In this document: positions 1 to 64,000 of the stretch, piece by piece | Layout: the number at the start of each line of letters is the position of its first letter | Position numbering within the stretch: the stretch's first letter is position 1 | DNA from: Nemertoderma westbladi | Taxonomy: Eukaryota > Animalia > Xenacoelomorpha | Direction: 5' to 3' | DNA: 64,000 nt | Assembly: GCA_032718475.1 (NCBI GenBank) | Contig: JAUCBJ010002788.1 | Span: 38,910 to 102,909 of the forward strand | Notes under the pieces: model-generated | Database searches by the model: none | What the model saw: only the letters and a program-made list of their open reading frames with translations | Told to the model about the DNA's origin: nothing | Translations under genes and position numbers: made by a program

Positions 1-1098
1 GATGACTACGATAAGACGCTGCGCAGCGCACTGGAATCCGTTTCCAACACCCGGATTAACGACTCAGCTTGGAAGCAAGCATGCCTGCCGGCCCGGATGG
101 GAGGCCTCGGTATTAGTTCAGCCACATTGCTCGCACCACCTGCCTTCTTGGCATCCGCGGCTATGTGTGAGGAACTCTCTAGCCGACTCTTCACCACTTC
201 TCAGCGCAGCCCAGACCAAACATTGGAAATCGCAATGGATCTATGGAAATCCTCAGTCACACCGGAATCAGTGCCACCAACTAGCACCAACCAGAAATCT
301 TGGACAACACCAATCCACGAAGTCAACCTTGCTTCACTTCACACCTCCGCCTCACCCCACGATATTGCCCGGCTCAACTCGGTGGAAGACCCAACCGCAG
401 GTTGTTGGCTCGATGCTATTCCAAGTTCTGCTTTGGGCCTCAAGTTAACGGACGCTCAGTTCAGGATCTCCATTGCGACCCGCCTCGGATGCCAGGTTAC
501 CGAGCCCCATGAGTGTACCAGGTGTGGCACTGCTGTTGAAGCTGACGGCCTACACGGACTCTCGTGCCAACGAAGCGCTGGCCGGTTGCCTCGCCACACA
601 ATGATCAATGAGATCGTAAAGCGGGCACTGGCTAGCTGTGACGTACCATCCATCCTAGAACCACCGGGTCTATGCCGAGGGGATGGCAAACGAGTAGACG
701 GTATGTCCCTAGTCCCTTGGTCCAGGGGCAAAACGCTGACATGGGACGCCACGGTTGTACACCCACTCGCCCAAAGCCACCTGGCAACAAGCATACATAC
801 CGGCGGACGTGCTGCTGAAAACCAGGAAACCCTCAAGATCAGGAAATATCAGGAGCTTATTGACCAGGGTTTCCTGTTCACGCCAGTCGCCTTTGAAACG
901 TTTGGTCGCCCCGGTCCGGCAACGGAAGTTTTCCTGAAGGAGGTCGGTAGGAGGATACATTTATCAACACAGGATCCTCGCTCTCATCGTTTCCTGCTTC
1001 AGCGCATCGCGGTCGCAATACTCGTTGGGAACTCGGCCGCAGTCCTCGGTACAGTTGAATCTCCGTCAGAGGGCCTATTCGATATCCTAGGCATCTAG
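1..1098 (+). mobile_element. 3' part of a CRE-clade non-LTR retrotransposon ORF (end of RT, zinc knuckle, restriction-like endonuclease); runs in from before the window
   Basis: Frame open from base 1 (DDYDKTLR...AWKQACLPARMGGLGI). It then shows WLDAIPS..LGLKL, CTRC..D..G.HGLSC...RH..IN, EPPGLCRGDGKRVDG, WDATVV, ETLKIRKY, FTPVAFETFG and LLQRIAVAILVGNS, the motif order typical of the CRE C-terminus. Stop at 1098. Confidence 0.9.
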
Positions 1099-1630
1099 AT
1101 TGCACCTCTTCCGGCACCTGGACTATATATATGAAGGAAGAAGGAAGGGCAGACTGACAGAAGGGCCAATAGCAAAGCAATCTGTTAATGGTGATGGACA
1201 TAAAAGACAGTTGCAAAGAACTGTAACTTTATAGCAAGAAGAATAGGATGGGTTATTTGAATTGTTGGGACAAGCACCGACCACTATAATATCTTATTGT
1301 TTACATTATTTAATTATTAATATTAATATAATTTAGGTTGATCATAATATAAAATAAAGAAAGATTAATATTTAAAGCTTAACATAATGATGCTAAAAAT
1401 AAGAATACAGTAATTTATTATTATTCCTGAATTATTGAAGTGTATTTTGTTATCCCCTAGTAAAAAAAATGAATAGCAGCCTTTCACAATTTTTGAAATT
1501 CAGCTGTTACTTAATTGTGTGTAGAGATTTTCTGTTTAATATCAATATTATTATAATTATTATGCAGTACAAACAAATGTACGGGAAGATGCAGCTTCAC
1601 TTTAGATTCATACCCTTACTTGTTCCGTAG

Positions 1631-1759
1631 CTTGTGTTGAACAACCTGACTTTGATGCATACCAATGCAGCGGATGGGCGGCCATGGGAGAGTGCACTGC
1701 TAATGCTAGTTGGATGTACACCCATTGCCAGACGTCATGTAACAAGTGTAATGATGGGG
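1631..1759 (+). CDS. Internal exon encoding one ShK (ShKT) domain
   Basis: Acceptor ttccgtag ends 1630 and donor gtaagt starts 1760; 129 nt, phase 1-1. Translates to CVEQPDFDAYQCSGWAAMGECTANASWMYTHCQTSCNKCNDG, with the six-Cys ShK pattern. Confidence 0.9.
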
Positions 1760-1877
1760 GTAAGTTGTATTTGTAGTAGGCCCTACAGTAGGCAGTGGTG
1801 GTGGAGCCTTAGCCTATACCACACACATACCTTACTTAGGGCACATTTCTATGGCAGGTCTGTCTACTGCAGTGTTT

Positions 1878-2011
1878 ATTGAATGTACCGACATACTGAC
1901 TAACAGGGGTTTGATGTATATATTAACTTAAAGGTAAACACTAGTGTTTACCTTAAAGTTAATATATACATACATCAAACCTCTGTTAGTCAGTATGTCG
2001 GTACATTCAAT
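1878..2011. repeat. ~134-bp near-perfect palindrome in the ShK intron
   Basis: attgaatgtaccgacatactgactaacag...ctgttagtcagtatgtcggtacattcaat, centred on aaacactagtgttt. Confidence 0.9.
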
Positions 2012-2134
2012 TATCACATATGAATATAGAGCAGAACTCCGGCATCACTGCATGTTGTTAAATCTTATATAATTTTTGTGCTGTGTGTTTGCTCTAGCAA
2101 ACTACCAGTTTTCCATTGGTAACATGTTTACTTA

Positions 2135-2720
2135 CCGTAGGCCTATAGGGTTCCAATGTTCTGAGGTCTGAAGTCTGTTTGGGCTGAGTGGTAACTGAGT
2201 TGATGGTGCGATTAATTTAGGTCAATGGTGCAATATAGTTAGGCTTGGCTAATTCCCTGTCCAGCTGATGAGGTGTCGAGGATTAGCGCGTACTGGTCCT
2301 AGAAGCCGAAACGCAACCATATTTTTAACAAATTAATTATTTTTGTCTTAGTCCTACCTCTTTCACGGCGACAAAAATGTCATATATTTTCTTATAGAAT
2401 ATAGGCTTAGCTTTTGTGCAGTTTAATACCGGTATCACTTAGTGTATGGCAGTTAGGTTTTAGGGTTAGGGTTGCGATACATACTTGTATGTGGAGCATG
2501 TTTTAATATATTTTGTTTGTGGTTTTTGTTTGTTTTGTTTTGTGTTCCTTGATGGCCTTAGGGTCTGGAAGGTATTTTTGGGCTTAATGTCCTGATATTA
2601 TACTTTTGTTTGTGTTTTTTGTTTGTTTTGTTTTGTGTTCCTTGATGGCCTTAGGGTCTGGAAGGTATTTTGGGCTTAATGTCCTGATTCTATATTTTTT
2701 TTGTAGTTAAAGGGTGTAAG
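2135..2720. mobile_element. Probable Penelope-like element remnant with a hammerhead-like core
   Basis: Minus strand gives LRTLEPY, resembling the PLE C-terminal L.TL.P.GLN motif. Plus strand has CTGATGA-hairpin-GAAAC at 2265-2312. Contains a ~90-bp tandem duplication at about 2510-2700. Confidence 0.4.
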
Positions 2721-3462
2721 ACTCTAGTGTTTACCTTAAAGTTAATATATACTGCAGTGTTTGTCTGTCAGTGACATGTCACTTTTGTCAAATAAACTTT
2801 CTATCTCCATTAATAACTGTCGTTTTTTTATTTTACAATAATATTATCTACTAGTAACGACGGGTTGACAATATAGTTAAAATGAAACAAGCATATTCAA
2901 TTAGTCCTACTAAATACCACCCATATCTGTAGATAAGTATCCAGAACAACCAATAGGAAAGTGGTTGAACCCTCCTAGCCATCCATCCGAAGTGGTTCAA
3001 CCCTCCTACCCCTCCATTGATTCAAGCCTCCCACATTACTCCATTTTTTGAAAAATGCATTGTGTACGAAAAGTGCAGACCAGTGACGTAATCATCCAAA
3101 CCTAATTTTGAATCTGATTAATTTCTCCACCAGAAAAGTATCACATTTATTGGTGAATTGTCATATCATTTAAATAGGAGGGATCCAAAACGGAGGTATC
3201 AGTTCTAGAAAACACGTGGCAAAAGTAAACTTTTCTTCATAGCAAAACAACATGTAGGCTAGTGTTGGACTAATTACAACAGTAGGTGCAGTTTTTAGTT
3301 GTCTATCTAATTGTGTATCCATGGAAACGCCAAACCCAAGCGTTCTCCTTTAAATTGCACTGATTCACCTTTCCTCACGGTTCAACCCTCCCTGCTCTCC
3401 CCCCTACCTCAAAACACGAACTATAATAATGAACTTTTTAATTTATTTTTTTGTCCAAATAG

Positions 3463-3584
3463 GTTGCGTCCAACACCCTGATCTTGAAACACTCTGTGAT
3501 GTTTGGGCAGCCGGTGGTGAGTGCGGAAACAACCCTGGCTACATGTATTCCTGGTGCCAGACAAGTTGCAACAAATGTGGATAA
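3463..3584 (+). CDS. Terminal exon encoding a second ShK domain
   Basis: T-rich tract and acceptor ag at 3461-3462, phase 1 matching the previous exon. Translates to CVQHPDLETLCDVWAAGGECGNNPGYMYSWCQTSCNKCG-stop (TAA 3582-3584). Confidence 0.9.
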
Positions 3585-3588
3585 AGTC

Positions 3589-3594
3589 AATAAA
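3589..3594 (+). promoter_or_regulatory. Polyadenylation signal candidate for the ShK gene
   Basis: AATAAA 4 nt after the stop codon; a second AATAAA lies near 3629. Confidence 0.5.
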
Positions 3595-6500
3595 ATTCTT
3601 CATGGTATGAAACATATCAACTGTTTAAAATAAACAAACAATGGTGATGGTATCAAATCTGCAAAAAATTCATGAAATTGAAACAAACTTTAAGTAAATT
3701 ATTTAGGTGAAGGTTGAAGATATTATTTACATTATTGGTGAAGGGAAAACCATCCTAGTGTAGAGTATATTATAACACACGACACGATTTAAGTCACTTC
3801 TTACTAACAATATTATTTATATCGCGTTGTGGCATATTTTCAACTGACAAGATGTTCGATTTGAGTTTTATGGTGTGTTTGACATGGAAATAACATATAC
3901 ACACATACACATATAACTATAACACATATATATATATTATATATATATATAATAGATGTACAATGCAGCATGTGGTGTCAATGGATTATATGAATAATGG
4001 CTTATTGGTTGCATCATGATATATACATAGTGACACCGTGGCTGCGGCAGGTTGTATTTTGGCTGCAATGTAGCCATATGGTCTTTCTAAAATATCCGCA
4101 TTCTTTTGGCTGCAAAAAGCCTGGTTACTACAGTGGCTGCAATTTAAATTTTTGGGTCAATTATTATCTCGATATATACATTTTGGTGAATTATATAGAT
4201 ATTTTGCTGAATTATATAGATATTCTTGTATAAATAATGGCTTATTGGCTGCCGCTTATTTTCACAACAATGGCTGCATAAAATCTTGAACTAATGTATG
4301 TGCTGCATTAGGTATTACTGTTATGAGAGAACTGGAAGGGAGAATACTGGAGGAGGGGCCTATAGTAGATGTGTTGTGTATTAGTAAGTCCTTATTGTAA
4401 GTCCTAACTTAAGATTATTTATATCTGGGTATTCCTGGTCGGGTTATCATTTCCGATGTTAATTATAATAATGATTGAGGGACTGTCATTATTTCTGTCA
4501 GTCAAAAACGATAATGATAACATACAGTAGTACACCAGCGACCTGAAATTTTTGCTTCTTGGGAATTTCCTCATCTATTTTCCGATGTCCTTTTTAACGT
4601 TTTAAAGAATATTGATTGTTTGCCAATGTTGATCGCTCTGCCTAACAATCAATAATCTATATAGAGGCACACCTTCGCCCAATGTAAGATTTTATTATGG
4701 GGTTTTTCTTGTAATGGTGATTTAATTTCGATTTTTATTTTTAATCAGTGTTAGTACGGGAACCTTATAAGAATGCTGACAACATTTAGACTCAGCTTAG
4801 TATTTCACATCATAATATCCATACTTATACTTTATTACCTCCTACAGTATATTTTGACAATATTGAAGATAAACTTTAACTTTATTGTAGCCTATGAATA
4901 GTATGTATCTACAATACTACTGTATCTTGCTGTACCTAGATTTTTAACGAAGTGTCATTTTGCTGCAAATTTATTAGCCATGCTTTATACTATTAACATA
5001 CAAATAGCTGCAATTTTGAATATTCGAGTTGGCCTATTACTGACCATACAATGCCATGTATAAGAAGTAAAATGGCTGCAACGTTCATTAAATTAATAAT
5101 TTAGTGAAAAGTAAATTGGCTGCACATTTTCAATATCTTCATTGTTCAGAGTAACTGTAGCTCCCAACATACTGTGGTGTTAGTGTATAAGGAGCATCAG
5201 TGATTGATTAGCCAATGTTCATGGTGATTTTGTCATTAATGTACTGATTCTTGAGAGCGGGGAAACTTCAGAAAAATTGGGAAGACATATTTGAACTCAG
5301 CTTTCTACTGTATTTCACTTCAGAAACAATTTCCCTCCTATTAATTTACATGTAAAAAAACTTTATAGATTTCACTGTTTCAAAGAACTACGCTACAATA
5401 TCTAAGTTATATTTCCTGTACCTAGCGTTTATGATGAAGTTGTCTTTTGGCTGCAAATTCCTAGGCAATTCTATACAATTTAACTTACAAATTGCTGCAA
5501 TCTTAAATAAATCACTTGGCCTCTACAATGCAGTGTAAAAGAAGTAAAATGGCTGCACCGTTCATAAATTAATCATTTATTGAATATTAATGGGGCTGCA
5601 TTTTTATCTATATCATCTTTGTAGGTGCGGTATACAAATGGCTTCGATTACTGGATAATTACTTGAGAGCTTACCAGTATACAGATGGTTGCATTACCAA
5701 CGTAGTAGTTTTACCGATAATATATATTTTTTTGACCTTTTGCATACTCATGAGGTCCAAAAATATTATTTTTTTTAAAACAGAAAAGATTCCTATGGAG
5801 TCATTTCGCTATACTGATTATTATTATTATTATTCCCGGATTACGCCCCGGTGGCTGTAATTAGTAAAATGGTCTGACGATATGAAATAAAATATACAGA
5901 CAAGAATTTACAAAAGTTACAATTATACCATTATTATTAAAATAATACAATTATAATATTATAATACGGCGTAGCTAATGTAAGCTAAGATCTAGAACAG
6001 ATATATATCTAGAATTAAGATCTATATGGGTCTCATTCGAATACAGTGAACATATCTTCAATTGTTTAGCACGAAATCATCCAAATTAACAATTAATAAA
6101 TTAAGGGACATGTATAAACACTTTTTATTAACGTTAAAATGTAGGCACAGTGTACTAGTGTACAGTGTACATGTGTACTAGATTACTGTACTAGTGCTGG
6201 GAGAAATAGTAACTTTAGCGCCTAACATACAGTACAGTACTGTGGTTGTTAGTGTAGGCCTATAGGGATCACCACTGATTTGCCAATGTTCATGGTGAAT
6301 TTGTCATTAATGTGTAGTGATTCTTGAGTGCGGGAAACTCTTAGAAAAATTGTGGCAACAGATTTTAACTCATCTTACCATTTCACTTCAGAAACAATGT
6401 CCCTCCTATTAATTTACAATATATAAAAAAAAAACTTTATATAATTTACTGATTCAATGAACTACGGTACAATATCTAAGTTATATTTCCTGTACCTAGT

Positions 6501-7050
6501 GTTTATGAAGAAGTTGTCTTTTGGCTGCAAATTCATAGGCAATTCTATACAATTTAACTTACAAATTGCTGCAATCTTAAATAAATCATTTGGCCTCTAC
6601 AATGCAGTGTAAAAGAAGTAAAATGGCTGCACCGTAGATTAAATTAATAATTTATTGAATATTAATGTGGCTGCATTTTTATCTATATCATCTTTGTAGG
6701 TGCGGTATACAAATGGCTTCGATTACTGGATAATTACTTGAGAGCTTACCAGTATACAGATGGTTGCATTACCAACGTAGTAGTTTTACCGATAATATAT
6801 ATTTTTTGACCTTTTTGCATACTCATGAGGTCCAAAAATATTATTTTTTTTAAAAATGAAGAGTTTCCTATGGAGTCATTTCCCAGTGCTAAAATGTACC
6901 AACAGTACAGTATACACTTGTTGCAAAGTGTCTGTGGCTTTATTTTCTCTCACTCAATTTATTTGTTCGTGAAATAATTCATTCTGATTACTATATACTA
7001 CTGTAGTGCTAGGAGAAATTGTAACATTATCGACCAACGTAGTTGTTATG

Positions 7051-7376
7051 TGGGGCGAGCCACGAAGTGAGCGAAGCCTTAGCATATGGGTGCCATTGGC
7101 GAGTTGTCTGTCGTCGTCGTCTGTCGTCGTCGTCGTAAATTTTTGATCGCTAATAACTCGGTTATTCCTCGATGAAATTAAACGAAACTTGGTACGGCTA
7201 TGTAGTCCGTCAAAAGTTTATAAAGAATCTGAAGTTTGTTCAAAAACGAACGAACGCAACGAGGCACAAGAGGAGGACGAGTATTGTGTTGAAGACTTCT
7301 TACTAACGGTAGACAACTCGTTAATGGTGCCCATATGCTAAAGGCTTTGCTCACTTCGTGCTGCGCGAAGACCCCA
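7051..7376. mobile_element. Non-autonomous DNA element (MITE / HINE-like)
   Basis: ~38-bp inverted repeats cacgaagtgagcgaagccttagcatatgggtgccatt and aatggtgcccatatgctaaaggctttgctcacttcgtg; internal (GTC)n microsatellite and aaacttggt motif. Confidence 0.65.
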
Positions 7377-7520
7377 CGAAAGTGTTATTACTGTATAAGG
7401 AACATCAGTGATTAGCCAATGTTCATGGTGATTTTGTCATTACTGTAATATACTGATTCTTGAGTGTGGGAAACTTCAGAAAAATTCTACAATAGATTTG
7501 AACTGAACTTACTATTTCGC

Positions 7521-7584
7521 ATCAGCCACGTAATGTTCCTCCCATTTCCAATATTGGAAATGGGAGGAACATTACGTGGCTGAT
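7521..7584. repeat. Perfect 64-bp palindrome
   Basis: atcagccacgtaatgttcctcccatttccaat|attggaaatgggaggaacattacgtggctgat. Confidence 0.95.
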
Positions 7585-8715
7585 ATGCTACGTATGTAAA
7601 AAAAAACTATATAGAATTCTGTTTGATTTTTTGGTTTGCCATCTCGCATAAGTGTGATCGGTACAATATCTAATCTAAAGTATAGTGGTTACAACTTTAG
7701 AGTGTACATTAAACTCAGCTTACTATTTCACATCAGAAACGTAATGTCCTTCCCATTAATTGATAATATGTGAAAAAAATAACTATTTAAGTGGTGGCAA
7801 AGAAAGTAGACTTTTTTTGTCTGGCGAAATTTTTTGGCAAGCGTAGCGAAACAAATAAGAAAGCATGACAAAAAAATCTTACTTTTTACCTTTATTTGAC
7901 CTTCTGACAGTAGAGTCCTTCTCAAAAGCTTATAAAAAATATTTACTGACCTAGAGCTCTACATAGCTAACTACTTCAGTACTCTGTATATATTATATAT
8001 TCTACTTATACAACAATGTTTTGTTTGGTTTCATACACTGTGATAAACAGTAAGAGGTGCCGGTAGACATACAGTATAAAATTAAATATATGGAAAAAGA
8101 AATAAACAAAAAACAAGTAGGCCTTCAGTATCTCTCGTATAATTATTGAATAATCATTGTCAATCAACGTGGTTCTCCAGCCAACAACCCCCCCCCCCCC
8201 TCCCCGCCGCCCTCCAATCTACAAATATATCCATTACTTTTAAATTCTATATAATGTAAATATAATGTTCTTCACAAAACCAGCACTTTTCCACTGGGTG
8301 GTAGCGCCTCCAGACCATCTTCATTATTGCATTGACTCAATATAAATCACCCCAATCATGATTCCTTTATCTCGCTTCACTCATTATAGATTTTGTGTTG
8401 GGGTTCATTTTGGTAATAATAACTCATATACATAAAAAGTGTTCTAGAACAAAATTATTTATCAAAATTGTTAGCTAACACGTGTTCATAACATTTATAA
8501 AAAAGTAGAAAAGACTAGCTAGTATAAAAAATCAATGTCATGGAAATTACTTTGAAATTTAATTCAACATAACTTTTTATATTAACAACAAAGTGTTATT
8601 TTTTGTCAAACTTGTTAACGACTTTGACAAAAAAGTGACTTAAGAACAAATTAACTTTATTGAATTCTGGTTGATTATTTGGTTATCTTAAGATTGAAAG
8701 AACTACGGTACAATA

Positions 8716-9525
8716 CCTACTACTATTACTAAGTCGAGCGATCTCGGACAGTGGAAATGAGATCCTTCCAGGCTTCCCGATTCTCCATAGTTGTCGCAAT
8801 TTCGTTTCTCCCAAGTTCAGTATCCCTTTAAAGTTGATCTATATATGTTATGGCCGGTCGTCCACGACTACGCTTTCCATGAGTTGGTTGCCAGAAAAGT
8901 AGATCTGGTATGACCTCGTCTTTACTTCGCCAGCAGTGCCCACTGAATCTTAATCTGCGTTCACGGAGGGTGGTTGATACAGGTGGTATTGTACCATAAA
9001 GCTCGGCATTTGTCATGTGTTGTCTCCAGCTGATGTTTAGAGCTGCCCTTAGTAGTCTTGTGTAGCAACCATCAATTCGTTGTTCAAGTGATTTAGTCAG
9101 TGTCCAGGTCTCACCCCCGTATAAAAATACATTTTCCACTGTTGCTCGAAAGAACTTAGTCTTCAGGTGCCTGGGGAGATCTGATTTCCAGATGGTATCC
9201 ATTTTTGATAGAGCTGCCTAAGCCTTTGCTTTCCTAACTTCTATGTCCTTTTTGCTACTCTCTATCCATGATCCAAGGTACTGGAAGTCATCGACCTTCC
9301 TTAGTTTATTATTATCAATGGTTGTCAAGTTTCCATCAACATTAAAGGTCATGAATTCGGTCTTGGTAGCATTTATATGCAATCCAACCTCCTTAGCAGC
9401 CCTCTCCACTTTATTTAGTAGAAGCTGTGCATCTGCTAGCGTATTAGAGAGCAGGGCGATGTCATCCGCGAAGTCGGTGTCTGTGACTGTAGTTGCCGGA
9501 TATCTACTACTTCTGCGTCCTTGAA
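8716..9525 (-). mobile_element. 5'-truncated RTE-clade LINE (RT C-terminal part), pseudogenised
   Basis: TDFADDIALLS, GLHINATKTEFM, DFQYLGSWI, FRATVENVFLYGGETWTLT, RRLRFSGHCWR, RGRP; in-frame stop near 9218; (TAG)n-like tail at about 8716-8730. Confidence 0.9.
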
Positions 9526-10224
9526 GTTCTCAAACTCTGACATAATGATAGCAATCATAAATGTAATGTGAAAAAGTTAAAACGGCATTGACAAATTTAT
9601 TTATCTGTTCTTAAGAGCGATTATAACTTTTGGGGTTCAAGTCTCCCTCACTCACCCTACCTATATACAGTACTTCATGTAACAAGTAATACTGTATGGC
9701 ATCGATACCTGCAGTATTATACGGTAATGTATTTCGCTGTTAGGTACAGTACATTAACCCAAAAATCATGGGAATGTAATTTTAACTGAAAGTGGTTTTT
9801 CTAAACACAATATAGAATGCGAGCAGCATAGGGTGCCATTATACATATATTGTATATTTGTAGCCAAAGAACCACAAAAAAAGTTATACATCTAGTATAT
9901 TATATATATATATATATATATATATCCAACACACAACCTTAGGGCCACTTATGGATGTAAGTAGGTGGCCTTATGGTTCTATTCAATATCCAACAGTGGC
10001 CCTATGGTCGGAAAGGTGGCCCTATGGTGTAATCGTGCCATGGGGCCACAGTGGCCCTATGGTATGAAGTAGTTGTAAGGCGTTATAAGGTCCTTTGGAC
10101 ATTAGGTGTTGCATCTTTAGGTCCTATGAATGGTGGTTATTAACCCCTGCGCTGTTAGGTTCTTTCATAATGCAGTAGTTTTATTTCTATTTAAAGCTGA
10201 TTATCTTCAAAAATTCAGTAAGCC

Positions 10225-13200
10225 TTCTATTAAGTGAGCGTTCTATTCAGCGATCGTTCTATTCAGTGAGCGTTCTATTCAGTGAGCGTTCTATTCAGTG
10301 AGCGTTATATTCTGTGAACGTTCAATTCAGTGAGCGTTCTATTCAGTGCACGTTCGATTCAGTGAGCGTTCTAATCAGTTAACGTTCTATTCAGGGAGTG
10401 TTCTATTCAGTAAGCGTTCTATTCAGTGAACTTCCTATTCAGCGAGTGTAATATTCAGTAAGCGTTCTATTCAGTGAACTTCCTATTCAGTGAGTGTTCA
10501 ATTAAGTGAACGTTCTATTCAGTGAACGTTCTATTCAGTGAGTATTTTATTCAGTTAGCGTTCTATTCAGTGAGTGTTATATTCAGTGAGTGTTCAATTC
10601 AGTTAGCGTTCTATTCAGTGCACGTTCAATTCAGTGAGCGTTCTATTCAATGAACGTTCTATTCAGGGAGTGTTCTATTCAGTAAGCGTTCTATTCAGTG
10701 AACTTCCTATTCTGCGAGTGTTCTATTCAGTAAGCGTTCTATTCAGTGAGCGTTTAATTCAGTAAGCGTTCTATTCAATGAGCGTTCTATTCAGTGAGTG
10801 TACTATTCGGTGAGTGTTCTATTCAGTGAGTGTTCAATTCAGTTAGCGTTCTATTCAGTGCACGTTCAATTCAGTGAGCGTTCTATTCAATGAACGTTCT
10901 AATCAGGGAGTGTTCTATTCAGTAAGCGTTCTATTCAGTGAACTTCCTATTCTGCGAGTGTTCTATTCAGTAAGCGTTCTATTCCGTGAACGTTCTATTC
11001 AGTGAGTGTTCTATTCAGTAAGCGTTCTATTCATTTAACGTTCTATTCAGTGAGTGTTCTATTCAGTAAGCGTTCTATTCAGTGAACGTTATATTCAGTG
11101 AGTGTTCCATTCAGTGAACATTCTATTCAGTGAGTGTTCTATTCAGTGAACGTTCTATTAGTGAGTGTTCTATTCAGTGAGCGTTCTATTCAGTGAGTGT
11201 TATATTCTGTGAACGTTCAATTCAGTGAGCATTCTATTCATTGAACGTTCTATTCAGGGAGCGTTCTATTCAGTGAACGTTCTATTCAGTGAGTGTTCTA
11301 TTCAGTGAACGTTCTATTCAGTGAGTGTTCTATTCACTAAGCGTTCTATTCAGTGAACTTTCTATTCAGTGAGTGTTCTATTCAGTAAGCGTTCTATTCA
11401 TTTAACGTTCTATTCAGTGAGTGTTCTATTCAGTAAGCGTTCTATTCAGTGAGCGTTATATTCAGTGAGTGTTATATTCTGTGAACGTTCAATTCAGTGA
11501 GCGTTCTATTCAGTGCACGTTCAATTCAGTGAGCGTTCTATTCAGTGAACGTTCTATTCAGTGAGTGTTCTATTCAGTGAACGTTCTATTCAGTGAGTGT
11601 TCTATTCACTAAGCGTTCTATTCAGTGAACTTTCTATTCAGTGAGTGTTCTATTCAGTAAGCGTTCTATTAATTTAACGTTCTATTCAGTGAGTGTTCTA
11701 TTCAGTAAGCGTTCTATTCAGTGAGCATTCTATTCAGTGAGTGTTGTATTCTGTGAACGTTCAATTCAGTGAGCGTTCTATTCAGTGAGTGTTATATTCT
11801 GTGAACGTTCAATTCAGTGAGCGTTCTATTCAGTGCACGTTCAATTCAGTGAGCGTTCTATTCAGTGAACGTTCTATTCAGTGAGTGTTATATTCAGTAA
11901 GCGTTCTATTCATTGAACGTTCTATTCAGTGAGTGTTCTATTCAGTAAGCGTTCTATTCAGTGAGCGTTCTATTCAGTGAGTGTTATATTCTGTGAACGT
12001 TCAATTCAGTGAGCATTCTATTCATTGAACGTTCTATTCAGGGAGTGTTCTATTCAGTAAGCGTTCTATTCAGTGAGCGTTCTATTCAGTGAGTGTTATA
12101 TTCTGTGAACGTTCAATTCAGTGAGCGTTCTATTCAGTGCACGTTCAATTCAGTGAGCGTTCTATTCAGTGAACGTTCTATTCAGTGAGTGTTCTATTCA
12201 GTGAACGTTCTATTCAGTGAGTGTTCTATTCACTAAGCGTTCTATTCAGTGAACTTTCTATTCAGTGAGTGTTCTATTCAGTAAGCGTTCTATTCCGTGA
12301 ACGTTATATTCAGTGAGTGTTCTATTCAGTAAGCGTTCTATTCATTGAACGTTCTATTCAGTGAGCATTATATTCAGTAAGTGTTCAATTAATTAAGTGA
12401 GCGTTCTAGTCATTGAACGTTCTATTCAGTGAGTTTTCTATTCAGTGAGCATTCTATTCAGTGCATGTTCTATTCAGTAAGCGTTCTATTTAGTGAACGT
12501 TCTATTCAGTGAGTGTTCTATTCAGTAAGCTTTTTATTCAGTTAACGTTATTTTCAGTTAGTGTTCTATTCAGTAAGCGTTCTATTCAGGGAACGTTCTA
12601 GACAGCGAGTGTTCTATTCAGTAAGTGTTCTATTCAGTAAGTGTTATATTCATTGAACGTTCTATTCAATGAGCGTTCTATTAAGTGAAGGTTATATTCT
12701 GTGAATGTTCTATTCAGTGAATGTTCTTTTCAGTGAGCATTATATTCAGCGAGCCTTCTATTCAGTGAACGTTCTATTCAGTGAGTGTTTTATTCAGTGA
12801 GTGTTCTATTCAGTGAGCGTTCTATTCAGTGAGTGTTCTATTCAGTGAGCGTTCTATTCAGTGGTGTTCTATTCAGTGAGTGTTCTATTCATCTATTCAG
12901 TGAGTGTTCTATTCAGAGAGCGCTCTATTCAGTGAGCTTTCTATTAAGTGAACGCTCTATTCAGTGAGTCTTCTATTTAGTGAGCGTTCTATTCAGTGAG
13001 CTTTCTATTAAGTGAGCGTTATATTCAGTGAGTGTTCTATTCAGTGAGCGTTCTATTCAGTGATCGTTCTATTCAGTGAGTTTTCTATTTAGTGAGTGAT
13101 ATATTCAGTGAATGTTCTATTCAGTGAGTGTTCTATTCAATTATCGTTCTATTCAGAGAGTGTTCTATTTAGTGGTGTACTATTCAGTGGGTGTTCATTT

Positions 13201-13800
13201 CTGTGAGTGTTCTATTTAGTGTGTGTTTTATTCAGTGAGCATTCTATTCAATGAATGTTTAATTCTGTGAGTGTTATATTCAGTGAGCGTTATATTCAGT
13301 AAGCGTTCTATTCAGTGAGCGTTATATTCAGTGAGCGTTCTATATAGTGAGTGTTCTATTCAGTGAGCGTTATATTCAGTGAATGTTATATTCAGTGAGC
13401 GTTCTATTCAGTGAGGATTCTATTTAGTGAGCATTATAATCAGTGAGCGTTCTATTCAGTGAGTGTTCTATTCAGTGAGCGTTATATTCAGTGAGGGTTC
13501 TATTCAGTGAGTGTTCTATTGAGTGAGCGTTCCACGCAATTAACGTTCTATTCAGTGATCGTTCTATTCAGTGAGCATTATATTCAGTGAGTGTTCTATT
13601 CAGTGAGTGTTCTATTCAGTGAGCGTTATATTCAGTGAGGGTTCTATTCAGTGAGTGTTCTATTGAGTGAGCGTTCCACGCAATTAACGTTCTATTCAGT
13701 GATCGTTCTATTCAGTGAGCATTATATTCAGTGAGTGTTCTATTCAGTGAGCGTTATACTCAGTGACCGTTCTATTCCGTACACATTCTATTCAGTGAGC
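10225..13800. repeat. 16-bp satellite array, consensus TTCTATTCAGTGAGCG (~220 units)
   Basis: Continuous head-to-tail units with variants (-GAACG, -GAGTG, -AAGCG); more diverged at both edges. Confidence 0.97.
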
Positions 13801-15049
13801 GAAGTAAAAAAAACTATTAGAAAGTAGCATAAATGTAGAATTTTAATTAAAAAAAATACAGCACGCCGATTATACAATTCAATAATAATTGATTTATTTG
13901 TTCTAGTCCCTCTGGTGTATAAAAAATCAATAGACTTTAACTCTAAAGGTAAAATCTATATATCTGTTATAATAAAGATCCGTCAAAACCATAAGGCCAC
14001 TATTTTTTATGTCATGGTTTTATGTAATAAAATCTTAATAATACGGTATTTGACTGAAAGCACAAAGAGGATCATCTGCATTAATGATATCAAATAGCTC
14101 CAATAAAAATTTCGATACCAAAATTTAATTACAAAGTTTTTAAATCACACTTACTAATTTTTCAACTTTGTCTCAGATAAGCCACTATCTTGGTTCAAAT
14201 ACCTACAAGTTAGTCATGGAATCAAAGATATATAAAATTATATATTAAAATATACATAAGTTTTGAAATGAATAAAAACGGTGTAGAAAAGTCTAACAAA
14301 GCATTTTCGGAAAAGATCTGAGTTCTAGAATGTGTTTTTGATGTGTAAATTACACAAAAATTACCAGAAAAATTAGGTGGCCCTGTGGTCGTTTTGTGTT
14401 ATGTACTTTTACTATAGAAATGTATTGCAAACGAATATCCAACAAGATATATATAATGGTCATTATATTGGAGCCGTGTAATTTTTTGCATCGGATTTTT
14501 CTAACAATTAATAGATATTATTAATAACATGCTTCTCTTGTTCTAATATTATTTGATAGTTAATGTACTAGTTTATATCTTAATTATTAAGGAGTGGCCC
14601 TATGGCCCCCAGTTGGAGTTATATATATATGCATTGGCCGATAAGGGCCAGTGCGAATATATAACTTTTGAGCATACCCAACAAACTCGCTTAGATGTAA
14701 ATGAAATACTAATATGATCCACTAGGGGGCTCTAATTAACAAGTAGTGAGGTATGGCCCTTCCAGAACTTTTTTCCTTCTAAAATATATTTTGAAATAGC
14801 AATAAATACCACGATGTTCCACGCAGTGGTGGAAGAAAATAATTGACACAATGGCTCTAATTATAGAGTTTTCTTTAAAAAAAATAATATAGGTAGAATA
14901 TAGACGCCGAAACAAGGAAAAGTAGCGAGAAACAGAAGTGCAAAAATGCAGAATCTGATAATTACATAAGTTTCTACTCAACGAATTTCCCTGAAATAAA
15001 TGGAACAGCAATAATTATTGATTCATGAATAATTATTATAACTTTTGTT

Positions 15050-15270
15050 GGGCACAGCTTAGCAAAGTCGAGAATGACGTCCAGATGGTGACCGCCATTT
15101 TGGCGCTCTTACCATTCCGCTAGCGGCTCAGGCAAAAAAAAAAGGTAGACCTTGAAATACTACCTAATATACCTAGCTCCCCCCATCTGTCAAACAATAT
15201 CTGCAGCCACTATATTCGATTCATTGTTATTATGTGCTTCGCCGTCTCTTGTACTTCACTAAGCTGGGCC
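15050..15270. mobile_element. Small MITE candidate
   Basis: Inverted repeats ggcacagcttagcaaagt and acttcactaagctgggcc. Confidence 0.4.
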
Positions 15271-16684
15271 AAACGGAAGGTTTGATAATTTGCACAAATA
15301 CAACATGAATACACATGAATAATTATGGAAACTTGATTCATTTAGCGGCCACTACAGTTTAACAAAACATAGTTTGAAACCTAAAAAACAAGGAAATATA
15401 CTTTAGGATTACAATGTTGCATGCTATTTAAGGTATGTATGGTATGGTATATAACTATGCTATGGCATGCTATCGTCCGACCCTTAGTCTTAGGGCATGC
15501 TACAGTTTATGTTTGGTTTGCTGATATAAGATGTATGCTATGCATGCTATGATAACTAACTGTAGATGTTATGTTAGGTATGTATCCTAACATTTCACGA
15601 CTACTAGAAACGATATTCTAGCGACAGGAATATAATCCATTAGCAGTTAGTATTGAAAACACTTCAGCCTTACAAATTCAGTATGTGCTACATTATTATA
15701 GCCATTATTTATGTGCCTCTATAAATTTCATTATTATTCTATATCTATAATATTGTTATAGGGCCTATTCTATATTTGTCATTGTCTCGACGAGCTGAAT
15801 TATTATATAGTTATGCATTATGTTATGTTATGTATGTATGCTATGGTATTATACTATGCTATGCTATGCTATGCTATGATATGACATTTCCTTCATTGCG
15901 TGTATCCAATGGGAGATTTGTCTTGAAGGACCCAGACCAATTTAAATGGCCCTTAGGAACAGTGTCTACTGAGGGCCATTTAAGTGGCTCCAATGAGACT
16001 TTGTCTTGAATGGGCCACTTTAACTTTTTACCCTTTTTACACCTTTAACCCTATTCATACCGGAAATAATAATAAAAAATTAACTCTTATTAGCGTGCTT
16101 AAAATCACATTTTTAGGTTTTCTGGGGCGCTGATTATAAATATTCCAATTTCTTGGGAAGTTTTTTTTAATAAAATTTTGTAATTAGTTTTGTTTATTAT
16201 TAATTTGGCACACACCTTCGAAAAATACAATTTAAAATGTCTAAAGCCGTTTTTATTTATTCCAATGAATTCAGAACCAACGTAAAACACATGTAAAGCG
16301 AGAAACAAGATGTAGAAATCAATTCGTATCTATTGCCATCTAGGGCCATTTTACATTTAAGTGGCTCAAATGAGACATTGTCTTAAATGGGCCACTTCCT
16401 TTTAAATGGCCCTTACAAACATTGTTTACTGAGGGCCATTTTACGTTTAAGTGGCTCAAATGAGACATTGTCTTGAATGGGCCACTTCCTTTTAAATGGC
16501 CCTTCTTCCAAGGAAAACACATCCGTGTTAGATTGTGTTCATATTGTACAGTTAAATTACATTAAATGTATTAATAGTGGCCCTAACAAAATATAAAAAT
16601 ATAAAAAATGGCCCTAAATTTACAAAATTACATTCCTAAACTACAATCAGAGGTGTGACGCTGAATGTGGCTTCTACTAAAAGG

Positions 16685-17425
16685 CCCGTGCTCCTCTGGT
16701 AACTCATAAGGTAGCACGAACTTAGTTCCAATCGCACATTTTCAAAGGCGAACTTATGTAGTTCCAATTGAAACGCATTTAGTTCCAAAATAAATTTTAC
16801 CAAGCGAACTTAGTTCCAATCGAGGCGAACTTAGTTCCAATCCCAGAATATAAAAACGAACTTAGTTCCAATGGAAGCGAATTTAGTTCCAATGGATGTG
16901 AATTTAGTTCCAATGCTTGCGAATTTAGTTCCAATGCTTGCGAATTTAGTTCCAATGGAAGCGAATTTAGTTCCAATGGAAGCGAATTTAGTTCCAATGG
17001 GTACGAACTTAGTTCCAATGTTTCAATCGTGGGGATAGCTACGTGGGTAGCACGAACTTAGTTCCAATCGCACATTTTCAAAGGCAAACTTATGTAGTTC
17101 CAATTGAAACGCATTTAGTTCCAAAATAAATTTTACAAAGCGAACTTAGTTCAAATCGAGGCGAACTTAGTTCCAATCCCAGAATATCAAAACGACCTTA
17201 GTTCCAATGGATGCGAATTTAGTTCCAATGCATGCGAATTTAGTTCCAATGGATGCGAATTTAGTTCCAATGGAAGCGAATTTAGTTCCAATGGGTACGA
17301 ACTTTTTTCTCTAGTTATTGGAACTAAGTTCGCCTAAATTGGAAATAAATTCGCCAAAATTGGAACTAAATTCTTTTCCATTGGAACTAAATTCGCATGA
17401 GGCTTAAATTGGAACTAAGTACGGG
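16685..17425. repeat. 21-bp minisatellite (GCGAATTTAGTTCCAATGGAA) in direct then inverted orientation; foldback-type non-autonomous element
   Basis: About 16710-17020 is duplicated at about 17047-17300; inverted units ATTGGAACTAAATTCGC at 17317-17420; possible ends cccgtgc...gtacggg. It accounts for the spurious LELNS ORF. Confidence 0.8.
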
Positions 17426-17494
17426 GAATCGTAATTGCCAATTGCCAAATTATATTTTCCAATTGGCTGCAATATATTTACTGTAAATCTAAAA

Positions 17495-20235
17495 GGTCAT
17501 TTTATATATTTTGATAGGGCCACTGTTAATAAATTTAATGTAATTTAACTGTACAATATGAACTCAATCTAACATGAGTGTATTTTCCTAGGAAGGCCAT
17601 TTAATATGTTTGTTTTGGGTTTTAGGGCCATTTCATATCTCTGTATTTCTAATTCAGGGAATATTCTAAGGAAATCTTGATATCGCACTTCAATTGGGAT
17701 TTTGGTGGATATTATTTATTATATAATACAATAACTGCTGTAAACAACGGTATGGGAGGTATGAGGGGAGGGGGTTAACTATAATATGCTGAGCCTGATA
17801 TAATCTGAAATTTACAGGTACAGAGATTATAAATGCACGTTTTTGTATGGAAAATGTGCCTGAGCTAGTATTATGCACCTTAATTATTACTATAATGATT
17901 GCCAGGTATCACGTCAAAATGATTATAAAATATGAAATATCGAAGGTTTTAAATTTTATGAAATTTAAAACTGCATATAAAAAAAATTAAAACTCTGCAT
18001 AGGCCCTATGGATCAGTTTCTCCCCAATGATGCAGCGCAGGTTGTATTATAGTAGTATTGATTTCACAAGTTTCAGCTTAACGTATCATAAATAACGAAA
18101 CTGGAGGAGAATTTCACTTTACTATTATTACTTACTTTTATTATTAACTTATAAGGCAATGGGCAAATGGCAAGGCAAGCAGTAGAAGCCACCTTTGCCT
18201 CACATCTCTGATTGATTGTAATCCCAATTATCCTTCCCCCTGCCTTTTCCGTTTGACACATGTCTGTCTGCCAGTCTATTTCTGCCAATAGACATCAATA
18301 AAATTACTTTATGAATTTAGGGCCATATTTTATATTTTGATATTATAAAGGGGCCACTGTTAATAAATTTAATATAATTAACTGTAGATTATGAACTCAA
18401 TCTAACATGGGTGTATTTTCCTAGGAAGGCCATTTAATATATTTGTTTTAGGTTTTAGGGCCATTTCATATCTCTGTATTTCTAATTCAGGGAATATTCT
18501 AAGGAAATCTTGATATCGAACTTCAATTGGAATTTTGGTGGATATTATTATTATATAATACAATAACTGCTGTAAACAACGGTGGAAGGTATGAGGGGAG
18601 TGGGGTAACTATAATATGCTGAGCCTGATATAATTTGAAATTTACAAGTACTATAGTACTGATTTCACAAGTTTCAGCTTAACATATCATAAATAACGAA
18701 ACTGGAAAAGGATTTCACTTTACGACCATAATAATATAATGCCTTTTGTAAGCGGCTTACAAGCCACTTAACGAAACCGATTATTACTTACTTTAATTAT
18801 TAACTTATACTACTACTACTACTAGGATCGGCATGCTGCATTGCAGCTGCATTTTTAAGAATGCTGTGCCGGCTTGTCAACAAAATTGCACCGCCACAAC
18901 TCCCTATCACCCATGACATTTGCTAGATCATCCGCATCTTTAAGGCCAGTGTCCTTTAAGATGCGTCTCAAGAAAGTCATGGGCTGTCCACCATGCTTAT
19001 TCACTCCATGAGGCTGCCAAAGTACAAGATTATGCACTGGCTGGTCCTCACGGCGAAAGCAATGTCCTGCAAAGCGGAGGCGATTTTGTTCTAGTGTCAA
19101 GCTTGGGGGAACCAATGAGACACCTCCAATGTTATATAGTGTCTGGTTGGAGATGTGTGCATTGTACTTGGCACAATGAACCCGGCGTAGCATTCTTGTG
19201 AATGTGCCATCCAGAGATTTGGTGTCCTCAGCAGTTACAGCCCAGCATGGACTCCCGTAGAGGAGTACTGGAACTACTGCTGCTCTAAATAATCGGACCT
19301 TAAGTTTCCGATTAATTCTCGGTGACTTCCAAATCCTGGAAAACCTATTCAAGGCTGCCCGCCCATGCCTTTCCCTTACGTATTCGAAGGTCCTCACCTG
19401 ACTTACGGATCCATGATCCCAGGTAACAGAAGTCGTCCACATGCTCAAGCATACCATCCTTTGAGCTTTTGCTCATCCGATCAGAGACTTGCTGAGGACT
19501 TTCAAAGTTAACTGTCAGAATTTTGGTCTTTCTGGAGTTAATAAAAAGACCAACACTAGAAGCAGCATGTTCTAATGAGCTGAGGAGCCGTTGGGCTCCC
19601 TCTAGTGATTCTGAGAGTACTCCTATGTCATCAGCAAAGTCTGGATCAGTTAGGTACTTGGCAGGATTTCCTCGACTTCTGGAGCCAGTAGGTGGAGTTA
19701 TCATCACCCCATCATCATTATAATGATCTAAGGACATGCGTAGAACATAGTCAACCACAATAATGAACAAGAATGGTGCAAGTGTGTCTCCTTGGAGGAC
19801 GCCCCATAACACTTCAAATGGTTCTGTGTCACCGTCAACTTATTAACTTATTAACTTATAAGGCGATGGGCAAATGGCAAGGCAAGCAGTAGAAGCCACC
19901 TTTGCCTCACATCTCTGATTGTAATCCCAATTATCCTTCCCCCTGTCTTTTCCGTTTGACACATGTCTGTCTGCCAGTCTATTTCTGCCAATAGACATCA
20001 ATAAAATTAATTTATGAATTTAGGGCCATATTTTATATTTTGATATTATAAAGGGGCCACTGTTAATAAATTTAAAGTAATTAACTGTAGATTATGAACT
20101 CAATCTAACATGGGTGTATTTTCCTGGGAAGGCCATCTAATATATTTGTTTTAGGTTTTAGGCCCATTTCATTTCTCTGTATTTCTAATTCAGGGCATAT
20201 TCTAAGGAAATCTTGATATCGCACTTCACTTGGGA
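17495..20235. repeat. Three tandem copies of a ~0.6-0.8-kb unit, the second interrupted by an RTE
   Basis: gggccactgttaataaatttaa...ggaaatcttgatatcg recurs near 17517, 18351 and 20054; an inverted partial copy lies at about 16510-16620. Confidence 0.85.
18809..19839 (-). mobile_element. 5'-truncated RTE-clade LINE with TSD
   Basis: GVLQGDTLAPFLFIIVVDYVLR, DFADDI, DFCYLGSWI, LLYGS, RLRFAGHCFR, with a frameshift near 19350. (TAG)n tail and flanking ttattaacttat duplication; the empty paralogous site is visible at about 18140. Confidence 0.92.
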
Positions 20236-21365
20236 TTTCACTTCACGATGGGCACTTCAGTGGATGTAGACCTATATTTTTTATTATATGATACAATAAC
20301 TGTTGTTAACAACGGTGGGACTGGGAAGTATTGGGGGGGGGGGGGGGGGAGTAACATCGTGCCCGTGTGTGTCTGAGTCTGTATTCACAGAAATACTCAA
20401 TATTCAACTCCCTTAACTTTTCCTAGAATTAACATACGTTTTTAATGACTAAATCTGAAACATTTTGAAATCTTAAACTATATTTGAAAGTTATTTTTTG
20501 TGGTACTAATTATCGTCTGGTGTGTTTAAAAATGGCCAAACCAAATAATTAAAAAAATAGGCCACAAAATGGCACTCTGCTGTGGCCAAAAGTGCCTTTT
20601 TGTGCAAAAGGTATTCTGAACAAGTGTCAACATTTCTGAACAAATTTCAAATCATTCCAGCAAAAATCGGCGGAGAAATAGCCGATTTCATGACAAAATA
20701 TAATTCTTAGTTAAAGGTGTTTAATATGTCGCTTCATTTCTAAATTTAATATGTAGTCTGCGAAAATAACAATATTACGATCCATCGGTATTGTCTTATT
20801 TGCTTACATTTCATAATATCGATCTTACGATTTATATTTTCATTAACTTTTTTTATTTTCTGAATTTATTTACTATTTCTCACTGAAAGTGGACATGTTT
20901 ATTGAATTTTAATAGCAGCAAAATGGCCTACTTTAGACCATGTACTTGCCCCTACAAAACAATGCCCCCTGTCCTAAAGGCCTGTTTACACGTGGCAACT
21001 TTTAGAGCAACTTTCTCGGCAACTAGCAATGTGTTTGGAGCAATTTAATTTAATCGCTGTTTAATGTTTACACGTGGCAACTTTACCAGCAACTTCACCA
21101 GCAACTTGGCCGGAAACTTTTATAGCAACTTGGCTATTTTGACTGTAAAATAGTGGGTACTGGTTCAGTATGCATACACCTCTCACCAAATTAAATATTT
21201 ACTAGCTAGTTTTTGATAATTTCTTTTTTTTGAAATTTAGCCATTTTATTTTGAAAAAAATTAATATTCTAGAACAAATATTTTTTTTAGACAAAGGCCT
21301 GGTTAGTATTTAAAAAGAACGGGATGGATATAATACGTATATATAATGAATAAAATAACTTTTTA

Positions 21366-23082
21366 GGCCGCGTTCACACTACCGAGTCAAAGTCAAAGTT
21401 AACCCTATTAAACCTGGGGTGGAGGGGGCCAATATGACCCCCCCCCCCGTGGTTTTTTTATTATAATTCTGAAACAAACGCAGTTGGGAATCTGAAATTT
21501 TATGAATTTTCCTAAAAATCTATTGTATTCCTAGTAGTGAAAACCGTTTTCAAAAATATTGGGTAGTTTTCGAGTTATAGCACCATTTTTTAACCCTACT
21601 TTTGGCACTTTTTTTGAAACGTTTTTTGAAAATTACATTTCATTAAATATGAATTGTAACATCTCTATTTTTTATTTACACCGGTTTTTTGGTCTTAGCA
21701 ATTGGATGGAATTCATATAAATTGATTTAGAAATTTCAAACTTGTTTTTTTCGGCGGGTGCCAAATTTTGGTGCCAGCACCAAATTATGAAATATGTCAA
21801 TTTTGTAAATTGATTGTTTGAAACTTGTTTTTTACGCAATTGGGGTTTTTTGGGGTTCTGGTTTCGATGAAATATATACGAGTTGCACCAAGCGTATCAA
21901 ACTTGTATTTTTCGGTGCTTTGTGCAAATTTTGGTGCTAGCACGAAATTTTGAAAATCCATTCAATAGATAAAATTGCTTGTGACAATTTATTTCTTGCA
22001 TTTTAGAGGTTTATGGCTGTTCTGAATTCAATGGAATATATTATTATCGAACTAGACATCTCAAACTTGTATTTTTCGGAAGTGGGTGCAAAATGTGGTG
22101 CTAGCACCAAATTTTGAAAACCATCAAATATATCAATTGATTGTGCCATCTTGTTTCTTGCGTTATACGGGTTTGTTAGGGTTCTGAATTCAATGGAAAC
22201 AGTAAAAATTTCATAAGAGTTTTCAAACTTGTATTTTTCGCCGGTGGGTGAAAATTGTTGTGCCAGCACCAAATTTTGGAAAATGAGTAAATTGATCAGT
22301 AGATAGTATCATCTTGTTTCTTGCGTTATACGGGTTTATGAGGGTCCTGAATCCGATGAAATCAATAAAAACAGCACTGGACATCGCAAACTTGTACTTT
22401 TTGGTGATGGGTACGAAATTTGGTGCTAGCACCAAAATTTGTCAAATTACGCCGAAAAATACAAGTAGCAATGATCTGGCATATTTGAAATGTATTCCAT
22501 TAGAATCAGCGCCCTAGAAAACCTGAAAATGTGAATTTATAGCATCATATAAGTGAATTAAAAATTTTGTGTTCTAACTGAAAAGTGCTGGTTACTTGTT
22601 TTTTCATTTTTTTCCTACGCAGAGAGGACTAAACAGCCATTTATGGTAATCATATCATTTTTAAATATTTTCCAATGTATTTTTGCGCCCCAGAAAACCT
22701 ATTTTGAAAAACAATTAGCCGAAAAATGTAACTTTCAAATTTTGTGAAAATTGTGCACTACTTGTAATTTTGGTGCTGCAATATTACCACCCCAGTAAAT
22801 TCAGACGTTTTCGTTAATATTTGTATATTTTAGAGGGAGGGGTCAATATGACCCCCCCCCCCCCCCCCCCCCCGGTATTTGTACAGCATTTTATAGCCCG
22901 GTATTAATAGGGTTTTAAAAGACAAAATGTAAAACATATCACATGAAATTAATTTTTTCTAGAATGCACTTATGTATTATATTAGGCCTATATAATGTAT
23001 TATTATTTATTATTGCTAGCTAGCTATATTTATTTTCTTTTGAATTTGACCTTGACTTTGACTCGGTAGTGTAAACGCGGTC
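21366..23082. mobile_element. PIF/Harbinger-type MITE hosting a nested insertion
   Basis: TIRs ggccgcgttcacactaccgagtcaaagtcaa and ttgactttgactcggtagtgtaaacgcggtc; TTA on both sides. Confidence 0.8.
21403..22912. mobile_element. Non-autonomous CCCT...AGGG-ended DNA element (piggyBac-like ends) with internal ~160-bp repeats
   Basis: ttaa|ccctattaaacc at the left end and ggtattaataggg|ttttaa at the right; subterminal caatatgacccccc at both ends; repeated tggtgctagcaccaaa motif. Confidence 0.65.
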
Positions 23083-23898
23083 TTAAAATTTTTGAAATTT
23101 TTCAATTAAATTATCATGATATCTAGTAAAATTTATGGTAGCTAATAAATAATAAAAGCAATGATTAAAGTAATTTCAACAAGAAATTTTTTTTTAAATT
23201 TTAAATTTTTATTGTTGTTGTTTATTATTTGTTGTTTTATTGTTGTTTTTCAAAATTTCTAGCTACAATCTTACTGTCAAAATGTTAAATGTTCTAGAAT
23301 AAAAACCTCATGATAAAAGCTATTTTTCAAAAGAAAAAATTGGACTTCTGGATGTCTCTCACAAAAAAACCGCTTTATCTAATACTGTTTAATTTAATTT
23401 GAATATATTTATAAAAACCTTTAAAAAGGATTGTCCCATGCAATACAATATTCCATTGGAGCCACTAAAATTCAAAATGACCTCTATTGGACACTGTTCA
23501 TAAAGGGCCACCAAAAAATGAAATGGCTCTTACAAGACATTGTCCATTAGAGCCACTTAAATATGAAATATATTTCATATATATTAGGCAATTTTCCCTT
23601 AAAGCCATTCAAATCTGAAATGGCCCATATTGGATAGTGTCGCTTGGAGCCACTCAACTATAATGTGGCCCGATATTAGCCAATTTGTATCAAACGCCTT
23701 TGAAAAGGCAATGGCCCATGCAAGACCATGTTCCATTTGAGCCAAAAGTTCGAAATGGCCTTAATTAGTCACTGTTCATAAAGGGCCACTAAAAAATATA
23801 ATGGTTCTTACAAGACAATGTCCCCTTGGAGCCACCCAAATGACAAATATTATTTAGATTATCTAAAAATAAAAAAAATAAAATGTTTGTTACAATAT

Positions 23899-24637
23899 GT
23901 TTTGTTACATTATGTCAACTTAACAGCGTTCTGGTGAATTACTCATAACGCTGCAAAGTACTACTTTGCAGCGTTGCGGCCTATAGGACGGAACGTTGCA
24001 AAGTAATCAATGACATGGAAACAACTTCAATTACCGTATTCCAGAATGTATTATTTCCATTTATGTTAATGACTGCAGCTTTATTATCCAATTTGCAGTG
24101 ACGGGACTAGCTACTGGATGTAAATAATTGTTTAACATGTACTGTAATCTATTATGGCGAAACGTCCAATAGAAGACACTAAATTAACCAAAGAAAGTGA
24201 CGACAGTGTTCAGTAAAACTGAACGGACACAGACGGTGAATAAGTTTGCTTCAGTCGACTATAGTCAAGATGGATTAATGATTTATCACATCCAAGCAGG
24301 AGATAACTTCCAATAAACTTTAATTAGATTTAAATGTATAATTAATACTGTGTACCAGTGTACCTGTTAATAAATTTCACTTATATTCGATATAGTACAT
24401 GATTAAAATGTATAAATGAGCAACCATAAAATCCTTTCTTCACAAACCGAACGCTGATAAGTTGACATAATGTAACAAAATTACATACATCATTGCTTGC
24501 AAAGGTCACTTTTCAGCGTTAAAGACCCTTGTTTATTGATGTAAACCTCCCTCGCTGCGCTCGCTCGGTACATAAATAAACTCGGGTCATAACGCTGCAA
24601 AGTGCTACTTTGCACACAATGATGTAAATAGTTATTA
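23899..24637. mobile_element. Crypton-like non-autonomous element
   Basis: Inverted repeat tttgttacattatgtcaacttaacagcgttc and gaacgctgataagttgacataatgtaacaaa (23900 and 24449). Terminal ~150-bp hairpin acatcattg...ctcgctgcgctcgctcgg...caatgatgt. Confidence 0.55.
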
Positions 24638-25789
24638 GATTTAATTAATACGGGATAAAATTCACATTATATTTAATAGGCCTATAGATAATTGTTACAT
24701 TAGGGTAAGAGGCAAAACGTCTACATTTATGTCTCCAATATATGAATTACTGGTGGGGGATGGAATTCGTAGGGGTCGTAAGATGTATTTAGGCTAGTCT
24801 ATAAACTAATCCCCCACCAATGACAAAATGTTAATAATGAAGTGTATAGTACGCGAAATAGTGATAAGTTATCCTTCCTAGAGGTACCGAACGGTCATAC
24901 ATTATTTCTTAAAAAAGCACAAATTTTAATCGCTTGTCAGTGAGAATTTATTAAAACCTGTTGTTATTTACAGTATTGTTATTTACAATTTAACATATTT
25001 TGTTTGCACAAGTTTCGATCTTCAAACGGCTGAGACATCCAAATAGTGGCGCAAATTGACCATTAGTGAAAAGGTATTGTTTATTGTTTTGGGTAGAAAA
25101 CACCGCCACTAATGTTTGAAATTTAAATAAATTAATTTTTTAAATCATCTAAAAAACACATATTTTGTGTTTCCGGTCACTTTGCGCCATTAACTCGAGA
25201 AATCACATCCGCGTTTTTGACTGTCGGTCATAAGTGATAATAATTATCTATAACGAAAGACTTAAAATCGTCTAAAAACTACTTATTGTACAACTCATAA
25301 TCAGAAATTACACAAAAGTGAATTGTATGCGTTATTGTAGATATATATATTTTTTAAAATATCTGCAAAGGCATTTTTGGCTGTAGAATTAAATTGATAA
25401 TAAATACTATTGTTTACCGCCAGGGGTGCAAGTTAAATTCATAAGAACTAAAGGCAATTTCCTTGTAATTGTTTATTTTGGGCCATTATGCCTAGATTGG
25501 GCCATTTTGTTCTAGGTGGGCCATATTTGCCCTAAGAGGACGTGTACCTTTTGGGCCATCGTAGTAGGATTACGGGCCATTGCTCCAAGCCCAAGGCCAT
25601 TTAAGGGCCATTGGACCTTTAAAAGGTGGCCCTAATAGTGGGAAAGCTTATATATAAGGGATATATATATATATAAGTTTAAATTAAGTAAAGAAAGTTA
25701 GGTAATATGACTGTAGGGTGTGAGATCAAGTTGTTTTAGTATAATAATATTTTAAGAATTCAAAAAGTGACAACTTAGCCTATATGATG

Positions 25790-25985
25790 AATCACTAAAA
25801 ATTTATTTTTTTATTATTAGCTTTCGATAGCTCTCTCTATCTTTTTCAAATAAACGATATTCTAGAATTATTGCACTACAAATAATAATACTACCCTAGC
25901 AACTAATGAGTTTGTTAAATTTGTGAATCTTTAATCTTTATAATTCTTAAGGATTGAAAACATCAAGTCCAAAGCGTGAAAACCT
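25790..25985 (-). mobile_element. Possible Penelope-like 3' end remnant
   Basis: Minus strand TTGAAAAA-gatag(agagag)ctatc-GAAAG resembles a degenerate hammerhead core, followed by aataaa. Confidence 0.3.
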
Positions 25986-27294
25986 TTTTGTGAAAACCTT
26001 TTAGGCCGACCTGTAAGTCGGTAAGTTGGGAGTTGCTCAGGAATTAATTCCTCTTCACATAGCCTGCCTGGACAAGGGCCTTGGTATAACTTGGTGGACA
26101 AACCTTGGCCGATTATATTCCTCCGCCGGGAGGTAGTTAGGAGGGATCACGCCTGAAGACATGCTGGGGGTATATAAATCTTACCCAACTTTATATAATT
26201 TTTGCGGCTATAGAAAAGCGACATTTTTTTCTTTCAAATTTCCCGTTGGTAACTGGTTCAGGAGATTTTGCAGTGCTTGGGAGGGCCCCTGTAATTAAGC
26301 CATCGCAAAAAACTAAATAGACCTTAAACTAAATAGGCTAAACCATAACTAACTAATTATAACAAAAATTCAACTTTGTTTTTCGCATTTTTAAATGGGT
26401 ATTAACCGATAAAAATCTTGAAAAATGAGGCTGTACATTTTTGAAAATTTCTCTTGATCTGTTTATTTTTTCGGGCTAATATTCATAGGGGTATACCAAA
26501 TAAGATCTCGCGAAAAAATAAACCTGTCATTCTGTTCGGGTGGATACAGCCACTGAACTTCTTCAACAATAGCGTTTGGCGGCACGCAGAGGTTAAAATT
26601 CGACTAAAGTCTGCAGAAATTTCGCAATGCTGTTTCCATAAACAAGACTCTTCAGATATTGGTGTTCACAATAACCCAGAGGTACAATGGGTTCCTGGTT
26701 TCTGTTGGGGATATGTGAAGAAAGGTTAGGATAGTTATGGTGTGTTCACCATTGGGAGAACTGTGGCGGTCTCAATCCTGCCTTATAAGGTAACAGCCAA
26801 GAGAGAGAAGCTTAGATTTTAAGGAATTATCAAAGTTTCTGCAGAATATTTTATCTTATCTTTAGACCATAGCACATACCGAATTATGCATCCTTTCACA
26901 TTGTTAATTGTACAAGCAACGACAAAGCAGCGCGCAACATACTGTAGCCTACATGCTGTGTGTTGTACATTAGAAATAATTGGATTTGCGGGGGAAATAA
27001 TGGGTTTATACTGTGAAAATTACATCAATTATTACCGACCAATTTATTGAGCGAGTTACAATATTCTCTGTGCAGCAAACCCATCGTTTCACTATATATT
27101 AATTGCTTTGATCACTATCAATTACCGTACCATACCATCAATGGTATGGTTCCATCCTATTCGGTAGGCCTACAGCGCTACAGTGTTAGGCAGTAATGGC
27201 TAAGGCACTGCCTAACATTGTCCAAGTCTGGCTTTACATTGGCATTGTAGAATGTACAGTTTTGAAAAATTTTTGGAAATTAAAATTTTGAGAA

Positions 27295-27760
27295 CTGCCA
27301 TCATCAGCGAGACGAAATTCGTGGGTGGATGATCGTCGACCTAGAAGAGGATGGATGTTTCATGTACCCCAAGTGTGGATGATGGTGTCATTGGCGGTTA
27401 TGGGAGACTCACTACAAGAGTTGAGCAGTTTATCGTGGGCAGAGGCAGGGTAGACTGAGTAATCTGCACCACAGTCGACTAATAAGTTGGGACCAAGAGT
27501 AGCGGTCACTGACCTTCATTGTTTTTTCGTCGGTCGTTTGATCATGGCAGAACGTGGATACAGCTAGCGGCCAGTCTGGGAGTTTCCCGAGGTTGAAAAC
27601 TTAGGCCGAATTGGGGCGGGTGCATTCGGTTCAAGGTGACGGAGGATGCAACTATCATGGTTACATTTACGGGTATATTCTCCAAATCTATCGCGTAAAA
27701 AACAAAGTTCATTACGGATTCTTGCTGTTGGCTTCGAGGAAGGCGGCGCTGAATGTGCAG
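27295..27760 (-). pseudogene. Gypsy gag-protease remnant
   Basis: LCFLRDRFGEYTRKCNHDSC (CxxHxRFG..A..C..PC gag type), then LLVDCGADYSVYP (protease D-x-G) and TANDTIIHTWGT, with stops. Confidence 0.7.
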
Positions 27761-29542
27761 AGTTGATGACTGGGTGCCAGAAATTTTTAACATTTTTATT
27801 TTGATATCCTAAGTTGTACACTATATAATTGTGCTTGTATCTTGAATATTCTTCATCTTGTACTGTACATTTTTCGTCTGTTGGTTAGTTAATTTGGCTT
27901 GAGTTAATTTGGGAAATAAATATGAATCTGAATATTTCATGATCTACAAAATTCGGTATAAAGTTTATTGCGATAAATTCTTTATTTGTGTTGTTGTTTA
28001 CAAATAATACAACAATAATGGTGCCGAGTTAGCACCAACTTGCTAAAGTGCGAAATGGAAAAAATCACTGCAAGGAAGGTAATGCTAATCTGTGTCAAAA
28101 CAAATTCCAGGAATTCAATGTCCCACCTTCAATCTTAAAGCAGTTGCTAAAACGGTTTACCTTGAATTCACTAATCTAGCTCAATCTCATGAATTTCTGG
28201 GTAGGCTTTAACTGTATGTAGGGAAGTGTTCATTCCTTCTTGCATCCAAAAATGAATTATTACTTCCACAGAATCCATCATTGTAACTAACTATATTTAA
28301 TTTTAATGTCTCTGAAACTAAACATCCTGTTGTTGGTCCAATAGAATGCCTCATCCGAATGCAACGTGGCAGTGTATTCCTTACACAAGTCAGTTTGTTG
28401 TAATGTACACTATGTAGCTGTGGTGGTATAGAATGCATTACAATTAAGTCAAATTACAGTATTCCTTACTGCAGTTATACGAACAAAATAAAAAAGCAGC
28501 TGTATTTTAACAGAATGATAGGAATGTATTGTAATTATTTTTTACATTACACATATCCGTATTAACTAAATATAACATTGTCAATTAAACGCAATGATAA
28601 AGATTCCAGCTATGATGCAACAATGTACGGTTATCTGTATGTGGGATGGTTGGGGGAGAGGGGGGGGGGGGGGGGGTGTAGTGTTCCATATCGGTTACAT
28701 TCATTAGTTCACATACATACAAACATCCATAAATCGTTACATGGCACATCTCCGCACTTACCGATACAATGGCCCACCATATTTATTTTCCTGTCACCTA
28801 TAAAAAGTTACCGCAGTTTGATACTTAATCCGAAATGGAGTTGGCTGATTACTTTGCTGATTTCTTTGATGGTAAAATTTACTGTACTGTATTCTAGTGC
28901 AGTATTACTTTATTAGCCCTTTCAAAAATTAAATTTAAAAATTGGAATCATTAATAATAACATTGCATTTAAATGATGTTATAATCATTACTCGTGTCAT
29001 CAATTCAATAACAATCACTGACATACCTACCCTATCTAAATTGTATTATTTGCCTGTTACTGACGTGTGATTGGGATTTAAAGAGATCGCAGGGATCGCA
29101 GCGGTGCTGCCAATGTGGCATTACTCGCTGTGGTTGCTGCACATCAGGATGATGCGGCTGTAACAAAGCGCGGTGTCCCTGTATTAGCTGCGCGCAGTTC
29201 CTTGCAGGAGGATGCAGGGAACCGATTTACAAGCCCGAGTCCCAATACCCGTATGCAATCAACTTAGTCCCAACCGCCCATCCCAATAAACTTTTCCTCC
29301 CGAAATGACACATTGAATATCATGGATGCCGGGCTCCCAGAGAGCCAAACTTCATTCAACTCACTAAATAAGACATTGGTAACTACGCCAACAGATTCAG
29401 AGAGGGGCGCCGACCAGTCTGTCGATAAACCTAACATCCCATCCCAATCCCGACCAATAACTGCAATGCTCGGCAGTCCTCGTTTCCCATGCCACCCCAC
29501 GGATTCCCCAACAGTTCAATCCTCAACGATGTTTGAACGTTC

Positions 29543-30135
29543 ATGAAGTTGACCCACTTGACTCCCGACCCCCAGGATTTAATGACAAGAGCCTATGGGT
29601 CCACTTTGGTTGGTAAAGGGACTGCCAAAGACATCATTCTACACCATTGGAGACTCGCTACACGGTTGAATGGTTCTAAATACCGATTACCGGGTGGTGC
29701 TGTTGGGCGTGATGTTGTGGCGCTGTTGGCTTCAGAAACAACGACCTTCGTATCTGCACTACAATACAATGCGGCCAATGCCTGGTCTGAGAAAATCCTG
29801 CTTGCGGACTCACTTCTCCTCCATCGTGACCCAAAGGTAATTAAAGGTGCCGACATCCGCCGCCTCCTCACCCGCAGAATCGGTCTGTGGCAATTGGAGC
29901 AACTGGAAGTCCTCCTCCAGGAGGTGGAACGCTGCTCCCTGAAGTTTGGCCCTGGGAAGAGGGTCGGTTGATGTCAGCCAGCTGATGAGAGAGGTGTTCA
30001 CTTGCCTTATGCTTGAGGGTAAAGTTCGGAGTGTGGTTTGATGGGTGATGGGCCGGGAGTCAGGCGGTGTCATGGATCCCAGCGATGAAGTTGACAAAGG
30101 TGGCTGCAAAGTAAGTGTTTTTGATGTTTCTGGGA
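29543..30135 (+). pseudogene. Fragment of a CRE-like non-LTR element ORF (region upstream of RT)
   Basis: YRLPGGAVGR, ADIRRLLTRRIGLW..LLQE, then after a frameshift FTCLMLEGKVRS..GGVMDPSD..SVFDV. Confidence 0.6.
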
Positions 30136-30720
30136 TGTCGGGGGTATTTAACGGGTCATTTAAGTGACTTAAAAGATTCTCAAAATGAGTTTCAAGTTTA
30201 TCCATTGGTATAGGTGCTACATTGTTTGGTTTGCCTTCTCTCAGCAAAGTCCATGGTGTAATTTCAGTTTGAGCTATACGTTCTAGAAGGCGATCTTCCT
30301 CATAAATTTCACGTTTGTATTTCAGCAGTTTTTTGTATTCACGGCGTGCTTCCCAGAAAATGTCTTTGTCAGTAGTAGAGAAATTCCTTTTTGAGAACAA
30401 ATGCAGCATGTGTAGTTTGCGATCACGACATTCATTGTCGAACCATGGTTTTCCGTTTTGAGGTCGTCTTATCGACTTTGGTAGAACTGAGTCTGTTATA
30501 GCATCAGTTAAACATCTGTTGGCAACATTGATATCAGCGTTAACAGCTAGTTCGAAGGCTGCTACTGAAAGGAGCGGGTGGTCTCGTAGTTTGCTGGTGT
30601 TCAAATTCCGCGAAACTAGCGGGGCACGCTGGTTGAGTGGAGACATACGACCGCAAACGATCGCAATGCAAATTTCAATGCAGAGCAATACCAGCTGGGC
30701 CCTGCGTTCCAATCATCTAG
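30135..30720 (-). pseudogene. LINE ORF2 fragment (endonuclease-RT linker)
   Basis: KPWFDNECRDRK...ARREYKKLLKYK...PWTLL...IPMDKLETHFENLL. Confidence 0.7.
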
Positions 30721-31199
30721 CTGGAAACGCAGCGGCCAACGACACCGTCACCTAGCAACAAGAACCACATCACACGGGTTTCATTTCAAGCTGTGTGAAA
30801 ATAATTCCTACCACGATCCATGTATTGACTGTATATGTCGTTTCTGTCTGCAACCTGCAAAGAACCGATACCATGCCCTAGTCTGCGACAAATGCCCAAC
30901 AATATCCACCTTATCCTCTCAATAACTAATTATTTTAGACCATATATTAATATTATAATAATTTATAAATTTTAGATTCCGTGCAATTTAATATATAATT
31001 ACAGCACTTAGGTTTTTACCATTTACCCCGACTGGGGGGTGTCCAGATTAATTAATAAAGTAAGTGTTTTTGAAGCGCTACGAAGCAAGCACCATTCTTA
31101 ATCCAATTACTCAAAGAAAGGTTGCTGAATGTAGAGATTCTTAATAACTTCCGTCCGGTATTCAATTTTGTATTCTTATCCTAAATAATAGAAAAAGTA

Positions 31200-31530
31200 G
31201 CGGCAAATCATCTAATCCACTACATTAATTTGAATTCTCTTTACAAACCGCATCAGACAGTCAGAGTGCATATAGAAAGTATTACTGCGCCGAAACATCA
31301 ATACTACGCGTATCCAATGATGCCTTGCGAACCTTCGATGATGGATCGGCAGTTTTATTAATAACATTAGATTTATGTGTCGCATTCGATACTGTTGACC
31401 ATAATCATCATAAGTTATTGTCGATTTTAGAAAACCAAATGAGATAGTTGTCTAGCGTTACAGTAGTGCGAATCTTATCGAATCGATCTGTCACAGCAAG
31501 AACGAATATGAAATTCATTTTCTGAACAAA
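31200..31530 (+). pseudogene. L2/CR1-type RT fragment
   Basis: YRKYYCAETSILRVSNDAL..DDGSAVLLITLDLCVAFDTVDH. Confidence 0.75.
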
Positions 31531-32338
31531 AAATGTTACGGTAACGGCGTTGTGTAGATGGGCGCCGTACCATAAACGTGAGTTTGCGCGACTACGCGGC
31601 CATCCAGGTAGGGAAGGTTCCCACTGTTAATGAAAGACATGATGTTTCTGTAGACTACATATGATATGTATATTGTTCGTATTGATCCCCCCCCCCCCCC
31701 CCCCCCACCTCTAAAATCTACAAATTTTAACGAAAACAAACGTCTGATGTTTACGTAGATTTCACTCGTCTGAATCCGACTGCAAAAAAAATTTTGAAAA
31801 CATGAACTGGTGAGGTGGTTATTTGGCAGCACCAAAATTACAAGTAGTGAACAATTTTCATAAAATTTGAAAGTTTAAATTTTCGGCTAACTGTTTTTCA
31901 ATTCAATTTTTCTGAGGCGCAAGATCCATTGGAAAATATTTAAAAATTATCTTATTACTATAAATGGGTGTTTTAGACCTCTACATAGGCAAAAAATGAA
32001 AGAAAAAAAACAAGTAACCAGCACTTTTCAGTTTGAACACAAAATTTTGAATTCACTTATACGATGCTATAAATTCATATTTTCCGGTTTTCTTGGGCGC
32101 TGATTCTAATGGAATACATTTCTAATTTGCTAGATCATTGCCACTCGTATTTTTCTGCATAATTTGGCAAATTTTGGTGCTAGCACCAAATTTCGTACCC
32201 ATCACCAAAAAGTACAAGTTTGAGATTGTCCAATCTAAATCTAGTGCGGTTTTTATTGATTCCATCGGATTCAGAACCCTCATAAGCCCGTATAACGCAA
32301 GAAATAAGATGATACTATCTATTGATCAATTTGTTTAT

Positions 32339-33841
32339 TGTAAAGGCTTTTGAGGATATAACTAGTTATTTTCCCCGCAAAGTACTCTGTAGGTGTTTTA
32401 GCGGACATAAAAAGCCGTTTTCTTACTGTGTAGGTGTTTTACTGGACATAAAAAGCCATTTTTCTGTATGTGTACTTTAGCGGACATAACAAGCCATTTT
32501 GTGCCGCAATACGCCAAAATACTCTTAATACAGTGTAGTTCAGATGACGACATCTATCAGCTGATATGTCGATGTGGAGCTTTTTGGCTTTATTTGTTCG
32601 GCTCGCTCGACCAATCAGAGCGATTTTCACTTTGTGTTGGACCATGCCTACAGAAACTCACGCAATTCAGTCAGTGTGTATCTTTCTAAGCCCAGAACAC
32701 CGGCTTAGGATTCTTCTGTACTTCTGTGGAAGTTTCAGACTTTGACCTAAACCTCAGAAACATCAGATGGCTTTGATCAAAGGAACGTAAAACTATTTAC
32801 GCAGCACACCGCCACATCGCGGCATCACGCAACGCGATTCAACTACACATACTGACTGTTCACCGCATTATTTGATTCTGTTATTAATTGGTGTTACTGT
32901 GTTATATTGGTATATATTGCTGATATATTTGGAGAATACCGATGAATAATCATAAAACCCTCAATCTCTTTGATTACTAAAGGTTAGAGGAACAGGTTTA
33001 CCGGTAGCAACTGCGACTTACATTATAGTGGTTTTTGTGTGAATTGAATGCTATTTCATAATCCCTACATGTGTCTACTACTAGGATCGGCATGCTGCAT
33101 TGCAGCTGCATTTTTAAGAATGCTGTGCCGGCTTGTCAACAAAATTGCACCGCCACAACTCCCTATCACCCATGACATTTGCTAGATCATCCGCATCTTT
33201 AAGGCCAGTGTCCTTTAAGATGCGTCTCAAGAAAGTCATGGGCTGTCCACCTTGCTTATTCGCTCCATGAGGCTGCCAAAGTACAAGATTATGCACTGGC
33301 TGGTCCTCACGGCGAAAGCAATGTCCTGCAAAGCGGAGGCGATTTTGTTCTAGTGTCAAGCTTGGTCAAGACATGTGTCAGTTGCGATCCTCCTTATATA
33401 TGATCAAATTCAGTGACGGTCGGCAGATCAGTGCGCAGTAGTATGAACTAGTGTGAAGTCGTGTGAAGTAGTGTGAAGGTTAATAAAGCATCTCCTAAAG
33501 AATGCGCTTTTTACGAAACTCAGTAGCCATCCAGTTGTGATTAGTATAAGTCATAACTCTATTTTATACCTAAAGCGCCACGTCCTAAAGGAACTGTTAA
33601 TATTTCCCCGAAAGTGAATAATATTGTCAGAGATTATATATTAACGATCAATCGAATAATACAGTAGGTCTACACTGCAATCACTATCAAAGCATCCGAA
33701 TCCAGTCTCCCTTAACTGCGGGTGAATGGTCGCACACAGGCTGGCTTCGGCTGATGTACCTTCAGTACATTAAATAATTGATATACAAAAAGACAATTAA
33801 AATTAGCTGGTTAAACTGCAAAAGGTCTAAAAGCGCGAACA
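32339..33841 (+). repeat. 5' LTR of the BEL element (1199 bp plus a 304-bp RTE insertion)
   Basis: tgtaaaggc...gcgcgaaca; about 20 substitutions relative to the 3' LTR, counted by eye. Confidence 0.95.
33076..33370 (-). mobile_element. Short 5'-truncated RTE copy inserted in the 5' LTR
   Basis: Nearly identical to about 18817-19105. 9-bp TSD acatgtgtc (33067-33075 and 33371-33379); single acatgtgtc in the 3' LTR at 44934. Confidence 0.95.
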
Positions 33842-35810
33842 TTAATAGTTTTCAGTTCTGATTGCAGTGTAGGCAATAAATATATTTTGTCTAATGTTCT
33901 GGTAAGAACATTAATAGTTTTATTCTTGATTGCACGTAGGCAATAAATTCGAAGGTACCGGTCGAACGGTAAGCTGTAGGCCTAACTGCCCAACTGCCCG
34001 AACCGGTACTTACAGGTACAGCAGTATTATTCGATTTTGATAATTATATACCGGTAGGTCTTGATATTTAATCAGGGACGGCCGCCCTGGTTTTTTATTG
34101 GGATTTTACTTATTTCTGTCAGTTTTATTTATCTGTAAGTTAATATTGAGCAGAAGGCGTGTAAGCCTGCTCAGATTGTACAAATAATTTGTAGGCTAGA
34201 TTGTTGTCTGACTGTTGTTAAGTTTGAAGAGATTGCAGTGTGTGTAGATTGTATGTGCGATAAAGTGCTAGTTAGGAAGGTAGGGGCATCCCGTATTGTA
34301 AGGTAAATCCCCCCCGAAAGAATAAGTCGTACTACTCGGTTAGAACGCATATAACTAACCATTTCGGAGTCTGCATATACTGTAGTTTATTTAGGCTTGA
34401 TAGTAGTCTGCCAGCGTTTGGTTTGTATTTTGTTTGTGTAGTCTGTACGGGTAGCGTAATATTTATTATTCAGAGTTTATGCAATTATTCGCAATATACA
34501 CAACCCCAAGTTTATTCCTACAGTAATTGTGCTTGTTATATATACCGTTATAGTTAAATTAACCCCGATACTACATCAGGGCTGCTTGGCGTAGGTAAAG
34601 ACTGGTGATTTTATGCTCTAGTCACTCCAGCAGATACCGTGGTTCTTTTAGCTGTACAAGTATTTTTAACTGCTGGTTATTTGTTGTATAAGTACTTGTA
34701 CCTAATTTAGGGTTTAGTGTACAGTGTTTTCCGAAGGTAATTAGTGTATAGGCAGTATATTTGTGTTGTAAAGTGGTTAATAGGCACGTTAGCTATGGTT
34801 GGCTGCTGTAATTAACTTCTAGGGTACATAACGTAGTACTTATAGAGCTGTAAGCTAGAGACTATAAGTCGTCAGACGGTGGTATTTTCTTATCTAGACA
34901 ACGCAATATATTTACTACTGCATTATTATTTTCAAATACCGTAGTTTCCTGTTTGTTTGTAATAACCAGAAATTCTAACCCCTTGTTGGGCTGGTTTGTA
35001 GATTTCTTGTAAAATTAACCCTAAAAATTCGTACGTGTAATTTTTTGTGTTTATTTAGAGATTGTAATCTCACCCCGTAATTGTACGTAAGTTGTAGTAA
35101 TAAGTAACTTAGTAAATTAGAATTATTTGTTTTAGTGTCCAATAAGTAGCACTCCACTGAGAGCGTTCAGCTTCTGTGAAGTGACTCCTTACCTAGAAAT
35201 AATAAGATTTATTTCGAATATTGTCAAAACCCATTAAACTGGTATATATATATATATTATAAATCAACTCAAACCGATTTATAAAATAGTAGGCCTGTTA
35301 TACATAAATTAGGTCTTAATATCAGTTGGACTACTGCTTAAATAACGGTAATAAAGTGAAGTAAAGTAAATAGGTAACCCTAAAATTCAGAAATTCAATT
35401 ATTCTAAAATAATTGACATACCGGTATTTACGATAGGCTTATTATATTTATTCCATAAATTTAAGCTGAAAATATATACCGGTATTCTGTAATTAATTAT
35501 AGTCTATAATTATACTTATATATACACTATAAGTGTAAGCTGTATACCGGTATTCACGTTAGGCTTATTATATATCTATATATTTGCGCTGAAATTATAT
35601 ACCGGTATTCTGTGACGAACCCTAATATTCGATCCGTAATAATACTTATATACTATAAGTGTATACCGGTATTCTAATATATTGTATATATATCGCGTTA
35701 CATTGAGTAACGATATCGGTAATTAATTACTAGGCTTATAGTTGATACTGAATTACTAGACTTACTTTAACTGTAGTTATAGTAGTAGGCATTCAACTGT
35801 ACAATCAAAC

Positions 35811-38800
35811 ATGTCTGACACAAAACAAACACTGTCAGATAGTCTCTTAGAAAGTGCTAGAATGAGTGTTAGACAGGGTCTTAAAAAGATCTGGGACTCA
35901 GCTAAGAGTATAGAACGTCTGAGACCAAAGTCCAAGTCCCCTCCTACTGTAAGCAAGGTCATCCCTATAGTAGTAGTGTCAGACCCTAGGCTAGTAGAGC
36001 ACCATAGGTCTATCATAGGCACTAGGGCTCAAGTCAAGCGGGACCAAGAGGCAGCTGTTAAACAGCAGCACCAGCAACACCCGAGCCGAGAACTTATTTC
36101 TCAGCGGTCCGATAGCTCCAGTAGTTCAGATACTGTAGAGTTGACACCCGAGCGCGGAGCAAAGATGGCAGAAGCAGTTTATTCGGATCCACTTCTCATT
36201 CTTCCTGAAGCCGTACTCACTAGAGTATTGATTGCGGTGGAAGAACATCAAATGGATTGGGCGAGAAGTGAGCGATCGACCAAGGACAGTTATGCGGGAT
36301 ACACGAAGGAGGAACTGAAGTCTATTGTCGAGACGCAATGGAATTTCCCCGGACCCGGACTCCCGTTTAACTTATCGGAAGCTGCCTGGGAGGACTTATA
36401 CAGGATGGGAGTGACAAAGGACACTAGTGATCCAGCTGTGTGGAAGAGGTCGGCAGCAGGATATGTACAGGGATTCTTCAGCTCTTTGGAGCGATTAGAG
36501 GAACAACTGTTTCAACAACACCAAGGACCTCAAGAGCAGGGAGAGCTGCTTTATCAAGTTCGAGTAAGAATCCTAAGAATCAGACTACTCCTATCAGCCT
36601 TTGAGGAAGCTTCGAAGAGAATCCAAGACACGTCGTTGCAAGTTGCTGTCAAGACTTGGTTCCAACGGGTGAGTCTCAAGGTTCAAGGAACGACCCAGTG
36701 GAAATTTCAGCTGGCTGAGCGCTCAACCCACGGAGAATCAACAGACGCTACCTTTTCTCAAGTGGAAAGCGAAGCGCCATCAGAGAAACCTCAGAAGAAG
36801 GATGCCATTGACATCTATCTGTCAGACTATCAACAATTTATAGGTGACGAAGAGTTGAGGAGACGGCTGGCTGGACGTCGCCCTAATAGTGAAGGAGCCA
36901 AGTTTGTGTTGGACGCATTAGATGCGGAAATGTTAGCTGCGAACCAAGCTAAATTTGATGAAAGTAGCCGCATCGCTAGGGTTCAAGAAGAACAAGTAAA
37001 GAAAAAACGTATAGAAGACAGAAAGACAGCAGCGGCGGCAGCGGCAGAGGCAGAAGCGGAAAGAAAAGCGGCAGAATTGGAAAGAAAAGCGGCAGTGGCA
37101 GCGGCAGAAGTGGAAAGAAAAGTGGCAGCGGCAGTGGCAGAAGTAGAAAGAAAAGCGGCAGTGGCAGCGGCAGAAGCGGAAAGAAAAGCGGCAGAAGCGG
37201 AAAGAAAGATAGCAGTGGCAGAAGCAGAACGGAGGGCGTCTGAAGAGACCACCCAACTAGAGTTGGAAAATCTTCAAGAGAAGCAAGACTACATAGATAA
37301 ACAGAGAACAGCTAGTCAGTGGCAGATGATAAGTCGATCTACTCCCAAAAGACAGGGATTTACATCATCTGATAAAGGCGATACAACAGATCCTGAAGGC
37401 GGAGGAAATAGATCTCGTCTAAGTAGGCGTAGAAGAACGCCCCACAGTCAGAAATTGCCTAATTTGCCCCCAGCTGTGAGAAAGCAACTAGCTAGCACAG
37501 ACTTAGGTAGTACAGAACCCACAGACCAAATTATTAGAGTAGAAAGACTCCCTACTATAGTGGATGAACCTGAAATAATTAGGCCTGTTCTCGAAGCCAC
37601 TCCCTCTGTAATAGAGACCACTGTACTTCCAGAACCGAACTCTAAATTCCCTTTGCACAGTACTAAACTACCTGTATCCAGTGGGACAGTTCCTCAGTCA
37701 ACTCCGGTCCTGGACGCCGAGCGAGACATTAACAATTTGTCACCCGTCGTCCCTCGTCTACCCGCTACTATGTTGGCGGCTCCCGCTTCGGCGGTAGAGT
37801 GGGTGGATGAGCGACGGCGGGGGATGGATATTCTCCTCGGGCAGATGGAGGAGAATCAGGCACGCTCCTCCCAGCAGGTCCGAGAGTTGGAGGGGACTGT
37901 TCAACAGTTAAGGGGAACAGTAAGAGAGAGTAGGTTAGAATTGCAGGAAGTGCAGCAGAGTATCGCGTTAGAACGCGATAAGTTAGTAAATCTACAAAAG
38001 GATATACCAACACCCTCTGTAACAATGTGTCAACCTGTTAGGTCTGAAGTATTTCATGCACAAGGTGTGGAGCCTACACGCATCTATACTGCTAATGAAG
38101 TAGAAACTCCTATAGTGTACCCTATTAAGGGTAACGATAAACCTGTTGATAATGGTATTTCATATAGACCTGATAATAATCCGAGAAATTTATATACCGA
38201 TAACTCGATATTAAATAATACGATGGCCCAAGAAAGTTTTAGGCGTCAAATGGCTAGAACCGAAGCTCGTCAAGCGGTAAAGGTGGGAGAGATCGTCAAG
38301 TTCAATGGAGATGAGATGAAATGGTTACCTTTTAATGAATATTATAAAGATAACATACAGAACTCTGTGCTATCTAACGGAGAGAAACTTAGATTCCTCA
38401 TCGAGTGCTTGGAAGGATCTCCCAAGTTAATGGCGTTAAAGATTATTGGACATCCAGATGGATTAAGACAAGTTTGGGATACACTGAACATCAGGTATGG
38501 TAATAGGAATAACATAGCTAGGTATTTGTATGCAAAATTGGTAGCACCCCGAAAGTTCCTTAGCAGCGGGATTATAGAGTTTTCCGATGAGATTCAGGAG
38601 ATCTGTAGACAACTAGACTGGTTAGGTAAGTCTCATGAATACCAGAATTCTATGGTTGTAGGAGCCTTAGCATCAGCTTTGCCAAAGAGTGAAGTAGGTA
38701 CTCGCTGGGACAAAAAGGTTCTCTATTTAATGGACCAACAACATAGAGATCCAACCATGACGGACCTTCTGTCATTCTTAAACTGAGAGGTAAGATTACA

Positions 38801-40841
38801 ACTCCTAAAACAGTCTAGAGAGAAGACTCCTGAAAGTGAGGTAAGTGAAAATTCCGTTTCTAGGCGAAAAGTAACACCAGTGTGTTATACCGACGACGGC
38901 AAAAGCCAAACCTCCCACAAGGAGAACAGCGGGAAAGACACCGAAAGATCTTACTATGTCAACAACGCACCTAAAGACGTAAGTAAATTTAAGTCTCGAA
39001 CCAGTGACAGGAGAGAACAGACAACAAAAACTCCTCCCACGTCTCCTAAGAGAATTCATGGAAGAAAGCCCGAGGAGAGAACAAGTGTGCACAACACTAC
39101 ACAAGGTTATGTAAGTAACATCAAGCCCAAATGTGTATTGTGTGATGGGCCCCATTGCTTGAGTGGGTGTGATGAATTCTTAAAGAAATCCCTAAAGGAT
39201 AGACGTGATGTCATGTGGGATAAGAGGTTGTGTTATAATTGTCTCAGACGAGGACACCAACAGCGGACCTGTTACTCAGATGCTAGGTGTGCTAAGTGCG
39301 GCGCGAAACATCATATCTTGCTGCACACAGAATTTGAAAGAACCCGCACGAGTCAGGTAAGTGAGCCCGAACTACATGTCCAATTCAGTGATGTGAACGA
39401 CACTGACCTCAGTTCTGAGATGGAAGGATTCTACATGGATGAATTCTCCGACGAAAACGAATCCTGTTATCTAATAAACACCGCAGTGTATCGAGCACTT
39501 ATGTATGAGACTGAAACTGATAGTGAGCTCCCCCTAACTATTCCAGACCGACAACCATCTTGGAAAGCGCCAACTTCCAATGTAGGAATCCGGGAATCTC
39601 CCGTAGTGCAGTTGAGAGTCCACGGGTTAAAAAAGAGCTATATAGTGAATGCCCTCCTTGACTCCGGCAGCACAGGAACATTCATCGACAAAGAACTAGC
39701 CGAAGACATCTTTGCTGGACAACCCAAGTTCCGAACTAAGTTGAACCTTTCAGGAATTATGCAGGTTTGGAAATCTACAGTAGCTACAGACTACTATGTA
39801 GGCGCATTGTCCACCCCCCAGGATGAACTAGGAGAACACAGTATAAGGTCAGTAAAAATGGTGGCGATAAAGAACTTCGCTACCAGCCAAGTGGAACCTT
39901 ATAACTGGGATGAAGACGATTTCACCCAGCAGCATGAGATACCTAGATTCAACACTGACTACCCAGGGGTACAAATACTCATCGGCCAAAATGCGCATGA
40001 GGCGCTTGAGACATTAGAGAAACGGCCTGCTCAACTGCAACCACTGCAAACCTATGCGGGAAGAACTAGAGTAGGTTGGTACTTCACTGGACCTTCCCGT
40101 AGGACACTCATGGAAAGGCTACCCAAAGATCAGGTCCATCAGGTGAGTGAATGGGAAGAAGACATCAGTGAGGGAGAGACAACCACAACTGAGGGAACAC
40201 CATACTCCTCAGATAATGACGATATTAACTCTAATGTAGATCAATGGAGACATTGCCCCGAGACGATTAATCTAGCCGACATCGCTTCCAGAGGAGCAAC
40301 TCCTCAAGAACTGACAGATACTCCAGACTGGTTAGGTGGACCCGACTTCCTAAGTAAAGAAGATGAATGGCCTCCCCATCTTACCATGGCTGAGATTAGA
40401 CAAGCCAAGGGAGCGGAGAAAGTCAAACCTAAAACCCGGACGAGTAAATCAAGGTTATTTAAACCCGTGATAGATCTGTCTGTACTACACATTGCCAAGG
40501 ACGACGTTGTGGATCTAAACTCCCCCACCGCGAACAGATCTGTTGTGGAGATCAGAGAGAGAGACTGGAGATCTGGAACACCAGACGTCTCGCAGGGACT
40601 CTCACCTCTCCTGCCGGGAGCGATGGACCACTGTAGCTCCTGGAATCGGCTTTGTAAGGCCGTCGTGTATTTGAAGCGATGTTTCTATCGTCACTATTCC
40701 AGGACGAAGAGAAAACCTGGAATTGATTCGAAAATCAACAACTCAATCGCCCAGTTGGTCGTTTATGTTTACAGGAAAGAGACCGAGAACTGTCCGGAAA
40801 CTATGGAAGGCAAGATACTCTTCCCACGACGACCTCCCTAA
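35811..40841 (+). pseudogene. BEL/Pao gag-protease polyprotein with one in-frame TGA (38784-38786) and RT/RNase H core/integrase missing
   Basis: DUF1759-like KFNGDEMKWLPF...LSNGEKLRFLIECLEG; three BEL knuckles (CVLCDGPHCLSGC, CYNCLRRGHQQRTC, CAKCGAKHHILLH); protease NALLDSGS; then directly QWRHCP..NLADIASRG..WLGGPDFL. The two tracked ORFs are in the same frame. Confidence 0.9.
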
Positions 40842-42587
40842 TCCAACAAACATCTAGGGACTCCCCAACGTAACGGCGTCTGGAGTGGGTGTGTGACTAT
40901 ATTATTTTATATTTGTTTATTATTTTTATATTTATGTATGTATTATTATGTAATTTTATTATAATCGTTTTCTTTAATTTTATTTAGTAGAATGTTATTT
41001 TAGCGATTATGTAGTAGATTAGTGCAATATATATTAGTGTTTATTACTTAATTACTTATATTATATATATTTAGTGCAACAGCAAGAAATAATTCTTTTT
41101 CTCTTTCCTTACTGTCCGTATTACATTACAAATGCGTGACTACAGTAAGATGAAATGTCCGTACTTCTTAAAGTACAATAAAGCTCCTACTATATTCAAG
41201 TATTATTGGTAAGTAGAGTATTAGGAATGCAAAATTCAGATCCTCGTGTCTCGGCTAAACCAAGCTCTGGGTAGACCTTGGAAACGACTTGCCCCTTCTC
41301 ACTGACATTGCTTCTTGCAATATTGCTCTCATACCGTATATTAAATAATACATATAGTAGCGTGATGTCCCTTTAACAGTAGCGTAAAATGCAAAATAAA
41401 TCTGTTAAACCCTTTGACCATCTGTAATTCTAGTCGATTAAGATATCGCGGCACCCACCGATATACTTGAAAGACAAATTTCTAGAATCAGTGGTTAACG
41501 TTCCCAGACAAGTTCTGGAATAAACTGGTGCCCATCTTAAATATTAACTATTAATATTTATATAATCTGTCAAACAAATACAATAGAGTAAATACTTACA
41601 AGTTAACTCTAGAAAATCTATAAATTAAAATCTGTTAAATTTTAGATCCTTTAAAATTCTAGTCGATTAAGATATCGTAGCACTTACCGATACTCTTAAA
41701 AGGACAAATTTCCTAGAATCAAGGATCCCAGTTCCCAGACATGCTCTGGAATAAAATTGTGCTTATTCCAACATTAAATAATAAAATTTACGGGAATAAA
41801 TTTAAATTCATCTCTTTTAATGAATTTGATAAATTGTCATTTTTATACAATTTATAACATTCCCAAAATTCCATTAATTAATAGATCATGGGAGCGGAGA
41901 TTCACCCTATTAAGTGTATTAGTGTGCGAGAATCTCCAATATATAGTCAATAGCCGATAAAATTCATAAAATCATGTATAAAGGGGAATATTGACAATTA
42001 AAGAATTACTATTAAATAGCATCCCAGATCTGTATGCATGAGAATTACCCTAATTATACCGCTAGCTTTCCATAATGTCACCATAGCAACAACCACGCTA
42101 GAATTAGAAGTGAGTTAAAAGAACAATAAAAAGCTTGCCCCATTGAATAGCATACGGAATAAATAGCGCACTGCTAGTATCCAGAGATACATAATAATAA
42201 CGTGGCATTCTGGAAGGCACTTGACTAACGGACAAATGGCCCGAATGTGTACAATTAGTGACAGTTGTGTGGAATTTGTGCGTTTATAGGTGAATGTTAC
42301 TACTAAAGTGTGTTTACAGTAGCGAGTCGCAGTTGTGAAAGTAGCCCTAACCCTGCAGTAAGAACCTGAAGTAAATCTAAGCCCTTGGGACGGACAGTGG
42401 AGTGACTCGCGCTGGTTGTTGTTGTCGTTGTGCAGCTACTACGTTGGCGATAGACACAGCGGCGACAGTATATCAGCGTTGAGGATCTTGCGCTGTCCGG
42501 GGGCATTGAGGGGTAGGCAGCAATGACCGCTAGCCTAATTATGATTAATTATAATATCGATAAACTCATATAGCAGCTATGACTTAG

Positions 42588-44127
42588 TTGATAGAAGATG
42601 ATCTTGGTATCAGGGAGCGATATACCCCACCATTACAAGCGTTTGTTGATAGTTTAATACGCGGCGATGTTAGTCAACCTACTACGGAGGACGATGGCCG
42701 TTATATCGAGCCGCCAATGTCAAAGGAACAACTCACGCGTGAATTGGACTATAGAAAATTCACCGCTCGCTATACGCATCATAATGGTACGTATATGGAC
42801 TTCTTAACTACTGGTCATCCTATCGATTTACATGATACGGACGATGTCGACACCGAAAGGGAAATGATTCTATTTAAATATCATACCCAGCGGAGTCGGA
42901 ACAATAAACTGAGAATCGAACACGAAAATTCTATTCGAAACCAACTCGAAAGAGAAGATGTTAAAGAACCGGATAAATGCAGTAACTTCAACGTATATTT
43001 GGAATTCTTGAGAGAGACGTTGTAAAACTGGAGAAAGATCACCAGCGTTTCCCCTACAAGACGTGCGTCTTTGGTATTATTACGATGAATGCCCTAGACC
43101 CAACCAATAAATGGAAAGACAAACATCCGTGGAGACGTTGCGCTAAACACAGTTTTACTCGCTATATTTACGGGAGTTTCAAGCGAAACTTGTTCGATGT
43201 ATCACCTACGCTCGCTCGACTCAAACGATCCTTAAATAAACCCATGATCAGAGTTCCGGAATACTCGGTCAGACCTCCTCATTCCCTGGTGAGACCTCAG
43301 ACTCTTGATCCTAATAGTATCACGGATCCTCCCAAGCTTACTCACTGTTCAAAGATCTAGTGTTACCCGAACAATTAGTTGGTGGCACTCCGGTTGTGGG
43401 CTCCCTAGATATTCGCCCATCTTACCTAGCCGGATTGGGACGCAGACACCTAATATCGCCATTCAACCATGTAATCGTCCCTGTTTAACCCGATATAATC
43501 TGTCGCCGAGGTGGAGGAGAGAGATATATGAAACGCGTTGGACACTATTCGTCAAAAGATCGGAAAAGGAACCTACGATTGTTTGGAGGAACGTGAGTTG
43601 CAGCAGCAAGTCCAAGCGGTGAACGAGGTGGCTTTATCTCAGTTCGATCGAGAAATCCAGAATCTCTAAGAAGATATCGAACTTGGACTACCCTACACTC
43701 TAAACGAGTTTTAGACGAATGCTTCCAACGACAAGCGGAGGAAAATCAGCTCGAGGAGAAGCATATCGATTTCGACAGAGCCCGAGAACGCGAGTTGGAA
43801 AGAACCATCAAACCGAGGAAATTTCTCACTACACACGGTCCACCTACCGCTCTTGTGCAGACGAATCGTCAGGGACCAGTAAGAGTTGCTGTCTTGAAAC
43901 GCTCTCTGAAGGTTGTTCGACCTCGTTCCACTGAGGTTGATACCGATCAACCGAATACCTCGACCGGCAGATACACTGACCGTCATTCTAAACCTTCCGA
44001 TGCAATTGTATTGCACCCTTCACCCAGGAGTTATAGCCCTCTTAATAAAGTGGCTCGCCCCAAAGAGAAAAGGACTCTTGCTAGCCTCAAAAAACTGCGT
44101 AAACGCCGTTCGTGTAAGAAGGACTAA
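42588..44127 (+). pseudogene. Decayed accessory ORF of unknown family in the env position of the BEL element
   Basis: Consecutive + strand ORF pieces joined by frameshifts; peptide-level similarity to 48262-48345 and 61545-61945. Confidence 0.7.
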
Positions 44128-44205
44128 CTGTTTAGAGTATTTTTATATTTTAGAAACTGTGATTTTTTATATTTTATAGAATTAAATCCCATTTTCTGGG
44201 AGCGG

Positions 44206-45404
44206 TGTAAAGGCTTTTGCGGATATAACTAGTCATTTTCCACGCAAAGTACTCTGTAGGTGTTTTAGCGGACATAAAAAGCCGTTTTCTTACTGTGTAG
44301 GTGTTTTAGTGGACATAAAAAGCCATTTTTCTGTATGTGTACTTTAGCGGACATAACAAGCCATTTTGTGCCGCAATACGCCAAAATACTCTTAATACAG
44401 TGTAGTTCAGATGACGACATCTATCAGCTGATATGTCGATGTGGAGCTTTTTGGTTTTCTTTGTTCGGCTCGCTCGACCAATCAGAGCGATTTTCACTTT
44501 GTGTTGGACAGTGCCTACAGAAACCCACGCAATTCAGTCAGTGTGTATCTTTCTAAGCCCAGAACACCGGCTTAGGATTCTTCTGTACTTCTGTGGAAGT
44601 TTCAGACTTTGACATAAACCTCAGAAACATCAGATGGCTTTGATCAAAGGAACGTAAAACTATTAACGCAGCACACCGCCACATCGCGGCATCACGCAAC
44701 GCGATTCAACTACACATACTGACTGTTCACCGCATTATTTGATTCTGTTATTAATTGGTGTTACTGTGTTATGTTGGTATATATTGCTGATATATTTGGA
44801 GAATACCGATGAATAATCATAAAACCCTCAATCTCTTTGATTACTAAAGGTTAGAGGAACAGGTTTACCGGTAGCAACTGCGACTTACATTATAGTGGTT
44901 TTTGTGTGAATTGAATGCTATTTCATAATCCCTACATGTGTCAGTTGCGATCCTCCTTATATATGATCAAATTCAGTGACGGTCGGCAGATCAGTGCGCA
45001 GTAGTGTGAACTAGTGTGAAGTCGTGTGAAGTAGTGTGAAGGTTAATAAAGCATCTCCTAAAGAATGCGCTATTTACGAAACTCAGTAGCCATCCAGTTG
45101 TGATTAGTATAAGTCATAACTCTGTTTTATACCTAAAGCGCCACGTACTAAAGGAACTGTTAATATTTCCCCGAAAGTGAATAATATTGTCAGAGATTAT
45201 ATATTAACAATCAATCGAATAATACAGTAGGTCTACACTGCAATCACTATCAAAGCATCCGAATCCAGTCTCCCTTAACTGTGGGTGAATGGTCGCGCAC
45301 AGGCTGGCTTCGGCTGATGTACCTTCAGTACATTAAATAATTGATATACAAAAAGACAATTAAAATTAGCAGGTTAAACTGCTAAAGGTCTAAAAGCGCG
45401 AACA
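44206..45404 (+). repeat. 3' LTR of the BEL element (1199 bp)
   Basis: Direct repeat of the 5' LTR; contains ~39-bp tandem repeats, a CCAAT box and AATAAA. Confidence 0.95.
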
Positions 45405-45904
45405 TTTATTTTCAGAAATTTAGTGCTGGCACAACAATATTCACCCACATGCAATTGTTACATATTCCATTGAATTCAGAACCCTCACAAACCCGTATAA
45501 CGCAAGAAACAAGGTGATACAATCAATTTATATATTTGATGGTTTTCAAAATTTGGTGCACCAAATTTTGCACCCACTTCAAAAAATACTAGTTTAAGAT
45601 GTCTAGTTAGATAATTATTTATTCTATTAAATTTAGAACCGCCATAAACCTCTAAAACGCGGGAAATAAGTTGTCACAAGCATTTGAACTATTGAATAGA
45701 TTTTCAAAATTTCGGCTGCACCAAATTTTGCACACAGCACCGGAAAATACAAGTTTAATACGCCTGGTGCATCTGGTATATATTCCATCGAAATCAAAAC
45801 CCCAAATAACCCCTATTATAGCGCAAAAAACAGGTTTAAACAATCAATTTACAAAATTGACACATTTCAAAATTTGGTGCTGGCACCAAAATCCACATAT
45901 ATAT

Positions 45905-48350
45905 CTGGGTAGACCTTAGAAACGACTTGCCTCTTCTCACTGACATTGCTTCGTGCGATACTGCTCTCATACCCTAGGACTAAATTATTACACAGGGGAG
46001 GGTTGGGACATTTGGCATGTTTTTGTCTAAAATGCTCATACAGTATCTTCCAATCTGTTTACTCATTTGTTTAATATGAGTTCTCATTTTGTCCATAATT
46101 TAATGGGCTATCTTTCAGTCATAGTTTGTATTGATTTTAAACAGATTCCGAATTGTTAGGGTCCAATTTGTCGATGGAGGTCAAACATGCCAATTCTCCC
46201 AACACGAGGGGACATTTGGCAGAGAGGACAAGGATATTTGGCATCCTTTTTCTAAACGCCCGTTTCTATATGCATTTACAGCCTAATTTGCAAATATTTA
46301 TCCTATATCTGGTATAGTAACTATCAGCTGACAAGCTCCATTTACTTATTCTGTTAATCTTCTCTAAGTTTAACTTCAAGATTTACTTTTCGCGTAATTC
46401 AAGGAATTCCCCGGGCCGATGATGGTTCCTTTCCGTTGTTGTTTGCTGTAGGGTAGGGGTTGTATGTGGGGAGTGTTCAAGGGGTGGTATATGGGGAGTG
46501 GTCAAGGGGTGGTATGTGGGGAGTGTTCAAGGGGTGGTATATGGGGAGTGGTCATGTTCAACTGGATTCTTATTAAATTCGTAGCCTGGAATAAAGAATT
46601 TAGGATGGGGGGAGGTTGGGGGTGGGGGTGTTCACCTAGATTCGTATTAAATTCGTAGCATAGAAAAACGAATTTAGTACGGATTAGACTAAAATAGTTG
46701 AGGCTAATGCAAAATGACTAAAATGTTTATAATAATGATAATAATATTCAAGTAGAACTATAGCAATTAAACAATGTAGTAGTGCAATAATATGAGACTC
46801 ATTGAAATATAAAAAAATTCAGTGCACTAATAAGAGACTCCTTGAAATCTAGCTAATTACCCCACTGCGATCCTGGTAGCTGTAGGCCTACCAGTTTGAT
46901 AACGTTTTTAGACAGTTTGAAAGTTAGAAGGTTTTACAGTAATAATTCGTTTGAGGGAGTATTTAAGTACCAATAGTCTAGGGACAAGAGTGGTGGCCCT
47001 AAATGAGAGGTTCCTAAATCAAACTAATTTTTAGCAAACCGAAAAGTCAGAAAATGTTGGTTAGGCCTACTGGTACACCAAAATAATAAATCAATAATTA
47101 ACCAGATTAATGATCAGGCTGTCAGCCACTTACTGAACAGCGAACAGTACCTGTAGTAACTAAATAAAAAAAAACTGGTGGTGACTTTGGTGAGGCATAC
47201 AGGTTTCTGGGCTACTTCTACTTCAGCACATTAGTGTTTAGGGCTTAGTACCGGTATCTAATAATGCAGTACTGCACTGCAGTGAAACGTCAGTACAACT
47301 AGACACCAATAGGCTACTGGCAGACTGTAATGATTACATTGAAATGCGAAATATCCCTAGCACGCAAATGCCAAATGTCCCAACCTGGGGAACTTTGATA
47401 AATATGAAAAATAAATATACAAGATTATTGTAAAGACATATTATTCTGTCAACTTTAACATAATCCCAAACAGTTGACGATCATTTTCATATATCCAAAA
47501 GTACCAGTGATGCTACTTATGAAAAGGGGGTTTCCTGAATACAAAAAATCAAAAATTATCATTTTGATCATGTTGATCAATTATCATGTTATCCAGAGAA
47601 TCGCCAGTTTCATTAAATTTAATAATTTTTTCCGTTTCCATATTCAAATATAGTATGATAGGTTAAGTAAAAAAAGTTGTTGCAATCCACATTCAGGAAG
47701 TCACCCAAAAGGCAGGCATGCCAAATCTCCCCACGTGCCAAATCTCCCTGGTCTCCCCTATAGCAGGAAATGTCCGTATAACAGTAAATCTGTTAAAATA
47801 TTTTAACAAGCTGAAAATTTAGTCTATTAAGATTTCGGAGCGCCCAACGATATAATTAAAAGGCCAGTTTTCTAGAATCATTATTTCACGTCCTCGGACA
47901 TGTTCTGTAATTAATAAACAACTCAAATAAATAATAAAATCAAATTTAGCGGGAAAATTTTATTAATTCGTGTCCCCTCATGAATTAAAATAAATTGTAA
48001 AGACAGGCAATTTTTTTTTTAATCCTTAAAATTTTAGGTAAAATAAGTATCAGGGTTTTGCTTCTTTTGACTGTATGAGGCATACTCTAACTCTACTGCT
48101 CGTTTCCCAAAATGTCACCGTAGTAACTAAAACGAATAAAACAAAATAAAACCAACAAACCAATAAGAACATAGTTATAATTAACTTATTGCAAACATTG
48201 TGTACAGTATTTTAGGATACTTAACGAACTGACTTAATGAACTGACTGTTTCAGATAATAAACGTTATATAGAGCCATTGATGAACGGAGAACAACTCAA
48301 ACGTGAATGGGATTATCGGAGATTCACTGAGTTCTATACCCATCGGGATC
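45905..48350 (+). mobile_element. Diverged relative of the BEL 3' internal region (non-coding leader plus start of the accessory ORF)
   Basis: 45905-45990 matches 41267-41352 and 47760-48130 matches about 41355-42090. 48262-48345 encodes RYIEPLMNGEQLKREWDYRRFTEFYTH. Confidence 0.8.
45994..47760. mobile_element. Non-autonomous TIR DNA transposon (AGGGGAG...CTCCCCT ends)
   Basis: aggggagggttgggacatttggca and tgccaaatctccctggtctcccct; cleanly interrupts the homology to about 41350. Confidence 0.7.
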
Positions 48351-48402
48351 GGGTATTATTTATTGGGTGATTCTTATTGACAATAGATCACCCAAAATCA
48401 AC

Positions 48403-49159
48403 CTTTATGTCAGCCAATCTTTTGAACAAATGATGACCTTTTCAAAATGCCGCGCAATCTATAACCTGTTCACTGCAACAACGATAAAGTTACACATCTG
48501 TTTTCAACCATTTTAACACATCATGTCGCAAAAACGGATGGATGATTACAACCTTTTATCGTGGCAAGAAAGTCTCCCGACACTCACTAGTATTGCTACC
48601 TCACAATTCTGTGTGAAGTAGGTGTTTAAAGGAGCAAAGGTCAGAACTAAAGCTGGAAACATCCCCCTAACCTTCAAAGAAAAGTTTCACAGCTCTTATT
48701 TCCGATCAATCCTAAACAACTGCAATAATGACCATACATCCAAACATACTACAATATTATCGTTCTTTGGGCTAGACTAAACCTACACATCAAACTTTTA
48801 CAGACTGATCTAGACCCCGACCGTTTCTAACCATAAGGTCTTCTTTTTTCATATAATCTATGAGATTAATATATATATTGTTAATGATATTGTTAATATT
48901 ATTTCATATTTGGTATATTGGTATAGATATACAACAGTTTGTGCATCTAGCAAAAGTCATGATTTGGCATCTTCCTTAAATATTTTTAATTCATATACTA
49001 CCCTCTGTCACATATTGTTATTTTTTTAACCAGTGCACGACCATTTTATTTCGCGATTAATTTAATATAGCCACCGGGGCGTAAGCCGGGAATAAACTTA
49101 TATAGGTCTAGTTTTATTTTACAATAACCGTTTTTTGATAATCGTTTCCTTAAAAAAAA
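48403..49159 (+). mobile_element. LINE 3' fragment with A-tail and ~27-bp TSD
   Basis: attgacaatagatcacc(a/c)aaatcaac at 48376-48402 and 49160-49186, with an A9 run before the second copy. The 3' motif gccaccggggcgtaa.ccgggaataa also occurs inverted at about 5830-5856. Confidence 0.7.
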
Positions 49160-49189
49160 ATTGACAATAGATCACCCCAAATCAACAGT

Positions 49190-52100
49190 GAAGGAAAAGT
49201 AATTATTAACAATGTTGAATTAAAAAGAAAACAATCGATAAAATTTCTTGGACTTTACATAGATGAACATCTTACCTGGAAACACCACCGGGAACATATA
49301 CAACACAAAATTAGTTGCAACTTGATAAATAACAAAATAAAAAACTTCATTTCACCACACGCACTAAAACTACTCTACCATACGATGATCGACCCATATT
49401 TACAGTACTGAAATGCTGTCTGGGCAGCAACAATATACAAGTCAGAATCCAATACTTCCACAAACCAACACAGAAATCACTACAGGTGGAGGAGAAAAGC
49501 AGAAAAACCCTACAACCACAATAAAATCAATCCAGAGTTTACAAAACAGGGCCATAAAATCTGTGCAGTCTAAAGGAAACGTAGACTTCCGACCACTCAC
49601 TATTACTTCAATCTTCAAAAAACGAGAGAAAGCCGCCCCAATATTAGATTATAACAACAACATTTCCATTGGGTAAGAAAGTGGAGAAGAGCCAGGCCCG
49701 ACTCTCAATTTTTTAGTTTATATTACGCGATCAATTTTCACTCATCTCGTCATGAACACAACATGTATGTAAACTTTTGATAAATTTGTTGGCTATGCGT
49801 TTGCGGCTGTTTGGGCGGGGTGTGGTAGGCCTACACTTTTCACACTGAAACATTTTGGTTGTGAAATGTTCAGGGCACAGCGATCAGAGATATTTCATAT
49901 ATATTTTATTATGAGAGGAAGAAGAACATACAACGTTATTTACTATATTATATGTAACGAAATAATTGTTTTTGGGTTTGGAAGCCTCCCCAAAGAGTTG
50001 ATATACGATTATATTTAAAATTATTTCCATGGTCATGGTCATTCACCCGTCTTTAATTAGAAATTTGTTTGCATGAAAGACAGTTTAGTTTAGTTTGGTT
50101 TTTACTGATTATTATCTCTTATCTGACTGGGGTAATAATAAAGGATAGGATAAATGGAAGCAAAGTGTGACAGTAACAATTATTTCCCTGACAACCGAGC
50201 ATGTCTTAAGTATACGATATCTAAAAGGGGGAAGTTTGGATTCACTGCATAAATGCAGTTCACCAAACTTCCCCCGAATGCACACTGTAACTTCCCCCTT
50301 CCCCCAAATATCCACTGTTAAATTAATTTGAAGCGATATAATAAGTACAAAATTGTGCAAGATTTTAATTGTGTAGTCCATTTGTTATTTGATCTCTATT
50401 TATTGTTTAAAGTGCATTTAATATCACACTGGTTTTTTAGAATATTACAACCTTATGTTTTATTTATTAACCCAATCGAAGCCTTAATAAGGGCCGCTTA
50501 TTTGTACGCATATCCCTAATGCGCTCAGTATGAGCCAAACAACATATTAATATGAAAATAAAGTATCTGCAAAGAAAAGAACCCAATGCTATATAATTTG
50601 ACCTTATTAAAAAATTTGCACTTTTGCACACTTATTTGTACAAGTGCACTTCAGCAGATCGTAATGGTGGTTCTTATTTAACAAACTTATGTTTATCCTC
50701 TACCGATCTACGATGGTGTATGATCAAGTGTCAGTCACTAAAAGTGTAAAAAATCTAATTTAATAAATCGCGACATTTGCGATTTTGGACCATATTCATG
50801 GGCATTTTAATTCACTTTATATACATAAAAAGTTAAACAAATGTTACGATTATAGTTAGAAATCACTCCAAACTACATTTTAATCCAAAAAATAACATTC
50901 TACGATGAATGGAACTAGAAATAATAGTGTTTGAAATATCGAAAAAATGTGTACTTTTTAAGTGCATTATGCACTAGTGCACATGCGTTTTCCCAAGTTG
51001 TATCCTATTTCACACACTACAATCTATCCTCTATGCAATGAAAAAAGTTTCAGATCAAACGGCCCAGTAGAACAGAAGTTATTGATGTTTAAAAATAATC
51101 ACTCGAAAATTTCAAATTCTCTTGGTCACGTAGTCTAGTGGTAATCAATCACGTTAACGATACTTAAGTTCGTGGGTTCGAAACCCAATATGACCATTCT
51201 TAATTTTTTGCAAAAAAAAATATTTTTAATTTTTGACTAAATTTCGGTTCTGGTGCTCCAAATTCAATAAAATTGGTATATTCTTTGCCGTAATTTTTTT
51301 TTCTATCTTTTGAGAGGGGGTATTTTTGGCCCCAAAAAAAATGAAAAAAAAGGGCCAAAGTTACGCGATATTTTTCGACCCTTAAAACTCGTTATTTTAA
51401 TTATAAATGTTAAGAAAAAAGATAGTGGAGTTAATTTGCTACATTTTACAGGAACTTTTGGCGCAAAAAGTTAAATTATAATGTAATGGCGATTTATTAA
51501 AAAAAAAATTTTTCGTCCCTTTTTTATAAGTAGTATATTTCACACGATCGTCTGCCGCTTCAGTTATATAATAGCTATGGCGCTGTAACTACCGTTGAAA
51601 GATAGATAATTTGACGCTCTATAAGACTGTTTAAATAAGTCTCCCAGACCTTATGTATTTTTCGAGCTAGACGAGTTCCCGCGAAGCGAGTTTGAAGCGT
51701 GAAATTATAATTTGGGCCCTAATTTTTTTAATATCGTTTGCGCGGCAAAACCAATCGAATATTTGGATTCCCCGTATCGATATTAACCGTATAAAATGTA
51801 CTTTAACCTTCAAGAGTCAAAAATAAAAAAGTTGTTAGTTATAAACGTTTTATTATTTTCTGGCCCTTTTTGGACCCCTTTGCCTACATATTTTTTGTAC
51901 CCCCATTCGATAGGAATGTAGCCCCTGTGGTCTTCTACGCTTTCCGAAAAAGAATTGGCAGATTCCTACTAGCGTTGTCGAATTAAAAATTTTGGAAATA
52001 ATAATTATGTAAAAAAGATGGAAAAAACGGACAAAGTTACGGCCCCTTTTTCCACCCGAAATATTAATAAATATCTTACCCCCATTCGATACGAAGGTAG

Positions 52101-52900
52101 TACCACTCTTCCCCTTTCCAACCGCGTTAATTTCGTCCCCGTACGATTAATATTAGCCGAGTTAGAGCGGATCCCGCAAAGCCATTTTGTCCGTTTTTTC
52201 AACTTTGACGGACAATTTCGGGAAAAGGGCGTGGTAATCTTTTTTGAAAAAAAAAAACGAATTCACTAATTAATCCCTTCTATCGTATCCCGGCGTCGGT
52301 TAAGCAATAACCTAGGGTTTTTTCGAGCCACTGTAAAGCGCCTTTCAAAAAATTTTTAAAATTGTCGAAAAAATGACGGTTTTTTGTCCGCCGTGTCCGT
52401 CGAGGGGATAGATTTGCTAATGTTAGAGTGGCTAATATCTTAGAATTCCGAGTCGCTCCCCTGGTGCGAAAATAAAAAAAATTGGTCTGTTCCTTCATCG
52501 AAAAGTCCCCCAGAATCCCAAGTTAACCTATATAGTTAGCGATGGCCTGCGGCTTTAGGAGCGGCCGCGGTATTCACCTCCCTCATAGCGGCCGCGGCGG
52601 TGTTGCGTCAAATGGAGAAATATTTATCCCACCAAGTCGCGATATTTTGCTATAACTACTTACATAAATTACTACCACCAAACATCCTACCAACACTACT
52701 TACACTCACATCTACCACGCACAATCACCGCACAAGAAATGCTACTAACGGACAATGTACTGTACCCCGTACAAGATTACAGATTGCCAAACAATCCATC
52801 AAAGTCAGGGCCCCGTAAGTCTGGAATGGAGTCCCCGAAACGGTGCGGCAGGCACAATCTATTAGAATCTGCAAAATATAAATTACATTCATATCTGGCA
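49190..52900 (+). pseudogene. Crack/L2-group LINE RT C-terminus, split by ~3 kb of insertions
   Basis: IKFLGLYIDEHLTWKHH, LKTLYHTMIDPYLQY..AVW and LQNRAIK (49190-49620); resumes as HNHRTRN..PRTRLQIAKQSIKVRAP*VWN (52610-52900). Confidence 0.75.
51124..51196 (+). pseudogene. tRNA-derived sequence (tRNA-Val-like pseudogene or SINE head)
   Basis: 73 nt; GGTCA/TGACC acceptor-like ends, A box TAGTCTAGTGG, B box GGTTCGAAACC in a TGGG/CCCA stem. The anticodon stem does not pair. A T6 run follows. Confidence 0.55.
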
Positions 52901-53048
52901 GATATGCGTTCTATTGAAGCATGGAATGCTATATATATCTCTATATATCTCTATATATATCTCTATATACAGTAGCATTCCATGATTGAAGCCTAATCAA
53001 ACTAAGAAATATCCAACTGTAATTAATCTATACCTATAAAAATCAAAT

Positions 53049-53049
<1 letters not shown>

Positions 53050-53117
<68 letters not shown>
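53050..53117. repeat. (TC)n microsatellite within a small HINE/DINE-like element
   Basis: Long TC run followed by aacttggca motif. Confidence 0.8.
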
Positions 53118-55748
53118 GTGTGTTCGAACTCCTCCAAAACGGGCGGGGGGATTGCGCTGGAACTTGGCATGTGTGTATAACTTTAACCAGCGGTCGTTAT
53201 AGGCCACTTTTCGAAAAGTATAATTCACGTTCGGTACCGGTACTGGGTACCGGTACGTCAGTAGGCCTATACCGGTACCAGTACCCCAGTAGGCATATGC
53301 CGGTAGCGGGAAATACCGGGTAACATGCCTCGGGTATTGCCTGCTAGTTATCGATAAAACTTAATCATATAAATTATGTAATCTAAGTACTGTAGTTTTG
53401 ACTTTCCACTTCGTTAAATTCAATTTACTGTGTTATACTGTATACTGAAATGTTTCCATTTAGACTGCATCCAGCATGACCGAACGTATTACCAATAGTT
53501 GTTTTTCATGAGTTGTTAACATATTTACAGTGCACCTACGTATTTACAGTAGCGCATATTTAATGTTAGGCCCTACCTACTTAATTACAATGGTATACCA
53601 TATATATTTACAAATGTACACGGGGGTTTGTGTAATGGGCCTACCCGACAAGCCTCCGTCTACATTATATAATCATTTATGTACCAGGAACCTAATTACT
53701 CAATTATATGAAAGTATGTATAAATTTGATTATATTGTGTAGTAAATAGTTCATTAAATAAATAAATAAAATTAAATAAATTCCCCGGACACCCCACTGA
53801 TCTCCAAGACTCCAGCAGTAGTATACAATTGGCCGGCTTTGCTACAGTTAGACCCCACTGACACCCATTGGGTTTCACATGACACCCTATCATCACCCTA
53901 TGGGTGTCATTGGGTGTCATTGGCGCCAGACTGTCTGGGTGACACCTTCAAATTAGGCTAATTATACCCTAATTGGCAGGTGTCATCAATTAATTAGTAC
54001 AATTAAACCCTAATACTGTAGGTGTCTTGTGACTCCTAATTAGGGTTTAATTGATTATTCTAATTAATCAGACTGATTAGCGCTCTGACATGCAATGGTC
54101 ATCAGTGTTGTCTAACTGTCGCCTAGAGGCCCAAGAGGGTGTCATGAGTGACACCTCAGCTCCTTTATTTATTGGTACTTATTTATTTCTATTTAATTTT
54201 AATTTATTTAATTTATTTCTATTTTTGAATTACCAATAATTAGTTTTATATATTACTTTCTAAATTATATCTTTGTTGACACCTCATTGCTATATTTAGC
54301 TTTAGGGTATACAGCTCCCTTACTGGTAACTAATTACTCTTATCTATATCCAGACAGCTTTATCGTTGACCTTTGACCCCCAATTAACTTTAACCAAGCA
54401 ACAGGTTCTTAATAATAGTTGTATCCAAGCGCCCCGCCCCCTCTCGTGACACCTCTGATTACTAATTACTCTTACCTATATCCAGCCGTTTGCAGTTCTA
54501 TATTCTGCCGCTAGAGGGCGTATTATCTGAAAATTAACATGTTCTCTAACTTTGTTATTTTCATTCCGATTAGGTTTAAACTCGGTAGGCATCTACTATA
54601 TCATAGGCTATATCTTTTACGGAGTCGCAGAGTATTCTGAAGTTCCATCAAAGTTCACCACTAAAGGGTGAAATGTCTCAAAGTCTGCCGCTAAACACTC
54701 GGATTTAAGACCTGGGGCACTCCTAAAGCCTCGAGTTTTAGGTTTGAGCCACAGACTATACCTCACTGAGACACAGACTATGCCTCAATGAGGCACTGAG
54801 GCACAGACTATGCCTCACTAGGCACAGACTATGCCTCACTAGGCACAGACTATGCCTCACTGAGGTACAGACTATGCCTCACTGAGGCACAGACAATGCC
54901 TCACTGAGGCACAGACTATGCCTTACTGAGGCACAGGCTATGCCTCACTGAGGCACGGACTATGCCTCACTGAGGCACTGACTATGCCTCACTGAGGCAC
55001 AGACTATGCCTCACTGAGGCACAGACTATGCCTCACTGAGGTACAGACTATGCCTCACTGAGGTACAGACTATGCCTCACTGAGGTACAGACTATGCCTC
55101 ACTGAGGCACAGACTATGCCTCACCGAGGCACTGACTATGCCTCACTGAGACACTGAGGTATAGTCTGTGCCTCAGTGCTTCAGTGAGGCATAGTCAGTG
55201 CCTCAGTGAGGCATAGTCTGTGCCTCAGTGAGGCATAGACTGTGCCTCAGTGAGGCATAGTCTGTGCCTCAGTGAGGCATAGTCTGTGCCTTAGTGAGGC
55301 ATAGTCTGTACCTCAGTGAGGCATAGTCTGTGCCTAGTGAGGCATAGTCTGTGCCTCAGTGAGGCATAGTCTGTATAATGATATCGTAAGCATACCGATA
55401 TACGAGTTAGAGTGAGAAATAATATAGTGCCGCACCGTCATATTATATTATTTCAATACGTGCTGACAGACTGATAAGTACTGCTGGCCGACATACCGGT
55501 GGCAGTATACTGTGCAGTACAGAGCTGTCGGTCTGTGGCCGTCCAGGATGACAGCTCCAGTATCCTATAACAATGAATGAATAATATATCCTACCTACTG
55601 TGAAATCCCATCACCCGATATCCCATGCAATCTGCCCATCACTGATTGGCCATTGCCTAGTAACGGATCTAGAGTACGTAGCTAAGGAATATCAATACAA
55701 TAATAATATCAATACACCCCCCTTCTAGTTTGTGGGACTCCCAACAAA

Positions 55749-58700
55749 CTATCCATAATGGAGTCTGTCTGGTTGACGTCGCCGACGTGTTGGGTGGGTG
55801 TTGTTGTGTTGTAAATCTGGTATATTTTCCGGGCTGGTGCTGGTAAGCTGTGTTGCCCAGTGAACGCCCTTAGTTGGGTTTGATGGGGTTCCTCTAGCAT
55901 TATAACCATTGTGCCCGCTGTTAATGTCCCCTGATGTCCCAATAGCTGTGTTCCTCAGAAGTTGGCGTCGGTTGCGGGTGAGACAATGGCCGGACTGTAA
56001 TTTGATCCGGTAACTGCGGTGTGAGGCCGCCTCGACCACAACACCAGTGCGGTCCCAACGCTTGGTGGTTGGGTTTTGGATCCGCACCGGGTCTCCCACT
56101 GAGAGGGTGGGGAGGGTTTTGGCCCCGCGGTTGTAATCCTCGGCCTGAGACTCAATGAGTTTTGGCACTGCAGCGTTGAGTGCGGTCCTGGTCGTTTGGT
56201 GTCCCAGGAGGAAAGCCCGGCTGTGTGCAGGTACCCGTGAGCGTGTTGGGTGCCCAAACAAAATCTGGGCCGGTGATTGGCCGTGTGCGCGGGGTGAGTT
56301 TCTTAATTCCAGGAGGCCCTCCTGGAATGCCAGAGTTTATTTTTCCCCCAGTTTTTGTTATCAAACTCTTCAGAGCCTTAACGGCGGACTCTGCATGGCC
56401 GTTGCTCTGTGGGTATTCCGGGGAGGAGAACGTCTGCTGCACTCCCCAGTCGCTAAGGAAGTCCACGAAATTGGACCCCGCGAATTGTGGGCCGCCGTCG
56501 GAGGAGAACCGTACGGGGATGCCGAAGCGTATAAAAACGTCCCGTATATGGGCTGCTGTTGTAGCGGCGGTTGGATGGCTGGTGTAGCCGTATATTTTGG
56601 GCCACCCAGAGTAACGGTCCGCTATGGCGAGGTAGTTCCGGCCGTCGAGGGCGAAGAGATCGGCAGAAATCTCCTCGAAGGGCCGGGTGGCCTCTCGGTC
56701 TCGTAGGAGAGGTTCCTTGGTGTGGCTGGGGCGGTGTGTGAGACAGGCATCACACGATGAAATGGTAGTCCGGACATCGTTGGTGAGCCCGGGCCAGTAC
56801 ACCGTCTGGCGGGCACGGCGGAGAGTTTTCTCTATACCCTGGTGGGCGGCGTGAAGTCGCGCGAGGGTGGTCCGTCGCTCGGCCCGCGGAATAATAATCC
56901 GCTGCCCGTAAAGGACGAGTTCGTGGTCCGTGGTGAGTTCCTCCCGGACGGACCAATAGGGAGAGACTCCTGGGAGTTGGCGGGAGGCCAGCGGGAACCC
57001 GCACTGTGTGGCGACGAGGAGTTCCATGTAGTCGGGGTCGTCCCGGGCGGTCTTGCAGAGGGCGTCGAGGATCAAGTCGGAGAACTCCTCCGATTGCTCC
57101 GAACTCTCGTAGAGTTCGGCGGCTTTCTGCCGGGTTACCGCATGTATGTAGTACGCCATATCGCCATCGTCGATCAAGTCATCGGAGGATGGATCGTCAA
57201 CGGGAGCGCGGGATAATGCATCGGGAATCCGATGATCCTTACCCTTCCTCCACACTGTAGTGAAGGTATACGGAGTCAGTTTAGATTTCAGCCGCTGGAG
57301 GCGAGTATTATCCGTGGCATCGATTGTGTAGCGATCCAGGATAGTAACGAGTGGCTGGTGGTCGACTATAAGGGTGAAGTGTGGAAGGCCGAGGAGGTAG
57401 AGTCGACACTTGTGGGCCGCCCAGGCGACCGCGAGCAGCTCGAGCTCCACCATGGCGTAGCGTGACTCCGTCTCCGAGACGAACCGCGATCCGCACTCCA
57501 CCAGTTTCCAGTCATCGTCGTCGTAGCGCTGGAGTAATGCGTAGCCCAAACCGTGTTTCCTCGAGGCGTCGGTTTGGAGCATTGTCTCGCGTTCCGTCTC
57601 GAAGGGAGCGAGGATTGGGGGTGAGACCAACGCGCGTTTTGTCGCCTCGAACGCCGCCTCGTGGTCCGAATTCCAAATAAATGAATTCTTAGAACTGAGG
57701 AGGGGGCGGAGGGGGGACATCGTGGAGGAGATGTCCGTCGAGAATGGGGCGAGTTGCTCCACCAACCCAACGAAACTCCGGAGGTCAGTAATATTTGTTG
57801 GCCTCGGGAAACTCGCGATAGCCCGGACCTTCGCCGGGTCGGCCCGTATCCCGTCGGCCCCGACGAGGTAGCCCGCGAACTTAACTTCGCGCTGGGCGAA
57901 CTGGACCTTGTCGGGGTTGAGGGAAATTCCGGTCTCGCGGCATCGTTGGAGGAACCGGCGGACGCTGTCGAGGTGGTCGTCGAGGTTGGCGTCGTAGAGG
58001 AGGACGTCATCGACGATCTTCCTCAAGTTTGGCAGGTCGCGGATGGCGTCGTCGCCGCGGCGGTTGTACTCATCCCCGCTCGATATTAAACCCATAACAC
58101 TCCTGGTGTGTTTATATCTCCCCCAGGGTGTTACGAATGTGGTTAGGAGCTGGGAATCTTTATCGAGAGGGACCTGCCAATACCCGGAAGCGGCGTCAAA
58201 TACGGTGAAATAATTCGCCGTTGTTGCGATTCCGGCTATCGCCACCCGCGGGCTCGGGGTGGGGTAGTAAGGCCGTGTAACCTGTTGGTTGAGGTTGCGG
58301 AGGTCCACACACAACCTAAGTTTGCCGGAAGGTTTCCGGGTAACCGTCATCGGGTGAGCCCAATCGGTAGGCTCCGTCACACGTTCGATGACGGTGCGTC
58401 GCTCCATGTTGTCGAGGAGGGACTTTACCTCGTCCCGCATGGCGAAGGGAATTAGACGCGCGCCGTTTACATGGAAGGGTTTGGCGCCCTCCTTTAAGTC
58501 AACGTGCATCGGTTCGCCAACCATGGTGGACAAAGGTTCGTCTACGTCGTCGAACACGTCCGCGTATTTGCGTAGAATTTCGTCGCGAACTCAGGGATTT
58601 AACGGTTCCTCAGTAGATTTGAATGAGTTTATGGCTTGTGGGAAATTCGGTGGAAGAATGTTAAGGTTCACGAGCGCCCGGAGGTTTAGGATTAGGCCAT

Positions 58701-58917
58701 CAATTTCCGGGGATACGACAATTAAAGCCGTTGTTTCGAGTCCGTCATAGGAGATTATCGAAGGCACATTCCCGCGATTTGTAGCGGGCTTTGGTTCGCG
58801 GCTCGCAGTTGAGGGTTGTCGATGGGATACGGTAGTAGATCTGCATCGCGGCCCCCCATAGCGCTGTACAGTTTGTGGCTGAACATTGTGTCCGTGACAA
58901 CCGCTGTCCGGTAGAGC
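55749..58917 (-). pseudogene. pol: Gypsy Pol (protease, RT, RNase H, integrase) with frameshifts
   Basis: [70 protein letters not shown]; frameshifts near 58880 and 56340. Confidence 0.92.
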
Positions 58918-60285
58918 TCATTTAACGGTTCCGAGTGGTTCTCCGGATACTTGTTTTAGATCCACACTTATACATTTAAGTGGGCAGGTGGCGGGCGGAA
59001 GTTCAGTTCCGTTAATGGAAATCGAGTTTACTCCAGTGTTTGAATGAACCTCTGGAAGTATCGAGTTTATACGAGGTGAGTGTTGCGGCTGATCCCTGGA
59101 ACCAGGTTTACCGCGATTACCTGATTGGGATCGTTTCTGATTGGAACGCCAGACACCCCTATAATGCCCAACCTTCCGACAGGATTTACAAACGGCGTCC
59201 TTGGCGGGGCAGTTTGGTCTACCCCCCGTGTGGTTTTGCCCGCACCACAGACATGCTTGATCCGGGCTGGGTTGCTGCGAGTTCGTTTGTTGAGATGTCC
59301 GGGAGGTCGATTTCTCGCGCAGGTAATTCGACGTCACTTTGGCGATGGGACGGCCTCGACCGATGATGGAGTCGTTCCGCTCGCTCGCCTCCATCGATTG
59401 GGAGATCCGGACGCAGTCCTCGAGGGAAGGTTGCGGAAGAACCTTCAGGAGCTCCGTCCTTGTCTCTGAAGATCGGACCCTGACCAGAATCTGCGTCACG
59501 ATCTGGCGATCGCGACAGTGGCCGCAGAGTTCGGTGTCGTCCGCCAACTCCTCAAGGGCAATGCGGAAGGTGTCGAAGGATTCGTTGGCTCCCTGCCTCC
59601 GGTCGTGGAACCGGATCCCGTCGATGGCGATGCTTCTCTTCGACCGGAGGTGGGCCTGGAGATCGTCGAGGATGGAGTCCGTCGTCGTCTCCGGTGCATC
59701 GATGTTGACATGGAGAGTCACTGTCAACATTCGCTGGAGGTTGCGTCCTAAAGCGGAAACGAGGGCGTAGACCTGTTCATCTCGGGGGAAGGTGGAGGCC
59801 TGTTGGCGGTGCGCGTGGATGCGCCAGGTCTCTCTCCAGCGACGGAACGGAGTGAATTCGATGTCGCCATCGATCTTCTCTAGCCCGGATATATCTATCA
59901 TGCGACGTTGAGGTTGGGGTTGCGCGGGAGCTGGGTGTCCCACGGCGGCGGCGGGAGGTGCAGCGGCAGCACCGGGTCCCGCACCTTGTTGGCCCTGGAG
60001 GGCAGCAATTAGTTGCATCATCCGAGCATCGGAGTCGGCTCGTTGTTGGAGGGCGTCAGCCTGGTGCTGTGCCAAACGCGCGTCGGCGTCGACCTGCGCC
60101 TTCAACATCAACTGGGTCAGTTGATCGAGTCTGTCATCCGCGTGTGCTCGTTGCTGATTCAGTTCGCATCGCATATCTCGGATGTTGTACCGATCCACTG
60201 GATCGATATTATCCGAGTCTGATGAACCCGCATTGTCGTCTTTGCCTGCAGCGGCTAAATTTTTAGCACCGCGTTTAGGAGGCAT
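58918..60285 (-). CDS. gag: Gypsy Gag
   Basis: FHDRRQGANESFD; tandem knuckles CLWCGQNH..C and CKSCRKVGH; the stop is followed in frame by protease ALPDSG. Confidence 0.85.
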   Translation of the reverse strand: MPPKRGAKNLAAAGKDDNAGSSDSDNIDPVDRYNIRDMRCELNQQRAHADDRLDQLTQLMLKAQVDADARLAQHQADALQQRADSDARMMQLIAALQGQQGAGPGAAAAPPAAAVGHPAPAQPQPQRRMIDISGLEKIDGDIEFTPFRRWRETWRIHAHRQQASTFPRDEQVYALVSALGRNLQRMLTVTLHVNIDAPETTTDSILDDLQAHLRSKRSIAIDGIRFHDRRQGANESFDTFRIALEELADDTELCGHCRDRQIVTQILVRVRSSETRTELLKVLPQPSLEDCVRISQSMEASERNDSIIGRGRPIAKVTSNYLREKSTSRTSQQTNSQQPSPDQACLWCGQNHTGGRPNCPAKDAVCKSCRKVGHYRGVWRSNQKRSQSGNRGKPGSRDQPQHSPRINSILPEVHSNTGVNSISINGTELPPATCPLKCISVDLKQVSGEPLGTVK

Positions 60286-61414
60286 CGTTCAGTTCATAAA
60301 TAGATCACTGTGCCATATAATGATATCGTAAGCATACCGATATACGAGTTAGAGTGAGAAATAATATAGTGCCGCACCGTCATATTATATTATTTCAATA
60401 CGTGCTGATAGACTGATAAGTACTGCTGGCCGACATACCGGTGGCAGTATACTGTGCAGTACAGAGCTGTCGGTCTGTGGCCGTCCAGGATGACAGCTCC
60501 AGTATCCTAAAACAATGAATGAATAATATATCCTACCTACTGTGAAATCCCATCACCCGATATCCCATGCAATCTGCCCATCGCTGATTGGCCGTTGCCT
60601 AGTAACGGATCTAGAGTACGTAGCTAAGGAATATCAATACAATAATAATATCAATACAGTCTGTGCCTCAGTGCCTCATTGAGGCATAGTCTGTGTTTTA
60701 GTGAGGTAAAGTCTGTGGCTCAAACCTAAAACTCGAGGCTTTAGGAGTGCCCCAGGTCTTAAATCCGAGTCTTTAGCGGCAGACTTTGAGACAATTCACC
60801 CTTTAGTGGTGAACTTTGGTGGAACTTCAGAATACTCTGCGACTCCGTAAAAGATATAGCCTGTGATATAGTAGATGCCTACCGAGTTTAAACCTAAGCG
60901 GATTGTAAATATCAAAGTTAGAGAAGATGTTAATTTTCAAGTAATACGCCCTCTAGCGGCAGACTGGGGAACTTCAGACTACTCTGCGACTCCGTAAAAG
61001 ATATAGCCTATGCTGTAGTAGATGCCTACCGAGTTTAAACCTAATCGGAATGAAAATAACAAAGTTAGAGAACATGTTAATTTTCAGATAATACGCCCTC
61101 TAGCAGCAGACTATAGAACTGCAGACGGCTGGATATAGGTAAGAGTTATTAGTAATCAGAGGTGTCACGAGAGGGGGCGAGGCGCTTGGATACAACTTTT
61201 ATTAAAAACCTGTTGCTTGGTTAAAGCTAATTGGTCAATGATAAAGCTGTCTGGATATAGATAAGAGTAATTAGTTACCAGTAAGGAAGCTGTATACCCT
61301 TGGGCTAAATATAGCAATGAGGTGTCAACAAAGACATCATTTAGAAAGTAATATATAAAACTAAAAACTAATTATTATAATTCAAAAATAGAAATAAATT
61401 AAATAAATTAAAAA

Positions 61415-62000
61415 TATCCAAAGATATCCGCAAGTTGTTCACCCCAACCCAATGATGGAATTAGAGTGCTTATATTTCACGATGATGTATTTGATAGCGA
61501 ACCGACCACTTTCTGTTATACCAGATAGTTTCGAACAGATGGAGGAGTATTGTAAAGCGGGAGAGCGATCACCACCTGACAACTAACAGGTAGGGACATA
61601 CGTCTTTGGTACTACTGCGATAATTGTCACAAACCTAATCAACAGATATCGCGTGCTGTTCACCCGCATAGAAGGTGTATTAAACACAGCGGTGGGTTTG
61701 AACATGGGTTGTTTGATGGACAACTTCATGGTGATAGATTCAATCATTGAGTCGCCAAACCCTTAATCAGAGTTCTGGAATACACTGTGCGACCTCCACA
61801 TAAACCAGTCAACCCTCAATTCCTCGATCCTCAAAGTCTCATGGATCCACCCAGGTTTTAAAACCTCTTTCAAGACTGGGTGTTACCTGAACAGCTAATT
61901 GGTGGAGGTCAACCTGGGCTGAATATCGAAAAAGTTCGCCCCATTAATCTCTCTAGTGGAGCACCTGGATGCACGTTTTCTCATCCCATCCAGGAAGGGT
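61415..62000 (+). pseudogene. Continuation of the second copy of the unknown accessory ORF
   Basis: CKAGERS, DIRLWYYCDNCHKPNQ, HPHRRCIKHS, KPLIRVLEYTVRPPHKPVNPQFLDPQSLMDPPRF and LFQDWVLPEQLIGG are collinear with about 43020-43390. Confidence 0.8.
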
Positions 62001-62477
62001 GATCCAGCAGAAGTGGAAAAACAGATAGTGTAGTTCGCTCATTTCCCCTTGGAGAAACATTAAGTCGATACTGCAAGGAAAAATTTATGTTATTAAACAT
62101 TGTGCTGTACAGTACAATACCGATGATGGTGAAAATATAATTAAAGAAAAAATATCTGACTGCCTGTTATCTCCCCCGCCTTGTTGTTCCGCTGGAACAG
62201 ACTTTTGCTTTGTTAAATTACATGAGAGGACCATTCATCCTATCAGTACTAGTATTAATTACAAGTTCTCCACTGAAGCTCTGAATTCTCACTATCAACC
62301 GAAATCAGTTGTGTGATGCGAGTTCAACCATCCCAATATCAGCTAGTGGTAGACTAAATAGCGCTACTAATAATGCGTCACTACAACTGGGTCCTGTAGA
62401 ACTACTTACGGGTAGTTCTACAGGTACCGGTAACTGATGTTTCGTCTGAAAGTTCTAATAATAAAGCGGAGTACTCA

Positions 62478-63529
62478 ATGGTTATTACACAGAACGATTT
62501 AGAAATATTAAAGACATTACATGTTAGATATGTTTATGATGAGGAATCACCTGGCTTTGTCGATCTCAATATATATAAGGAGTTAGTGATTTATTTTCAG
62601 GGAGAACCGGGTTGCGATCAAGGGTGTTTGAGAAGAGACTTCTTTGGGCCTTTGATGAGTCTACATCCTTGTTCCCCACTATTTAGCAACCTTGGTAGAT
62701 TCTTTGTCCATAGCACCACCGATGTTTCCAAAGTGGTGAATGGACAATTCGTAGCTTTGGGTAAGTTTTTAGCCATGGCGTTGATTCACGAGGAACAGAC
62801 GATTAGTTTCATACATCCACTGGTAGCCCGTTCCATTATATTTGGGGAAGAGTATAACTCTTTATGCTTCGTTGAAACGATTGATGAAATTCCTCCTTGA
62901 CTCGTTCTGTCTGGTAGTATAAGCCAAGAGCTTAAATATTCTTGTGGTGAACTAGGTATAGTTGTGGAAGGTGTTATAGCTGATGGAAGGAAGATAGCTG
63001 AGATTTATTTAAAAGCTATAATGGTTGCTAATAAAAGTGCAATTGATTCAAAAAAGACGGTTTCCAAAACTGCCTAATTGATGAAGAAATTCCACCCTAA
63101 CTAGTTTATAAATTTCACTGATGCGCAGTTGAAGTACGTATTGGTGAATTTTGGGATGTGCCTTATACTTAAATCGATCTGAAACAAGTTCAAATCGATA
63201 TTGTCATGAATAGGACATTTTAAATTTGGGGGGGGGGATGCCTTCTAGAGAAGTTGGACCTGAGAAAAATGACTTTAGATAGTGCTGGATTCTCTTTATC
63301 TAAGAACAATCTGCTTCATTGGTTCCTTGGTTCTGATAATCCAACGTTTGTACCGAAACTTAGTATATTGTTTAAGGATTGTTCTGCAGGATGCCGTTGT
63401 CGTCATAACTTACTCAACATGTGCGTATCAACTGATGATGCCCCCATTCATGTTCATTCTGAAAATGACATGAAATGTTTATTCATTAACTCTTTTTTTG
63501 AATCTGGCCATGGTTTTGGTAGAATTTAG
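62478..63529 (+). pseudogene. Decayed intronless G2E3-like HECT E3 ubiquitin ligase domain
   Basis: N-lobe IYFQGEPGCDQGCLRRDFF and FVALGKFLAMALIH; C-lobe LLHWFLGS; catalytic STCAYQLMMP in a shifted frame; terminal GFG. Several stops and frameshifts. Confidence 0.75.
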
Positions 63530-64000
63530 TTAGAATATTTTTAAAATTATTTAGGATATAGAATAGTAGAATTTAGCTTCTGTTTTGGGAAGAAAATGTT
63601 ATTGTTATTGTTTATTGCCAATTATTATATTTATAACTGTGGGTTAAACGGAGGGTTTATAACGGTTAATAAAGTTAAACTGGTGGTAGACCAGTTTAAA
63701 TGCTCAGTGGTCTTAGACACAACACACCCGGTTGAAGATTTCCGGAAGTTTGAAACCAAGGGACCGGTTTCGAGCCCCAACAGGGTCGGTTTATATTTAA
63801 AAATAGGCGAATGTTTATAAGGATAAAAAGAGGGCTATAAGCTTTATTCCTGGACAAAGTCGTTTATGACACGTTTTTTAATGGGGTTTTGGATTTTTAT
63901 ATTAAACGAATATCCTGAATCTCACTAGCCTAATTTCCCAAGACTTTTTGAGGAAATTTTTCTAGAATAATTTGTATTTAATAATAAAACAAATACAAAA

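What the first reader, a model, noticed from the sequence alone, without database searches (positions are those of the whole stretch)
42588..44127. Unknown ~500-codon accessory gene in the env slot of a BEL/Pao element, conserved in a second copy
Seen: a frameshifted ORF lies between the truncated pol and the PPT, and I see no signal peptide or transmembrane stretch, so it does not look like Env. Its blocks (RYIEPPMSKEQLTRELDYRKFTARYTH; CKTGERS; DVRLWYYYDECPRPNQ; HPWRRCAKHS; KPMIRVPEYSVRPPH..PQTLDPNSITDPP; LFKDLVLPEQLVGG) recur in the same order in a diverged copy at 48262-48345 and 61545-61945. There the amino acids match clearly despite many nucleotide changes. The second copy reads WYYCDNC...RRCIKH, a candidate CxxC...CxxH zinc site. 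A Q/E-rich stretch and a basic tail (LKKLRKRR) follow in this copy. Inference: a once-selected, possibly nuclear accessory protein of this BEL lineage, for example an anti-silencing factor or transactivator. I do not recognise the family.
Basis: partly seen in the sequence, partly recalled or inferred. Interest (0 to 1): 0.8.

Follow-up and report, generated by a model that had tools for sequence, protein, structure and literature searches.

The report
Orphan accessory gene in BEL retrotransposon
A very abundant jumping gene that has lost its own copying enzymes carries an extra, now broken gene with no recognisable relatives; the gene shows the signature of past selection and likely encoded a soluble regulator, not an envelope protein, that helped the element's RNA get expressed.

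Summary
32339-45404 is a BEL/Pao LTR element (TG..CA ends, 5-bp target duplication, LTRs ~1.9% diverged) with Gag and protease but no reverse transcriptase or integrase. Between a 1.7-kb spacer and the 3' LTR lies a ~515-codon ORF (42579-44127) with at least six lesions. Its blocks recur in order in a diverged copy; 84 of 132 codons give the same residue, dN/dS ~0.18, and the third-position excess survives a phase-selection null (P=0.007). No membrane segment is seen. No relative was found in Pfam, PHROGs, PDB or 1.84 billion protein representatives; folds were unusable. New here: contigs from four public runs cover the whole element, ORF included, at far above single-copy depth, so this is a high-copy pol-less family. 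ORF1 is nearly intact while ORF3 is wrecked, which suggests ORF3 is not needed in cis. Not shown: that the second copy belongs to a BEL element (no LTR or gag beside it), expression, zinc binding, or any function. Best guess: a nuclear, trans-acting RNA regulator like C. elegans CERV (~35%). Architecture parallels pol-less Athila. New variant of a known kind.

The parts
32339..33841 (+). 5' LTR (TG...CA), carrying a 304-bp non-LTR-retrotransposon 3'-end insertion at 33067-33370; 5-bp target duplication at 32334-32338
33842..35810 (+). 2-kb AT-rich 5' leader (GC 0.335), no long ORF
35811..40841 (+). ORF1, Gag-protease polyprotein: long N-terminal region with no family match, DUF1759 (about 38301-38690), three Cys-His knuckles, LLDSGS...LIG protease ending about 40094; one in-frame stop at 38784, no frameshift
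   Evidence: (PF03564 E 8e-12)
40095..40373 (+). In-frame deletion junction: about 45 residues replace residues 666-1226 (RT and Peptidase_A17/RNase H) of the sea-urchin BEL protein P0004, followed by a short post-RNase H remnant; integrase and DUF5641 are absent
40842..42578 (+). 1.7-kb AT-rich non-coding spacer, partly shared with copy 2
41266..41338 (+). 73-nt spacer block 92% identical to copy 2 (other spacer blocks 65-71%); candidate cis element or recent exchange; no Rfam match, no unusual fold
42579..44127 (+). ORF3, about 515 codons, broken: a stop just after the start, frameshifts near 43020, 43110 and 43340, and at least two more lesions between 43390 and 43715
42696..42779 (+). Conserved block 1 of ORF3 (RYIEP...YTH)
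43021..43386 (+). Conserved core of ORF3 with the Cys/His cluster and the KP.IRV.EY.VRPPH / LDP.S..DPP / VLPEQL.GG blocks
43532..44127 (+). Q/E-rich helical-looking stretch and basic C-terminal tail (19 Arg + 14 Lys in the last 137 codons; ends LKKLRKRR..); no counterpart in copy 2
44206..45404 (+). 3' LTR, preceded by a short purine tract (about 44196-44205) and followed by the 5-bp target duplication 45405-45409
45904..45991 (+). Copy 2, first spacer piece; joined to 47759 in contigs of two other runs
47759..48349 (+). Copy 2, spacer pieces and ORF3 block 1 (start of the ORF is missing)
61535..61915 (+). Copy 2, ORF3 conserved core, separated from block 1 by about 13 kb of nested repeats including a Gypsy element

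Best explanation
The ORF is a third gene carried by a high-copy BEL/Pao family that lacks reverse transcriptase and integrase; it was under purifying selection, and it likely encoded a soluble nuclear protein that would act in trans on the element's RNA, helping unspliced genomic RNA to be exported and expressed, as CERV does for Cer1. Shown: element anatomy, loss of RT and integrase, selection on the ORF between two diverged copies, no membrane segment, high depth over the whole element in other runs, and a lesion load far higher in ORF3 than in ORF1. Inferred: (1) ORF3 needs its own spliced or subgenomic mRNA because it lies 1.7 kb behind the ORF1 stop; (2) the Cys/His core binds zinc and nucleic acid and the basic tail is a nuclear signal; (3) the protein is shared among copies, so copies with a dead ORF3 still move while Gag-protease is kept in cis; (4) RT and integrase are borrowed from an autonomous BEL partner. 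Confidence in the shown part (element-borne, once-selected, non-Env gene) is about 0.8; the score below is for the RNA-regulator mechanism.
For: Position and features match CERV as described in PMC10309623: env-slot ORF, not Env-like, cysteine cluster, basic NLS candidate, lineage-restricted. dN/dS 0.18 and third-position excess. No hydrophobic segment. Long AT-rich leader and spacer in the genomic RNA. A 73-nt spacer block at 92% identity where synonymous sites are 66% different could be a protein-binding element. LTRs differ at 23 of about 1,200 sites with no small indel in the two aligned blocks, ORF1 has 1 lesion in 5,031 bp, ORF3 at least 6 in 1,549 bp (binomial P=0.001), so ORF3 was probably dead before this copy's last insertion. 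The stop after the start is absent from nearly all depth in all four runs (table 3), and 5 of 6 scorable contigs have span lengths that fit copies without this copy's frameshifts.
Against: No homology or fold links ORF3 to CERV, Rev or any RNA-binding family. One cysteine of the proposed site is Tyr in copy 1. The 73-nt block has no stable structure (z 0.66 and 0.76), no covariation and no Rfam match; it could be gene conversion. No transcript or splice joint was observed. The excess of lesions fits passive decay equally well. One contig (X1 record 2) does not fit the frame arithmetic, and none of the 12 indel rows shown of 219 lies in ORF3. The basic tail is seen in one copy only. Copy 2 cannot be tied to a BEL element.
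Confidence: 0.35

Rival explanations
1. ORF3 is a DNA- or chromatin-acting anti-silencing factor or LTR transactivator (VANC-like or Retand TRP28-like in role) that binds a sequence in the element and works in trans.
For: Same soluble, basic, Cys/His anatomy; trans action fits the lesion pattern; the conserved unstructured 73-nt block suits a DNA site as well as an RNA site; CpG is not depleted in ORF3, spacer or LTR (o/e 0.95-1.24) but is in ORF1 (0.70).
Against: No match to any DNA-binding family; the CpG contrast has simpler readings such as a different origin; described anti-silencing precedents seen here are plant elements.
Confidence: 0.22
2. The spacer and ORF were captured from another mobile element or host gene; the selection seen between the copies predates capture, and the BEL family only carries a decaying passenger.
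For: Copy 2 has no LTR or gag in the window, is low-copy (X3 contig depth 41.8 versus 5.8 next door) and runs into a HECT-like pseudogene. ORF3 differs from ORF1 in CpG content (Fisher P=1e-4). ORF3 is heavily broken in a young insertion.
Against: The ORF sits sense-strand, ending 78 bp before the 3' LTR, in a family with very high depth in four runs; other copies lack at least one lesion and mostly fit open frames; 1.3 kb of non-coding spacer is shared with copy 2; copy 2 is visibly fragmented by insertions, so missing LTRs are expected.
Confidence: 0.2
3. ORF3 is a cytoplasmic particle or RNP accessory protein (Gag partner, RNA chaperone, or germline-localisation factor) rather than a nuclear regulator.
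For: Charged helical segments (low-confidence model) and a basic tail also fit RNA chaperones; the family keeps Gag and protease.
Against: Particle proteins usually show cis preference (own knowledge), whereas ORF3 is lost from a copy that still transposed.
Confidence: 0.15
4. ORF3 is a highly diverged Env or small fusogen.
For: It occupies the env position, and a few BEL/Pao elements have env (PMC3118150, PMC554778).
Against: No signal-like or transmembrane window in coding frames, few cysteines and one N-glycosylation sequon per piece tested, no viral match.
Confidence: 0.04

Closest known systems
CERV of Cer1 (C. elegans Ty3/Gypsy-type LTR element; PMC10309623, passages and section 15 read)
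   Same: [quoted passage not shown]
   Different: CERV is shown to be nuclear, spliced to Gag exons and needed for gRNA export; none of this is shown here. No sequence or fold link was found; the host element here is BEL/Pao and lacks RT and integrase.
Pol-less Athila elements of Arabidopsis (PMC2410132, passages read)
   Same: LTRs plus gag plus an env-slot ORF without pol; both ORFs under purifying selection (omega about 0.2-0.4 there, 0.18 here); moved in trans.
   Different: Plant Ty3/Gypsy lineage; unrelated protein; here a protease and an in-frame post-RNase H remnant are kept.
Autonomous BEL/Pao elements such as the Diadema setosum protein P0004 and Sinbad
   Same: DUF1759 Gag, triple Cys-His box, LLDSGS...LIG protease, TG..CA LTRs; 24-28% identity.
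   Different: RT, Peptidase_A17/RNase H, integrase and DUF5641 missing; 12.8 kb against the usual 4.2-10 kb (PMC3118150); none of the 7 BEL proteins matches ORF3 (best E 3.3).
Other extra ORFs of LTR elements: bdelloid ORF3s (PMC5408684, abstract and first fifth read), Retand TRP28 ORFs (PMC11963269, passages read), BEL env genes of Tas, Cer7 (PMC554778, passages)
   Same: [quoted passage not shown]
   Different: Those are recognisable (GDSL esterase, DEDDy nuclease, fusogen, PF04195) or antisense; this one is sense-strand and matches no Pfam family.

Membership tests
BEL/Pao (Belpaoviridae) | LTRs with TG...CA ends and a 4-6 bp target duplication | tested here: met
   norm from abstract of PMC12440569
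BEL/Pao (Belpaoviridae) | DUF1759 Gag with triple Cys-His box | tested here: met
BEL/Pao (Belpaoviridae) | LLDSG...LIG aspartic protease; nearest proteins are BEL polyproteins | tested here: met
   (7 of 7 hits carry PF05380, PF03564, PF18701)
BEL/Pao (autonomous) | Reverse transcriptase and Peptidase_A17/RNase H | tested here: not met
   only a short remnant; so a non-autonomous derivative
BEL/Pao (autonomous) | Integrase with DUF5641 | tested here: not met
   no match inside the element
BEL/Pao clade (Sinbad, Suzu, Sailor etc.) | RT or integrase phylogeny | not testable with these tools
   both domains are deleted; no Gag tree was built
Env / fusogen | Signal peptide and transmembrane anchor | tested here: not met
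   hydropathy only; no dedicated predictor; frames between 43390 and 43715 are uncertain
Env / fusogen | Sequence or fold match to a viral fusion protein | tested here: inconclusive
   no hits but models had pLDDT 40-51
CERV-like regulator | Non-Env ORF between pol and 3' LTR with basic NLS-like motif | tested here: met
CERV-like regulator | Invariant cysteine cluster | tested here: inconclusive
   Cys/His cluster in both copies, one Cys not shared
CERV-like regulator | Sequence or structural homology to CERV | not tested
CERV-like regulator | Spliced mRNA, nuclear location, need for gRNA export | not testable with these tools
   no run on record as RNA; contigs only
Pol-less Athila | gag plus env-slot ORF without pol, under purifying selection | tested here: met
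   (architecture only)
Pol-less Athila | Plant Ty3/Gypsy lineage | tested here: not met
   Gag and protease are BEL/Pao

The most novel reading that the evidence does not exclude
ORF3 founds an undescribed protein family: a Rev/CERV-like or anti-silencing regulator of BEL/Pao elements, old enough for synonymous sites to be near saturation between lineages. The family works as a cooperative, multipartite retroelement in which abundant pol-less copies keep Gag-protease in cis, share ORF3 in trans, and trade these for RT and integrase from rare autonomous partners, with the 73-nt spacer block as the response element.
Probability: 0.2. Interest if true: 0.75.

Novelty: new variant of a known kind. 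Interest (0 to 1): 0.5.

Why it matters
BEL/Pao is a little-studied LTR superfamily, and the extra genes of it that I saw described are envelopes. A selected, non-envelope third gene would extend retrovirus-like regulatory complexity (so far CERV in a Gypsy-type element, Rev in lentiviruses) to a further lineage. An abundant animal family that drops RT and integrase but keeps Gag-protease and a third gene parallels pol-less Athila in plants, and makes the question of whether non-autonomous copies pay their way directly testable: intact and broken copies coexist, so selection per gene can be measured within one genome. The value is limited by the lack of any functional or structural evidence and by the fact that orphan ORFs in LTR elements are common.

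Tried and rejected
Whole genome: none held, so no genome-wide tblastn. Homologue searches with the first 145-codon piece: 0 of 152 longer and 0 of 11 similar-length candidates. HMMER over 1.84 billion representatives with the 89-position core profile: 1 hit at E 2.8e-4, rejected as an HNH-repeat protein scoring by summed repeats (hhalign probability 28%). JGI metagenomes and IMG/VR: nothing; these collections need not hold the host, so this is no evidence of absence. Pfam, PHROGs, PDB sequences for ORF3 pieces: nothing at cut-off. ESM Atlas: no usable hit, best 0.82. AlphaFold2: pLDDT 50.6 and 40.2, unusable; Foldseek on the first gave no E below 0.5. Expression: no RNA holder listed. Run X5 (RNA is a guess) has depth that follows X1 over coding and non-coding repeats alike, so it was rejected as evidence of transcription. 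Run X4 is relatively deeper over ORF3 than ORF1 (X4/X1 0.017 versus 0.004) but equally so over the neighbouring host repeat (0.018), and contig depth cannot rank genes: rejected. Rfam and folding of the spacer block: nothing. The sigma-70 scan is irrelevant to an animal element. Fusion of copy 2's ORF to the HECT-like gene: considered, not supported; about 490 bp with stops in all frames lie between them. Earlier findings of this scan: none. Literature searches showed no paper on a non-env third ORF or a Gag-protease-only family in BEL/Pao; one search returned 0 papers; subscription journals and Repbase are not covered, and no supplements were read.

Full report
Observation. Three-frame translation of 42400-44200 shows every quoted block, spread over three frames. 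tblastx of the element against the rest of the window finds them again, in order and on the same strand, at 48233-48349 and 61542-61906. Non-coding sequence upstream is shared too: 41266-41363 with 45904-46003, 41619-41837 with 47777-47998, and 42035-42132 with 48072-48169. Nothing in gag, protease or the LTRs matches near copy 2. Homology ends near 43390, so the Q/E-rich stretch and basic tail are known from copy 1 only.

The element. LTRs are 32339-33841 and 44206-45404, with TG...CA ends and a 5-bp target duplication; they differ at 23 of about 1,200 sites (K2P 0.019) apart from a 304-bp insertion in the 5' LTR. The element sits inside a roughly 1-kb host repeat whose two halves rejoin. ORF1 (35811-40841) has DUF1759 (E 8e-12), three Cys-His knuckles and an LLDSGS...LIG protease, motifs described for Sinbad (PMC554778, passages). 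All 7 database hits to the knuckle-protease region are BEL polyproteins, best 28% to a sea-urchin protein; this does not identify the host. Against that protein, residues 666-1226 (RT and Peptidase_A17/RNase H) are replaced in frame by about 45 residues, a short remnant follows, and integrase is missing. This is a non-autonomous BEL derivative of 12.8 kb, longer than the usual 4.2-10 kb (PMC3118150, passages).

Selection. Over 132 codon pairs in six gap-free blocks, 84 encode the same residue; mismatches fall 35/34/62 by codon position; Nei-Gojobori dN/dS is 0.18 and pN/pS 0.36 (bootstrap 0.26-0.48), against 1.07 and 0.94 for the shifted sense frames. Because the blocks were chosen by protein similarity I repeated the count on a frame-agnostic DNA alignment (48, 50, 74 mismatches of 158 each; Fisher P=6e-4) and against a null in which each block picks its best phase (62 observed, null mean 54; P=0.007). 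The longest block alone gives pN 0.32 and pS 0.55, so the true ratio may be nearer 0.4. This shows selection somewhere on the path between the copies, not necessarily inside the present family.

Is it a family trait? Contigs of 4 of the 7 listed runs were laid on 38500-46500. All four cover ORF1, spacer, ORF3 and LTR. Summed depth in X1 and X3 is 1e5-1e6 over ORF1, spacer and ORF3 and falls to hundreds beyond 45976. Summed depth is no copy number, but a single ORF3 contig in X3 has depth 3,384 against 5.8 for a unique-looking contig in the same run, so hundreds of copies at least; thousands is my inference. The pol deletion is likely shared: depth is even over the junction and 0-1% of laid contigs in X1 and X3 run on into unlike sequence, but only 24 of 2,645 loose ends were shown and no shown piece bridges the whole junction. 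The stop just after the ORF3 start is private: 578,351 of 578,555 depth in X1, and all depth in X3, X4 and X5, read otherwise. Table 8 showed 32 of about 80,000 pieces; 10 overlap ORF3. I scored the 6 that lie where the frame is clear: 5 have span lengths that fit copies without this copy's frameshifts (one of them only weakly, the break lying near its end) and 1 does not. Left out: two that run into the uncertain region, one crossing the ORF end, one starting upstream of the ATG (not computed). Against this, none of the 12 indel rows shown of 219 lies in ORF3.

Copy 2 is low-copy: a 663-nt X3 contig matches it exactly at depth 41.8, and contigs in X1 and X3 join 45991 to 47759, so the 1,767 bp between are an insertion absent elsewhere. 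About 13 kb of nested repeats, including a young Gypsy, split its ORF. Downstream it passes into a unique-looking HECT-like pseudogene (WWP1 HECT E 0.002; all 25 PDB hits are HECT ligases; no Pfam hit). Whether copy 2 is a BEL relic or the donor of a capture is open. ORF3 has CpG o/e 1.24 against 0.70 for ORF1 (P=1e-4), which hints at a separate origin.

Cis or trans. ORF1 has 1 lesion in 5,031 bp. ORF3 has at least 6 in 1,549 bp: four anchored by copy 2 or the start codon and at least two more. Binomial P=0.001. With LTRs only 1.9% apart, ORF3 was probably broken before this copy last inserted. Inference: ORF3 is dispensable in cis, either because other copies supply it or because it no longer matters. 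Assembly error is unlikely to spare 5 kb of ORF1 but was not excluded.

What the protein is. Not Env by hydropathy: best 19-residue window 0.17 in the first piece and at most 1.06 in anchored frames; higher windows lie in frames that copy 2 shows to be non-coding. No relative was found in Pfam, PHROGs, PDB, the 5.8-billion word search, JGI metagenomes, IMG/VR or the ESM Atlas. The exhaustive HMMER search of the core gave one spurious repeat protein. Only pieces were searched, and only the core exhaustively, so remote homology is not excluded. Folds were unusable. The core holds a Cys/His cluster (CxxC, then H, C, H in copy 2; first Cys is Tyr in copy 1): a zinc site is plausible and unshown.

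Mechanism. I commit to a soluble nuclear regulator made from a separate mRNA and acting in trans on the element's RNA (0.35). The precedent is CERV: a non-Env ORF in the env position, lineage-restricted, with a cysteine loop and a KRKK signal, needed for export of unspliced Cer1 RNA (PMC10309623, passages and section 15). The long AT-rich leader and spacer and a 73-nt spacer block conserved at 92% (other spacer blocks 65-71%) fit a response-element model, but the block has no notable structure or Rfam match and may be a recent exchange. Rivals: DNA-level anti-silencing or transactivation (0.22), a captured passenger (0.20), a particle accessory (0.15), a diverged Env (0.04). It works like CERV at best; it is not shown to be a member.

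Comparison. The architecture repeats pol-less Athila, whose gag and env-slot ORFs stay under purifying selection (PMC2410132, passages). Extra ORFs are also known in bdelloid LTR elements (PMC5408684, abstract and first fifth), Retand (PMC11963269, passages) and Arabidopsis elements generally (PMC13547354, passages). Passages of PMC8556966 and the abstract of PMC12440569 added nothing on BEL extra ORFs. Eight searches showed no report of a non-env third ORF or a Gag-protease-only family in BEL/Pao; most results were seen as listings only, Repbase and subscription journals are not covered, and no supplements were read. Rev, VANC details beyond, and cis preference of particle proteins are from my own knowledge.

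Verdict. Real, selected, element-borne and unrecognised; function untested. New variant of a known kind; interest 0.5.

Noticed in passing
window 62400-63529 (+): Intronless, broken HECT-ligase-like sequence directly after copy 2; best PDB match WWP1 HECT E 0.002, all 25 hits HECT ligases; unique-looking depth; no Pfam hit.
   Followed up: partly
window 55374-60658 (-): Young Ty3/Gypsy element, LTRs 98.8% identical, RT, RNase H and integrase by Pfam, nested in a long inverted repeat 54194-61416; low copy by contig depth.
   Followed up: partly
window 33067-33370: 304-bp 3' end of a non-LTR retrotransposon inserted in the 5' LTR only, 99% identical to 18816-19106; a very recent insertion.
   Followed up: partly
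window 35811-38300 (+): Gag has about 830 residues before DUF1759 (about 170 in the sea-urchin relative), with an Ala/Glu/Arg/Lys repeat near 37010-37250 and no Pfam match; could supply an N-terminal exon to ORF3 as Gag does for CERV (speculation).
   Followed up: partly
window 41266-41338 and 45904-45976: 73-nt non-coding block 92% identical between copies whose synonymous sites are 66% different; no structure or Rfam match.
   Followed up: yes
window 41398-41560 and 41628-41790: Direct duplication (77%) inside the spacer.
   Followed up: no
window 40095-40841 (+): The post-RNase H remnant is kept in frame behind the protease although RT and integrase are gone; it may have a role of its own.
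   Followed up: partly
window 40418-40745: Contigs in all four runs skip about 312-326 bp near the end of ORF1: a subfamily with a shorter ORF1 end.
   Followed up: no
window 42505-44373, run X4: Contig depth relative to X1 is 4-fold higher over ORF3 than ORF1, but as high over the neighbouring host repeat; unexplained, not usable as expression evidence.
   Followed up: partly
window 49623-52632: 3,010-bp high-copy non-coding insertion, skipped by contigs in X1 and X3.
   Followed up: no
window 10210-13801: 3.6-kb tandem array, about 82% self-identity.
   Followed up: no
window 29800-31000 (-): Degraded LINE-like reading frames upstream of the host repeat; no Pfam hit for the 300-codon piece.
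   Followed up: no
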